Shown piece after piece: positions 1 through 64,000 of a stretch of 64,000 nucleotides of DNA; within the stretch, counting starts at the first letter, position 1, and every line of letters starts with the position of its first letter. The stretch is from Kudoa neothunni. Its lineage: Eukaryota; Animalia; Cnidaria. The DNA is taken from positions 3,275,189 to 3,339,188 of the forward strand of contig OZ199840.1 in NCBI GenBank assembly GCA_964304625.1. Reading direction: 5' to 3'. A program made the position numbers and the translations under genes. The notes beneath the pieces were generated by a model that had not been told where the DNA came from, made no database searches, and saw nothing but the letters and a program-made list of their open reading frames with translations.

Positions 1-3000
1 TTTATTATTCTAACAAATGAAACTTCTACTTGGTGCGAAACTCCACGAATAAACCAATTGAAAATAAACCAATGTTATGCGCGCGCTTGAGCTAATATAA
101 AATCCAATCCCAACCACGCCTTTCGTCTTTTCATCATAGTGTAATTTTTTTTCTCTAAGTAAAAACTAACATAAAAAGGAGAAATGTAAACGATTGAATT
201 AAAGTTGAGATGTCCTATCAATCACTGTGTGGAAATCATTCAGTCCATTTGGATCATAATTTAAAATGTTCAGCGTATTTATGAGATAGCATTCTTCAGT
301 TTCTCCGCGTTTAATACATACGTGATGTGATCATTTTCGTTGTGATTAGCGTCATATTGAGAATTTTCATCTCAAATAGAGAGATTTTTCTTATGAAAAT
401 AAAAACCAGAATCTATAATTTCACATGTTTTCCATGATCTAACCATCTTGTTAGATTTATTAAAACTTTAAAAGTTGAGAATTAAAGATAAGCTTGATTA
501 TCTTGTGTATCTAGAATGATGGTGTTCTTTCCAAATTAATTGCGATAAATTTTTCTTCTAAATCCAATTTTGGGAATTGAATTATAAACAGATTTGGATT
601 TACTAAGGTTTGGTTGGGTAAGAGAAAGCAAACGATATACATAAGAGCCATGACATATATGGATGCGCCAGTATTCAGAATGAAGTTGTTATTTTACGTT
701 TAATTTAATTTTGAAATTTTGTGATTTCATCTTATATAATCGTTTATCTATATTTTTATTTTAATTTTGTCAACAATGATGCAGTCAGATTCTACTACAA
801 TTGAAGAACGTAATAACAAATTTTTATTAAAAGGGGTTTTAACAGGTTAATTTTTAATTATGACAAAAAAAAACGATAATTAAATCTAAAACAAGCAATT
901 TTTTCCAATATATTATTCGCTTTTAATACTTAGCTTATAGGATTATAGGCATTTAAAAACAATTTTATTTACACTATTAAAATTTTTAAATTTTTACAAT
1001 TAAATATCATTTTCAATAATCAATAATGATGTTTTAGTTTGTATATTTTTTTAGCGGTTTTCTATAGCTAAAATTAAACGATATGTAATTAATATTGGAA
1101 GATATCTACCATCAGATATTTTTAAACGTTGTTTCCCACATAATAATAATAATACCAATTTGTAAATCATTTATAATATAGAAATACAACATCTATAACA
1201 AAATTGTTAAAAAAATGTTTAATATAATTATTTAACTTTTTAGAAATTACTTATTTTCATCATAAAGACCAACAAACCTATTTGCAGTACATCGCCCTGA
1301 TATAACTTTTTCTCTTTATTTGTTTATAATTAAATTTATATAATATTAAAATATCATGGATTTCATGAATACAAAATAAAATATTTCTTTGTAGAAGAGC
1401 GAAATTAGATGACCTTGTACAATTATAACAAAATCGTTCGTCTCCTATAATAATATTCTTCTTATTATATATAAGATTCATTTAATTAGCAGTAAACATC
1501 CATATAACCGTTAGATTGCGCAGACGTTAAACAAAACTTACTAATGTTTCGAGATTAATGTAGTGTACGATTATTTTCAAACATATTATACGTGCCAATT
1601 ATTTGTTTATTACATCATTTTAATATTTCACATAAGATTTAATGAGTGAGATAAACCATCCAAACCATTATATACGTTTCTCGCTAATTTTAAAGATAGA
1701 TATTTTAGTTTAATATTAATCAAAAATTATTGATTTTAAATGATTCATTAAACCGAAAGAAAGTAAAATTTTATTTTATTATGATTGATTGATTGTCGTT
1801 GGTCGGATTCCTCCAAGATTCCATCGGATCATGAATATTTTATTTATCATCAGTTTGATCACTGATATTAGGCTCTCGAGGATGTATGTATAAAAGAAAT
1901 AAATTTGTATTTAGTAATTAAGTCCACATTGTTATTATTATCCATTTGTCGTAGTTGCATTATTTAGGTTAAATATAAGTAAAATATTTTCTATATTGCT
2001 TCTAAAAATTTTTTAAATTTGATTAGCAATTAAAATTTATCTTTAATGAGGAAATTGATTCCGTATGTTTATTACCAATTCTATGCAAAATATTAGAGTT
2101 AATTTAACCCTAAAACAATCTAATAACGAAAGCGTACAAAACATGTTACCTTTATAGTATTTTTATTTATGTACAATGAAACACATATAGTTTAAAATCA
2201 ACGAATCTAAGCAGTTTTAAAGGACAACATGCAATCCTGTAACAAAACCAAGATACTAATAAATTTATGCACGTGGATAAGATTTATACTTATAAGATAT
2301 TCCCTTTTTTCTGCATTGACTATTAGTTCAACTTTTGTTGTTTAATGAATTAAACCTGAATCATTTTTATTAATATAAAAGTAGATAAACGTTGACATCA
2401 ACGTTTAATTTCATTCTACTTCTTCAAGATAAAAATCATCAAATAATGACAATACACTTGGATTTTGAGATAGTGCTAAATTTAACGGTGACTAAAATTA
2501 GGGCGCAATATCCATTTTCTAGCGTTTGTGAAAACTTTTTCCATAAATAAATAATTCGAAATGTTTTCTTAATAGTTTAAAAGAATTATAGGATAGAACT
2601 GCATCTTACAAAAATACAAAATAATGACACAACGAAAAGTGCGCAATATCCACCTACGCAATAACCATCGTTGACTGTATTGAGGAGTGCGGGCGCAGCG
2701 GTAGTTGATAAGCGCAATTATCTCTATATCTAAGCGATATATTTAATTATTTTTAATTTTATTGTGTTAGATATGATTAACAGATGCCAAAGCAAAATCA
2801 ATTTGATTATTATAATTTGTAGAAATAGAAAATTTTTTTTAATTAAATTAAATAAAACGAGAGTTAGGAGAGAGTCAATTTCAATGATATAATAAAATTC
2901 AAAATAGCATAATTTTATCAAAGAATAGATCTAATCTGAAAATATTTTAAATCAATTATTAATCGGTATCTAATAATATTTTCTTCGTATTTAATAAATT

Positions 3001-3164
3001 TGGTCGTTTCACCATCTGAATATATTATATATTCGACCGGTAGAAAACGGGGTTAATTATATGTAGAATGGTTAATATTGATTCTTCAATATAATACATC
3101 CAATTTAAGAATTTGAAATTAATATTAACTTCAAAAATTTATTTATAAATTAATTTAACATTAA

Positions 3165-3928
3165 ACCTCTATGGTACACAAAAATAACTACACACTCCAA
3201 CGAATTTTAAGAAATTTATACAGAAAGAATTTTGAGAAAAATGTGATTTATTGAGCCAGTTAATCCTACAAAATCCTATTCGGTAGGATTATATAACGTT
3301 CCGTAAATTTTCGGTTAAACAAATAAACAATCTTTCATACTATAAAGAGAGAAATACACATAAAAGAAACAAAAAATTTTGAATATTGAGGCCAATAGAT
3401 TTTTATTTTGAACACTGATTATACTTACTCAAATAATTAAATCGACCAAAATATCCTCACAACTAATGCATCGAGTGTTTATTATTTATCATTTTGGAGA
3501 GTAAAAATTTGCAGAATATTTTCTTAAAGTTTGATTTCATCATTTCGATTTCTTAGGAACAATATGAATCGGATATTTTAGTTACATTCTGATCCTTTGA
3601 TTGTTAACAAGTAATGATTGGTAGAATCGTAATAAATATTATACTGTTTAATTTAAACATCCGAAATTGACTAAAAGCCAAAGAGTTTTCATTCTAAACA
3701 TATAATATCTAGCACGCTTGATTTTATCGTTCAGCGAGCTTGTATCAAGTGTTATATTAGCTTACTGTATTGACTTCTGGAAGATTAACTGGCCCAGTGA
3801 ATCATCTTTTTCTCAAACTTTAGCAGGTAAAAATTTCTTGAAGTTCATATGGCATTTTGAGATATTTTTTTATTAACTATTGTAAAATAAAACCCTGGGG
3901 TCCAAAAGACACCAAGTTCGTTAGAGGG
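3165..3928. mobile_element. Non-autonomous piggyBac-type element (MITE-like), copy 1
   Basis: Flanked by TTAA (3161-3164 and 3929-3932). Ends ACCTCTA...TAGAGGG form short TIRs. Homologous along its length to 9823-10619. Confidence 0.7.
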
Positions 3929-4339
3929 TTAAATATATTTCTTCACTTATATACAGATTTTGAAATATTTAAAAGTTGGATAATTCATAATAAAAATATT
4001 ACTAGTAATTTATATTTTAATGAGGTAATAAATTTTGGTTATTTTAAGTAATCTTGGGATAAGTTTAGTTGCTCAAAGTGATTTTGTCAAAATAATTCTT
4101 GATTAATAAAGTAAATAAGGTTCTAATATTATTCACATATATTTTAATAATTAATGTTGATAAATTTAATTGGTGAACTTTTAATGGGAGACAAATAAAC
4201 AATTATTTAAGAACTTATGCGCTTTTATGAGCTATACACAATTTTTTCAATAAATAAGGAGATTCACAAGTGCTAGCCAACCATATGATTAGTATATTGG
4301 TGCTACTTAACCACATGGTTAATATCGTTTTGGAGAATT

Positions 4340-7420
<3,081 letters not shown>

Positions 7421-8277
7421 GATAAAGCCCATTGTAACGCCCAAGTTAATTTGGATGATCAGAATTTAAATTGTGATATCCTATTTCCACTAGGAACCGA
7501 ATTTTGTGAGTATTATTTAAATTACGTATAGGCCCGAAAATTGGTAGAATCAATTTAGTCCCATTGGTAGGATATCGATTATGGTCCTTATGGAGTTGAA
7601 ATTCTTTTACTGATCCTTCCTCGTTGAATCTTTTGATATATCTAGATTTATGGTTTTCAAAATTATACGTATAGTCTCATATGAAATCATATTATAGGTT
7701 TATCGAGGATTTTACATCGAATAACAATTCGCGTTAAAACTAATGTGATCTTCTACTTCCTAGTGTGAAATTAGAGTAGCTTATTTATTTCGTAATATTT
7801 TCGTTTACTTAAATAATTAAATATTTTTTTAAATATATAGTTAAAAGTTAATTGTTTTCAACAAGTGTTAAATATTGGAGTATGCGAGAATCAAATTTAA
7901 AACGTTTCAAATTAGATTTTAATCATATCTCTGATGGTAAACAACTTATTAAAATAATAACATACCTTAAATAAATTAGTTACATATTATTCACTTTTTG
8001 AAGCAATGGGTTTACTTATCACTAGGGAATTCTTAAAAAGAATATTTGTTAGACAAATATTTTTGCATGTTTTGTAAACTACTCAAAATGAGCCAAAACC
8101 ACCGACACTACCTAAAAAGTATAGATTCAAAATTTTGAAAAATTAATATTAATAATAAATTCAATTTATCCCTATTCGGTTTTTGATTGCTTCGCATAGC
8201 TTCTGGTTATTCTATGACAATGGCCGGCTTCTATTTAGATTATTTATTTTTGTACACCGGTGAAGATTTGGGAAAAT

Positions 8278-9057
8278 ATGTTTTATACGCTTGTTGTTTT
8301 GGCTTTCTTGGTCTTTATCACTGGAAATAATTGCGTATTTGATCTGAGTGATGCTAATTTCTGGGATTATGTTAAAGATAAACCATTTGTTATGGTAGAT
8401 TTTTATGCGCCTTGGTATAACCACTCGAACTATCAATAAAAAAAATTTTTACGTTTGAAAATATAGGTGTTCAGATTGTAAGGAATTGGAACCACCATAT
8501 GAATCTGTAGCATCATCACTTGGAACAAATAGTTGTTTGATGGTAAAAGTAATTAGCCTTTAGTACATTCCTGCAGTTTGATTGAACTATTTTTATCCCC
8601 CAACTCATTTCTTATCGGAAATTTTCTACATTTTACGCGTCTTATAATAAGTTATTTAGGCCGACTGTTACGGCCCCCGCTGCAGGAATCTGCAGAACTT
8701 TTGGAATTCACAGTTATCCTCAAGTTAAGGTATTTCGAAACGGTGTATACCAGCAAGACTATTTAGGACAACGAACTACAGGTAAAAAATTTGTTTGACT
8801 ATATTTATTTTAATATATAAATTGAATTTTTTTAAACATTATTATTAAAGCTTGGTAGAAATGAATAAAAATATCAATAATTTCATGATATAATTTTGTG
8901 TATACATTGTTCCACTTTAGAATAATAAAATTTAGGAGACCTGTCACAATTTGTTTATACCCAAATGTCACAATCTTCACCTGCTCCCGTCAATTATTGC
9001 ACCTCTCAAACCTACACCCTCCAGAAACGTTCGCGAATCAATTCTAATTTTCCATAG
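8278..9057 (+). CDS. Secreted single-domain thioredoxin/PDI-like protein (WCSDC active site), with an apparent +1 frameshift at 8674-8678
   Basis: Signal peptide MFYTLVVLAFLVFITG, then LSDANFWDYV..VMVDFYAPW|CSDCKELEPPYE, KADCYG, ICRTFGIHSYPQVKVFRNG..DYLGQRT. Four exons with GT-AG introns. Confidence 0.8.
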
Positions 9058-9337
9058 AACGTATTTTAAGTTGGATCCAACTAATTTTTAGAATAATTGT
9101 TTTTTCAATAAACTTACATTGCTCTTTGATTGAGGATTTTGTTTTTATATCAAAAAACGTCCATTATGTGAATAGTAAATATTTTTGGTATTGAATATGT
9201 CCTGTAATTATTTAATTTGTAAATATACTATATATATACGTTTAAAAAATAATGCATGTACGATTAAAAATTATTATTCTTAACCTTATCATAATTCCTT
9301 ATGTACAACAAGAAAACAGTTGGTGTGTGATAATATG

Positions 9338-9349
9338 TGCGCATGCGTA
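9338..9349 (+). promoter_or_regulatory. NRF1-like motif TGCGCATGCGTA
   Basis: Near match to NRF1 consensus YGCGCAYGCGCR; variants recur at 36534, 40121, 40707 and 41529. Confidence 0.4.
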
Positions 9350-9822
9350 GTAAAAAATTTTCTCGTAGGCGGATTATTTACAAAAATATTAACCGTTTAG
9401 GAAGCTGCAATAATTTTTTTAAAACGTTTTATAACCATAAAAAATTACAATGATATTAAAAAAATAGTGATTAAATCGGTTTTAATTTTATTTCATGGAT
9501 TATAATATCCATGTTGGTATAAGTTTTGGTTGTATTTAATTATTTTAAAAAATAAACTTTATAGATAAAATATAGATAGGAGTCAACGTGATTAAAAATT
9601 CCCGTCTCAGTAGCCAGCGTCTATTTAGTACAAGTTGAAGTTTTTCTTATATGATGCAATAAGCCAATTGCTTATGACTTTATTTTCATGTATATATAAA
9701 GTATGTTTTGCACAGATTAATTAATTATTTATGCATGAAATTATAATATATTTGACTAAATAAGTAAACATCGAAAGTTTTATTAATAGTTTAAATAAAA
9801 AAATTTAGGTTTGTTTAATTAA

Positions 9823-10619
9823 TCCCTGAAGGCACAAAAATGATTACACTCCAACAAACCTGGAATTTTTTAGACGCCAAGTTTTTATTTTACGATAGCT
9901 AATAAAAAATATTTCGAATTGCCATAAAAATGGTTGGAAATTTCTAGCACCAGAATTTTGAGACAAATGTGATTCATTGGGTCAGTTAATCCTCCAAAAT
10001 CCCATTCGGACCACTTAGATGACATTACGTAAATTTTCGTTTAAAAAACTAACAACTTTTTCATATTATAGAGAAGGAAACCAACATAGAAGAATATATG
10101 AAAGGTTTTTAAGATCAAAGTCAATAGATTGATATTTTAAACACTAATTATATTTATTCGATAAATGAAAATGACAAAAACATTCGTTGCAACTCATTTA
10201 TAGAATGTATATTCCTGGTCATTTTTCAGAGTGATTTCTTCGAGTTAGATTCCATTATTTCTATTTCTGAAGAACAAAATGAATCAGGTGTTTTAATTAA
10301 TTCCTTATCTTTTGATTTTAAATGAAAAATAATTCGGTGATAGAATAATGAATATTATATTAATTAGTCTTAAAACATCAAAAGTTTAAACATTCCCAAA
10401 CCATCACACTCGATTTTAACATTCAACGAACACGTACGAAGTATTTAATAGTTTGCCGAATTGACCTCGATAAGATTAACCGGCCCAATGATTATTGTAT
10501 TTCTCGAAATTCTGCTGGTAGAGAGTTTCTGAAATTTGTAGACCATTTAGAAATATTTGTTTATTAACTATCGTAAAATAAAAACTTGGTGTCTAAAAGA
10601 TTTCAAGTTAGTTAATGGG
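9823..10619. mobile_element. Non-autonomous piggyBac-type element, copy 2
   Basis: TTAA at 9819-9822 and 10620-10623; ends in GGG-TTAA. About 48-bp subterminal inverted repeats (ttttagacgccaagtttttattttacgatagctaataaaaaatattt versus its reverse complement near 10551-10598). Homologous to 3165-3928. Confidence 0.7.
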
Positions 10620-12435
10620 TTAATGACAAATTCGTGGAATGAGTTATAATAAGAATGTTTTTTAGATTTAAACGAAATTATCTGCATACTTAAACTTTTA
10701 ATAATAAACTTAATATAAAAGTTGTCATTCTGCTTTATCCAATCTTTTAGATTACAAAGATTGACGTTTTCGACATTTTATCACAGAATTAGAATCCGAC
10801 GAATTTGAGTAACATCACCACATTGATGATATCGAAAATTTAAATAAGATCACTTTTCGACTCTATGAAATATTCTTTGTTAAAATTAATCCTCTTCGAT
10901 ATCACTCGCACCTACACGACAGCATATTTATTCTTTATTTTGTCGATAGAATGTCGTAAACATTTGAATTATAGTACATAATTTTGTTTACTATTTAATA
11001 AAAAATTTTATCGTCATATAAACTCAAAATCGTCTCGTGTGTAAGGTACATAATATCTTATAATTTAGAATATTCAAAACTTTATTCATTCAATATATTA
11101 AAGCCTTTTATTTGGAAGAATAGATGAAAATATGTTCTTCTTTGATATAAAAATGTATTCGAATTATGTTACAATACACTCAGAAAGTGAAACGTACGTG
11201 AGGACTGTACACGTACAAAAATTTGGGATAGCGTAAAATTGTATTGTCGTGGCTTAAAAAATATTTACAAAGTCGTTAAAAATAATAAAGATTGGATTTA
11301 AATGTTTTATTATTAAGTAAAGAAGATGTGAATAATCACAAGATCATCATAATAGGAATTTATCTTAGAAAAATCTAGGATAGTTTAAGCGTGCAAGTTA
11401 TTATAACGTTAAATGATACTTTAAAAAAAACTTAAAATAACATAAACTTCAGAAATAAAAATTTAGCCACTTTAACGTTAAAATTATTACTCAGAAGCGA
11501 GCTAATCTCTAGTAGATTAAACTTTACAACTAATACTTTTATTATTTGTGTACAGATTTATCTCGGCTTATCCACAATAATGACGAAGAAATATTGATAA
11601 GAAGCTCCGTGATACAAAATGGAAACAAGAATTTTCATTTAATGAGCTGATAATTTAACGAAACCATCAGCACTAAAAAGATCAATTCATAAGGATTTGA
11701 TCGAAAATTCAATGATCGAATAGCCACAATGCCTTAAGATTGTGTAAAGTTGTATGTATCGATCGAGACAAGGTAGATCGTTAAAACAAAAAAATAAATG
11801 AGATTATATTACGAAGACGTTTCGTAGAGCATTATAGATAATTAATTTTTAATGAAATCTCCAAGGTGATTAATAAAAAAATTCTAAGGGTATTGAAATT
11901 TACACTGGAGTTGTGCCAATAATGCGCAGAGATTCGAAAGAATTGAATGTTGTTTTTACTTTTTGAATTTTCAAATTTTATCCTCATTTTTTGAAGGTAC
12001 CTTTGATCATTGATAATTAAATTAAGATAATTTTATTTAATACTATTATTTGTGCAATGATAACTCTGTTTTTCGATTAAATTAACAAATAAATTTATCC
12101 TTAGAATTAATTTCGTGGAGGTTAATGGTAAGCTTGTGTTAACTACCTCTTATTAATATAATATAAAGTGAAATTAAAATTTATTTGTTGATTAAAATTA
12201 ATATAATATCAAATAAATCTATGTTGTAATTTTCAAATTAATCTCTTCAAATGTTTATAAGGTTCAATGAGGATATAAGGGGTTGAACCTCTATTAATTA
12301 TACAAGATTTTAATCTTTATCTCTACGAGAATCAATTTTATAGCAATAATATTAATCTTTTGGAATTGTATAATTTTATTTGAAAGAAAATAGCTCCTAG
12401 CTCAAATAACATCTGTTAGTGTGAAATTTGGTTCG

Positions 12436-13775
12436 ATGAGTGACCAAGTGTCGGTTGCGGATGGTAGTTTTAGCGTCGGTTATTAGTATCAACGATAATT
12501 TTTAGAATTAAGTAGAGACGAGCTGTTTGTAGTGCCTTCCGAGGAAAATGGTTGTAAACACTTATTGAGAACACCAAAAGTTTGTGTTTATTCCATTATC
12601 GATATGTATATGATACCATCCTTTAGACATTCAGCAAAGAATTCATTGCTACTCCGTACGAAAAATCTATAACTGAATGGATGTTTCTGTGCTCATCTGG
12701 AGATTGTGACGCGATAATAACATTTCTCGAAAATAATCCAAGTTTTATGAATGAAAAGGATCCATTATGGGTAAAACTAATGAAGACATTTTCCATATAT
12801 ATATTTCTGATTTTAGGGGGTATTTTTCAGTGTGATATCAAACATAAAAAATATTTTTTATTTCATTAACATATGCTAATTAGGATTTAGATATTTTATA
12901 TTCTCCTTTATTTAGATGGTAATTTTATTTTTAATATCATTGTTTTGGTGTAATAGAATCATTTCTATTGATCATAACAATAAATACATCATAGTTATTA
13001 TGAATTTTTTATTTTTACTTTAAATAAATAGGCATGCCTTCATTGGTCAATAAAAATGGATAATCTACCACTTTTCGAGTATCTACTTCAAAATGGAGCT
13101 GATGTCAATATTAGAAATGTAACTATATTAAATATAGTATATACTTAATTTTATTTTAGAAGAATGTAATATTACCATTATTTTATTATTTATTACTTTG
13201 TACGCAATAGGGTGATACTCCTTTACACCTCATAGAGAAATATAACCGAACACAAATGCTTAACCTGATTAAACAAAACCAAAGTATTGGTATAATTCTA
13301 TGTGCGATTTATTGGGAAATTAGAACTGGATTCAACTATTGAAAATTACGACAGCTGGATTCCATATTTGAAGGTGGAACCGTACATCAGGCACACCATT
13401 AAAGTGCTCAAGAAAAAGAAAACCCTTATCCCATTGAAGAGGTTTTTCACTCTTCGAAGCAAGCCCTTAACTCCTAAAATGCCGTCAATAAGACGAAAAT
13501 CAGTACGTTCCGATGACAAGTTAAATAATGATGGCGGGAAGGTGTTGTCCAAACCACCTCCTGTCAAGGCCCCAGCAGTTGTAAGGTCCAGCTCTACTTC
13601 CACAGAAAGCGAAGGTGGAATGGTTTTATTGAAACGCTCCAATACAGTGATCAGAGATAGACCCCATTCAAATATTCTAACACCACACCTTGATTCCTAT
13701 TCAAAAGGAAATCCACTTCTGATTAGATCTAATATGGACCTCACCAAAGACTCCAATTCAAATGTTCATTTTTAA
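12436..13775 (+). CDS. Ankyrin-repeat protein (SOWAH/sosondowah-like) with 3-, 3- and 6-nt microexons
   Basis: Spliced product ...EWMFLCSSGDCDAIITFLENNPSFMNEKDPLW-G-M-ACLHWSIKMDNLPLFEYLLQNGADVNIRN-KN-GDTPLHL..., followed by a basic Ser/Pro-rich tail. Confidence 0.85.
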
Positions 13776-16700
13776 AATCTATTAAAATTAATTTTTTGTT
13801 TAGCATTTTAAAAAATATATCACATCAAAAAACACTCTCGACCCAGAACAAGCTATCTCTTCATTGTCAAAAATAACATATTTTAACCCTTGACCTAAAA
13901 ATACGTTGAACAATTTTTCATTTGTTGACATAACTATTTTTAACTATATGTGATGTCCTAAATCTATGCGCAAATGAGTTGCTCTTCGTATTCAAATATT
14001 TGTTGTATTATAACAATGATAATCCCATTTTTTATAATACAAATATATAAAAAAGAATTAAGAAATCTTTGATAGATAATTAAGCTTTTAAGTGTATAAT
14101 CCACCGCGTAACAGATTAACATTACGATAATAGGTTTTTTTGTTCCAACAACTAAACTACACAGTAAAATAAAATAAAAATTGTAAGTGTAATATGTATT
14201 CAGCGCGTATAGAAACACCTCGTCCAAAGCACACCAAACAATCCGTTTATTAACCGGCCGCTGCCGTTTAAGTTAGCACACTACAGTAAGACAATTGCGT
14301 ATGTTGATGAAATATTGCCATTACAATTAGAAGACCGCTTGATTCTTTTAATAGTAAACGTTGATGAGAGCTCAAAATTAATGTAAATATCCGTTATCGT
14401 TAGCTCAATACTTTTTAGTTAAGTGAGGAAAATGTGCTTAATATCAGCATCACCCACCAAATTGTGCGAAAAAAGGAACATCAATAATCTTTTCAAACAA
14501 AATCGACATTATACTTGGCCAACATTAACGATAATATTTTTCATAGTCTCCCAAAATTTATAATGCAATAAAGCACTTTAAATGGTCATAGAAAGTCTCT
14601 AATACTCACCAATTAAAAGAATACATTTAATTTATTTCAGCTGGAGCAAAAAAAACAAAGTTGTATAGATTTTATGTTTTAAACTATCTATTTCAAAGTT
14701 GTAACATTAGAGTCGCGATTATTTTGGAAGAAAGCCATCTCTTTTACATAATTCAGTGAAACATTCACTACCGTTTCCCTAAAAAGAATCAATATTATAG
14801 CTCATTATTATCTTGAAATATTCAACTTGGGAGCGTATTCTTCCACAAAGCGTATAATGGGTATACTCATGAGAAACTGTACCATCGGCATTCAACTAGA
14901 ACAAAACAGATGAAAAAATATGACAGTATCTACAAATACTTTGGGAATCGAAATCTGTGTAGAAGCAAAATCTAGTGATCCAATGATAGCTCCAGTTGCT
15001 GAGCTAAAAATGCATTATAAATAACTCTATTAATTAGGATTCACCATTTATTTGGATGATACACAGCAGAAGATTGAGTATTAGCCACACCTACCATTTT
15101 CTATTCGCGTGTCTAGTTGGACGATTTACAACGAGCGAATACGATTAGGATCGTCGTATGGTTTTTGGTGGATTTGATTTTGCATTTTAGTCCTACTATT
15201 CGGTATGTAATTCAACGTATTAAAAAATGGGTTTCAGTTGTTTTTATTACTGTGTTACATTAAGGAATATCCTTTATGTATTATTATTATTATTTTATAA
15301 ACTTACAAGGAAGTGTATTTTTACATAAAAATGAGTGGAATAATATTTTAATTACTTTATACTAATATTACTTGAAATATAAATAAAGTTTAATGAGAGT
15401 TTCATGGAAAATTTTGATATTCATTTTTTTATTTGTTCAGATGCTCACGCATGAATAAATTAGTCATGATTTTATTGTCAATATATGGAGTGATGTTGAT
15501 TATTAGTTTGAAAAAATAAAACTTAATAATATATGATTCTGATATCTAAAGATAGGTTTATTATTTTTACGAATATTTGATCTTACTGAGTAATTTTCTT
15601 TATTAATGTGTTTAAAGCTAATAAATTACCTCATAAAAATAAAAATATTAATTGTGATTGATAATATATTTAAATTTGAATTAACTTTAACTAACAATAC
15701 CATTTATCTAATATTATATATGAATTTAGACGACGTAAGAATGTAACTTTTTTTATTTTGGATATGTATTAGTACTCTTGATGGAAAAAATTTATGATTT
15801 CGAGATTAGGCAAATATTTTATGAATCGAACTGTAAATGAAATAATCATATAACTTCTTATAAGATTTATTGCAACTGTTACGTTTAATTACTTGTTGGG
15901 GCTTTTTACTAAAATATAGATCAGGAGTAAACATATCAAATATCTCGATAGTATTAATAAATATGAACTTTTTACTCGTTTTCATATGGTATTACATAAT
16001 TTTAAAATATGTTTGAACTATAATTGTAACAAATACGTTCTGTGAATATAGAAGCATTAGATCTAAGTTTAATATCATCCAGTTTACTTTGTTAGTTACC
16101 ATGTACCTTTATAAATATTATTTATGATTAATAAGTAGATATTATTGCTGTTTGATAATTTTTAATATTTTTAACGGTCATTATAAGATTATTTATTTAT
16201 TTAGGAATCTAGTTAATATTATCTAAAAAATGAAAGATGGTTATATAATAATGTGTTCTAAAAGGATAAGGCAATAAAACGTTGATAATAACATGCCAAA
16301 CTTTTTATGGATCTAATATGTCAAGACTGCCAATTTTCTAGAAGCAACAATATTTACAGATGCGCTATAAAGATATTTAGAATATAGCCCAATAATAAGC
16401 TCAATTTTAACGGAATTAATAATGAAATAAATCGTTGAATAATGTGGATAACAAAAAAATATATAATTACAATATTATCAGTTATTCAATAAAAGTTGTG
16501 ATTAGTAGAATGAACAGTAAAGAAATTTATAAAATACGAATATTATAAATAATCAAATAGACTGAGAAATTAATTTATAATTTTTGAGTACGAAGAAAAT
16601 TCCACGCAGGACAGATTTCACGCATTACTTTATAATTATAAAATTACAAATATATTTTAATTTAGTTATTCGCTATTTCGTGGAGTGATATTTGGTATTA

Positions 16701-17526
16701 CGTGTATACTAAATGAATGGATTTAATCTTGGAAGATAACATTTTATCGTAAATTTTAAACGTTTCTGACTTACAATATACAAAAAAATTTACTACTATA
16801 ATTATGGATATATTTTATGATTACTTAATGAAACTTTTTATATCCTTTTTTAAAATTTACACAAAGAAATTTTGAATATAATGATTAATTTATATCAATA
16901 TCATAACAGTTTTCGTTATCTTGTGAATATGTTTAAATTCAGCCTATAATGTTTCTTGTGAACAAGTAAATTAAGATAGCCTTACATTGATTTAGGATGA
17001 TCTTAAATTAGCAAGGATGATTTTATGTTGTTAACTTTATTGTGAACGTGCCAGAAGCATTACAAAACTTTAAAAAGTTTCTTAGATTTAAGTCAACTTG
17101 ACAATTTTACATAAATGTAGTCTTAATATTATTTGGTAAAATTATTAATCGAAAACTGGTCGGTATTATTATTAGAGGCATGCAAAGAAAAATTTAAAAC
17201 TAATTCGATAAGAATAAATTATAAAATTTTATTTAATACTTTAGGAACAAAAATATAACATTATTTGGTTATGTCACACATCAATAGAATAAGGGTTGAA
17301 AGTAATGTGTTCTGGTTCAAATATTCAAAATTTATTTTGCCGATTATGACGTATATGATTCTTAAATTATATCATTAATGGTTTCCGATAATTTAAATAT
17401 ATAAAAATAAGTTCGTGTTTTCGTGATCAATTCATACATAAATTTTCAATAGATTACTATACGTTTATAATGGGTCTTATTCATAATACTGATTAAACGT
17501 TTTATTTGTTCGTAATACTATTGAAA

Positions 17527-20430
17527 ATGTATCTTTTATCTTTTCTTATTATTAGCACACGTATTTTCAATGCTTGTTTTGATTTACTTATTAAACTTTA
17601 GTTGTAATTACCGGTTCGGCGGCCGAAAAAGCAGTAGCTGCTAAAGAGGTTTTTTATCAGATAGACAACTCCGATGCAGCTGGTAGAAAAATTCACATTG
17701 AATTAAAAGGTACAGAATATACAAATGAAAAAAAATGTCGCATAATGCAAGGAAAAGATGACGGAACTGACTACATAGAGATTGTTACATGCCAAAACAA
17801 TGAAAGTGGCAACACGGATAAATGTGTGAGGACTTGTGCTGGAAACGACAACAAACTGGAATATTCAAAGCTTTCGCCAAGAGTAAAATACCTATATATA
17901 AAAGATGGAAATGATGCAGATGCTGTTAAAGGTAATGAACATAAAAGCGGAGGAAATGTTTTTGGGCTCGCAATACGTAAGATAAATATTTGATATATAA
18001 ATTTAATATATATATAGCACTTTTGGTAGACCCTAATATAAAGGCATCCACACATAGCGATTATTCATTGAAGTTTATTGTAAAAACTTGTAAGTCAATG
18101 GCATGCCCCATTTATTACAAGGGAATAAAATACAAGGATATCACTGCAATAGACAGTTGTATAACGGCTAATAGTGGTAGCAATGTTAATCTGGTTGAAT
18201 ATGGACAAAAAATTCCATATTATGAAGTGAGGTGCTCTGATTACCCAATGTTCTATTACCATATGCCCAACACTTATATGAAAGAAAATATCGATATTTA
18301 TAAGCCTCATTTCTATGTTAAGTACAAATCTAGTGGAGAAACAACCAAATATTATCTTAAATTCACTAATCCATTACCGAGTGAAATATGTCTATTTGGA
18401 ATAAGAGATGGAGCGGATGTTAATCCAGCCCCCAATCAGTCTGCTTACTCTTCAAATTGTGGAGGAGCCAACAAATCATGCTATGCTCCATGTGACGACG
18501 TAGAACTCAATCTAAATCCTACTAAGCCAATCGTGGATATATTAGTTCAGACTAGGCATCACAAATTAGAAAAAAATACTGATCATTCATATGAGGGATA
18601 TACTTATAAAAAATTTGGTAATAATAACGATTATCGATAATTTATAATTTTTTTAGCTATCATCGAACTAACTGGAGCCGAAAATGCATTTATATCTAAT
18701 ACGGATACCGGAATTAAGATAAATATGCCATTACTTGCACCAACTACAGCTCCTGTTAATGACGTTAAATTTGATCAATGCATTGTCAAATATTATATTG
18801 CAGACACTGTCAAAAATACTGTGTTAACTAACGCGCAATGCTCAACAGGGTCCGATTGTGGAAATTCCTGTAGCGACACGATTACAATCCAAGGTTTGCC
18901 AAAAGGAAAACACATTATGTTCGAAATTGCTCCAAGCAGTATAACTAATTATGCGAATTTTAAGGAATACATTTTCGTCAAAACAAGTAATAAAATAAAA
19001 TTAATTTCTTTAAATTTTTTGCATAAGATAAAAATTCGGAGAAAAATTTCAACACCGCTAAGCCAAGCGCAACAGATACGACTTCTATAATAAAAGCAGT
19101 CGACGAAACTCTAGGAACAGAATCAACTGAGCCAACATGTGACTACTTCGTTAGTAGAGCTGGAAAGAATATTTTCGTTGAAGCAGTATGTGCGGATAGT
19201 AATCCTTGTAGAGGTTTGTGTAAGGAACCCAAAACGCTTATCGATCTCGAGCTCAATACTACCTATGACATCAAGGTGGTCGCTTATTCGGACTATGGTT
19301 TCACCATATTCACTGACATTAAAACAAGTATAATAATTATTATACTTAACGTGTTATTTACAAATATGGTAGAATTTTCGACTCTGACACTCACAAAAAA
19401 AATATTAGACAAAGGTTTTAAGTTGGTCGGTACTCTGTCAACACCAAAAAGCGATGCAAAATGCAATTATAAAATTACAGCAAAAGATGGAGAAACGTGG
19501 GGGACGGTTTATTCGTGCCCTGCTGAATTGTCCAGCCCAGCATTACCGACAGTGTTAAACAATGTTGCAGTTGTTAACACTGCTAGGTCCGGTTCAGGAC
19601 AGCAGCCATCAGTAACTAAGTCTAACAACATTGCGACATGCACTGAAGTACCAAACTGTAATAATATTGTATTCAGTGATGGTTATGATGCTTCAAAGGA
19701 ATATAAAGTTTTGGTCACTGCAATTGACCGATCCGAAGAAACTCCTATTATCATTCAACCAAGTAAATTTAATATCAATATTGTAATACTTAATAAATAA
19801 ATTTATAAATAATTACAACGTTTTTATAATATTAATTCCAACCTGTGCATATAATAATTATTTAGAATCAATAGTTGAAACTCCAACCGATTTGACCAAA
19901 ATAATATTAGTTTATATTGTACGTGATGAGAAGACATTAAAGATAACGACCACATTGCCTGTTGGCAAGAGTGAAGAATCTAGGTGTAAGTGGATATTGA
20001 TTAATTCAAGTGATGTTGCAAGGCCAACCGTAAAAAAATGTATCCGTAGTACAGGTGGCGACTGCACAGCACTTCCAAGTTGTAAAAGCTTCACAATTGA
20101 AAATGTCGAAGATCTAAACGATTATCATTTAATTGTATATCACAGCGGAGATGAGTCTGTATTGGGAACAGCTGAAATAGAACAAGGTAATTACACGCGT
20201 AATTCTTATTTAAATAGTATTATAGGAGCAACTGGAAGTAAATCAACGTAAATTAAACTATTACCTTTATATAATACATTAATTATTTTTTTAGATCTAG
20301 AAATACCACAATGTATTTTGGTGTGTATGATAATACATTAATATATCATTTTAGTATCGCAATATCGGTTGTTGCAGCGATTGTTGTGATTGGAGGAATA
20401 GGAGCATTCATTGCATTCAGGAAAAAATGA
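17527..20430 (+). CDS. Type-I surface membrane protein, paralog A (about 821 aa): signal peptide, seven 4-Cys FN3-like modules, TM helix, 3-aa tail
   Basis: Ten exons (17527-17560, 17602-17976, 18018-18617, 18657-18986, 19028-19327, 19373-19762, 19866-20186, 20226-20247, 20295-20312, 20355-20430) splice into one open frame of 2466 nt. FN3-like motif DLELNTTYDIKVVAYSDYG; TM IIAISVVAAIVVIGGIGAFIAF followed by RKK-stop. Confidence 0.9.
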
Positions 20431-20621
20431 TAGATTCTATTAAATTAACTTTTATTAGAAACACACATTTATTTTTAACTGAGTCCAATTAGAAATTATA
20501 TAGTCTAATATTGATTTTACTGTAGATCAAACAAAAATTTAGAACGAGTGACGCATTTAATCCATTCACATTATCTATTTATATTATGGTTTTATTTTTA
20601 TGCATCATAATTTTATTTAAT
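17602..20621 (+). repeat. About 3-kb direct duplication, partner at 29542-32570
   Basis: Line-by-line near-identity at a constant offset of 11,940 bp through exons and introns; small indels only in intron 8 and the 3' UTR. Confidence 0.97.
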
Positions 20622-20742
20622 TTTTATACGAACAAAAAGTGGTGTTAATTAATTTGTTGTATTGAAGACATTACTTTATCCAAAGTTCATTAATACGTTA
20701 GCGTTAATTTTAACATTAAAATGTAAGAAACTTTTTTACAAA

Positions 20743-22926
20743 CCTATTACGCATAACAAAAAAACTTAACAGGTATTATTATATTGTTTCCTGTTATTAA
20801 AGTGTATTTATTCGGTGTCAGCTTTAATTTATTTGTATTTTAATCCACATTTCTATTATTTTAGTTAGCAATATTAAAAATTATTTATTTCAAATTCACT
20901 TCTACCGTATGTTCCAACCGTCATAAACTTCACGTATCGTTCAATAAAAAACCATAGACAAAAAATATGTTTAAATTAATTTCATTGAGAGCCACAGTTT
21001 AAACGAATAATGTTTTTCTTTGAATTTTCATTACAAACACTTCGATCAGATAAGTGACGGACTTGCTTGTTTCTACTACAATACTGATAGGAGGACACAA
21101 ACGACATCGTTTTCATTGATTATTTTCTTGGTTTTCCGCTGGAGGATCACTTATTTTGATAAATTCGAAACCAACTATTTCCAATGTTCTTTTAACATCA
21201 GGCTGATTGTAAAAAAATGCAGTTTTATATCTCCTTTCCTGCTCGGGCTTAATTAATGACAAGGACAAATCCATGAGAAATTGTTGGTAACGATTTGACT
21301 TGTTTGTGTCACAATAATCGGGATTGCCACGAATAAAGACAACAAACGCATTTAACTCAGCTATATCAAGAATTTGACAAAATACAATGAACGGCCACTT
21401 TCTACATTTTCTTTTACATGTGTAGGTGGCAACACGTTGATCCAAAGTGTCAACGCCACATCTCTGTACATTATAATCCAAGATTGCTTTTGGAGTACGA
21501 TGCTCCGAAGAAAGAACTATTACAGCCTTATTTTTCCTCGGTACATAAGAAATTAAGGTAAATGACTTAAAGAAACAAAATAAAGATGAAAATATCTTTT
21601 AAGAGTTATTTGGTTGAAATTCAGGTGGAATAAATGTTCGACATTTGCGTACCGCACCAAGAATGGACGTTTTTCTTTCTCGCAAATATAGAGCTAGCTT
21701 TCAGGAAGTGAAATAATTATCACATGTAATAATTCTTCCCGAGTCCAACAAATGTAGAGTCAAATCAATAACAAATTTTACAACTTAGATTTGTTTCAAG
21801 GCACTCATCAATTTTACCCAAGTAAGGTAAAATATTGCCTACACAACGCGTTTGACTATCACATACGATCAAAAACTTAAACCCATATTTGGAAGGTTTT
21901 TTTGGCATGTAAACAAGAAATGATACACGCCCTCGGAACGGCTATAGTTGTTCATCTACGGCCATATTAGGTTCAAAGATGTAACTATTTCTACAGATTT
22001 CAGAAAAATTTCCAAACAGTTTATTGATGGGGGAAAATTTAACACCTGAATTTGAGAACTTTTTAAGCTTTCAATATTCATCAAAGCGCAAACAATTTAA
22101 GATTTTTCGAAATCTCATTTCACACATAGTGACGCGAAATAATGGTCTTCCGTGAAGTTCATGCCACAGAATCCTGGTATTCTCTAGATTTGATTTATAG
22201 GAACCAGCCAATAACAGCAATCCTAAGAAAGCTTTTAATTCGATGCAATCCAAGCGTTTCCACGAATCATTACATTTTTCAAGACCCTTACGGTTTGTGA
22301 ACGATAAAAATTCTTCGAGAATCTCTCCTCGTATAAAATGCGAATATGAGCTCAATATGGTTATTGTGTCGAATGTTTCAATACGTTTTCCTTTCTCTAG
22401 GTCATTATTGATTATATTTTGATTCTCAGTTCGTCCAGATATGGGTTTTGGAGACCAGATTAATGATTTGTCTTTTGAAATATAAGAAGTGGAACTTATA
22501 CTATTTTCATCCATTAGAGTGCATTCGTCTGTAGTGTCAATATCATCTATATGTAGACATATAATGCAACATCCTTCAAAATTGAAATTACTCGTTGATT
22601 TAGTATTACAAAATTTAGGTTCACTTTCTATCTGCTGTAACTATTCAATTTCACCTGAAGATACACTGTCTGCATCAGAAGAAGCCATTATTGCTGGACA
22701 ATATAACGTGTTGGGAAAATCATGTTAACATTTTGGACTAAAAATGACCGTATTTGATATTTGTTTACTTAATAATAAGCACATCTGTATCTAAACAGCT
22801 TAATATGAGATAAATTTTTTTTATGATTTTAAGTGAAATCCGGAGTGAAAATGATTAAAATTGACTAATTTAAAGCGAGTTTTATTCGAAAGTGCACTCA
22901 TGGAGTCCAGAGGTAATGTTTAAGGG
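20743..22926 (-). mobile_element. Decayed piggyBac (PGBD4-like) transposon, one end truncated
   Basis: Minus-strand fragments ELKAFLGLLLLAG, RPLFRVTM..RFRKILNCLRFD, VDEQL, KYGF/LKF, DYNVQRCGVDTLDQ, RKWPFIVF. The end GGG-TTAA lies at 22924-22930. Homologous to 60175-62560. Confidence 0.93.
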
Positions 22927-24299
22927 TTAATAAATACTATAAAATAGTCACACTGGAAAAAAGTAGATATATCATAATTAGACAGAAATGTATGGATGCA
23001 TTTGAATGTGTAATTCTCAACGTTGATCGAATGTAAAATTACACAAAACAATGTTTCAGTGAAATTAAGTAACTATTCTATCAATAATTTAGTGAAATAT
23101 TAGATTAATAATATTTCTGCAACTGAAATTATTGGAAAGGTGGGCGGTCTACTATTTTTGAATTAAATTTTTTTAAATGATTTTTGTGTATCTTGACACG
23201 GTGTTAAATTCTGCTTATGATGTTTAACACCTGTATTAGCTCAGCAATAATAAACGTAACGTTATTTCTTAATATTAGATTTACCATAGCTAGAAAGTGA
23301 CTCTTGTTAAGATTAAAAATCTTTTACCTATACAGTTTTAATTGTTTGAAAAATCATACTCGTTGTAAAAACCAAAAAATTTAATTCTTTGATTCATTAG
23401 ATGTAAAAATAAGAATTAAATTCTCAAGTTTAAAATAAAAATTTAAATTGCAGATAAACAAATTGATAAAGATATTCTTGTTTGTTACGCCTGTCAACTA
23501 GGAGTTAATTAATCCATTATGGTTGATGAATGAAAAATTTTTAAATTATGAAGGTGAGTTTTCTTTTGTGAACTTTGAATATACGTGAATGAGTTTTTTC
23601 TATAGTTTTTATTCTGTTACACCTTTATCTAATTCTAATTTAGATAACTGTCTTAAAATTAATATTTAGTATCTTTCATTTTTCTTTGAACTATACAAAT
23701 TAAAATTGAAAGCGAGCTGTCGCTATAAATGTTTAGCAAATATCCAAGGATTGAAAATGAGTAGATTAGATCCAACAATTAAATTTTCGTTCATTACAAA
23801 AAACACTCGACTTAGCCATTTAGGATTTGAAATTTTGGCTGCCTCCCTGAACACTTAAGCATCACAACGAGTCTAATATAACCTCTTAAATTATCTTTTT
23901 GTTTGGGTGTGGAAAGTTAAACGATTAAAACCGTGCTATTAAAATAAACACCTCCAAAAACCATATCGCTCCCAGAACATTGACTTTGTAGAGTCTGCAA
24001 GAAAATTTTTATTACCTCATGCATCCCAACTTTTCCTACTTGACTGAACTAAAGCTGGGGGTGCATTACACATTAAGATGGTACATCTCAGTCACTTTTT
24101 TTGCAATATTTAAAATTCTAAATGCAATCAACGTGAGCGCATTTTGATTAAGATTGATCAAAATACAACCCCTCAAATAAATTTTTCAAATGTAAACATA
24201 TTTCTTTAAGCAATTAAATGAATGCGTGTTGATAATGTTGCCACAAATATAAAGTTATATTGTCCTTGTTTTAAGTTTTATTTAAGGATAACAATACAA

Positions 24300-25200
24300 A
24301 TAAACACTTTGCAACTAAAATGGTTGATTGCAAATCCAATTTCTGGGCGAATTTGGAAAAGGCATTTAGAAACAGACGTGTACGAATATAATGCAAAAGA
24401 AGGTAGTAGTGTTACAAAATTGAATGAAGCGCAAAAACTACAGATTCATGATTGGATGAGTTAAGATTGGAGTGTAACATTGAGCGCCATCTTAAAAAAG
24501 TTAGAGAACACTTTGATTCCAATATTTTTAGGCAAAGAATTGGCAACCTCCTGAATCCTTTTCATTACACCTTGAAAAGGTATCAGTTGCTCCTATAAGT
24601 AGATATACTCAAGACCATATTAAATCGACAAAACTGTTCATGTTTTTGTTAAATAATTGAATAAATAAAGCTATGTTCTTGAGTTTCATAAAAGAAAAAA
24701 AAATTATTATCCAGTCGTGTACGTAGACTTGTCTAATTTTTCATCTTGAATGAGGCGAAATTTCGGTCGAGCTGTTTCAGAGTCAAAAGAAAACCCTAAA
24801 GTAAGAAGCATCCGATCTAAGAATATAACTTTGATTGCTGTAATAAGCTCGGTTAGGGTTTGGAAGTTTCAGTTGGAATGTGGATCGGTTGACCCACAAA
24901 TTGTTTCAGCTTTTAGGGAATATTTATCTAATGCTGGATGGTGCGAAAAGAATTTCATTAGTAATGGACAATGTGAGGTTCCATAAAACCGATCTAATAT
25001 TATAACAAATGAAAGCTAATAATCATAGACTTTTTTTCTTTAATCATATTTTTCATTTCTAATAGATTGAGATGTTGCTTTACCAAATCAAGCGAATTGC
25101 TAGGAATAGGAATCCACAAAATTACTAAAAATTGTGTAACTCTATTATGGAGGGTCTAGTTGAAGAAGTAATTTTTAAATTACTTTAATCACTAAGATTC
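24300..25200 (+). mobile_element. Decayed Tc1/IS630-like transposase remnant
   Basis: Fragments KLNEAQKLQIHDWM, FHYTLKR and MRRNFGRAV..VRSIRSKNITLIAVIS, with many stops and frameshifts; boundaries approximate. Confidence 0.7.
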
Positions 25201-27379
25201 TTACTTTACAAAATGTTAAATTTCTATAGACATTTACAAATAGCAAATAAATAACTATTTACTTGAAATTTTAATTTCGATTAGTCAGGCGCCTTTCGTT
25301 ACGATATAAACAAGATCCCCGTGCTAGTTGCCCTTCGATCGAATGCATCTCTTTTTTAAACATGAAATATTGTTTTATGGAATAGGATCAAACAGTGCAA
25401 AAGCAGTGGCAGTGAGCTTTTCGAGGCTGAGAATTGAATAAGTAACCTCCATAGTCGCACTGAATGTGTCAGGAAATCTACCATAAGTCTATCATTAATT
25501 CAACTTCGTAGCATTACTGTCGTCATTCATTTTGATGGAAACACGTTTTCCCAACTGTGTATAAGTAGTGCTAACGAAAAAGAATGGTTCAATGTATACA
25601 TTTTCATAAATATTTTAAAATATAATTAATAAACTAATAATAAATGTTTGGAAAAAAATAATTAACATATTAGTATGCGCATTTAACTTAAATATTAAAT
25701 AATTAATAATTGAAACAATTATGGGTGTTTTGAAGCCAGGAATAATTAAAATAAAATACAAAAAAATATTTCGAACATGGGGTGTGTTAAATGAACTCGG
25801 TATTTTTATCGTTATACTCCAAATTCATACATAAATATTGAAATTTTTGTCATATACATTTATTACACTTTATTGACAAAAATTAATAAAACTCGATGGA
25901 AATTACATCGTAAATTACTAAGCTATATAAATAAAATCATTTAGAACTCCCAGACAAATTTTTATAGGTTTTAAAAGGTGCCAAATAATAATTCATATTT
26001 AAAATTTATTTTTACCTAAATTAATTATGGAACTACCCCATTTGATACCAACATTAAATAAATCTAGGAGCAAACGAGCTTACTCAAATATGTGGTTACC
26101 ATCGCAGGAGGAACGAATAAAAAATATCGAATGTTGAACACATTTATTTTTAATTCAGAAAATAGGCTTAGTATCAGAATTCTTTTAATCACATGCGGCT
26201 TATACTGACCAATATTGTTAGTTACATGGCTGAGATTTTCCAAAGTATTTTATTTATTGAAATGAACTTAGCAAAGAGACAACTTCATATTAATTTTTAG
26301 CTGAGTTACATTTTTGGGGACATTCAGGGATTAGTGCTAAGAAACTAAAATTTATAAAATTATCATGATTCAGTATAAATATATTACATTAATTGTTTTT
26401 GTATGCTTTTAAAATGTATTGTTAATAAGTTTATCTTAAATTGAGACGCGAAATATGAAACAATTAGGTCAGATTTTTATGGGTTATATGTTAGTATGTT
26501 CTTTTCATCGCTTCAATATTGCTTCATTCCTATTTGTACCGATGCCTTGTTGCGTTTATATCAGTAGAATGATCCACATTAGCATGTATGTATTAATCAA
26601 AATCAAATTGATGTACTCAGCCCAGAAATCTGTCCTCATTATTAATCCGAGTTGAACATTTTGAATTATTATTCTTTCAAGAGTTATTTGATCTAGGATA
26701 ATTCTTAGGATTTGAAAAATAATTCCATATGAATCTATAGCCCCAACAGTCCATGTTTTAATTAACTAAAACTTTTTCACGACATTATTTACCTTTAAAA
26801 ATCTAGAACTCGTCATTTTAAATTATTATTTCATGACCTCCTATTCTTTTTTTATGTATATCAAAGCAATAAATGTAAAATTATCTGATATAATTCCTAC
26901 AGTCACCAGTTATACAATTGTATTATCGGAACCTATTCGTAATTGTTTCTACAGTTGTGGATATCAGAAACTTCCAAATACAGAAATACAAGGATTTGAT
27001 AAAAAATTAGTTTTAAACCAATAAAAAATGCCTCTTTTTCTGGTTGAAATTCATTTTTAAATGTTGGACATTTTAGTCAATATTTATCAATAATTATTTC
27101 TTTTTTACCAGCATTAGTTCGTTGCAATTCTTTCATATTCTCTCTTTGAGAACTAATTTTGGTCTCTGTAGCGATGATATTTATTTTATCGTATCAATCT
27201 AAATTTCAAAAAAGTGTTCTAATTAAAAAATCATCAATATTATTGCAAGTAACCTCCGTCACGTATAATTTCCATGTAGATTTGGAAGAAGACAAAGAAT
27301 TGCATTTAATTGTAAATTAGCCTAAATTTCATTGAATAAGATAGCTCTTTATCTGGTAGAATGTAGTTTTAATTACTTT

Positions 27380-28617
27380 GGACCAAGAAACAATACCGTC
27401 TAAACTACGAGAACAGATGTACAACTTATTTAAAAATCGGAGGAGTGAGTTCATACTGCTGTCCAGATACGTCAGATTTGATCTTCATGTTGGTTCATTC
27501 TACCAAAATTTAGGAATAGAAGGACTCTTGAGCCGGGACCTGTAGACGAAAATAAGCAACCGGCCTTTTTCCTGAAAAAAACTGTAAATTATTAGTCAGG
27601 TTTAGGAAATTCCCATAATTTCCTTAAAAAGACATTAAAAAATAAATTTTATATGGATTTTTGAACTTTATTTTCGCTTATTACAATCGATTTATTTATT
27701 TAATGATTTTATTGTGCTCTAAAGTTAAGATAATAATATTAATAACCAAGAGAAGAAAACACAAAAATAAACTTGATAAAAAGAAAGAATATGCAGAGAT
27801 GTTTAGGAGACTATAAACGACTGTTTCTCATGAGAGTATTGTGTTCCCTGACGAAATTTGATTCTCTGTTGTAACAAGACCTACGATGCGTAGTACAATG
27901 GAAGGAATGTCCGTCTACTGCTTTATTTCGGCACCCAATAGATTCAATTTTTCTTTTTTTTTGCAGTAAACAAAAATGGAATCTTTTACAGCAGCATAAA
28001 CACGAGGTGATTTTAGGGAAAGATTTTATGATATGTTCAGAAGAGATTACAAAATCTTACACCATGCGAAGGGTGCACAAACAAAATTCTCTCATAGGTA
28101 GCTCCAAAATATACCATTACATATTTTTAAAAGATTTTATAGCCAAGGAAATATTCAAATATGATATTTAATAAGTTAGATTCCTTTTCTTAATCCAATT
28201 GAAAATGATTTCTTTGCTTAGAAGAATACACGTTATGCGCAGAAAGTGTAAAGGTTAGCTCGAATTAATAGTGGTAATTAAAGATTATTTTGAAGAAATT
28301 TGTCCACAGCAATGCGATAGGTTCTATCTAAAATATTGGGCCATATTGTAACGTATTAACGAAGAGTAATTATTCTAGGATAAATAATACAAATATTGAA
28401 TTTGGAATTTTTATTATTTTAATATGGTGAGGAATTCATTAATACTTTTTTTAATGTAAAAAATTAATTTTGATTAAAGAGCTAGTAAAGTAATGATATT
28501 TAATGTTTAAATATAAATTTGTGTGAAAGAACATGACTCAGAATATTTTATATTATTATTCCAACACAATTTTTTGGATATGTACACTAATTTTGTGAAA
28601 TTTGAAGTTACTCATAG
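27380..28617 (+). mobile_element. Decayed Tc1/IS630-like element ending at a TA run
   Basis: Remnants of IVFxDE.FSVVTRP and SFLNPIENDF (YSPFLNPIE-like motif). A TIR-like end abuts (TA)n; boundaries approximate. Confidence 0.65.
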
Positions 28618-28640
28618 TATATATATATATATATATATAT
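28618..28640. repeat. (TA)n microsatellite
   Basis: Directly visible. Confidence 0.95.
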
Positions 28641-29454
28641 CATTTTTATAATTGTTGTAGATTAAAATTTAAATTTAAAATTACTTGAAAACAATTTTAA
28701 TGTTTTCGTATGAATTTTTGTTAGATCGAAAAAATGCCGGCTTCAATAGAAACCCCCTAATTCACTAATGATGAGTCATAAAAAAGTGAAAATCTGTTAC
28801 AAAATTTGAACAACAAATAATCGTTAAAAAAGTGAAATTACGAACTTGAAAAAATGATAACTATTATTTGTATATTTTAATAACAAAAAAATAAATTATT
28901 AATACTTAATATACGATATTTTCTCAAGAGAACACTAAAAAAATTGTAAAGAAACGTACCAAAATGACTTTTCGAATACGCATGGCAAACATAGCCAATT
29001 TTAAATGACTACAAATTTTGAATAATAATTATTCTTGGTTTATTAATATCATGGAAAAAATGTGGCCGTTTAAAAACTTTGATTTAATAAAAATCTCCTT
29101 AAATACTTTTATAGATTAGAAATCAAAATTTGTTATAAACATTTTGTAGTATTAACTCCGGAAAAAAATTATAAATGATTAAATAATTTTCCGAAAAATA
29201 TCCATTACGTTTAGAATAATCGATCCATATTACAAACATCTTAATATTGTACTATAATATAAGCATTTAAAAAATATCTATTAATTATTTAGTTTCGTAT
29301 GTATATTAAACTTGAATGTGAATAGGTTCTTATAGTATCAAAACATAGCAAAGCACTTCGCGATTATTCGAATGCATTCATCAATTTATTTTGAATAGGT
29401 TTTATAAAGTTCACAACAGAGAAATAATACAGATTAACCGTTATTGTATTTGTA

Positions 29455-32369
29455 ATGGTGGGGAAGAAGGACCTTATAACGTTACTCATTGGTGTATCAC
29501 GTACATATAAATACCTGTGTTATTTATTTACAAAAATTTAGTTACAGCTACCCATTTGGCAGCCGAAACTCCAGCCGCTACTAGAGAAGTTTTCTATCAA
29601 ATCGACGCCTCCCATTCATCCAATAGAAAAATTCACATTGAATTAAAAGGAACAGAATATACAAATGAAAGGAAATGTCGAATAATGCGAGAAAAAGCTG
29701 ACGGAAGTGCCTTCGAGGAGATTAACACATGCCAGAGTAACGAGGCTGATAATAGCGGCAAATGTGTAAGGCCTTGTGCTGGAAGCAACAACAAACTGGA
29801 ATATTCAAAGCTTTCGCCGAGAGTAAAATACCTATATATAAAAGATGGAAACGCTGCCGGCCAAATAAACGCAGAAACTCATAAAAGAGGAGGAAATGTT
29901 TTTGGGCTCGCAATACGTAAGATAAATATTTGATATATAAATTTAATATATATTTAGCACTTTTGGTAGACCCCAATATAAAGGCATCCACACATAGCGA
30001 TTATTCATTGAAGTTTATTGTAAAAACTTGTAAGTCAATGGCATGCCCCATTTATTACAAGGGAATAAAATACAAGGATATCACTGCAATAGACAGTTGC
30101 GCAACATCTAGAAGTGCGATTGATGATCATTTGTTTGAATATGGGCAAAAAATCCCTTATTATGAAGTGAGATGCAGCGATTACCCAATGTTCTATTACC
30201 ATATGCCCAACACTTATATGAAAGAAGATATCGATATTTATAAGCCTCAATTCTATGTTAAGTACAAATCTAGTCTAGAAACAACCAAATATTATCTTAA
30301 ATTCACTAATCCATTACCGAGTGAAATATGTCTTTTTGGAATAAGAGATGGAGCGGATGTTTCTAATGCCGCCGATCGGCCAGCTTATATTTCAGATTGC
30401 GGTGGGACCAAAAAATCATGCTATGCTCCATGTGACGACGTAGAACTCAATCTAAATCCTACTAAGCCAATCGTGGATATATTAGTTCAGACTAGGCATC
30501 ACAAATTAGAAAAAAATACTGATCATTCATATGAGGGATATACTTATAAAAAATTTGGTAATAATAACGATTATCGATAATTTATAATTTTTTTAGCTAT
30601 CATCGAACTAACTGGAGCCGAAAATGCATTTATATCTAATACGGATACCGGAATTAAGATAAATATGCCATTACTTGCACCAACTACTGCGGGTGCCGCT
30701 GTTGTTGCTTTTAATCAATGTAAAATCAAGTACTATATTGCAGACACTGTCAAAAATCCGGCATTGATCAATGCACAATGCTCATCTAGTCAAAATTGTC
30801 CGAGTGAATGTAGCGCTGTTAGGACAATTCAAAATTTACCCGAAGGAAAACACATTATGTTAGAAATTGCTCCAAGCAGTATAACTAATTATGCGAATTT
30901 TAAGGAATACATTTTCGTCAAAACAAGTAATAAAATAAAATTAATTTCTTTAAATTTTTTGCATAAGATAAAAATTCGGAGAAAAATTTCAACACCGCTA
31001 AGCCAAGCGCAACAGATACGACTTCTATAATAAAAGCAGTCGACGAAACTCTAGGAACAGAATCAACTGAGCCAACATGTGACTACTTCGTTAGTAGAGC
31101 TGGAAAGAATATTTTCGTTGAAGCAGTATGTGCGGATAGTAATCCTTGTAGAGGTTTGTGTAAGGAACCCAAAACGCTTATCGATCTCGAGCTCAATACT
31201 ACCTATGACATCAAGGTGGTCGCTTATTCGGACTATGGTTTCACCATATTCACTGACATTAAAACAAGTATAATAATTATTATACTTAACGTGTTATTTA
31301 CAAATATGGTAGAATTTTCGACTCTGACACTCACAAAAAAAATATTAGACAAAGGTTTTAAGTTGGTCGGTACTCTGTCAACACCAAAAAGCGATGCAAA
31401 ATGCAATTATAAAATTACAGCAAAAGATGGAGAAACGTGGGGGACGGTTTATTCGTGTCCTGCTGAATTGTCCAGCTCAGCATTACCGACAGTGTTAAAC
31501 GATGTTGCAGTTGTTAACATTGCTAGGTCCGGTTCAGGACAGCAGCCATCAGTAACTAAGTCTAACAACATTGCGACATGCACTGAAGTACCAACCTGTA
31601 ATAATATTGTATTCAGTGATGGTTATGATGCTTCAAAGGAATATAAAGTTTTGGTCACTGCAATTGACCGATCCGAAGAAACTCCTATTATCATTCAACC
31701 AAGTAAATTTAATATCAATATTGTAATACTTAATAAATAAATTTATAAATAATTACAACGTTTTTATAATATTAATTCCAACCTGTGCATATAATAATTA
31801 TTTAGAACCAATAGTTGAAACTCCAACCGATTTGACCAAAATAATATTAGTTTATATTGTACGTGATGAGAAGACATTAAAGATAACGACCACATTGCCT
31901 GTTGGCAAGAGTGAAGAATCTAGGTGTAAGTGGATATTGATTAATTCAAGTGATGTTGCAAGGCCAACCGTAAAAAAATGTATCCGTAATACAGATGGCG
32001 ACTGCACGGCACTTCCAAGTTGTAAAAGCTTCACAATTGAAAATGTCGAAGATCTAAACGATTATCATTTAATTGTATATCACAGCGGGGATGAGTCTGT
32101 ATTGGGAACAGCTGAAATAGAACAAGGTAATTACACGCGTAATTCTTATTTAAATAGTATTATAGGAGCAACTGGAAGTAAATCAACGTAAATTAAACTA
32201 TTACCTTTATATAATACATTAATTATTTTTTAGATCTAGAAATACCACAATGTATTTTGGTGTGTATGATAATACATTAATATATCATTTTAGTATCGCA
32301 ATATCGGTTGTTGCAGCGATTGTTGTGATTGGAGGAATAGGAGCATTCATTGCATTCAGGAAAAAATGA
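29455..32369 (+). CDS. Type-I surface membrane protein, paralog B (about 825 aa)
   Basis: Same 10-exon structure as paralog A with an intact frame. Different leader (MVGKKDLITLLIGVSLTATHLAA); identical TM and tail. Confidence 0.9.
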
Positions 32370-34418
32370 TAGATTCTATTAAATTAACTTTTATTAGAAA
32401 CACACATTTATTTTATTTATTTTTAACTGAGTCCAATTAGAAATTATATAGTCTAATATTGATTTTACTGTAGATCAAACAAAAATTTAGAACGAGTGAC
32501 ACATTTAATCCATTCGCATTATCTATTTATATTATGGTTTTAATTTTATGCATCATAATTTTATTTAATTCTCCATGTAATTAAAAGGTTGTTGATTTGT
32601 TTATCTTAATGCCTAAATTACGTTATTTAAATTTCATTATGTTTGTGTTAAATTTAATAATTAAAATAACATAAATTCTTTCCTAATTCTATCTATATTT
32701 AGAAATATTGGAATATTTATAATTACGTAAAATTCAACATTACAAAGTTTTAAAATGTATAAGACTCGAATTTTCATTGACGAGCATTATTATTGAAACA
32801 GCCTTTTAACTGTCTCTTAAAAAAAAACAATCATTATCTCATAAAAATTCTAACACTATTTAAAAACGATTTTTAACAAAAAAATAATGGAGACAATTAT
32901 GTAAAAGAAATTAGTGTTATATACTTCTCGGTAAAACAGTGTTTCTCAATATCGTTGGTCCACGTAATCCCGATTAATTAGGCAAACTGAATAAGAACAC
33001 TAAAGTATATTAACCATATATATTTATAATATTATTGTTCCAGACTTATGTTAGTAAAGAAGACCTTTTTTAGAGCTAGGAATTTACACCATACCCTTTT
33101 TTTGAATTAAATCCTTCTCACAAACCCCCGATATTAGTGCGCGGATTTCATATTACGAAAAATTGTTTTAATGCGTTAAAATGTGCCCAAAATAAAAACA
33201 AGGTAACGCTAACGAATGGGGAAACAATCCTTAGATAAAGTCTGTAGTCGACAGAAAGGCAAAGTTGATCAGAATCAACGGAAGGGAGGTTTCACTATAC
33301 ACATACTACGATACTACAATAGGCAACCGATAATAATCACTTTCATCGATACGACATATTCAAAGTTTATATTAGGTGAACCGTTTTATAATATTGTTGT
33401 GATTGTAGAAAGGTCAAAGTCTTAAAACTACTTTTAGTTGAACTAGGAAATTTCCAATCTGTTATATCACGCGACTAACCGATAATACGCATTTTTTGGG
33501 CCAAACCACATAGATTAAATTGTTTTAATTGAAAACGAGGATAAAATTTTAATTCCTAAGGTTGAATTTTTGAACAAATAGAATAGTGTTTTGAGATAGC
33601 TACAAAAAAATTATCATTTCATGCGAATGAAAATAGACTAAACTTTATTTCAAGACAATTAAAGAATGATATAGATGCACATAACTAAAGATTTTAAGAT
33701 TAAGATATAAAATATTTTTTTCATATTCTACTGAAAAATGAGTAAGAAATAAAAAGTATTATAATTTTTCAGAACGGACTATTCACTAAATTTTATCACA
33801 ATGTAAAGATAAAAATATTTTACCAATAAATATGTTTAAAACAAAAATATCGAATTATTTTTCAGCCGAATAATCTTAATAATGTGTTTTTATTATTCTA
33901 ATTAAATGAAAGGTGTAATAAACATTCTGAAAAATTAAGAAAACACAAAAAATAATAAACGCGCACGCAGTTTTAGTGCGTATTATCGGTTGCAACGTTT
34001 AATACGCTCTTTTTTTGATGGTCCTAAGGGGATTACGTCTTATCGGTCGCCTACTGAATAAAAATCATTCAGCGACAAAAAATGAGTTGATCAGAACAAA
34101 CATTAATTATGTAATATAGAAATCACTCGGCGACAAAAACAGTTGATCCGAATAATATTACAGGGTTATATGGAGCTTTAAATCCCATGTATTTTAAAAA
34201 TAATTAAAAACGGATTCTTTACGTCGTCGGGAATTATTTCTCTTAAGTACACGATTGTTGTTTTATTCCCACAAACAATGACTATTGACAACCCTCATAA
34301 ATTGAAAAGTGTATACACTGTTGATACAAAAATCCGAAGAGACCAAAAAAGAGTAACATAGAAAATACACAAATAGTAAAATAATAATCATATTAAAATA
34401 GCATGAGCAACGCATCCT

Positions 34419-36208
34419 CTAGATTTTCTCCAAATAGTTTCCGGGGACAGAACCAGTATTGGCCCCAAGTCTGGCGACAAACCAGCCATCACCTCCCTCT
34501 TCAACTACTTCAACGACATCGCCAACTGCAATGGTCAATTCGTCGTCCAGAGATTTTTCATAGGCGTACAAAACTCGAGCTTAGTTTAAAAATTAGTAAG
34601 AAATATATCATGAAATTATCAATTACCTTTATAGAGGAAGTTCGAAGCAGGAACTCCGGATGGGGCAGGAGGAGGTGGGGGAGCAGGGACACTTGCACTA
34701 GGGCTGGAGCTTGGAGGGGGTGGTACAGATGCGTTAGAATCTAGATCAATAAAAGAGTTGAATACCGATGACGATCCCCTCAACCCTGTAGTAGTTCTCA
34801 TACCTGACGTGACTGTACTTTTTGGAGTAGGGAATTTCAGAGGGTTTTGATCGTCGATCGCACTTTGAGATTCCACATTGGGTTCTTCATGAATGGAGTC
34901 GATTCCTCGACTGTTAGCGCTGGAATAATGAGTGTCGGAGGTGTTATTGTAATCTTCGTATTTTCTTACATTCAAAGACAATCCAGATAAATTTCCTGAG
35001 GTAGAAAATGATCATGCAAACTCACTCAACCATAGTAACCACGAAAATACCACTAAAAATGTCCTCATCGACAGAGTCTGTATTTTCGACGGTCAAAGTG
35101 TTCTGATATTGTTTTCCTTGCAACATACTGTTGTAGATATCTTCGGAGATATCATTAGGAGCACTAGCTTTGATTGTGAGACTGTTTCTTTTACGGAATG
35201 TGCTATTATTCTACAAATGGTTAGATAAAGAGTATGTTGATAAAACACAAAGTATACTTTAATAAGAAGAGTTCCTTTGTGTGCAGAGGCTGACTTTTGT
35301 CTGGTGCCTCTGGTGCTTGATGGGCGACCACCGCTGGTTGGAACACTTAGGGTAGGCAGATTGGTAGGTGATGGAGTGGATTCAGTTTCTTCGGTACGCC
35401 AGAAAGAACTTTCACAATTAGGATCGATATCAAGTTCATTGAGTGCTTTGAACATAGTGCTTTTGATAGAGGAAGGAACGTGGAGTTCGACAGTGGTTGT
35501 TTTGGTGGCGGGAACTTTAGATGAATGAGTAGCGCCATGTCCTTAATAATTAAAAAAAATAAATAAATCCAGCGATTTCATCATAGCGAGAGTGGACATA
35601 TCGCAATTAAAGCCATTAATTACCGACGCCATCGTAACGAGAAATGTCTAACGAAGTGTTCTTAGCTTTGTTAATAACAAAAGGTTCGCTTGGTAATACA
35701 ACATTGGAGGCGTGGGGTTTTTGTTTGACTATGGTTCTTTCACCAATAACTTTTCTGTTACCCAATTCACGATATAGCTTCACCTCCTTATAATAATTAA
35801 TAATAATAATAATAATTAATAATAATAATAATAATGTAGTTACAAACACGAATACATAAACTCGCCACAGATAAATACATAAATATATAAATACACAAAT
35901 ATGTGTAAATATAATTGTATTAATTAATAAAATTGAGTCAGCCTTACCAACAACAATTCACCAACATCATCTGATAACTTTTGAACGGAATCTCCATGTA
36001 GATTAAGCAAATTAGTGGTCTCCAAACAAAGTGTTTCAGTGTGTTTGAGCAGATTGGACAGCGAATCAATACATCCTTGATAGACCGCATTGTATACCGA
36101 TACCGAAGGTTGTTTGGAATATACATCTTCTAAATTGTTGGCATTATTTGTGATATCGGCAGCGATAGTTGAATAATTTTTAATGAGTGCATTAAATTTG
36201 GAGTCCAT
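34419..36208 (-). CDS. ABI: Abl interactor (ABI)-like protein of the WAVE complex, with C-terminal SH3 domain
   Basis: N-terminal coiled coil; LYRELGNRKVIG (compare HREKVARREIG) and LDISRYDGVGHG (compare IDYSxLDDxGHG); polyproline; SH3 ARVLYAYEKSLDDELTIAVGDVVEVVEEGGDGWF..GSVPGNYL. Confidence 0.8.
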
Positions 36209-36533
36209 GGATCTTTATAAAATTGACAATACCAATTGAATTGAATGTGTTCACCGACAATTTACAAAACTCCAATCAATAAACTGGATTATCACAAAAC
36301 TATTGATAAGATGGTGGATTAGATTTTAAGATTAACAATGTCCGACGATTAACGACACATTTATATGTCAATAATTTACACTATTGATTAGTTGAGAATT
36401 AAGATATTGAATATTATTGTGGAAAATAGTTTTTCTCAATTATTTACATTCAAAAACAATCTAATCAGTCCATAGAATCAAATTAATTAAGTCATGGCGA
36501 CGCCGCAGCCGCATCTACGTAACTATATAAACT

Positions 36534-36546
36534 TGCGCACTGCGTA
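36534..36546 (+). promoter_or_regulatory. NRF1-like motif in a bidirectional promoter (ABI / orphan ORF)
   Basis: TGCGCACTGCGTA in a small GC island between head-to-head genes. Confidence 0.45.
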
Positions 36547-36653
36547 TGAGCCGTCGGATAAAAAACTGCAAATTCGTGTGGTGTTTTGGTCTTAGATTTT
36601 AAGTTTTTTTTCGTATAGTAATACACACTTTGTTGTTTTAACGTTGGTGAACG

Positions 36654-37409
36654 ATGAATTCTAACTTTAATTCGAAATTAGTTGTTGAAAGTGGATGTGA
36701 TGATGGGTGTCTTGGTTGTCAGGTAGTAGCTCAAACTACTACCGATAACGTTGAATGTTCTGGTCGAAATGACCGCAACAGTCAATCAGTTTTACATCAT
36801 CTATTATGTCCATTGTATGAACAACTAAATAGCAATTGTTTGCTGTTGTCTACCACTCCAATTTCAACACCCGAGTGCAATAGCAATGGCAATAGTCTGC
36901 AGGAAATTTCATTCGAAGTTGCTTCTAACAGGTCGTTTATGAATGATGAATGCTTTGATAATGAGAAAATTTCTGATTGCTGCTCATATGGATGCTGCCT
37001 GCTGGAAGAAAACATCCTCAATCACACAATGATAACTGACGACGAAAATAATTCTGCTGTTGATGTTGTTGGCATTGACTATGGAAAGAAATTTTGTAAT
37101 AATAGAATAAGTAGAATTAGCTTTCCTCCACCTTCAACACATTACGAACCCCAGATCACCTGGAGGTACACATTTCCTAGCGAGTGTTCAAATAATATTG
37201 TTGATTTGTCTATGTCTTCGAATGACAAATACAGCTTGAACTGCAAACGAGATGTCTTCCGCACAAATACTATCTTCGGTAACAGCTACATCATGAAAGA
37301 CTATGAACAAGATTTGGAACGCTACAGGCAATGGTTACTCAACTCAAAGGCGCCGATGTCCCAAGAAGAACGATCCTCACGTCGCCGTAAACCAAGAAAC
37401 GATCATTAG
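36654..37409 (+). CDS. Intronless hypothetical protein (251 aa; Cys/Ser/Asn-rich, basic C-terminus)
   Basis: Long ORF with coding-like GC content downstream of a promoter-like island; no family recognised. Confidence 0.65.
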   Translation: MNSNFNSKLVVESGCDDGCLGCQVVAQTTTDNVECSGRNDRNSQSVLHHLLCPLYEQLNSNCLLLSTTPISTPECNSNGNSLQEISFEVASNRSFMNDECFDNEKISDCCSYGCCLLEENILNHTMITDDENNSAVDVVGIDYGKKFCNNRISRISFPPPSTHYEPQITWRYTFPSECSNNIVDLSMSSNDKYSLNCKRDVFRTNTIFGNSYIMKDYEQDLERYRQWLLNSKAPMSQEERSSRRRKPRNDH

Positions 37410-37702
37410 CGTCCTTTGTCTACTGGTTGACCTCTTTTGTACTCTAACACCCCTGTTTTTATGCCTGTTATTGTTGGATATTTGTTGTTTGTTGGTTTTT
37501 ATGCTATGCGTTTTGCTTGCTTATCTTAATTCAATGCGCTTTGATAATTATTTTAAATAAATCGCGGTAAAGTGAAACGAATTAAATAAGGAGACTATTT
37601 GAATGGATTAGGAATTTTAGATAGGCTAACTTGATGTTTGAGTTAGCAAGAATACGACGTATCTCTAATGTTAATAAATCTCGTACGTTGCTAAAATGAT
37701 AG

Positions 37703-38556
37703 TCAGATATCTTCTGATAAAATAACTGTTATGTCGGCGTTGGAATTTGGAAAGTGGTCCTTTTCGTTAGGATGGACGTATACTGTGGCATCTTTTATAA
37801 AAAAGGTGTTAAAGTTGAATCGAGACGAATCAAGTGCTGTTTCTATCACACAATACTCTGCCACACACCCACACACATACACGTCGGTTATTAGATTGTC
37901 CAGAAGAATACCGAGAATAGGGCTCTTTTCGATCTTTAAATTGTCCTGAAAGGCTGAATATGATTCCAACCATGGATTCATACCTTTTTCCACTATATAA
38001 ACTTGTTGGGGTGAATTTTTAATCTATAATAAACAAATATTAAGATGGTTAATTGTACAACAATTATACTATGTGAAGAGAAGATGAAAACTCGGCGCCT
38101 GAACTTCCAATTATACAATGAACAGGCCATTGAGTTGTTTTGGTTCTTATACTCCCAAGTTCAAGGGGAAGTTGAAATAAACATGTCTCAAACATTTTAA
38201 CATCGTTTTTACCGTCACCATCAACCGACACACCGTTATACTGTTTGTAATTGGTGAAAAACGAAATGTGCGAAGGGGGATGCCAATCTTTGGTGTACAC
38301 CACGACATCAAATTCTTTCTGTTTGTCCTTTAGTAGCGAATTTATATTTTGAATGACAGAAATGTGGTCGTCCTTAGTTGCTAGTGACCCTGTTAAAAAA
38401 TCGTTCTGAACATCCACCACAATAAGACATTTTTTTGTTTCAGTATTATTCTTCTACAAAAACGGATTATAACAGTTGCTTCAATTTAATGTTTAATAGA
38501 ATGAACGTCTTAAAGTTTTTGTTAATAGGAACCTTTATATATTATTTGATACGCAT
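37703..38556 (-). CDS. Nicotinamidase/pyrazinamidase (isochorismatase family)
   Basis: CLIVVDVQNDF, DWHPPSHISF, WPVHC..GSSGAEF, EKG..ESYSAF, VYVCG..EYCV.ETALDS. The 5' end (ATG at 38556 plus a 2-nt microexon) is tentative; the secure part is 37703-38453. Confidence 0.92.
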
Positions 38557-38949
38557 TTATTGTTACAGCCAATATAATAATTTTTTATAATAAATTATAT
38601 AATTGTTTAAAATAAATATTTGAATTCTATGCTATGTAATCATTTAGTTTACAGAATAAATTTTACTCAAAATATTATATGATTATTAAAACTATTAATT
38701 TAGAATCTATTAGTCAAACATGGGACGACTGTATTCAACTTTTTAATTGGTTAATTTTTGTTGAAAAAAAGGAAAAAACGATAATGTAACTGTAAGTTAA
38801 TTTAATGTGGGTACATAAATAATTAAATTAGTTAAAAATACTATTTTTTGATGATCAGAACAATGAAATTACACAATGATCTTTTTATATGTCTATCATT
38901 TGAATTATTTTAAAACAGAGAGAAACCACAAATAATAATTTTCGTTTAA

Positions 38950-39716
38950 TCAATCTAAATAAATGAGAAATTCAATCTATTTAATATTATTAACTCGTTC
39001 GTTATGCGACTGTATCTATATTTATAGGCTGAATTAATTACCATGGTAATCCAGTATTTAATCCATTTGAAAATAATGTCCCGATCAAATGTGAGTCTAC
39101 CCTACGCGAAATAAATTAAATATTGATTCCAAATAATATCAAATAGAATACCCAACTGTTTTCTAGCACTTTCCTAACGGATGTGACACAATTTGGGAGG
39201 TAATCTGACAAAATCTTGGTATATTTAAGTTGTTTTTCAATTTCAGTGGAACTATGCCTGTAACTAAATATTTTTAAATTTTCAGCACATTCAATTAATG
39301 TATACTGTCTGTAGATTTGTTCAATTTTTTCAACCATTGTGGAGATCATCTGATAATTATCACATCCATACATTTCCACATTATCCATCCCAGCAGAGGA
39401 TTCCATGTTAGATACAAACTTTTAGGTAGATTTATAACTAAAATTTGACCAACTAGAGTTTCGTTGATATTCGTATTGTACACTGACAACAAAATATGGC
39501 TGAGATTTGTAGGGATTAATTCGAGTTTACCTTATCGGGGATCTACAAGAATCTAGGCAAGTCTATAAATATGCCTGAGTTATAATTAAATTATGCCAAG
39601 AATTCATAAATCTGGCTTAAATGAATTTTCAACTGTTGGTATGAATTTTTAGTCATGCATGCGGTCATAAATGTTATCAACCTCTTTTTAGGCGGGAAGA
39701 AATTGTTTATTGACAT
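38950..39716 (-). CDS. Hypothetical multi-exon protein (possible extra 5' exons up to about 40028)
   Basis: Open frame MSINNFFPPKKRL...ENSW|GRLTFDRDIIFKWIKYWITM|IEFLIYLD* using short introns, one of them GC-AG (39596-39563). No family recognised. Confidence 0.5.
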
Positions 39717-40584
39717 GGTCAATAATTATATATATATTGGATTAGAACAAAAATTAAACCTGTAGTTAACGGCGCATCTAGATTCATTTCTGTTTCTTCG
39801 TCCCTACCATTTAAGACTTGGGAGGACAACTTTGCATCATTTAGCAAAAAAAGCGATTATAAAATGGATTTTTTAGGTGCTTAAAATATTTCTACTAAAA
39901 ATTGCGTGAAAAAGTAAAAATGGGAGCTTATTTTAACAAAAAACTGTAAATAATATAAATACAACCGATAATAAAATAAATGCTTACCTTTTTTCTTGTC
40001 CTTGTGAGTAATAATTTAGTCGTAACATTAATGTCGAATAGATTAAGATGCGTATAAATCATAATTTGTAAACGAACTACATAATTAATATTTTAGTGAA
40101 AAATATCAAACGGGAATATTTGCGCTTGCGTACAATAGATCATTTATAATTTTTTTGGTTATAATCATAAATTTAAAAATAACGTTACGAATATAAACTT
40201 GCGAATAAATATTGTATGTGAAGTTTTAATTTATATAATTTTTTTGTATGAAAATTTTCAATAATCCAACCACAAAATCTAGAAAATTTAATTATGATGC
40301 TAATCAATATTATATTTTTCCATTTTTGTGGCTTATTGAAAAAATGTACAGTACAACTTTTAAGAATTCAACCAATTTCATGAATTTTATGCTTCGTTAA
40401 TCCTTTCTATTAGAAGAAAAATTTTTAAAATTTATTTAATTTGAACCATTTATGATTTTATTCAAGTAATTTGTTAATAAAAACAAAGAAATAAATTACC
40501 ATTTTTATTTTTTATATTAATAAATAGAAATAATAGCTTGGCGAAGTTAATTAATATTCATTAAAATTTATTAAATCACTATTC

Positions 40585-41182
40585 TTAACCAGACTTATTT
40601 GAGCTTCGAATGCGCACGTTATATGCCTTCGAGACTCTGATTACGTACAAAGCATACTCAGTCATACAATTTGTGAATGGGAGTTTCTGGAATTCAAAAT
40701 TCCTGTTGCGCGAGCGTACGCGTGTTATTGTTTAGAATTTACCGTACCAATAGCCATTTCCTTTTTCCCAGTATTTAACATTTACCTTGCAATTTTTAAG
40801 GCCCATTTTATGTAATATTTAAGAAATCTGCATTAGCCTACGCATTAGTAAAAATTACCGAATACAACTAATATCAGCATCTGCTTACTGGTGCCAGTGT
40901 TCATCATTTGTCGTATTGAACACTTTCAGTTAATGTAATACAGAAACAAATAATATCAACAATTAAAATAAAAATATCAGAATAATCATAACTGATTTAA
41001 TTTTATTTATTGAGGATTCAAGCAGAACATCGGACGAAAGTAGTCGATGGTTATTCTTGCCTTTCTCAGTTGTTAGTTAGAATACTTTAACCGTTAATAT
41101 CCAAGAAATTATAGTCATTTACAAAAAACAAAGCATATCGCAATATTAAAGCTACGACTGCACCATAAATCTATTGAGCCAT
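40585..41182 (-). pseudogene. Possible small spliced gene or pseudogene directly downstream of QCR9
   Basis: Several GTAA..AG introns of 21-40 nt join into ...RFLKYYIKWALKIARKWLLVRNFEFQKLPF...SG*. The 5' part reads MAQ*IYGAVVALILRYALFF with an in-frame TAG; the model is incomplete. Confidence 0.3.
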
Positions 41183-41259
41183 TTTGTAAACGAAAAAACT
41201 GCTTAAGAAATTCAAATTTATCAAAAAGTCAAAAGAATGAATCAGTTAATCCAAAATTT

Positions 41260-41496
41260 TTATTTTTGAAGCTCCTTCTTCACAAAATTTGGATGAATAT
41301 CGAGGAATAATTTCTAGAGAAGATATGAAAAGATCGACAAGCAACAACTTACTCCCTTGTTGTATTCTGCCCATAAATAGTTAATTCCTCGATTTATCAC
41401 GAGATCCATCATAAATGTAGTCAAACATATTCCGAAAATCATTCCGGACTGGCCTTTGAAAAACACTTTGTACATAAATCTACTGTAGGCGGACAT
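41260..41496 (-). CDS. UQCR10: Cytochrome bc1 complex subunit 9
   Basis: MSAYSRFMYKVFFKGQSGMIFGICLTTFMMDLVINRGINYLWAEYNKG|KLFLDIHPNFVKKELQK*, one 39-nt intron; matches the QCR9 pattern (Y..LF..S....I......N.GKLW..I). Confidence 0.82.
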
Positions 41497-41528
41497 AGCA
41501 GATATTCAGAATATAGTGTTAGTGTGCG

Positions 41529-41540
41529 CGCGCTTGCGTA
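41529..41540 (+). promoter_or_regulatory. NRF1-like motif about 33 bp upstream of the QCR9 start
   Basis: CGCGCTTGCGTA; NRF1 is an established regulator of respiratory-chain genes. Confidence 0.5.
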
Positions 41541-42207
41541 TTTAAATTCAAATGAGGACGTTGCTTTTTATACGCTTAACTCCGATGCGAATTTGAAATC
41601 GATTGACTATTTGTTGATAATATAATATGTTTTTATTGAGATAATTTTAGTTATAGAATGAAAAACCTAATTGAAATTTTCGTAGTACTCCTCCCTTTTG
41701 TTTGAACAATAAAATTATACGTGTTTGCATTAAAATTTTATTCAATATTTATAACATATACATACATTACATCATTTCCTCCATAAATTTATAAAATTAA
41801 TAAATTTAGAATAAAAAGATCAGCAAAATAATTGAAAAATAAGTAAGTTTTAACAAATTTTAACTAAATCTCATTTTGTTTTTGTGTTATAATCAGCGTT
41901 GACGACCCAATTTGAACATCTAGTAAATTCTGTTCGAAACAAATCGGTCAATTCAAAATTTGTTGTAAAACCAAACTAATATTTAATATAGTTAATGACC
42001 GGCTTTACGCACTTTTAAAAATCTCATTTTTTTACAAAATCTATCATGAACAAGTAAATAATATATTTAATAATACATTTATTTATGAATTTCAATGAAA
42101 GAACTTTATATGATCCTAAATTTTGCGATACAAGTATCACATGATTTACCAATTTTACACACCTTTCTGACTCAATTTGGCTTATAGTTTTCATAAAAGT
42201 GACCTAA

Positions 42208-43680
42208 ATGGCTAATAAAAATAAATCTAAGAATCGAGAAATTGAAGAGAAATACAAAATTATAAAATATCTTTATGGTATCACCTCTAGGTGAAAGGTT
42301 GCTATTATAAACCATTTTAATATATCAACAATATCCACTCTTAATGATAATTTAAATAAGAAGAGAAAATTATAGAAATGTTTTAGTGGGATTGGTTTGT
42401 ATAAATAGGAAAAATCTAAATGATGGCACCAATATTTCCCTCGATGAATATGTCTATAATTGGATATGCTGGGTGCGAGCCAAAAAAATTGAATTAACTG
42501 TCGTCGACATCATTGATAAGAGAAACGAAATTGCCAGAGAAAAGAATTTATCATCAAATGCAACATACGGTTGGTATCAATGTTTTAAATTGAGATTTAA
42601 TCTCAACAAAATAAATTTCCGTGGCTAAGTGGCTGACATTGACCCATGTGTAAGTTCTGAATGGCTTTATTAACTTAAAAACATATGTGAATAATATAAT
42701 GATGGTTGTGTCTATAATATAGATGAAACAGTTTTGTTTTATCAGCAAAAACGAGGTATATTTTTTCATTTGCCATACCTGCATATTTTTTTACAGGAAA
42801 AAGTTGTGTAAGCCCCATAGAAAGTCATACGAAAAAGTCTAAAAAAACGAATGACCGTTTGATTCCGTGCCCCACTCAGTGGAGAAAAACTTGAACCTTT
42901 GGTTATTGGATCTAGTCGAAAACCCAGATGCTTTAAAAATATAACCAGCCCTCCAGTTTTATATGAATCCAATAAGAAGTCTTGGATGACTAGTGAAATC
43001 TTCCTATGGTATCATAAAGCTGATATTTTTACCCAAAATACCATTAGTTTATTTCAGCCCCTAGATCAAGAGATTATTCACTCATTCAAATGAACATATA
43101 AGAGGAAAATGATTAAAAAATACATTTCATGTATTGAGGTGGGATTAGAACCAACTCCATCAACCATTTTAGATGCGATGGTGTTGAATAAACAAGCGTG
43201 GGAGTGTGTAACCGTATCCACCATCATAAATTGTTTTCAAAAAGTAGGGTTTTCATCTCAGCAAACAGATCCTGTCAAAGATGACTGCATTTTGAAATCA
43301 TCAGACAAATAATTTAGTGAAATATGTGACACAACTCATCTTAATATATTACAAGAAGAAATTGAGGTTATAATTGCTGATGAAACTGCAATAGAGAAGG
43401 TCAATACGTTTCAAATCTTAAATTCTGAAAAATTCAATGATCCTTCAACTTTAGGTGAAAAATTTTCAAGTTTATTTATATTAACTTTATCCTATTTTCA
43501 AGAACAACAGTAGATCTTATCACTCTAAAAACTGATTCTACGATAATTATCTCTTATGAGATAAAGTGTCTCTCTAGATATTTCTCCTTTTTAAATTCTT
43601 TGGAGGAAGTTTCTGGTTCGCTTCGAAACAAAATACAAAAGAATGTCCAATCAGATCAATTGATTATTTAACTAAAAGAT
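42208..43680 (+). mobile_element. Decayed pogo/Tigger (CENP-B HTH + DDE_1) transposase
   Basis: ATYGWYQCFKLRF, VYNIDETVLFY, EKLEPLVIGSSRKPRCFKN, YESNKKSWMTSEIF, NTISLFQPLDQEIIHSFK; disrupted. Confidence 0.9.
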
Positions 43681-44475
43681 TGTAAATTTTAACTTAATAA
43701 ATAATTAATCGAACTTGAAGCATTATTTTTAGCATAACGAGTAGTTTCTTTGTTTGTCACAGACTCGATGATGTTTCAAGGGAATAATTATGTCTATATT
43801 TTTTTTCAAATTTTCAATATTATTTTATATTTATTTTGATATTAAATTTGTTTATATGATTTTCTCACTGTGTTTTAATGTTTTGTGAAGTGTTTTCAAT
43901 TATAATGCCCGGTTTTGAAGATCACAGAATCCGGTTCTGGATGACACGTAATCCGGTTTTAGATGCAAGCCCTGGTATTAAAGGTATATGTAAATTCTTA
44001 AACATAAAATATCAACTCAATATATCATCTTTTCTATAAATTGAAAATTTATCATTTTAATTGTAATTGTAATATTACAAACTATTAAGAGGAGAGAATG
44101 TTAAAAAGTTGTTATGTTGTGTCAATCTTAAAGACAAGAATTTGTGTAACTACAATTTAACCTAAATTATGCAGATTTTTTATTGCAAAATTGATTCTAA
44201 ATGTAGATAATGTCGCTCTCGTTTGTTTAAAAGATTCTTAGGAATGATTCGTATTATGTGTGTATGTGAACAGATCGATTTAATGATAATAGTAGTCTAC
44301 CAAAGTATTATGAGATAGTAAGCACAGTAAAATTCTTCTGTAACTGTTAATATAAATAATTGTGTGTAAAGTTCAATAGCGTCACATTAAAAAAATGAAT
44401 TTCTACGAATTTTATTTATTATCTTGTATTTAGACTAAATAGCTGTAAAGTTGAAATAATTATTGGTGAGATCGC

Positions 44476-44705
44476 ATGAACGCAAACTTTGAAACTTCCC
44501 TTGGGAGCATATCCCCAAGTGCTATACCACAGATTAACTGTACAATCCCCGTCTATTTTTGTTTGATCGCATTATCATATACGATATGCGAAGCTTGGTG
44601 AGTATTATCTACAAGATATTTATAAAGAAAGACAGAGAAATTGATTTGTATTACATGTATTATTTATTTTTGAATGTAGTTTCTCTTTATAGGTTTATCG
44701 AATGA
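44476..44705 (+). CDS. Spliced 44-aa small ORF ending 4 nt before the ABCD4 ATG
   Basis: Exon 44476-44597, strong GTGAGT donor, exon 44693-44705: MNANFETSLGSISPSAIPQINCTIPVYFCLIALSYTICEAWFIE*. Confidence 0.35.
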
Positions 44706-44709
44706 AATT

Positions 44710-46680
44710 ATGGTTTGCTTTCCCAAAGCAATGAATAAAATTCATTCATTTTTCAAAAAGTTCTTTCTAATATCAATGATACTCATGAAAAGATTTTCTT
44801 CCAAATGTACTATTATGCTAACTCTACATCTTGGGCTAAAAATGATAGAATTTATTTTGGCCTATTACGTTGGCAATCTAGCTAGTTTGTATTACATGGT
44901 TATACCAATGAATTCAACAAGCGATTTTACAAAAGTTGTGTTGATTTCATTTCTATTAGTATCTATTATGGCGTTGATACTAGCGTTAAATGAAATGGTT
45001 AAATTACATATTCAGGCTAGTGCTAGGAAAAATTTGACCAAGTATCTTCAGACCATATACGTGCAGCCGTCAATATTCTACAAAGTGAATGTGACATGGA
45101 CTAATTTCCATCCTGATCAAGCTATGAGTCAAGACGTGGATAAACTCTGCGATGGGTTCATCCTAATCACAAGCGGCCTCATATGCACTCCTTTTATTCT
45201 TACTTTTTATACCTACCTGTGTTCGATGTCGTTCGGCTCCGCAAAAACCTTTATTGTCTACTGTTACAGCATAGGTTTTATTATTATTGGAAAATTGATT
45301 CTGATACCATTATCGATGACTTATTACCATTTGGAACGGTGTGAAGGTGATCTTCGTAGCAAACACTCAAAACTCAGGGAGTACCACGAAGAAATCGAAC
45401 TTCTAAAAGGACACCAAGTCGAAAAAGATATACTAAACAAAAAGTATCTTTTCAAATTGCACTTCAGATCACTCATTTTTTAAATACAGTTTAAGATATA
45501 TTTGTTGTAATTTTTTAAATAAATCATATTCAGGGCTGATACTATCTACATATTAATGTCACGAATAGCAAATAAATTCTTTGGAGTGAAACTAAATGTG
45601 TCAATAAATAGTTATTTTGGCGCAATCCTTGCATACATAATGATAGGATCTTATGCTATAACTAATGGCATAATCATGGAGGCACCAACTATCAGTTCTA
45701 CCTCCTTCTACACATTGTATTTGGTGCATATACTTAGTACTATTGTCAAATTAATTTCCACCGCTGCTTCGCTAGAGGGGAACGTTCATAGAGTTGGTAA
45801 ATTGATTCACATTATAAAGACAAGCCGACCTAACGAAACATCTTATAATGAAACGCCTGAAGCAACTAACGTGATAGAAAATCTCCATAATAGATGTGAA
45901 TATCAGGGTATTAATCCTGAGAAACTACTTCAAGTAACTCGACTATCATTTACACTCCCTGGAACGGATAGATTTCTGGGTTCCAACTACACCTTTACAG
46001 TTTACGAACATCAAAGTTTCGGAATTTATGGCCCCTCTGGTATTTTTATAATAAACCCGAAATAAATTTATCAATAATATTTTTAAGGGATCGGAAAATC
46101 AGTTCTACTAAAAAATATTGTTTCGCTGATAGAAAACACTCAAGATACTCCTCCGGCTTGGTCCCTTAAGCTTAGAGAACCGCATGCTATAATTTATCTA
46201 CCACAAAGAAGCTACTTTTCTGAAGGATCAGTCTATTGTCAACTAGCCTATCCATATATATATTTGATGAATGATCCTAATTTTACAGCTAGAGCGAATT
46301 CGTGTCTTAGATTGGTGGAACTTGAAAACCTTATTGACTGCAAGGATGCTCACCAGCTTGGCGACAACGTGGACAAACTCTCGCCTGGAGAAAAACAACG
46401 TTTGCTGATGGCACGCATATTGTTTCTTCAACCGAAGCTTGCCAGTAAATAATATTTCAACTGCTTTTATTGATTTTAAAATGTTATTTTAGTTGTCGAC
46501 GAACCTACGTCATCTCTATCTCTTGAAGTTGCAGTGAATTTGTTTAATCTTTGCATTGAACGTGGTGTCACGTTCATTACAATATGTCATGATATTGAAG
46601 TTTTAAAAAGAACGCACAGAACCATTCTTTCAATGACTTCCACGTCCTATACTATTTCTAATATTGCAAGCAACGTTTGA
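44710..46680 (+). CDS. ABCD4: ABCD4-like half ABC transporter (lysosomal cobalamin exporter family)
   Basis: HPDQAMSQDVDKLC, TPFILTFYTYLC, EGDLRSKHSKLR..EE; Walker A GPSG|IGKSS, signature LSPGEKQRL, Walker B IVDEPTSSL; three introns. Confidence 0.88.
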
Positions 46681-47320
46681 AACTAACTTTCTTGCATTAT
46701 ATAACAAAACTTTATCAAATTGACAAAAATCATTTTATTCCATAATTAAAAAATTCTTGTAATCAATTTTATTTTTGTATTTTATAATGTGTACGCTTAA
46801 CTAACTTCTATTATGTTACTCGAAGCTTCTATTGGTTTATAAAACCTTGTGACTGAGGTGATATGTACTGATTAATGATGGAGTGAAAGTTTGCCATGTT
46901 ATTAAGTTATACAGTGTGCATATTAGCCTTGTTTTACCCCTTTTTCCATCATATTACATTAAAAATATCTCAGGGTTATATATATATTTGTTTAATTAAT
47001 TATTAATGTTTTAATTTATTCACTGATTCAAATAAAAACTCTAAAAAATTCCTAGTAATAAATGGTTCCCTATAATTATCCTTTGTTCGAATTAATAGTA
47101 ATACAGTTATGATAAACAAAAGACTTTTTTTAGGAATAAGATATTCAATAGCACCTTGGCACCAACTAAATAAACAATTTATGTTTGTATTAAAGATAGT
47201 TTTACATAACATTAACCTCATTACGAGAACTAAAGAATGAAATTATTTTCTTACAAATTGGGAGCAATATACTTTAATATGCGTATTAGTTGAAAATATT
47301 TTCAGTCTATCTAAGATATT

Positions 47321-50300
47321 ATGATCAACCCTGATACACTAGCAAGATTTGTATCTTGTGATAAGGAATTTATGGACATTACAAAAAAGAATCCTTATGA
47401 TTATTACGTTATTTTGTTTTATTCTAGAATGTAAATATTTTTTAATTTTATTTGATCAAAAATCGGATATTTATTCTTTTTGATGTGGTAGAAATATAAT
47501 TGTCCACGAATTAAATAATTATATGGATAATCAAGCAAACAATTTCCCTGTTTTGGTTTTTCTCAAAGTTGGTACGCGTCGATGTCCCGTAATATTATTC
47601 TCGTGTATATTTATCACTGAACAGTTAAATTTATTTTAGGAATCAACTGTCAATTATAATATAGATAATAATGGATGTGTTGTATTTACAGATGGAGTAC
47701 GTGTGTGTGATATGTATCAAGCTATTACAGACATAGACCTACTAGCATTGGATAATAAAATAAAAAGTCACGTAACAGAGGCAACCAAATACGTAATTAA
47801 TCAATATCACTATTGCAGTTATCAACATTCCTAGAACAAAATTCGTTTAATGGCATCAATATTTACTGATGGTTTCATAACAACTTATGAACATGTGATG
47901 GATAAAAAAAGTCCAGCATCTTTCTGCATTATAAAAGAATCCCTCAGAAAGTTGATATCGACACCTTATGATTCAAATAATTCCACATGTCGTTCGATTT
48001 CATTGATATCTGAAGAATTCACTCAACACTTCCAAAAGACACCTGGATGTGTGAATACAATGCTATTGATCGGATTTGAAATGGTAAGTTATATTATAAA
48101 ATAACTGATGCTATTATACCAATTAAATCAAATAACTTTTCATTAATTAAACAATAATGATAATAAACCAAGGTAAAAAGCAGTATTTTAATAATTGTAT
48201 GCCTTAAAGGTGAAAGTAAATGACATTTATCCTGCTGTTATTTAAGTCCTTATCCTTTCGTTCCCAATTTTCATTTAATATTTAAATGAACGAGGGTAAA
48301 ATATTTCATCTCCATGGCGTTCTACTTGGAATGTTTCCTCTACAATAGTTTTAAAAATGTTATAATAACTTTATTTATTTCAGAATAATTCAAAAATACT
48401 TTTAGTAAATAATTATATTATGACGTATTCGAAAATTTATAATAAAGCAAATAAAAATATTATACTTCATTTTTAGGATTAATCGTAATTTAGTCCATCA
48501 ATGGTTTTGGGCAAAATATAATCTTTCGTAGTTCAAAAATATTTACATATATATATTTGAAACGTTCTTTTTAATTTAAAAAGGTTATACAGAGTGTATG
48601 GTTGTGTATTATCTAATAAATCATTATTGTCATTATTTGTAATTATTTAATATATCTACATCGATGAAAAAAATATATATACTACGACTAAATCTGTCGT
48701 ACCTCCATCTAAAAGAGTCAGCCTTAAATATTTATAGAAATGGATTAATTTTGGATATGAGAAGTTTACACCAAAATATCCGCGCATGTTGAAAAAGTTG
48801 ATCGATGTAAGTATTACATTTATATTAAGCCATTTTTTTCGAATCTGATACATAATAAATTTTGAATGCATTTAAAAGACAGTTGAAACTTTCATTTGAT
48901 TATGATACATACTACAAGGATATATTGTTTTTTTAATTTTCATTTTTTCTGTAATCTGATGGCAAAAATTTTGGACCATTATAAATTTTTAGATCGTCAT
49001 AACAAACTATTTTGAAGTAATATATTATCTTCAGACGGCGTATAAATTGAGGCATTAAATGGTTTATCTTTTCGCAATGGTTATTTACTTTTCATTGTAA
49101 AATACAGTAATTTATTAAAAAAACAGTCGGATATTTTAATAAATACATTCTAATTATAAAAATAATTTTACAATGTTTGATTTTATGTTTGAAACAACTT
49201 ATTTATGATTAACTGGATTTGTTTGTTTTATGTAAATAAAATAAAACTATTATAAACTTTTTTATTAAAAAGATTCAAATTATCTATTATAAGAAAATGG
49301 ATTATAAATTTTTTATATGATAGTATAAATATAATAAGCGTGAAGAAAATATTCTTTAATCATGAAAATCGAATAACCTGCGGTGAGGTAACCTATTCTA
49401 AGGTGCTATGACTAAAAATAATTACTAAATTATACACATAAAATAATGTAAGAATAAAATATATGATTGAATCGTTAAAATGATTCTTAAATTGAGTAAT
49501 AAAATTTATTAGATTAAAAATCAATTTAAATAATCCTTTGATTATTAGTTAAACAAGTTAGATATTATTTCAGCAAATATAATTAGCCATCCATAATTAT
49601 TTTAATTTTTCCATTAGCTGAAATAAATGTTTATGATACAAGCAAATTAATTTCTAGGAAACTAAATGAGAAGAATATCTAATATTCATTATTTAAATAT
49701 AGGAATTTAATAAATGATTGTATGATAATAAAATTAACCCAAATTTATAACAAAGTTTGAATTGATGGAATTAAGTAATGCGGAATTATTAATTAATAGA
49801 ATTTCAATCCTATTAGATTTATCTATAAAATTTTTATTTTTAATGTTTGAAAATTTTTCAAAAGAGTTGATAAATTAAAATAATATTATTTAACTAATTT
49901 TTAATAAGACTAATATATAGAATGAAGATAAAATATATTATCCTTTTGATAAATCCCCTGCTATGCTGCTATCGTATATTGATGGCTTGGAGACAATTTA
50001 CAACCATTATTGCACGTTATTTTGCTCGACGCCATATAAATCATCTGTCACACCTATTCCTAAAATCAAATCCAGTGTGTCTAAACTTTTTAAGGTAAAA
50101 TATAATGCTGTTGGAGGTTGAAATTAATATTTTTCCGTAGAAAAGATATTGGAAATTTTTTAATGTATTTGCCAAAAACATTGATTTGGTTTATAAATGT
50201 GAAATAAAATCGTTACTAAAATCTGCAAAAGAAGTTATACCATTAACCTGCATAAAAACAAAGGCAAAGAAACTAATGGAAGATCAATCAGGTTGCTCCG

Positions 50301-51128
50301 GATATTCTTATGAAGATTGTCTTGTGGTTGCACTTCTTGATTGGTTTAAAAGTAAGCATGATACTTTGTCTAATGATTGTAATGAAACGCTAGATGAATT
50401 TATAATATTACTTACTGATTCACCTATCTGTTCGTTTTGCCAGAAAAACATGTATTTTAAAAAGTCAACCGCTCCTAATTCGATAGAAAAAATGAATAGC
50501 GCTGAAATTACTGATACCTTTACCTGTGAACAATGTCGTATTCAACACCGTTTTCCACGTTACATTAATCCCTTATCAATTATCGGTAAATATAAAATTT
50601 TACGTTTTAATTTGATTTTTTAAAAAGATACAAAAATTGGTAATCGTAAAGAATTTGCGATTGCATTTACGTGTATATGTCGAGTGTTTGATCTACACGT
50701 TCGATATGTGGTAGATATCTCTGGTTTCGTTTGGAATGAGGTTTATTCGAGCAATTTTAAACGATGGATACATGTTGATTGTTGTGAGAATTTCTATGAC
50801 AAACCACTCATTTATGAGGATGAATGGGGAAAAATCTTTAAATGCACCCTAGCCTATTCTTATTCCGAAGTAAAGGATATCACTTACCGTTACACCAAAA
50901 ATCCCACGACAATTATATACGAGCGGAGCAGGTATTTCAATAAAATGCTCCAATTTCTCATTAATAATATTAACAATACAGTAATAGATTCACATAAAAC
51001 TAAATTTATACCTAATGTTCCATGATATGTAGTTAAAGGAGCGATTTTGTGACAAAGATCGACTGAATTCTTCTGAGATGTCCGCACGTGAAGATATCGA
51101 AATGATTTTTCGTGAAAAACAGCCATGA
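47321..51128 (+). CDS. Thioredoxin-like + PUB + peptide:N-glycanase (NGLY1-like) protein with substituted catalytic residues
   Basis: Thioredoxin-fold N-terminus (..FLKVGTRRCP..LDNKIKSH); PUB (RSISLISEEF..PGCVNTMLLIGFE); core LLDWFK, CSFC, CEQC, RFPRYINP, VWNEVYS..RWIHVDCCE..DKPLIYE.EWGK. Contains a ~1.8-kb intron at 48084-49920. Confidence 0.85.
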
Positions 51129-51753
51129 TGAAATGGAAAAAAAGATTCTTTCTTCAACATAAAAATGATCCTGAATTATCTTAATTTCGAGAAATTTTGA
51201 TTCTCTCTGATTTTCTGACTGAATAAATATTTCCAAATTGGTTACAACATTTTTCATTCTAGTATTTTATTTTGTGAGTGTTTTCTTGTTCGGCTTCAAA
51301 ATAATGTTGAAAATCGTTCCAAAATATTTAATTAGGTATATCCAGTATTTTTATTCCTAAGATTATTCAGCATTGAAAATATTCCATTGAGATAACAATT
51401 TTACTCATAAAACTCGAACTGCACAACGTTGCTTAGGGATGATTTCGCCTAGAGACTAGAGACGTTTTTTAATAGCATTCAAAATATATATTAAAGTTTC
51501 GAATTAACCCATAGATGAAAAAAAACTAAAAATGTTCATGTGACATACTATCAACGATTTGGATTAACCCAATTTAAATTATGATCATTTCTGTGAAGGA
51601 AAGTATCAATCCCAGCGTTCATTTTAAAATTTTGTGGACCGGCACCAACGCCAAATAATTTATTGTCACTGTCATATTTTGTTGCATTTCCAAATTATTT
51701 AAATCCTGTCAACCCTCAAATGATCACGCTCAAAAAACTTACGCGTGTAACCA

Positions 51754-51776
51754 TGGGGGTACCTGAGGTACCCCCA
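51754..51776. repeat. Perfect GC-rich palindrome TGGGGGTACCT-G-AGGTACCCCCA
   Basis: 11-bp arms directly visible; resembles the subterminal palindromes at the piggyBac ends in this window. Confidence 0.8.
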
Positions 51777-53544
51777 GAAATTTTCTATGATAGTGATTGT
51801 ATTTTCTCGCAATTTTTTAAATTTAAAAATAGTACATTTATGACTATTAAAAATGATATACGAATAATCAAATCAATAAGGGAATCAATAGGAAATTTCA
51901 AGAACGTTTCAATAAGCATTACCAACATAATCTCTTACAATCAATCTTATGGTTAAGTTATAAGATAGATACAAATATTTCAAATCCTTTTCGATCGGTG
52001 GGAAATAAAAAAAATGCCTTCTGGTTATTCTCTTCACAAATAATAATAATAATACAAACGGCAATGCGTTCCGTGGGTTACTTACACGGTTGACATCGGT
52101 CAACTCTACGTTGATTGGTGGACTATATTGGATCTAATTCACTGAACGGAGTAAAAATGTGTTATGGTCCAAGTTTAAGTTAATGTTTATTTTTAGGGTT
52201 TTCTTATTAAGTTATATTTTCACAAAATTAGTTTATTCTTTTCTTCATTCAATTACTTTTGTGCCACAATAAATAATTATTTAAAGATGAATCGAAGTTG
52301 CATAATTTAATCCATTGTGATAATATTGCACATAGAGAGAAAATATGTATGGGCGTTATAGGACAAATTGAAGCGTAATATTTTAATAAATGATAAAAAT
52401 TAATGAATATCATAAAAACATATCAACAATATGATACCGCCGTTAATTATTAAAAACAAGCGCAAAAGCTTCCTTTCCTGGACAAGTAGATTAAAGTCTA
52501 AGTAGGGTGAGGTCATTTTAGGTTTAAAGTAAATTATAATTATTTTATCGCTCGTTTGAAGACAGTCTTGGTCGAAATAAACAGCATTAACACGATCATC
52601 TTTACTTTCTTCTTTATTGAATTTTATTTTTATTTAGAAATCATAAGTTCTTACAACTCATGTGGCGTATTAATCACTTCAACTAACCCGTCGATGAACT
52701 AACTAATCTAAAAATTTGTTAACACCGTTACATTTAATTATAACGTTCTAAAATCATTTTATGTTTATTTGAAAAATATTTAAAACTTTTTATCGATAAT
52801 TAAACGTGCAAAGTAAATAATTTATTCACGTGTATCAAACTCCTGTTTAAACAACAAATCTTCGTTTACACCGAGCCTCGCATACGCACGGACGAATGTT
52901 GTAATTCGTCTTAAGTACGTTCAAAAGTAGAAAAGAATAAACTTTCAAATTTTCAGTTGTATTTAAATACAGAAAATTATAGTTATCTACGCATATCACT
53001 CAACTTTTTAACGAATCGCGTGCAGTGGTAATCTCATTATCATCAGCGCTAATCTGTTTCCAAAAAATTTAAACTACAAATTCACCTCTTTATAAGAAAG
53101 TAGAAAACCCCGTTGTATTTATGTAATTACTTTTGTATTTTTTAAAGTATACTACGAAACTCAAATAGTCAAAAAAGTCTCTGTATAAGGAGAAGATTTA
53201 TGCATACACACACGGACACTACTACTTTATATAGTAGGAAGGATAGTAGATAGATTAATTCAAAAATATCGACCTCAATACGTTAAATTTAATGGATACT
53301 AAGTATAGTTTTAATTTGAAATAATAAAATTATTTTGATGTATCATGGAGGTTTACTTATGTCCCAGCTACTACTGGAAAATTTTCAATCTTATTATTAT
53401 TTTTAACAACGAAAGATATACACGACTCATTGATAATAATAGTGCGAACCCGATTAAAAACCAAATAATGAAGGTAATTATTCATGAATTATCTAATACA
53501 ACTGTAATCCATCTTTTCTATTAAGAAGTTGAGTTGACCTGAAT

Positions 53545-55082
53545 ATGAAGTTTTATTTACCAACCTTCATCCATATTATTTCAATCTTCATACCTCTTTC
53601 TTATCTCACTAGTAATTCAACATTATAAAAACCTCATGCTCAGCAATTTTAGAAAGTACAAAATATGATTTTAGTATTGGAAGGGACCATAGAATACCAT
53701 TAAGATCATATCCTATAAGATATTATCTTGACACAACAACAGCTACATGCAAAAAATTTGAATACAAAGGAGCTGGTGGGACTAACTTCAATAATTTCTC
53801 GTCGTTAGAGGAATGCAACAAAGAATGTACATATAAACTTTTTGATCTATATCTATAATGATTTAGTTGAATATGACTATGCGAGCCGCGTTGATGTTTG
53901 CACAGATACGAGCATTTCTTCAAGTGAACTTACTGACCATGGTAGCGACGAATTCAACGTTTGTGGGAAAACACCAATCGAAAGATATTATTACATAAAA
54001 AATACCAATACATTAGAATGTAAGAAATATAATTATAAGGGATGTAATGAGCCAAAGAATTCGTTTCCAAGTGAAGATGCATGCAAGGGCATGTGTGCAA
54101 GTAATGTATTATTCATCTATGCTATATTTAATTAAAAGTAGCAAAGGACACACCCCTCCAAAAACCCAACAAAGTCGACTGCGATGTGGGAGCTATTTTA
54201 ACTTCAAATAATGTTAGTGAAACAGAAATCAAGATCGTACGTGACAAGGAAAAGTCCACCTGTGTCCATGCGATCGTTGATAAAAATCCAAACCTACGAG
54301 GTGTATTTAGTTCTTTTACTCAGTGCCAAAAAACATGTCATAACAGTATAATATATTAATTAAATAAGATTAATAAGTGAATTTAGTTGATGCTGCAGCA
54401 ATCAAAAGATGTGAATCTGCCCCATACCAACCAACAACCGAGGGGCATATAACAACCAAATACTACTACAATTCAACAAATAAATTCTGTATGCAAATGT
54501 TGACTGTTGATATTGAAGTAGATTCAACCAAAAATTATTTCGATACAGCTGGAGAATGTATTAGTGCCTGCCCTGCTCGTATATTTCTTTTATTATTTAT
54601 AATTATATAATTTAATGTTTAAAGTTAACGATAATGATACAGTTGGTACCTTGCCGGATATGCCCACTGTATGCAGCGAACCAAAAGAACCTGGTAACGG
54701 AAATGAAGCAAGCACAATGCCAAGATGGTATTACGATGATACACAAAAAGCGTGTAAAAGATTTGCATATACTGGAATTGGTGGAAATATGAATAACTTC
54801 GAAAGCGAAGCTCTTTGCAGTTACATTTGCATCGAAGGAGTAAATGAAATTACTTTACCCGAACCAACAACTACTCCAGCCACTACAACTGAAACTACTA
54901 CGACTACTACAAATAACGACGATTCTGCATCAAACTCTTCAGACGACCAATCTGACCCATCTGACTCATCATCATCTGATGAGTCAGATGATTCCCATAA
55001 AAATGAAGATACAGAAAGTGAACACTCAGTTGAAACAGTGGAGGAACCCGAACAACTGGCTGATGTCCGTCATATGGAATAA
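53545..55082 (+). CDS. Secreted protein with five Kunitz/BPTI-like domains and a Thr/Ser/acidic tail
   Basis: Signal exon plus five phase-1 exons, each with RYY/RWY..C..F.Y.G..G..NNF....C...C or a degenerate version; tail TTTPATTTETTTTT..DDSASNSSDD..ESEHSVETVEE. Confidence 0.92.
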
Positions 55083-57168
55083 CCTTATGCAATTATTACT
55101 TCTGAAATAAAATATTTTATTATTTTTATAATTTATTAGTAAACTTATTTATTGATAACTTTCTTTTTATAGCGTAGGCATAGATCTAATAATTATATCA
55201 TTAGGATATTTTCCATTAAATTAGAAATGTTTTTTAAAATATTTTAAGCTAAGTTTATATTTTGAATATGCACAATTACTTCTTTTAAAGGCCAGTAGTG
55301 CTATAATGAAAGTTTAATTTTATCAAATTATAAAAAATAAATTCTAATTATATGTCGTCTTAACGATAACTAGCGCAAAAGCCCCGATTCGTGATGGCTT
55401 CCTCGCCCAATCAAAAAGGCTTTAGTCTGGTCCAGGTTTTAGCCTATTTGATTTCTAAGTAAATAGCGCGGATGCCCATTTGAGTCTGGTACAGTGTGAG
55501 GGAAAATTTTAACTTTTAATTTTATTTTTAAAGGAGAAATTTTACGGGTGAGTTAATTTAATCTGCACTTTAAACCCTGTAAATTTTATTTTTCTATTTT
55601 AATTTATGCATTTTAGAGCTTGTCATTATTTTTACAATATGATGATTTAGATAAACGAAATTATGCGCACACTTTCTGTTCAAATATAAATAGAGGTATG
55701 GAGAGAAATTAATGGGTAATTTTAACTGTATTTTACAATTGACCAAAACTATGATGAACTTAATTTAAGAGAAATGTAATTAGCGATTAAAGTTCAGCTA
55801 TTTATGAAATAAAATCATTAAGTAATTTAAATAGGACTTTGAGTTATTTTAAAAATTTTGCGATAAAAATTAATCTGTCTAATTATAAAATTTACTATTA
55901 GTCTACAAACGATAAAAAAATAAAATCAACCTAAGGTGCGTCAGAAACAAAAATATTAATTGTTACTCCTTTTTCGCAATTTTATAATGATGCCAATGAT
56001 TTTTTAAAAGCTGTGAGCGGTAACTTACGTGTTCACTATTGTAATAAAATTTCACGATGTATAAATAAATCCAACCTTGCTTTTTATCAAGAATATTTAC
56101 TGGTTCAAAAATATACGCATTTAATTAACAAAATACGATTAAATCAAAAATGTAAAGGTGTTTTTGGTTTGAAAAATTACAATAATGCTTAAATATTAAC
56201 TGGTTTTTTGAAGGAGGGCACCCTTTTAAAAATCAACGTATTGTTTGATTGTCCCAAAAACATTTCTTCATATTGAACTATTTCAGATTAACGAAAATTT
56301 CGTGAAAATATCGGTTAGATCGAATAGATCAATAATTTCTTATTAACTTACATGGCACGTATTGGAGGGGACTGTATTTTGTGCAAAAGTAATCGTGAAT
56401 ATTAATTCTTAAACTACGTATATAATGAGATGTCGCATATTTTCATCCAACTTTTATATCATAATGAATTATTTTTAGCGATAAGAAAATTATTTATTGA
56501 CTTGAATATTAACCATAAGGTCTGGGGCAAGGAATAATTAGGTTACTAAGAATTTAAACATTATTTAAAAAATTATCTCATCTATTATAAACTTATCGAA
56601 TTAGTTATGCCAGTTTTTTTGCACGAAAGTTTAGGAAAACCAAAAAATTAGTAAATACTTATCGAAAGACATATATAGTTTCAATCTCAATCGATATATT
56701 TGATAAAAAGAAATTTTCACATCTCAAGAATTCCAATGGAGCATAATTTTCTTTGAGAAGTTATCACAAAAATTTAATTATTTGAAAACTCTACTCACTT
56801 CTTACATCGTTTTTAGAATGCGTATAGAGACCCAAATTATTCCAACATAGAAACAATTTTAATCTCGAATTATGTGTTTTATTTAAAATGATCATAAGTC
56901 TTTTTGCTTAAAATGTTTCTTTAGTGTTTGAAAAATGAATCTGTATCTAAAATAATTAGGTTATGACATAAACTTTAAAGAAAATGCCACATCTCTTGTA
57001 AATCTGATGTTAATAGTTTTATTTGTCTTGAAATTACTCCGAACAGGCATAAGTAAAATTTTTAGAATATTCTATACCACAATTAAGAAATTCTTTTTCT
57101 ATATAATGAGTAAAAATCTATTTTAATTCGGCTATCACTCCGAAGTAAACCAATATCAATATTATGCA

Positions 57169-59229
57169 CAGTGTTGCCAACGATGTCCGATTTTTCTCTC
57201 ACGCTTAATTTTGAAATGGCCGGCGCATCAAAAAACATTATAATAAAACCAGCCATTTGTCGTGCATTTAAATAAAAATGGAAAACTAATAGATCTTGGC
57301 TTCAGTACGAGAAATCTTCAAATAGATGTTTTCGTAGTTGGTATAATACTTCATTTCAGCTTAAAGTATCAGCAGTTGAAGATCATGAAAGTTATAAATA
57401 TTAACAACAACAATAATTATATTTCTGCTTTAGATTCTAAGAGATTTATCAATATTAAATCTAGAATGAACTCACCAAAAATATATGAAAACAAACATGT
57501 TTTCAGATCAAAAACATCTGTTAATACCAAAATATCAGAAATACGATTTTCGGCATCAATTGCCATACATACTCCTATTGTAGCTGCGGACCATTTAGGA
57601 ATTATTATGAAGCAGGTTATGTGTACAAATACAGACTTCAAATCTTGAAAAGGACTTTAATGTTCATCGCACCAAATGTTCTGCTATCATCAATAATATA
57701 TATGAACTAATTTTTACATATTTTATTTTTATTTAAGGTAACATCAAAATCAATCAAGATGAAATTGAAATATGACTTAGAGGTTCAACCATTTTCAATT
57801 TTAATTGATGAATGGCCAGACAAATATAAAACCTCACTTGGGCATAGTCGTTTTATTCTATTCTTCTGTGAAGAAAACAGTTGTAACTCGACTGCTTAAA
57901 ATTAAGGAAATTGAAAGAACAGGCGCAGAAACTATTTTTAACAGCCTTGATAGCTCGATTGCATCATTTGGACTAAACTACAAGAATTTAATAGGATATG
58001 GATCTGATGGAGTTTCTGTTATGACCGGGATAAATAATAGTGTTTGGACTCGAATACTTAACAAAAATCCAAATGTAACTTGGTTTACTTGTATATGCCA
58101 TTCGCTCAACAAAGCTGCTGAAGAAGCGTTTTCTGAACTTCCACTAAACATAAGTGGTATTTTGAAAACTTTGTTGAGTCCTCCGTTTCAGATAACCTTG
58201 ATGACGTAAATCCTCCCTTTAAAATGTACACTCAAATAAGATGGCTTTGTAGAAGTGAAATAATTGAGCGCCTGATCAATAATTGGGACATTTTTGTTCA
58301 ATATTTTACAAGTATCTTACCCGAACTTAAAGCTAATCAAAAATATCAAGCACAAGTTATCCTTGACCCCCGAAAAAATACTGAGTATAAGAAGCTGTTC
58401 ATTTTTGTCTCCCATTATAAAACTACTGGAGGAAAAAAATAAGCCATTTCAGATGAAATTTATTGATCCATATATTGCAACTGAATAAGTTAATTTATTG
58501 GTGAAATCTTTCAATTCTAGATTGTATTATCATTTGAAACAGTCAAAACACTTAAATGAAATCGATTATGGCTTTAAATTCATAGAATTAATTCCACAAT
58601 TGGATACTAAAATCTTGGCAAAGAGATGTCTTGAAAAAATATAGTGAATTAAGCGCTAGGGTTTTTAATTCATACGAGCATATCAAAAAAGTTATTTTTT
58701 TAAAACCAACCTACATATTAAATCCAAACATTAAACCTCAATTTCATATGTTTCCAGATAATTCATTTAAGAACGAATTTGCTGATCAAGAATACAGACT
58801 AATTAACGAAGTTAATTGGAATCAATTTCTAGGGTGCGATGACGTTACAAAGTTGAGTTCACTCGAATTTTGGAGTAAAGTTTCTGAACATAGTGACTTT
58901 AATTCAATTGGAAAATATTGCATTTCATTTATTTTACTTCCCCTAAGCAACGCTTTCACAGAGAGAATATTTCCGTCTGCTGGAGCTATCAAGATTATCA
59001 GGAGAAATAAAATGTTGTGTTCGACACTGGATAGCCTGGTCCGAATAAGAGAATTCTTCAATACATCAACTCACTGTTGCCATAATTTGATGTTACTGAA
59101 ACAATGTTAAATTTGCATAACATTAATATGTATAATTAGATATTTTTTGGTTTATTGATAAATTGTTCCATTTGCCCGAATTTCCTGGCAAAAATTTTGC
59201 CGAATGTCCGATTAGGGTTGGCAGCGCTA
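57169..59229 (+). mobile_element. Decayed hAT transposon
   Basis: TIR CAGTGTTGCCAAC...GTTGGCAGCGCTA; fragments LIGYGSDGVSVMTG, CICHSLN, IRWLCR, LLPLSNAFTERIF (hAT dimerisation domain). No clear 8-bp TSD. Confidence 0.92.
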
Positions 59230-60174
59230 ATTTCTTCCATATTTAAATATCTTGGGAAATACGACACTGCGTGATTAGAATGATTTTAAAGTTGAGCAGA
59301 TGATATTTCATCAGGCCTATTCAAGGTAGCTTCCATCAATTCATCTGTACCTGTGGGCGTTTTTCTTTGGATAATCGATTTTACGGTATTGGTGTAGTAC
59401 ACGGTTACGAAAATTCGACCTCATAGCGTTCTCATTTTTTACGATTTTGTTACAGATCGTTATTATTAGATTTTGAAAATGGTGGAGCGAAAAATTCTTT
59501 TTAAATTTACAATTCTACAATTTGTTAAAAATTCGACCTTAATCCTCATTATGTTAGTGTAAGCAAAATTATGTCAACGATCGGTTTTTTAATTAGTTGT
59601 TTTTAATTAATTTAATAGTTCGTTTGGATTATTTTAAAAATTTAATGTATTTAATAATTTTTTCATGTCATTTTGAGTTGCACTGAATCATCCTCTCTAC
59701 ATCTTAACTTAAGTGAATTTGAAGTATGAAGAAAGCTTACAATATCAGATGAAAGTCATCTATAATATTTTTACTAAATAATCACCATTTATGAATAATT
59801 TTTAATTTATAAATTTTTTATGACATTTTTATTTCCTATTTCTGAAGCTATTGAATTATTTTTGCTGAAAGATTCGTTGGAGTTTTTGTAATCAAAATAT
59901 GTTTCATCATTTATTGTTTTATTTTGTAGATTATTATTAGAAAAATATCTTAGGCCAAAATTTACATTATTTTGCCGTGCAAAACCTATTCAAGGTCGTG
60001 AATTCAATGTTCATTATATTTCTTATGTTTTAGTTTATTCTTAGTATGTAACCTTATTCATTCAATGCGTGATATTTGTTTAAAAATAATATAATCCTTT
60101 AAAAATCATGTAGCTTTAAAATTTTTACTTTATTTAGATTTTTTCCGTAATTATAAATGTAACCGTTGTATTAA

Positions 60175-62560
60175 CTCTTAAACACACCTCCTGGAGGTCC
60201 CGTAAACATTAACCCTGGGCTCTTGGAGCTCAGGGATTAGCTTACGTCGGACACAGTATTAAATTTTATCTTAAATTAACTCTTCTACTACTAGTAGGTC
60301 TCATTATATATGATATATAAACAGAAATAGAATATTTAAACGTAGTAAGATAAACTATACCATTTTACATAACAACAAAAAATATTATATTGTTTCCTAT
60401 TATTAAAATGTATTTATTCGGTGTCAGCTTAAATTTATTTGTATTTTAATCAACATTCGTATTATGTTAGTTAGCAAAATTAATAATTATTTATTTTAAA
60501 TTCATTTCTACTATATGTTCCAACCGTTATAAACTTCACATAGCGTTCAATAAAAAACCATAGGCAACAGATATGTTTAAATTATTTTTGTTGTGGGTCA
60601 CAGTTTAAACAAATAATGTTTTTTTTTGAATGTTCATTACAAACACTTCGATCACATAAGTGACGGACTTGCTTGTTTCTACTACAATACTGATAGGAGG
60701 ACACAAACGACATCGCTTTCTTTGATTATTTTCTTGGTTTTCTACTGGAGGATCAGTTTCTTTGTTAAATTCGAAACCAACTGTCTCCATTATTCTTTTA
60801 ACAGCAGGCTGGTATGAAACAAATGAAATTTTATATCTCCATTCCTGTTCGGGCTTAATAAATGATATGGACAAATCCATGAGAAATTGTTGGTAACGAT
60901 TTGACTTGTTTGTGTCACAATAATCGGGATTGCCATGAATAAAGACAACAAATGCATTGAACGCAGCTATACCAAATATTTGACAAAATACTGCAAACGG
61001 CAGTCGTCTACATTTTCATTTACATGTGTACATGGAAACGCATTGATCCAAAGTGTCAACGTCACATTTCTATACATTATAATCCAAAATTGCTGTTTTT
61101 TTAATAAGGTACTCCCAACTAACGCTTGGGGTACGATGCTCCGAAGAAAGAATTATTACAGCCTTGTTTTTCCTCGGTACGTATGAAATTAGGGTAAATG
61201 ACTTATAGAAACCAAATAATGACGAAAATATCTTTCGAGAGTTGGTTGGTTGAAATTCAAGTGGAATAATTGTTCGACATTTGCGTACCGTGCCAAGAAT
61301 GGACGTTTTTCTTTCTCGTAGATATAGAGCTAGCTTCTGGGAATTGAAATGATTATCACATGTAACAGTTCTTCCCGAGTCCAAAAAATGTTGAGTCAAG
61401 TCAATGACAACTTTAAAACTCAGATTTGTTTCACGGCAATCATAAATTTTACCCATGTAAGGTAAAACATTGAATAAGTAACGTATTTGACTATCACATA
61501 CCATCCAAAATTTTAACCCATATTTGGAAGATTTTTTTGGAATATAAACAAGAAATGATACACACACTCGGAACGGATATAGTTGTTCATCTACGGGAAA
61601 ATTAGGTCAAAAAATGTAACTGTTACTACAGATTTCAGAACAATTTCCAAACAGTTTATGGATGGGGAAAAATTTAGCACCTGAACTTGAGAACTTTTTA
61701 AGCTTCCAATATTCATCAAAGCGTAAGCAATTCAAGATTTTTTGAAATCTCATTCACTCATCATGGCGCGAAATAATTGTCTTCCGTGAAGTTCATGCCT
61801 GAGAACCCTGGTACTCTCTAGGTTTGATTTATTGACACCAGCCAATAACAACAATTCTAAGATAGCTTTTAATTTGATGCAATCTAGGCGTTTCCACGAA
61901 TCATTATATTTTTCAAGACCTTTACGGTTTATGAACGATAAAATTTCTTCGAGCATTTCCTCTTATAAGATGCGAAAATGAGCTCGATATAGTTGTTGTG
62001 TCCAATGTTTCAATAGGTTTTCCATCCTCTAGGTCATTATCGATAATATTTTGGTTGGCAGTTCGTCCAGGTATGGATTTTGGAGACCAGACTAAAGATT
62101 CGTCTTTTGAAATATAAGAAATGGAACCTGTATTATATTAATCCATTAGGGTGCATTCGTTTGTAGTATCAATATCATCTATAAATAGAAATATAATGCA
62201 AAATCCTTCAAAATTGAAATCACTCAATAATTTAGCATTACATAATTTAGGTTCTTATTCAATCAGCAATAACTTTTCCGTTTCACCTGAGAATATACTT
62301 TCTGCGTTAGATCAAGCCATTATTGCTCGACAATACAATGTGGTGGGAAAATCCTGTTAATATTTGCGATAAAAAGGGCCGGATTTGTTATTTGTTTACT
62401 TAATAATAAGCTTGCATGTATCTCAAACAGCTTAATATGCTGGGAAACAATTTTTTACGACTTGATGTGAAATCCGAGGTAAAAATGATTAAAATTGATG
62501 AATTTAAAGCGAGTTTTATTTGGAAGTGGGCTCTTGGAGCCCAGAGATAATGTTTAAGGG
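60175..62560 (-). mobile_element. Full-length decayed piggyBac (PGBD4-like) transposon
   Basis: TTAA TSD at 60171-60174 and 62561-62564; TIR C(T/C)CTTAAACA; subterminal CTGGGCTC-type palindromes; KYGLKFWMVCDS, VTCDNHFNS and LGTVRKCR fragments. Confidence 0.95.
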
Positions 62561-62859
62561 TTAATTTTGATTTATTAGTCATTTTCTCATAATAAATTTA
62601 AGTAAATCATTATTTGCATTAAGGTAAATTCATTATTTCAATATATAAATTAATTAACTTCATTGCTAACATTTTCTTAAATTTATTACGCGAATATAAA
62701 CATTGTTCAATAATTTCAATAATATTCATTCATGTTTTCAAAAAGATTGTGTAATAGTTGGAACTTATTTCCATGTATTGAACGAAGCCATTCTTACTGT
62801 AAATAGCTCTCAAATTTGGTATCACTTACTCCTCTTTTGATTCTCCATATTTTAAGTTT

Positions 62860-63936
62860 CAACTGACCCCCACAGGATTCTATTGTATTTGAGTGCTTAC
62901 CGTTAATGCAGTAACCTAATGAATGATTAATAGTAACATGAGTGTAACTCAATTCATTCAATTTTTGATAGGCTTTCCATTTGTAACTGTAGATCGTAGT
63001 AACCTTGATAACTTCGTTTTAAATTATAGGAAGTAATGTTTCCTTATTCCTTCTTTCAACCTTAAAATATCTGGCCAACTTAAGTTGCTTTTTTTCCGTG
63101 GCCATCGACAGAGCATAAGCGTAGGCCAAAGACCCGCTGACCATCAATCCTATCACCGTATTTTTCGTGACACAAACAAAGGGTTAATTAATTTTTAGAA
63201 GGTAAGATTAAAAACATATATACATATGTCCTCCTCGGATAATTCTTCATCATTTGATTGATATTCATTAGTACTGCTATTTATATAAAAATAATCTAGT
63301 TAACCTTTTCGCATGTAATACTCGATACATCGGAGTTATGAGACAAGATTTCCTTATTTACAGAATACTTCCATTGTCTCCTTTAGGATATCTGTCTCTG
63401 TTATTTTTTCGCTTCCAATGAAGCAAGTTTTCGTCGATTTCGACTTCAAATCCTTCTCAGTCAAACGGTCTCCTATCCTTAAAGGCGCTCGAACAAATAT
63501 ATCGTACATTTTTAAACCAGTTTATCCCCGTAACTTTGGATATATGTACCAATGATCATGTGGAATCTATTGTATTATTCATACAACATTAATAAATTAC
63601 CTTATTATCTGTTTTACGGTTATTTTATAACTTTTTTCGGCACCTCCCAAAAGAAAATATCTTTAAGGGGTGAGACATTGGTTTTACAGCTATTATTTAT
63701 TTAAAAAGTATAAAATTGAATTATTTTATTACTTTCTACATACATAAATAGTCCTCTTTAATAGTGGTTTCTTTCCTATTATTTCTTCTGGAAACATAGA
63801 ACGAATTGTGACATCTACAATTTCTACATCTCGTTGGAATTCTATTTATGAGTTTTTTCGAACAAAGAAAATCGAACAGAAGATCGCTATTATTAATTAA
63901 CACAAAAAACTGATCGTCACTGTCAACATTAACCAC
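62860..63936 (-). mobile_element. Merlin/IS1595 (ISXO2-like) transposase remnant
   Basis: N-terminal CRNCRC zinc-ribbon region, EVEIDEN...KRKNNR (compare VEIDESKFGKRKYNRG) and NTIES; disrupted, boundaries approximate. Confidence 0.7.
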
Positions 63937-64000
63937 TGTGAATATATACGATTTAAAAAGCTCTCACTACACTCCAACTTTATCTCAAACAATGAAATAC

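Follow-up and report, generated by a model that had tools for sequence, protein, structure and literature searches.

Two consecutive single-codon exons, GGG (Gly) and ATG (Met), are very probably real coding microexons of a small ankyrin-repeat gene in Kudoa neothunni, where they would divide a gap of 261 nt between two ordinary exons into three tiny introns. Such a pair of 3-nt exons had been proposed in the earlier note, and the proposal was supported by the conservation of both codons in four copies of the gene, by the divergence of the surrounding introns, and by a sequence pattern that occurs only in this gene family. From these comparisons, we infer that GGG and ATG are included in the mRNA. 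The support for both exons comes wholly from paralogs in one genome, and decoy AG and GT sites are easy to come by in Kudoa because its splice signals carry little information (PMC13644364); with this limit, our confidence in the two exons is high.

The stretch of DNA analyzed as a whole, hereafter the window, comprises 64,000 nt with about 29% GC and corresponds to positions 3,275,189 to 3,339,188 of contig 3. The assembly has 40.26 Mb in four contigs, three of 17.15, 12.04, and 11.05 Mb and one small. The published K. neothunni assembly, curated from yellowfin-tuna data, has 40.2 Mb, an N50 of 12.0 Mb, and three chromosomes plus a circular mitochondrial genome, with an intron length of 49 bp and a gene prediction made without usable RNA (PMC12239612). 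Kudoa splice signals are reduced to "GTa" and "AG" (PMC13644364). The gene in the window is designated W; its paralogs P1 and P2 lie on contig 2, and P4 lies on contig 3, 84 kb upstream of W.

For the transcript junctions, the 21-mer CCATTATGGGGGATGGCATGC versus CCATTATGGGCATGC had been proposed in the earlier note. Window positions 11000-15000, an interval of 4 kb that includes the gene, received 0 reads from three species-labelled metatranscriptomic runs, an outcome that counts neither for nor against the two exons. The same interval was covered only by DNA contigs of one sample, probably the source sample.

Gene model in the window

The features of W are collected in Table 1, and homology searches of this gene model were run exon by exon. 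Exon A and exon B are separated by a gap of 261 nt (12771-13031) with 19% GC, which contains only two AG-N3-GT sites, namely GGG and ATG, each with a canonical AG upstream and GT downstream. The positions of both triplets and the lengths of the three introns around them had been given exactly, as was found when they were re-read from the sequence. The end of exon A and the start of exon B are both in phase 0, and GGG and ATG are sense codons that keep the frame. A 15-nt candidate (12817-12831) and a 1-nt candidate (12831) in the same gap were rejected, having no equivalent listed in the paralog gaps.

Table 1. Exons, introns, and candidate microexons of the gene W, in window positions
Feature	Position	Strand	Basis
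Candidate start codon as an ATG-only first coding exon, aaaATG/GTTGTA	12549..12551	+	Uncertain, deduced only
Exon A: N-terminal helix and degenerate first ankyrin repeat, ending in KDPLW (AAG GAT CCA TTA TGG)	12627..12770	+	Translation, paralogs
Intron 1, 46 nt, GTAAAA...TTTTAG	12771..12816	+	Equivalents of 47 (P1), 48 (P2), and 45 (P4) nt
Candidate microexon 1, GGG (Gly), TTTTAG/GGG/GTATTT	12817..12819	+	GGA in P1 and P2, GGG in P4, at the same place
Intron 2, 96 nt, GTATTT...ATTTAG	12820..12915	+	Sequence
Candidate microexon 2, ATG (Met), TTTAG/ATG/GTAATT	12916..12918	+	ATG followed by GTAA in all four copies
Intron 3, 113 nt, GTAATT...AAATAG	12919..13031	+	Sequence
Exon B, 87 nt: body of ankyrin repeat 2, ACLHW...GADVNIRN (start GCA TGC CTT CAT TGG)	13032..13118	+	Pfam Ank PF00023
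Intron 4, 41 nt	13119..13159	+	Sequence
Candidate 6-nt microexon AAGAAT (Lys-Asn), tttattttAG/AAGAAT/GTAATA	13160..13165	+	Sequence, paralog equivalents
Intron 5, 45 nt	13166..13210	+	Sequence
Exon C, 73 nt, with a phase-1 end: beginning of ankyrin repeat 3 (GDTPLH...)	13211..13283	+	Pfam Ank, E 0.031
Intron 6, 40 nt; alternative in-frame donor at 13290, giving 34 nt	13284..13323	+	Read from sequence
Last exon: orphan, basic, Ser/Pro-rich tail of about 150 residues; stop 13773-13775	13324..13775	+	Open frame

The residues W18, M19, K44, D45, P46, and W48 of exon A are invariant in W, P1, and P2. Between the stop codon at 12624-12626 and Met 12681, which stands just after the conserved Trp, there is no in-frame ATG, and P1 and P2 carry 13-20 residues ahead of the conserved W-M. 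A possible ATG-only first exon at 12549, followed by a 75-nt intron, would make the N-terminus of W resemble those of P1 and P2. The translation of exon B is ACLHWSIKMDNLPLFEYLLQNGADVNIRN. For intron 6, the donor at 13284 was favored because exon C of the paralogs also has 73 nt. The tail encoded by the last exon gave no Pfam match, no homolog by word search of the 159-aa frame, and no match in the ESM Atlas; in its own genome, the 159-aa frame matched only itself.

Several further features of the window were recorded. A piggyBac-type transposase domain (PF13843) was found in the open frames at 22071-22514 (minus strand, E 1.6e-12) and 61070-61567 (minus strand, E 7.6e-21), which represent copies or remnants of transposons. 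At 17990-20251 and 29930-32191, two sets of four frames have the same lengths (216, 121, 194, and 119 aa) and a constant offset of 11,940 nt, which looks like the result of tandem segmental duplication; an FN3-like feature had been noted earlier in this region (17602-20186). The window contained no Rfam matches.

Conservation in paralogs and chance level

P1 and P2, a tandem pair, were found by a six-frame search of the genome with exon A, while P4 was found on contig 3 from 3203659 onward by the strict DNA pattern described below. The copies have diverged considerably, with exon A of P1 and P2 sharing 27-33% identity with W and exon B of P1, P2, and P4 sharing 28-41%. In all four copies, the only AG-N3-GT sites in the gap from KD-x-x-[WF] to [TAS]-x-L-H-W are GGR and then ATG. 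The Gly sites read ttttAG/GGA/GTAATT in P1, ataaAG/GGA/GTATTT in P2, and atttAG/GGG/GTACAT in P4, and the corresponding Met sites read ctttAG/ATG/GTAAAA, ttatAG/ATG/GTAATA, and atatAG/ATG/GTAATT. The Gly codon thus varies synonymously, being GGG in W and P4 and GGA in P1 and P2. All eight 3-nt sites are followed by a GTA donor, and seven of the eight combine YAG with GTA, as against 12% of the background AG-NNN-GT sites. Since the intron interiors of W, P1, and P2 could not be aligned (z of -2.4 to +1.75 against shuffles), the conservation of the Gly and Met sites is not leftover homology.

The remaining exon boundaries followed the same plan. Exon B has 87 nt in each of the four copies, and exon C, as read from the sequences, has 73 nt and a phase-1 end in P1, P2, and P4 as in W; therefore, the exon plan has been conserved although the sequences have diverged. 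Equivalents of the 6-nt AAGAAT are AAACAA in P2, TTTACG in P1, and ATA plus CAC in P4, and P1 and P2 have further AG-N6-GT candidates. In P4, exon A ends in KDDFF and is followed by GGG, ATG, and exon B (87 nt). The 146-nt gap after exon B has just two AG-N3-GT sites, the candidates ATA and CAC. The layout of P4 is 3-3-87-3-3 nt, with up to four single-codon exon candidates around one exon.

The P1-P2 pair is duplicated in near-identical form 32.3 kb away (contig 2, 177-182 kb and 209-214 kb). Over about 1 kb, the differences between the duplicates are almost all single-base indels, with two substitutions, and in the duplicate of P2, exon B is frameshifted by one of the indels. The pair may have been duplicated very recently, with one copy a pseudogene, or the duplicates may be an artefact of assembly or haplotypes. 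Because they differ almost only by single-base indels, the contig-2 duplicates provide no independent information.

The chance level was estimated from a background of 525 kb of the same genome, read on both strands, using low-GC segments. At least one usable AG-NNN-GT site was present in 25% of the 261-nt segments, and two in order were present in 2.7%. On the window alone, the two 3-nt candidates are suggestive, which is weak evidence and not significant. Of the low-GC background segments, about 23,000 for each gap length, none had an ordered AG-GGN-GT ... AG-ATG-GT, and from background frequencies of 7.6e-5 and 6.1e-5 per nt, the probability of the ordered pair by chance is estimated at roughly 3-6e-6 in each paralog. 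The strict pattern AGGGNGTA-N30-120-YAGATGGTA had six matches in the 40-Mb genome, all six of them in this ankyrin family (four genes and the two near-identical duplicates), while the reversed control had one match.

Searches for relatives with a different arrangement were negative within their scope. An exon-B profile search of the genome returned no paralog in which G-M is contiguous with the flanking exons; the other ankyrin genes of the genome are long open frames in the same search. No retrocopies with either spliced junction were found in the genome (at most 3 mismatches). No orthologs outside the genome were recovered when the exon-A profile was run with HMMER against 1.84 billion representatives, the 54 hits all being generic multi-ankyrin proteins, and no transcript-derived ortholog protein was found by word search, exon-A profile, or ESM Atlas. 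One candidate (P0032) that looked like an exon reading into the intron was rejected, because it belongs to an unrelated gene of a metagenome scaffold in which a single ordinary intron precedes Gly-Tyr-Thr-Pro-Leu.

Ankyrin repeat, intron size, and alternative readings

Exon B matched the Pfam Ank profile PF00023 with an E value of 9.8e-07 and 29.2 bits (cut-off 21.1) over profile positions 5-32. The exon starts at profile position 4 (T/A), so that the hairpin Gly-x of positions 2-3 is not in exon B, and these two positions fall either to G-M or to the two residues at the end of exon A (L-W, V-W, or F-F). Gly stands at position 2 in 77% of 143 repeats from unrelated ankyrin proteins and in only 4 of 13 repeats of the other ankyrin genes of this genome, where Trp also occurs; one further ankyrin gene of the genome has the string G-M-[ST]-P-L-H at two places. 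The earlier note had argued that the ankyrin consensus is two residues short unless both codons are included. G-M would supply the hairpin Gly-x that is otherwise missing; the shortfall of two residues does not hold at this junction, where the counts are ambiguous. Counting from the Gly of the helix turn in repeat 1, the direct join without G-M is in frame and already gives a 33-residue repeat; with the Asp conserved in KDPLW as the reference, the direct join lacks one residue relative to the canonical D-x-x-G-x-T and the version with G-M has one too many. An ankyrin protein without G-M is structurally conceivable. The two-residue shortfall holds instead at the next intron, where repeats 2 and 3 lie 31 residues apart if the 6-nt AAGAAT exon is skipped and 33 if it is included. 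None of 115 repeat pairs had the 31-residue spacing, and 8 of 10 pairs of this genome had a spacing of 33.

As a yardstick for intron size, the methylmalonyl-CoA mutase gene (PF01642) at about 5359-7175 of the window, on the minus strand, was resolved into about ten exons with some ten introns of about 39-60 nt in the best frame-keeping solutions, in agreement with the published 49 bp (PMC12239612). In the model with microexons, the sub-introns measure 46, 96, 113, 41, and 45 nt in W; 47, 53, 42, 46, and 53 nt in P1; 48, 39, 45, 53, and 44 nt in P2; and 45, 39, 44, 45, 39, and 56 nt in P4. Over the four genes, 19 of the 21 fall within 39-56 nt. Left unsplit, the gaps of 134-261 nt would be outliers against the usual intron size of the genome.

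These observations bear directly on the reading that the gap is one ordinary intron of 261 nt, in which TGG is joined to GCA and the triplets are chance decoys in AT-rich sequence. Such decoys are not rare, as the background rates for one and two candidates indicated; Kudoa splice signals are minimal, and the direct join stays in frame and keeps a 33-residue repeat. However, chance would have to produce GGR and then ATG, as sole candidates, in three further diverged paralogs whose introns are otherwise randomized, at the low estimated rate per paralog given above, in a pattern that is family-exclusive throughout the genome and in gaps that are unusually long for it. We consider the ordinary intron highly improbable. 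The same low standing is given to the reading of the AG-codon-GTA elements as intronic splicing aids, that is, recursive or stepping-stone sites absent from the mRNA. Their layout does resemble the juxtaposed acceptor and donor of the ratchet points in recursive splicing (PMC8605326), but a recursive site restores a 5' splice site at the junction and needs AG directly before GT for this, whereas three bases stand between them at both the GGG and the ATG site and TGG/GGG is no donor. Recursive splicing is described for long introns (PMC8605326), unlike the gaps of 134-261 nt here, and the synonymous change between GGG and GGA next to an invariant ATG looks like coding constraint.

A less remote but still unlikely reading accepts both microexons as real and makes their use alternative, such that transcripts with 0, 1, or 2 extra codons would encode isoforms of different hairpin length. 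Alternative use is documented for many of the 3-nt exons known, such as those of Drosophila troponin T (PMC8042270) and cytohesin-1 (PMC6314551). All junctions are in phase 0 and every combination is in frame, and one codon alone would produce the canonical D-x-x-X-x-T spacing, comparable to the KDKEWLTPLHWA repeat in another ankyrin gene of this genome. Yet both codons, with strong GTA donors, were kept in all four copies, a pattern that agrees at least as well with constitutive inclusion, and the known regulators of microexons, of the SRRM4/eMIC type, belong to Bilateria.

Splicing order and relation to known microexons

With GGG and ATG taken as coding microexons, the 261-nt gap would consist of three tiny introns with one codon between each pair, and Gly-Met would fill positions 2-3 of the beta-hairpin (G-x-T/A-x-L-H) of the second ankyrin repeat in a small, lineage-specific protein. 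One ankyrin repeat of 99 nt (33 residues) would accordingly be encoded in pieces of 3+3+87+6 nt. With introns of about 40-55 nt and minimal signals, pairing of splice sites presumably takes place across the intron (intron definition), and the length of an exon would not be limiting. U1 pairs with exon positions -3 to -1. A 3-nt exon could not hold U2AF and U1 at the same time, because U1 pairing takes up the whole exon and the AG lies only 3 nt upstream; therefore, the three introns are probably removed one after another. Each splicing step would fuse a microexon codon to an exon of normal size. The GGG codon should stay in the mRNA, because the junction TGG/GGG that is present after the first step is no donor.

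In the micro-exon genes (MEGs) of Schistosoma, most of the coding sequence consists of many tandem symmetric microexons, and the products are secreted proteins. Unlike these, the genes described here would have three microexons (four in P4) among exons of 144, 87, 73, and about 450 nt. The 3-nt exons of Ncam, troponin T, and cytohesin-1 lie in long-intron genomes. Those predicted in Kudoa differ in sitting between introns of about 45 nt and in being conserved across paralogs. Single 3-nt exons have been reported for mouse Ncam and Drosophila troponin T (PMC8042270) and for human cytohesin-1, where an extra Gly is encoded (PMC6314551). The likeness is that one codon between canonical splice sites adds one residue and keeps the frame; the known exons are isolated, mostly alternative, and RNA-verified, whereas the Kudoa candidates stand two or four back to back and are known from sequence alone.

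Consecutive microexons in one gene also have precedents (PMC11162997, PMC12686416, PMC8831610). The RPS24 gene has a 3-nt exon inside a run of three microexons, which are alternative (PMC11162997), and plants have 1-nt exons and an adjacent pair of 5 and 12 nt (PMC8831610). As with the 1-nt microexons of plant APC11 and VPS55, the Kudoa candidates would be tiny, conserved coding exons missed by annotation; the plant exons are single, and they were found by conservation and RNA-seq and validated by RNA-seq and RT-PCR (PMC8831610). Drosophila ratchet points likewise have a 3' splice site near a 5' splice site and imply stepwise removal (PMC8605326), but leave nothing in the mRNA, whereas the three bases from AG to GT in Kudoa should be retained. 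A literature search returned no reports of adjacent or conserved 3+3-nt exons or of a 3-3-87-3-3 arrangement, and no literature that pairs "microexon" with Myxozoa. The myxozoan genome papers PMC12239612 and PMC13644364 do not mention microexons.

If RNA confirms the two exons, it would follow that exons below the footprint of U1 or U2AF can be defined by the spliceosome of an animal whose introns have about 45 nt, forcing ordered splicing, and that intron gain or subdivision can cut a structural repeat at its hairpin. Kudoa gene models, built without RNA, would then miss residues. For hidden microexons in genomes with tiny introns, a suggested rule is to inspect the introns that are two to three times the usual length.

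A broader and more tentative idea, which we regard as possible but doubtful, is that the Kudoa spliceosome works effectively without a lower limit on exon size, so that single-codon exons would be a regular, selected part of gene structure. Were this true, microexons might lie hidden across myxozoan genomes in introns that are two to three times as long as the usual 45-50 nt, and annotation done without RNA might be losing residues systematically. Kudoa would also offer a natural animal system for pure intron definition and ordered splicing.

Follow-up and report, generated by a model that had tools for sequence, protein, structure and literature searches.

Large repertoires of variable surface proteins are known from parasitic protists, among them the trypanosome VSGs, the var, rif, stevor and pir genes of Plasmodium and the VSPs of Giardia. 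These repertoires comprise hundreds of paralogs in arrays, some near chromosome ends, whose products carry a signal peptide, a variable distal part, a conserved membrane-proximal part and a short tail, and mosaic genes are formed by non-allelic recombination. In myxozoans, which are cnidarian parasites of fish, antigenic variation during development has been reported with the mechanism unknown, and VSP-like and RIFIN/STEVOR-like genes have been proposed to encode variable surface proteins in Sphaerospora molnari (10.64898/2026.02.11.705288). In cnidarians, the allorecognition proteins of the Alr1/Alr2 family of Hydractinia are single-pass proteins encoded by a multigene family with one domain per exon, and include a disulfide-bearing Fn3-like domain (PMC9546547). 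Finally, old duplicates that are homogenised by gene conversion except at short regions where difference is favoured have been described for exon 5 of the red/green opsins, for RHD/RHCE and for the clustered protocadherins (PMC3924837).

The window analysed here, a stretch of 64,000 nucleotides (contig OZ199840.1, positions 3,275,189 to 3,339,188, assembly GCA_964304625.1), derives from Kudoa neothunni, a myxozoan parasite of tuna with a genome of 40.2 Mb on 3 chromosomes. It contains two paralogous genes, A and B (Table 1), both intact, with GT-AG boundaries at all introns and equal exon lengths from exon 2 onward. As read from the sequence, both encode type I membrane proteins consisting of a signal peptide, seven four-cysteine FN3-like domains, a transmembrane (TM) helix and a 3-residue tail. 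The original prediction, made from the sequence alone, had described a pair of 10-exon genes 11,940 bp apart with nearly identical introns, divergence in sharp blocks of exons 2 to 4 and about 7 amino acid changes in exons 6 and 7, and this observation is confirmed, the counts being exact. The number of amino acid differences is 40/124 in exon 2, 22/199 in exon 3, 24/109 in exon 4, 0/99 in exon 5, 4/129 in exon 6 and 3/106 in exon 7, whereas exons 8–10 are identical. Introns 2–9 differ by one substitution in intron 2 and by the length of one T-run in intron 8. The divergent patches are separated by identical tracts of 125, 275 and 595 bp.

Table 1. Positions of genes A and B and of their parts within the 64,000-nucleotide window.
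Feature	Position	Strand	Description
Gene A	17527..20430	+	10 exons, 821 aa, 28 Cys in seven 4-Cys FN3-like domains
A exon 1	17527..17560	+	Start of signal peptide; with its promoter belongs to an older lineage than B and L003
A exon 2	17602..17976	+	Domain 1, most distal; predicted seven-stranded FN3/C2-type sandwich (pLDDT 82)
A exon 3	18018..18617	+	Domains 2 and 3 (model residues about 1-85 and 94-199; pLDDT 59); divergent patches at about 18160-18238 and 18422-18472
A exon 4	18657..18986	+	Domain 4; divergent patch 18748-18922, where B groups with L003
Identical tract	18923..19517	+	595 bp identical between A and B: end of exon 4, intron 4, exon 5, intron 5, start of exon 6
A exon 5	19028..19327	+	Domain 5
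A exons 6 and 7	19373..20186	+	Domains 6 and 7; exon 6 19373-19762, exon 7 19866-20186
A exons 8-10	20226..20430	+	22-nt and 18-nt micro-exons (stalk), TM helix with IGGIG motif, RKK tail
3' flank of A	20431..20722	+	Shared with B: near-identical for about 200 nt, then decaying; end of the converted tract
Gene B	29455..32369	+	10 exons, 825 aa; exon 1 29455-29500, exon 2 29542-29916, exons 3-8 = A + 11,940, exons 9-10 = A + 11,939
B promoter, exon 1 and intron 1	29142..29541	+	83% identical to paralog L003 (G000:C2:7.335 Mb), about 61% to A

In structure models, domain 1 resembles the FN3 domain of IFNAR1 (best Z 6.2, r.m.s.d. 3.1 over 86 residues) and domain 3 reaches a Z of 6.4 (r.m.s.d. 3.1 over 83 residues), while domains 2 and 3 together match tandem FN3 domains. 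However, Z values below 8 indicate a common fold only, and the exon 3 model is of low confidence. The best structural matches are FN3 domains of cytokine receptors and adhesion molecules, and a search of the ESM Atlas gave only generic FN3 leads. At the sequence level, none of the single exons of gene A matches a Pfam profile, whereas domain 5 is matched by the Pfam fn3 profile in 12 of 22 family members (best E 9.8e-5). Domains 4, 6 and 7 were assigned by their cysteine pattern and weak profile similarity. Profile-profile comparison of the domains with each other was likewise weak (best E 0.004, exon 4 against exon 5), so that their common origin rests on cysteine spacing and folds. A tail of 3–4 basic residues was found in all 18 distinct genes whose last exon was recovered, which argues against a signalling receptor.

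A feature that had escaped the original prediction is that A and B belong to a family of at least about 250 genes located on all three chromosomes. A motif scan of the genome gave 251 hits against 4 in the control, and 267–528 first-look candidates were obtained per exon. The 150th hit for exon 3 still had an E value of 3e-48, and 148 of 150 exon 3 hits and 147 of 150 exon 5 hits are free of stop codons. Homologs were found only in unannotated contigs from four other samples; the public runs examined included SRR31175926, SRR33849685 and SRR33529766. The possibility that only two copies exist, named beforehand as a condition that would refute the interpretation, is thus strongly excluded, and the system is a genome-wide repertoire rather than a two-gene switch.

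Equally undetected before was the history of the 5' ends. Exon 1 and the promoter of A and B are far diverged (about 61% identity in AT-rich DNA), while those of B are 83% identical to those of L003, a third paralog on another chromosome. Three-way site patterns switch along the gene: in the 5' region, 137 sites group B with L003 against 26 grouping A with B, in the bin 18800–18899 of the exon 4 patch the counts are 24 against 9, and from 19000 to 19499 they are 74 against 0. Hence, the promoter and exon 4 patch of B group with L003, but its framework groups with A. Synonymous divergence is 0.4–0.6 in the distal patches, as high as against a third paralog, and 0 in exon 5. The longest stretch without a synonymous difference comprises 174 codons, a length reached by none of 10,000 permutations. 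A recent duplication followed by positive selection can be rejected, since synonymous sites are diverged in the patches and dN/dS there is below 1 (0.29–0.56). A single crossover chimera can be rejected as well, because identical and divergent tracts alternate several times. A search of the assembly for an identical donor of the exon 4 patches, the only patches searched in this way, found none, so that there is no sign of VSG-like cassette copying for this pair.

The gradient from homogenised proximal to divergent distal parts recurs in other close paralog sets. The proportion of synonymous differences (distal/proximal) is 0.25/0.006 for A and B, 0.28/0.00 for the paralogs L051 and L052, 0.12/0.013 for L018 and L019, 0.13/0.013 for L007 and L008, and 0.48/0.11 for L060 and L061. 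In 15 close pairs it amounts to 0.20/0.039, compared to 0.72/0.70 in 242 distant pairs, although these values derive from the 34 genes modelled, which were chosen by closeness to A, the pairs are not independent and the distant pairs are near saturation. The same pattern is found between chromosomes (L017 against L018/L019). Of the 86 differences between A and B, 59 lie in the most variable third of alignment columns computed without A, B and L003 (p 2e-15). Moreover, 7 of 108 positions in predicted strands differ, compared to 55 of 215 non-strand positions (p 2e-5). Variable residues thus lie mostly outside predicted strands, in predicted loops, with exposure judged from secondary structure and hydrophobicity and not from computed accessibility.

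The interpretation offered by the original prediction, an old duplication continually homogenised by gene conversion while selection keeps the exposed distal loops different, as in antigenic-variation or allorecognition families, is supported in part. What the data demonstrate is the architecture, a rod of seven disulfide-stapled FN3-like domains on a single TM anchor in a non-signalling surface protein, the size of the family with its mostly stop-free copies in the exons checked, an ancient split between A and B, and the later overwriting of most of the gene by non-allelic gene conversion from which the loop-coding patches of domains 1–4 escaped; the recurrence of this gradient in other paralog sets and the mosaic nature of the arrays are equally established. 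By contrast, it is inferred that conversion ran mainly from B to A, since A keeps an outlying promoter, exon 1 and patches, and that tracts erasing distal differences were removed by selection for a diverse exposed surface while proximal tracts were tolerated. Selection is deduced solely from resistance to conversion. Also inferred, and by analogy only, is the function, including expression, switching and immune recognition: the repertoire may serve as a variant surface coat, with individual parasite cells or stages showing subsets of members to escape fish antibody or cellular recognition, and conversion may shuffle loops between neighbours to make new mosaics. Confidence in the evolutionary mechanism is high, whereas immune evasion, given this mechanism, is only slightly more likely than not, and the explanation as a whole is about as likely as not. 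No RNA run was found to hold the stretch, and the genome study obtained too few parasite RNA reads (PMC12239612). Furthermore, Kudoa spends long periods inside muscle cells, which lowers antibody pressure. More tentatively, a myxozoan, and thus an animal, may have independently evolved an antigenic-variation system on the scale of VSG or var from tandem four-cysteine FN3 modules, comprising several hundred genes expressed one or a few at a time and diversified by conversion between neighbours, which would be shared by other marine-fish myxozoans and missed so far because it is masked as repeat DNA.

Among the alternatives, a diversified repertoire of adhesins or host-ligand receptors survives best, although it is considered unlikely. 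In this case, members would be specific for stages or tissues (fish muscle, fish entry, annelid host) and distal loops would differ because they bind different host molecules, not to escape immunity. FN3 rods with variable loops are typical binding platforms, and the modest structural matches (Z about 6) to cytokine-receptor and adhesion-molecule domains, the purifying selection on distal parts, the presence of deep, stable subfamilies with different promoters and the conservation of domain order in other organisms are in line with this view. However, hundreds of copies in a genome with about 5,300 other predicted genes, together with mosaic shuffling within arrays, are more than a fixed set of ligands would need.

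Less probable still is a self or kin recognition code among parasite cells, in which homophilic, variant-specific binding as in Hydractinia Alr, clustered protocadherins or sDscam would be used in cell-in-cell development or plasmodium fusion. The cnidarian lineage, the one-domain-per-exon organisation and the constant base with a variable tip speak for such a role, conversion of proximal exons is also known for protocadherin clusters (cited in PMC3924837), and the conserved IGGIG motif of the TM helix could support dimer formation. Against it stand the lack of a V-set or I-set Ig domain as in Alr, the lack of a cytoplasmic signalling tail and the dispersal of copies over three chromosomes rather than in one complex.

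Neutral concerted evolution, in which loops diverged under relaxed constraint, fell below the identity needed for conversion and stay divergent without selection on their differences, appears very unlikely. It agrees with a dN/dS below 1 and with the coincidence of the patches with the least constrained positions. However, introns 2–9 and a family-variable stretch of exon 6 are homogenised while the short coding patches between them are not, which speaks against simple escape of fast-evolving DNA, the proximal-distal asymmetry repeats across subfamilies, and hundreds of intact copies are left unexplained. An assembly artefact, either haplotypes placed in tandem or consensus mixing at about 7x coverage in an assembly that needed purging of haplotypic duplication (PMC12239612), can be all but dismissed, since the 5' flanks are not allelic, 3' identity ends within 300 bp, A-specific DNA has a depth of 6.1 and 4.9 in public runs of the sample compared to 10.7–13.1 and 8.8–9.3 for shared tracts, contigs of one run (X2) break exactly at 18747 and 18923, both A and B letters are read, and the same pattern occurs between chromosomes. 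Shared tracts thus have twice the read depth, and the two refuting conditions named beforehand, uncollapsed haplotypes and a framework homogenised by polishing, fail.

The published annotation of the genome lists 5,316 proteins after repeat masking (PMC12239612). A family of 250 or more genes would equal about 5% of this number and roughly 2% of the genome, and it appears to be undescribed, as literature searches, which did not extend to subscription papers or the annotation files of the genome's authors, found no description of it. Myxozoans cause major losses in fish, and no repertoire of this size is known, to the best of current knowledge, from an animal parasite. If the family forms the surface coat, the homogenised proximal domains 5–7 would be natural candidates for diagnostics or vaccines.

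Like the protist repertoires, the Kudoa family comprises hundreds of paralogs in arrays, some near chromosome ends, with a signal peptide, a variable distal part, a conserved membrane-proximal part and a short tail, and with mosaic formation by non-allelic recombination. Comparison with the protist repertoires revealed no relation in sequence or fold, and the Kudoa proteins are built of seven intron-separated FN3-like modules and occur in an animal. A large repertoire of intact surface-protein paralogs, and diversity concentrated in distal, presumably exposed parts and shuffled by recombination, are two features of an antigenic-variation system, to which mutually exclusive or switching expression and variant-specific host immune recognition would also belong. 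Membership in the Giardia or diplomonad VSPs fails: the signal peptide, single TM helix and short conserved C-terminus are present, but A and B contain 3.4% cysteine and neither CXC nor CXXC motifs, compared to a cysteine content of over 10% (at least 5% in the S. molnari screen) and more than five such motifs required by the definition. The S. molnari proteins likewise possess a signal peptide, a cysteine-containing ectodomain, one TM helix and a basic C-terminal tail. However, they comprise 18 VSPs defined by high cysteine content and CXC/CXXC motifs, fibronectin domains are never mentioned in the preprint, and the Kudoa family is more than ten times larger. Membership in the Alr family fails as well, since the domain 1 model has seven strands with best matches of FN3/C2-type, as inferred from fold matches of Z about 6 and not from direct comparison with Alr sequences, and the short basic tail contrasts with the cytoplasmic tail of Alr, which often carries ITAM/ITIM motifs. 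The evolutionary signature is that of the opsin, RHD/RHCE and protocadherin genes, of which the Kudoa family provides an unusually clean example: here the peaks of divergence under gene conversion repeat across many pairs of a several-hundred-gene parasite family with a consistent proximal-distal polarity.

The assembly harboring the window comprises 40,260,978 bases in 4 contigs and the window itself has a GC content of about 29%. The published genome of Kudoa neothunni, a myxozoan recovered from yellowfin tuna data, comprises 40.2 Mb on three chromosomes and a mitochondrion with 30.4% GC, and was obtained at a k-mer coverage of about seven, with 5,316 proteins predicted after RepeatModeler masking and without transcript support (PMC12239612).

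Both paralogous genes, A and B, are intact, display ten exons separated by GT-AG introns of 39-103 nt and encode 821 and 825 residues, respectively. All counts of the original prediction, which had described two ten-exon paralogs with a homogenised framework and divergent patches, were reproduced, and the observation is real. Exons 2-7 are phase 1-1 modules, and each of the seven domains carries four cysteines, 28 in all. Differences between the two genes are clustered, with tracts of 125, 275 and 595 identical bases alternating with four divergent patches. The positions of these patches and of further features of the window and the genome are listed in the following table.

Positions of features in the window and elsewhere in the assembly (G000, the K. 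neothunni assembly; C2 and C3, two of its contigs; window positions unless a contig is named)
Feature	Position	Strand	Remarks
Window	G000:C3:3,275,189-3,339,188		
Divergent patch between A and B	about 17602-17948		
Divergent patch between A and B	about 18160-18238		
Divergent patch between A and B	about 18422-18472		
Divergent patch between A and B (exon 4)	about 18748-18922		
Two short upstream motifs, GAAT(A/G)(G/T) and xxGATT(A/T)A	about -90 to -50 and -45 to -15 from the ATG of family members; in B about 29393 and 29430; in A 17489		
Exon 1 of B compared with paralog L003	29455-29500		B has GGG where L003 has its start ATG and uses an ATG six bases upstream that L003 lacks
Two decayed piggyBac-like elements (PF13843)	20777-22931 and 60383-62565		85.6% identical; the first starts about 55 bp after the end of A/B homology
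Pair of related 700-bp elements	3180-3932 and 9846-10623		69% identical, each with internal inverted similarity; probably non-autonomous DNA transposons
hAT-like transposase remnants	57805-59110	+	weak DUF4371/DUF659 matches
ORF with a Kunitz domain	54615-55082	+	domain followed by a Thr-rich and Ser/Asp/Glu-rich stretch
Pieces of housekeeping genes	5936-6385, 38064-38420, 44710-46065, 50186-51025	-, -, +, +	methylmalonyl-CoA mutase, an isochorismatase-family enzyme, an ABCD-type transporter and a transglutaminase-like (PNGase-type) protein
Family array	C3:9.75-9.86 Mb		nearest neighbour of a gene changes from window to window
L056/L029 (family loci)	G000:C2:10.200-10.203 Mb		a gene that breaks off in exon 4 is followed by a second partial exon 2 and broken exon 3; a partial tandem copy or cassette-like fragment
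Family member near the SNF5 gene	L065:1942-7201 (unrelated sample) and G000:C3:1,355,653-1,362,288		within 3-6 kb of SNF5 in both, but on opposite sides of it; may be old synteny or chance

The repeated segment is only 3.2 kb long, and neither the 8.7 kb between the genes nor the outer flanks have a counterpart at the other gene. In contigs of four public runs of one sample, A-specific upstream DNA has a depth of 6.1 (run X1) and 4.9 (run X2), in contrast to 10.7-13.1 and 8.8-9.3 for tracts shared by A and B. Moreover, contigs of X2 end exactly at the borders of the exon-4 patch, and both A and B letters are read at single-site differences. However, none of the listed contigs spans both genes, the runs are probably of the sample that was assembled, and depth alone cannot distinguish whether the unique DNA is haploid or diploid, so that the argument against haplotigs is carried by the non-allelic flanks.

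Searches and structure predictions were carried out exon by exon, whereas the spliced proteins were joined only for translation and counts. The predicted fold of exon 2 is a seven-stranded sandwich (pLDDT 82), the best matches of which are mostly FN3 domains of cytokine receptors (Z 6.2, r.m.s.d. 3.1, 86 residues). Exon 3 gives two predicted sandwiches (pLDDT 59), the second of which matches FN3 domains (Z 6.4), and exon 5 matches Pfam fn3 in 12 of 22 members. These scores indicate a common fold and not a function. The C-terminus is formed by a TM helix with a conserved IGGIG-like motif, followed by a tail of three or four mostly basic residues in every member read.

A DNA search with the whole gene revealed about 20 further full-length paralogs. 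In protein searches, exon 3 had 528 candidates, and among the best 150 scored places the last hit was still 45% identical at E 3e-48; exons 2, 5 and 6 had 267, 377 and 326 candidates, respectively, and likewise filled all 150 scored places. A 24-nt degenerate motif from exon 3 gave 251 hits against 4 for the reversed control. About 250 members can therefore be taken as a floor, and 250-380 as likely, which makes the family much larger than could be seen from the window. Members lie on all three chromosomes, many of them in arrays, and 148 of the best 150 exon-3 hits and 147 of the best 150 exon-5 hits have no stop. Frameshifts would not show in this count, however, and 5 of about 21 close relatives have broken exons. 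Close paralogs with frameshifts or stops in one or more exons are L004, L012, L015, L016 and L022, some of which may reflect sequence errors at about 7x coverage. The modelled members share exon number, order and phase. The two short upstream motifs were each found in 9 of 13 divergent members at the positions listed, against 5-8% of background windows. Since they were picked by eye on the same data, they represent only a lead and could be a family-specific regulatory element or a general Kudoa promoter.

Within the patches, A and B differ at 0.38-0.58 of synonymous sites, about as much as either differs from L003, a third paralog on C2, whereas in exon 5 they differ at none. Promoter and exon 1 of B are 83% identical to L003 and about 61% identical to A. 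Sites grouping B with L003 dominate upstream (137 against 26) and in the exon-4 patch (24 against 9), while the framework groups A with B (74 against 0 over window positions 19000-19499). It can be concluded that A and B split before B and L003 did, and that most of the gene was later made identical by several conversion tracts, for which a direction from B into A is inferred to be probable. The same polarity is displayed by the paralog pairs L051/L052, L018/L019, L007/L008, L017/L018 and L060/L061. Close pairs average a pS of 0.20 in exons 2-4 and 0.039 in exons 5-6, compared to 0.72 and 0.70 in distant pairs. One pair, L010/L011, is a plain recent duplicate. Differences between A and B fall in columns that vary across the rest of the family, mostly outside predicted strands and at polar residues. 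Since dN/dS in the patches is 0.29-0.56, selection is inferred from the escape from conversion, the signature described for opsins and RH genes (PMC3924837).

An exon-3 profile searched against 1.84 billion representatives found 18 proteins, all of them from ENA or Logan contigs and none from NCBI or UniRef. Those traced come from four samples, ERZ28624939 (record prefix RIIS20, possibly belonging to the codfish gut metagenomes of PMC7054092), SRR31175926, SRR33849685 and SRR33529766, three of which hold several different members. Exon order is kept in contigs of 17-29% GC, next to eukaryotic genes in short pieces, and the source organisms are inferred to be probably other fish myxozoans. The absence from named proteomes suggests either a lineage-restricted family or missed annotation.

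Taken together, the sequence data establish a large, diverse and mostly intact repertoire of tail-less rods of predicted FN3-like domains with a homogenised base and divergent tips, from which it is inferred that diversity at the tip is favoured. The interpretation in the original prediction, an old duplication homogenised by gene conversion with selection keeping exposed loops different in an antigenic-variation or allorecognition family, is partly supported, since the evolutionary mechanism is well supported while any function is inferred from sequence alone. The most likely use, held with about even confidence, would be a variant surface coat against fish immunity. A repertoire of adhesins for host ligands is possible but less likely, and a role in kin recognition is doubtful. 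A purely neutral escape is improbable, since the homogenisation of introns and of a variable part of exon 6 speaks against it, and an assembly artefact is very unlikely.

The family appears to be undescribed, as no description was found in the literature searched. The genome preprint of the myxozoan Sphaerospora molnari reports other surface families and does not mention fibronectin domains, and the K. neothunni paper (PMC12239612) does not use the word 'surface'. In its organisation the family looks like the VSG, var and VSP repertoires. However, with 3.4% Cys and neither CXC nor CXXC motifs it does not qualify as a VSP family, and with no Ig V/I-set domains and no signalling tail found it does not qualify as a member of the Alr family.
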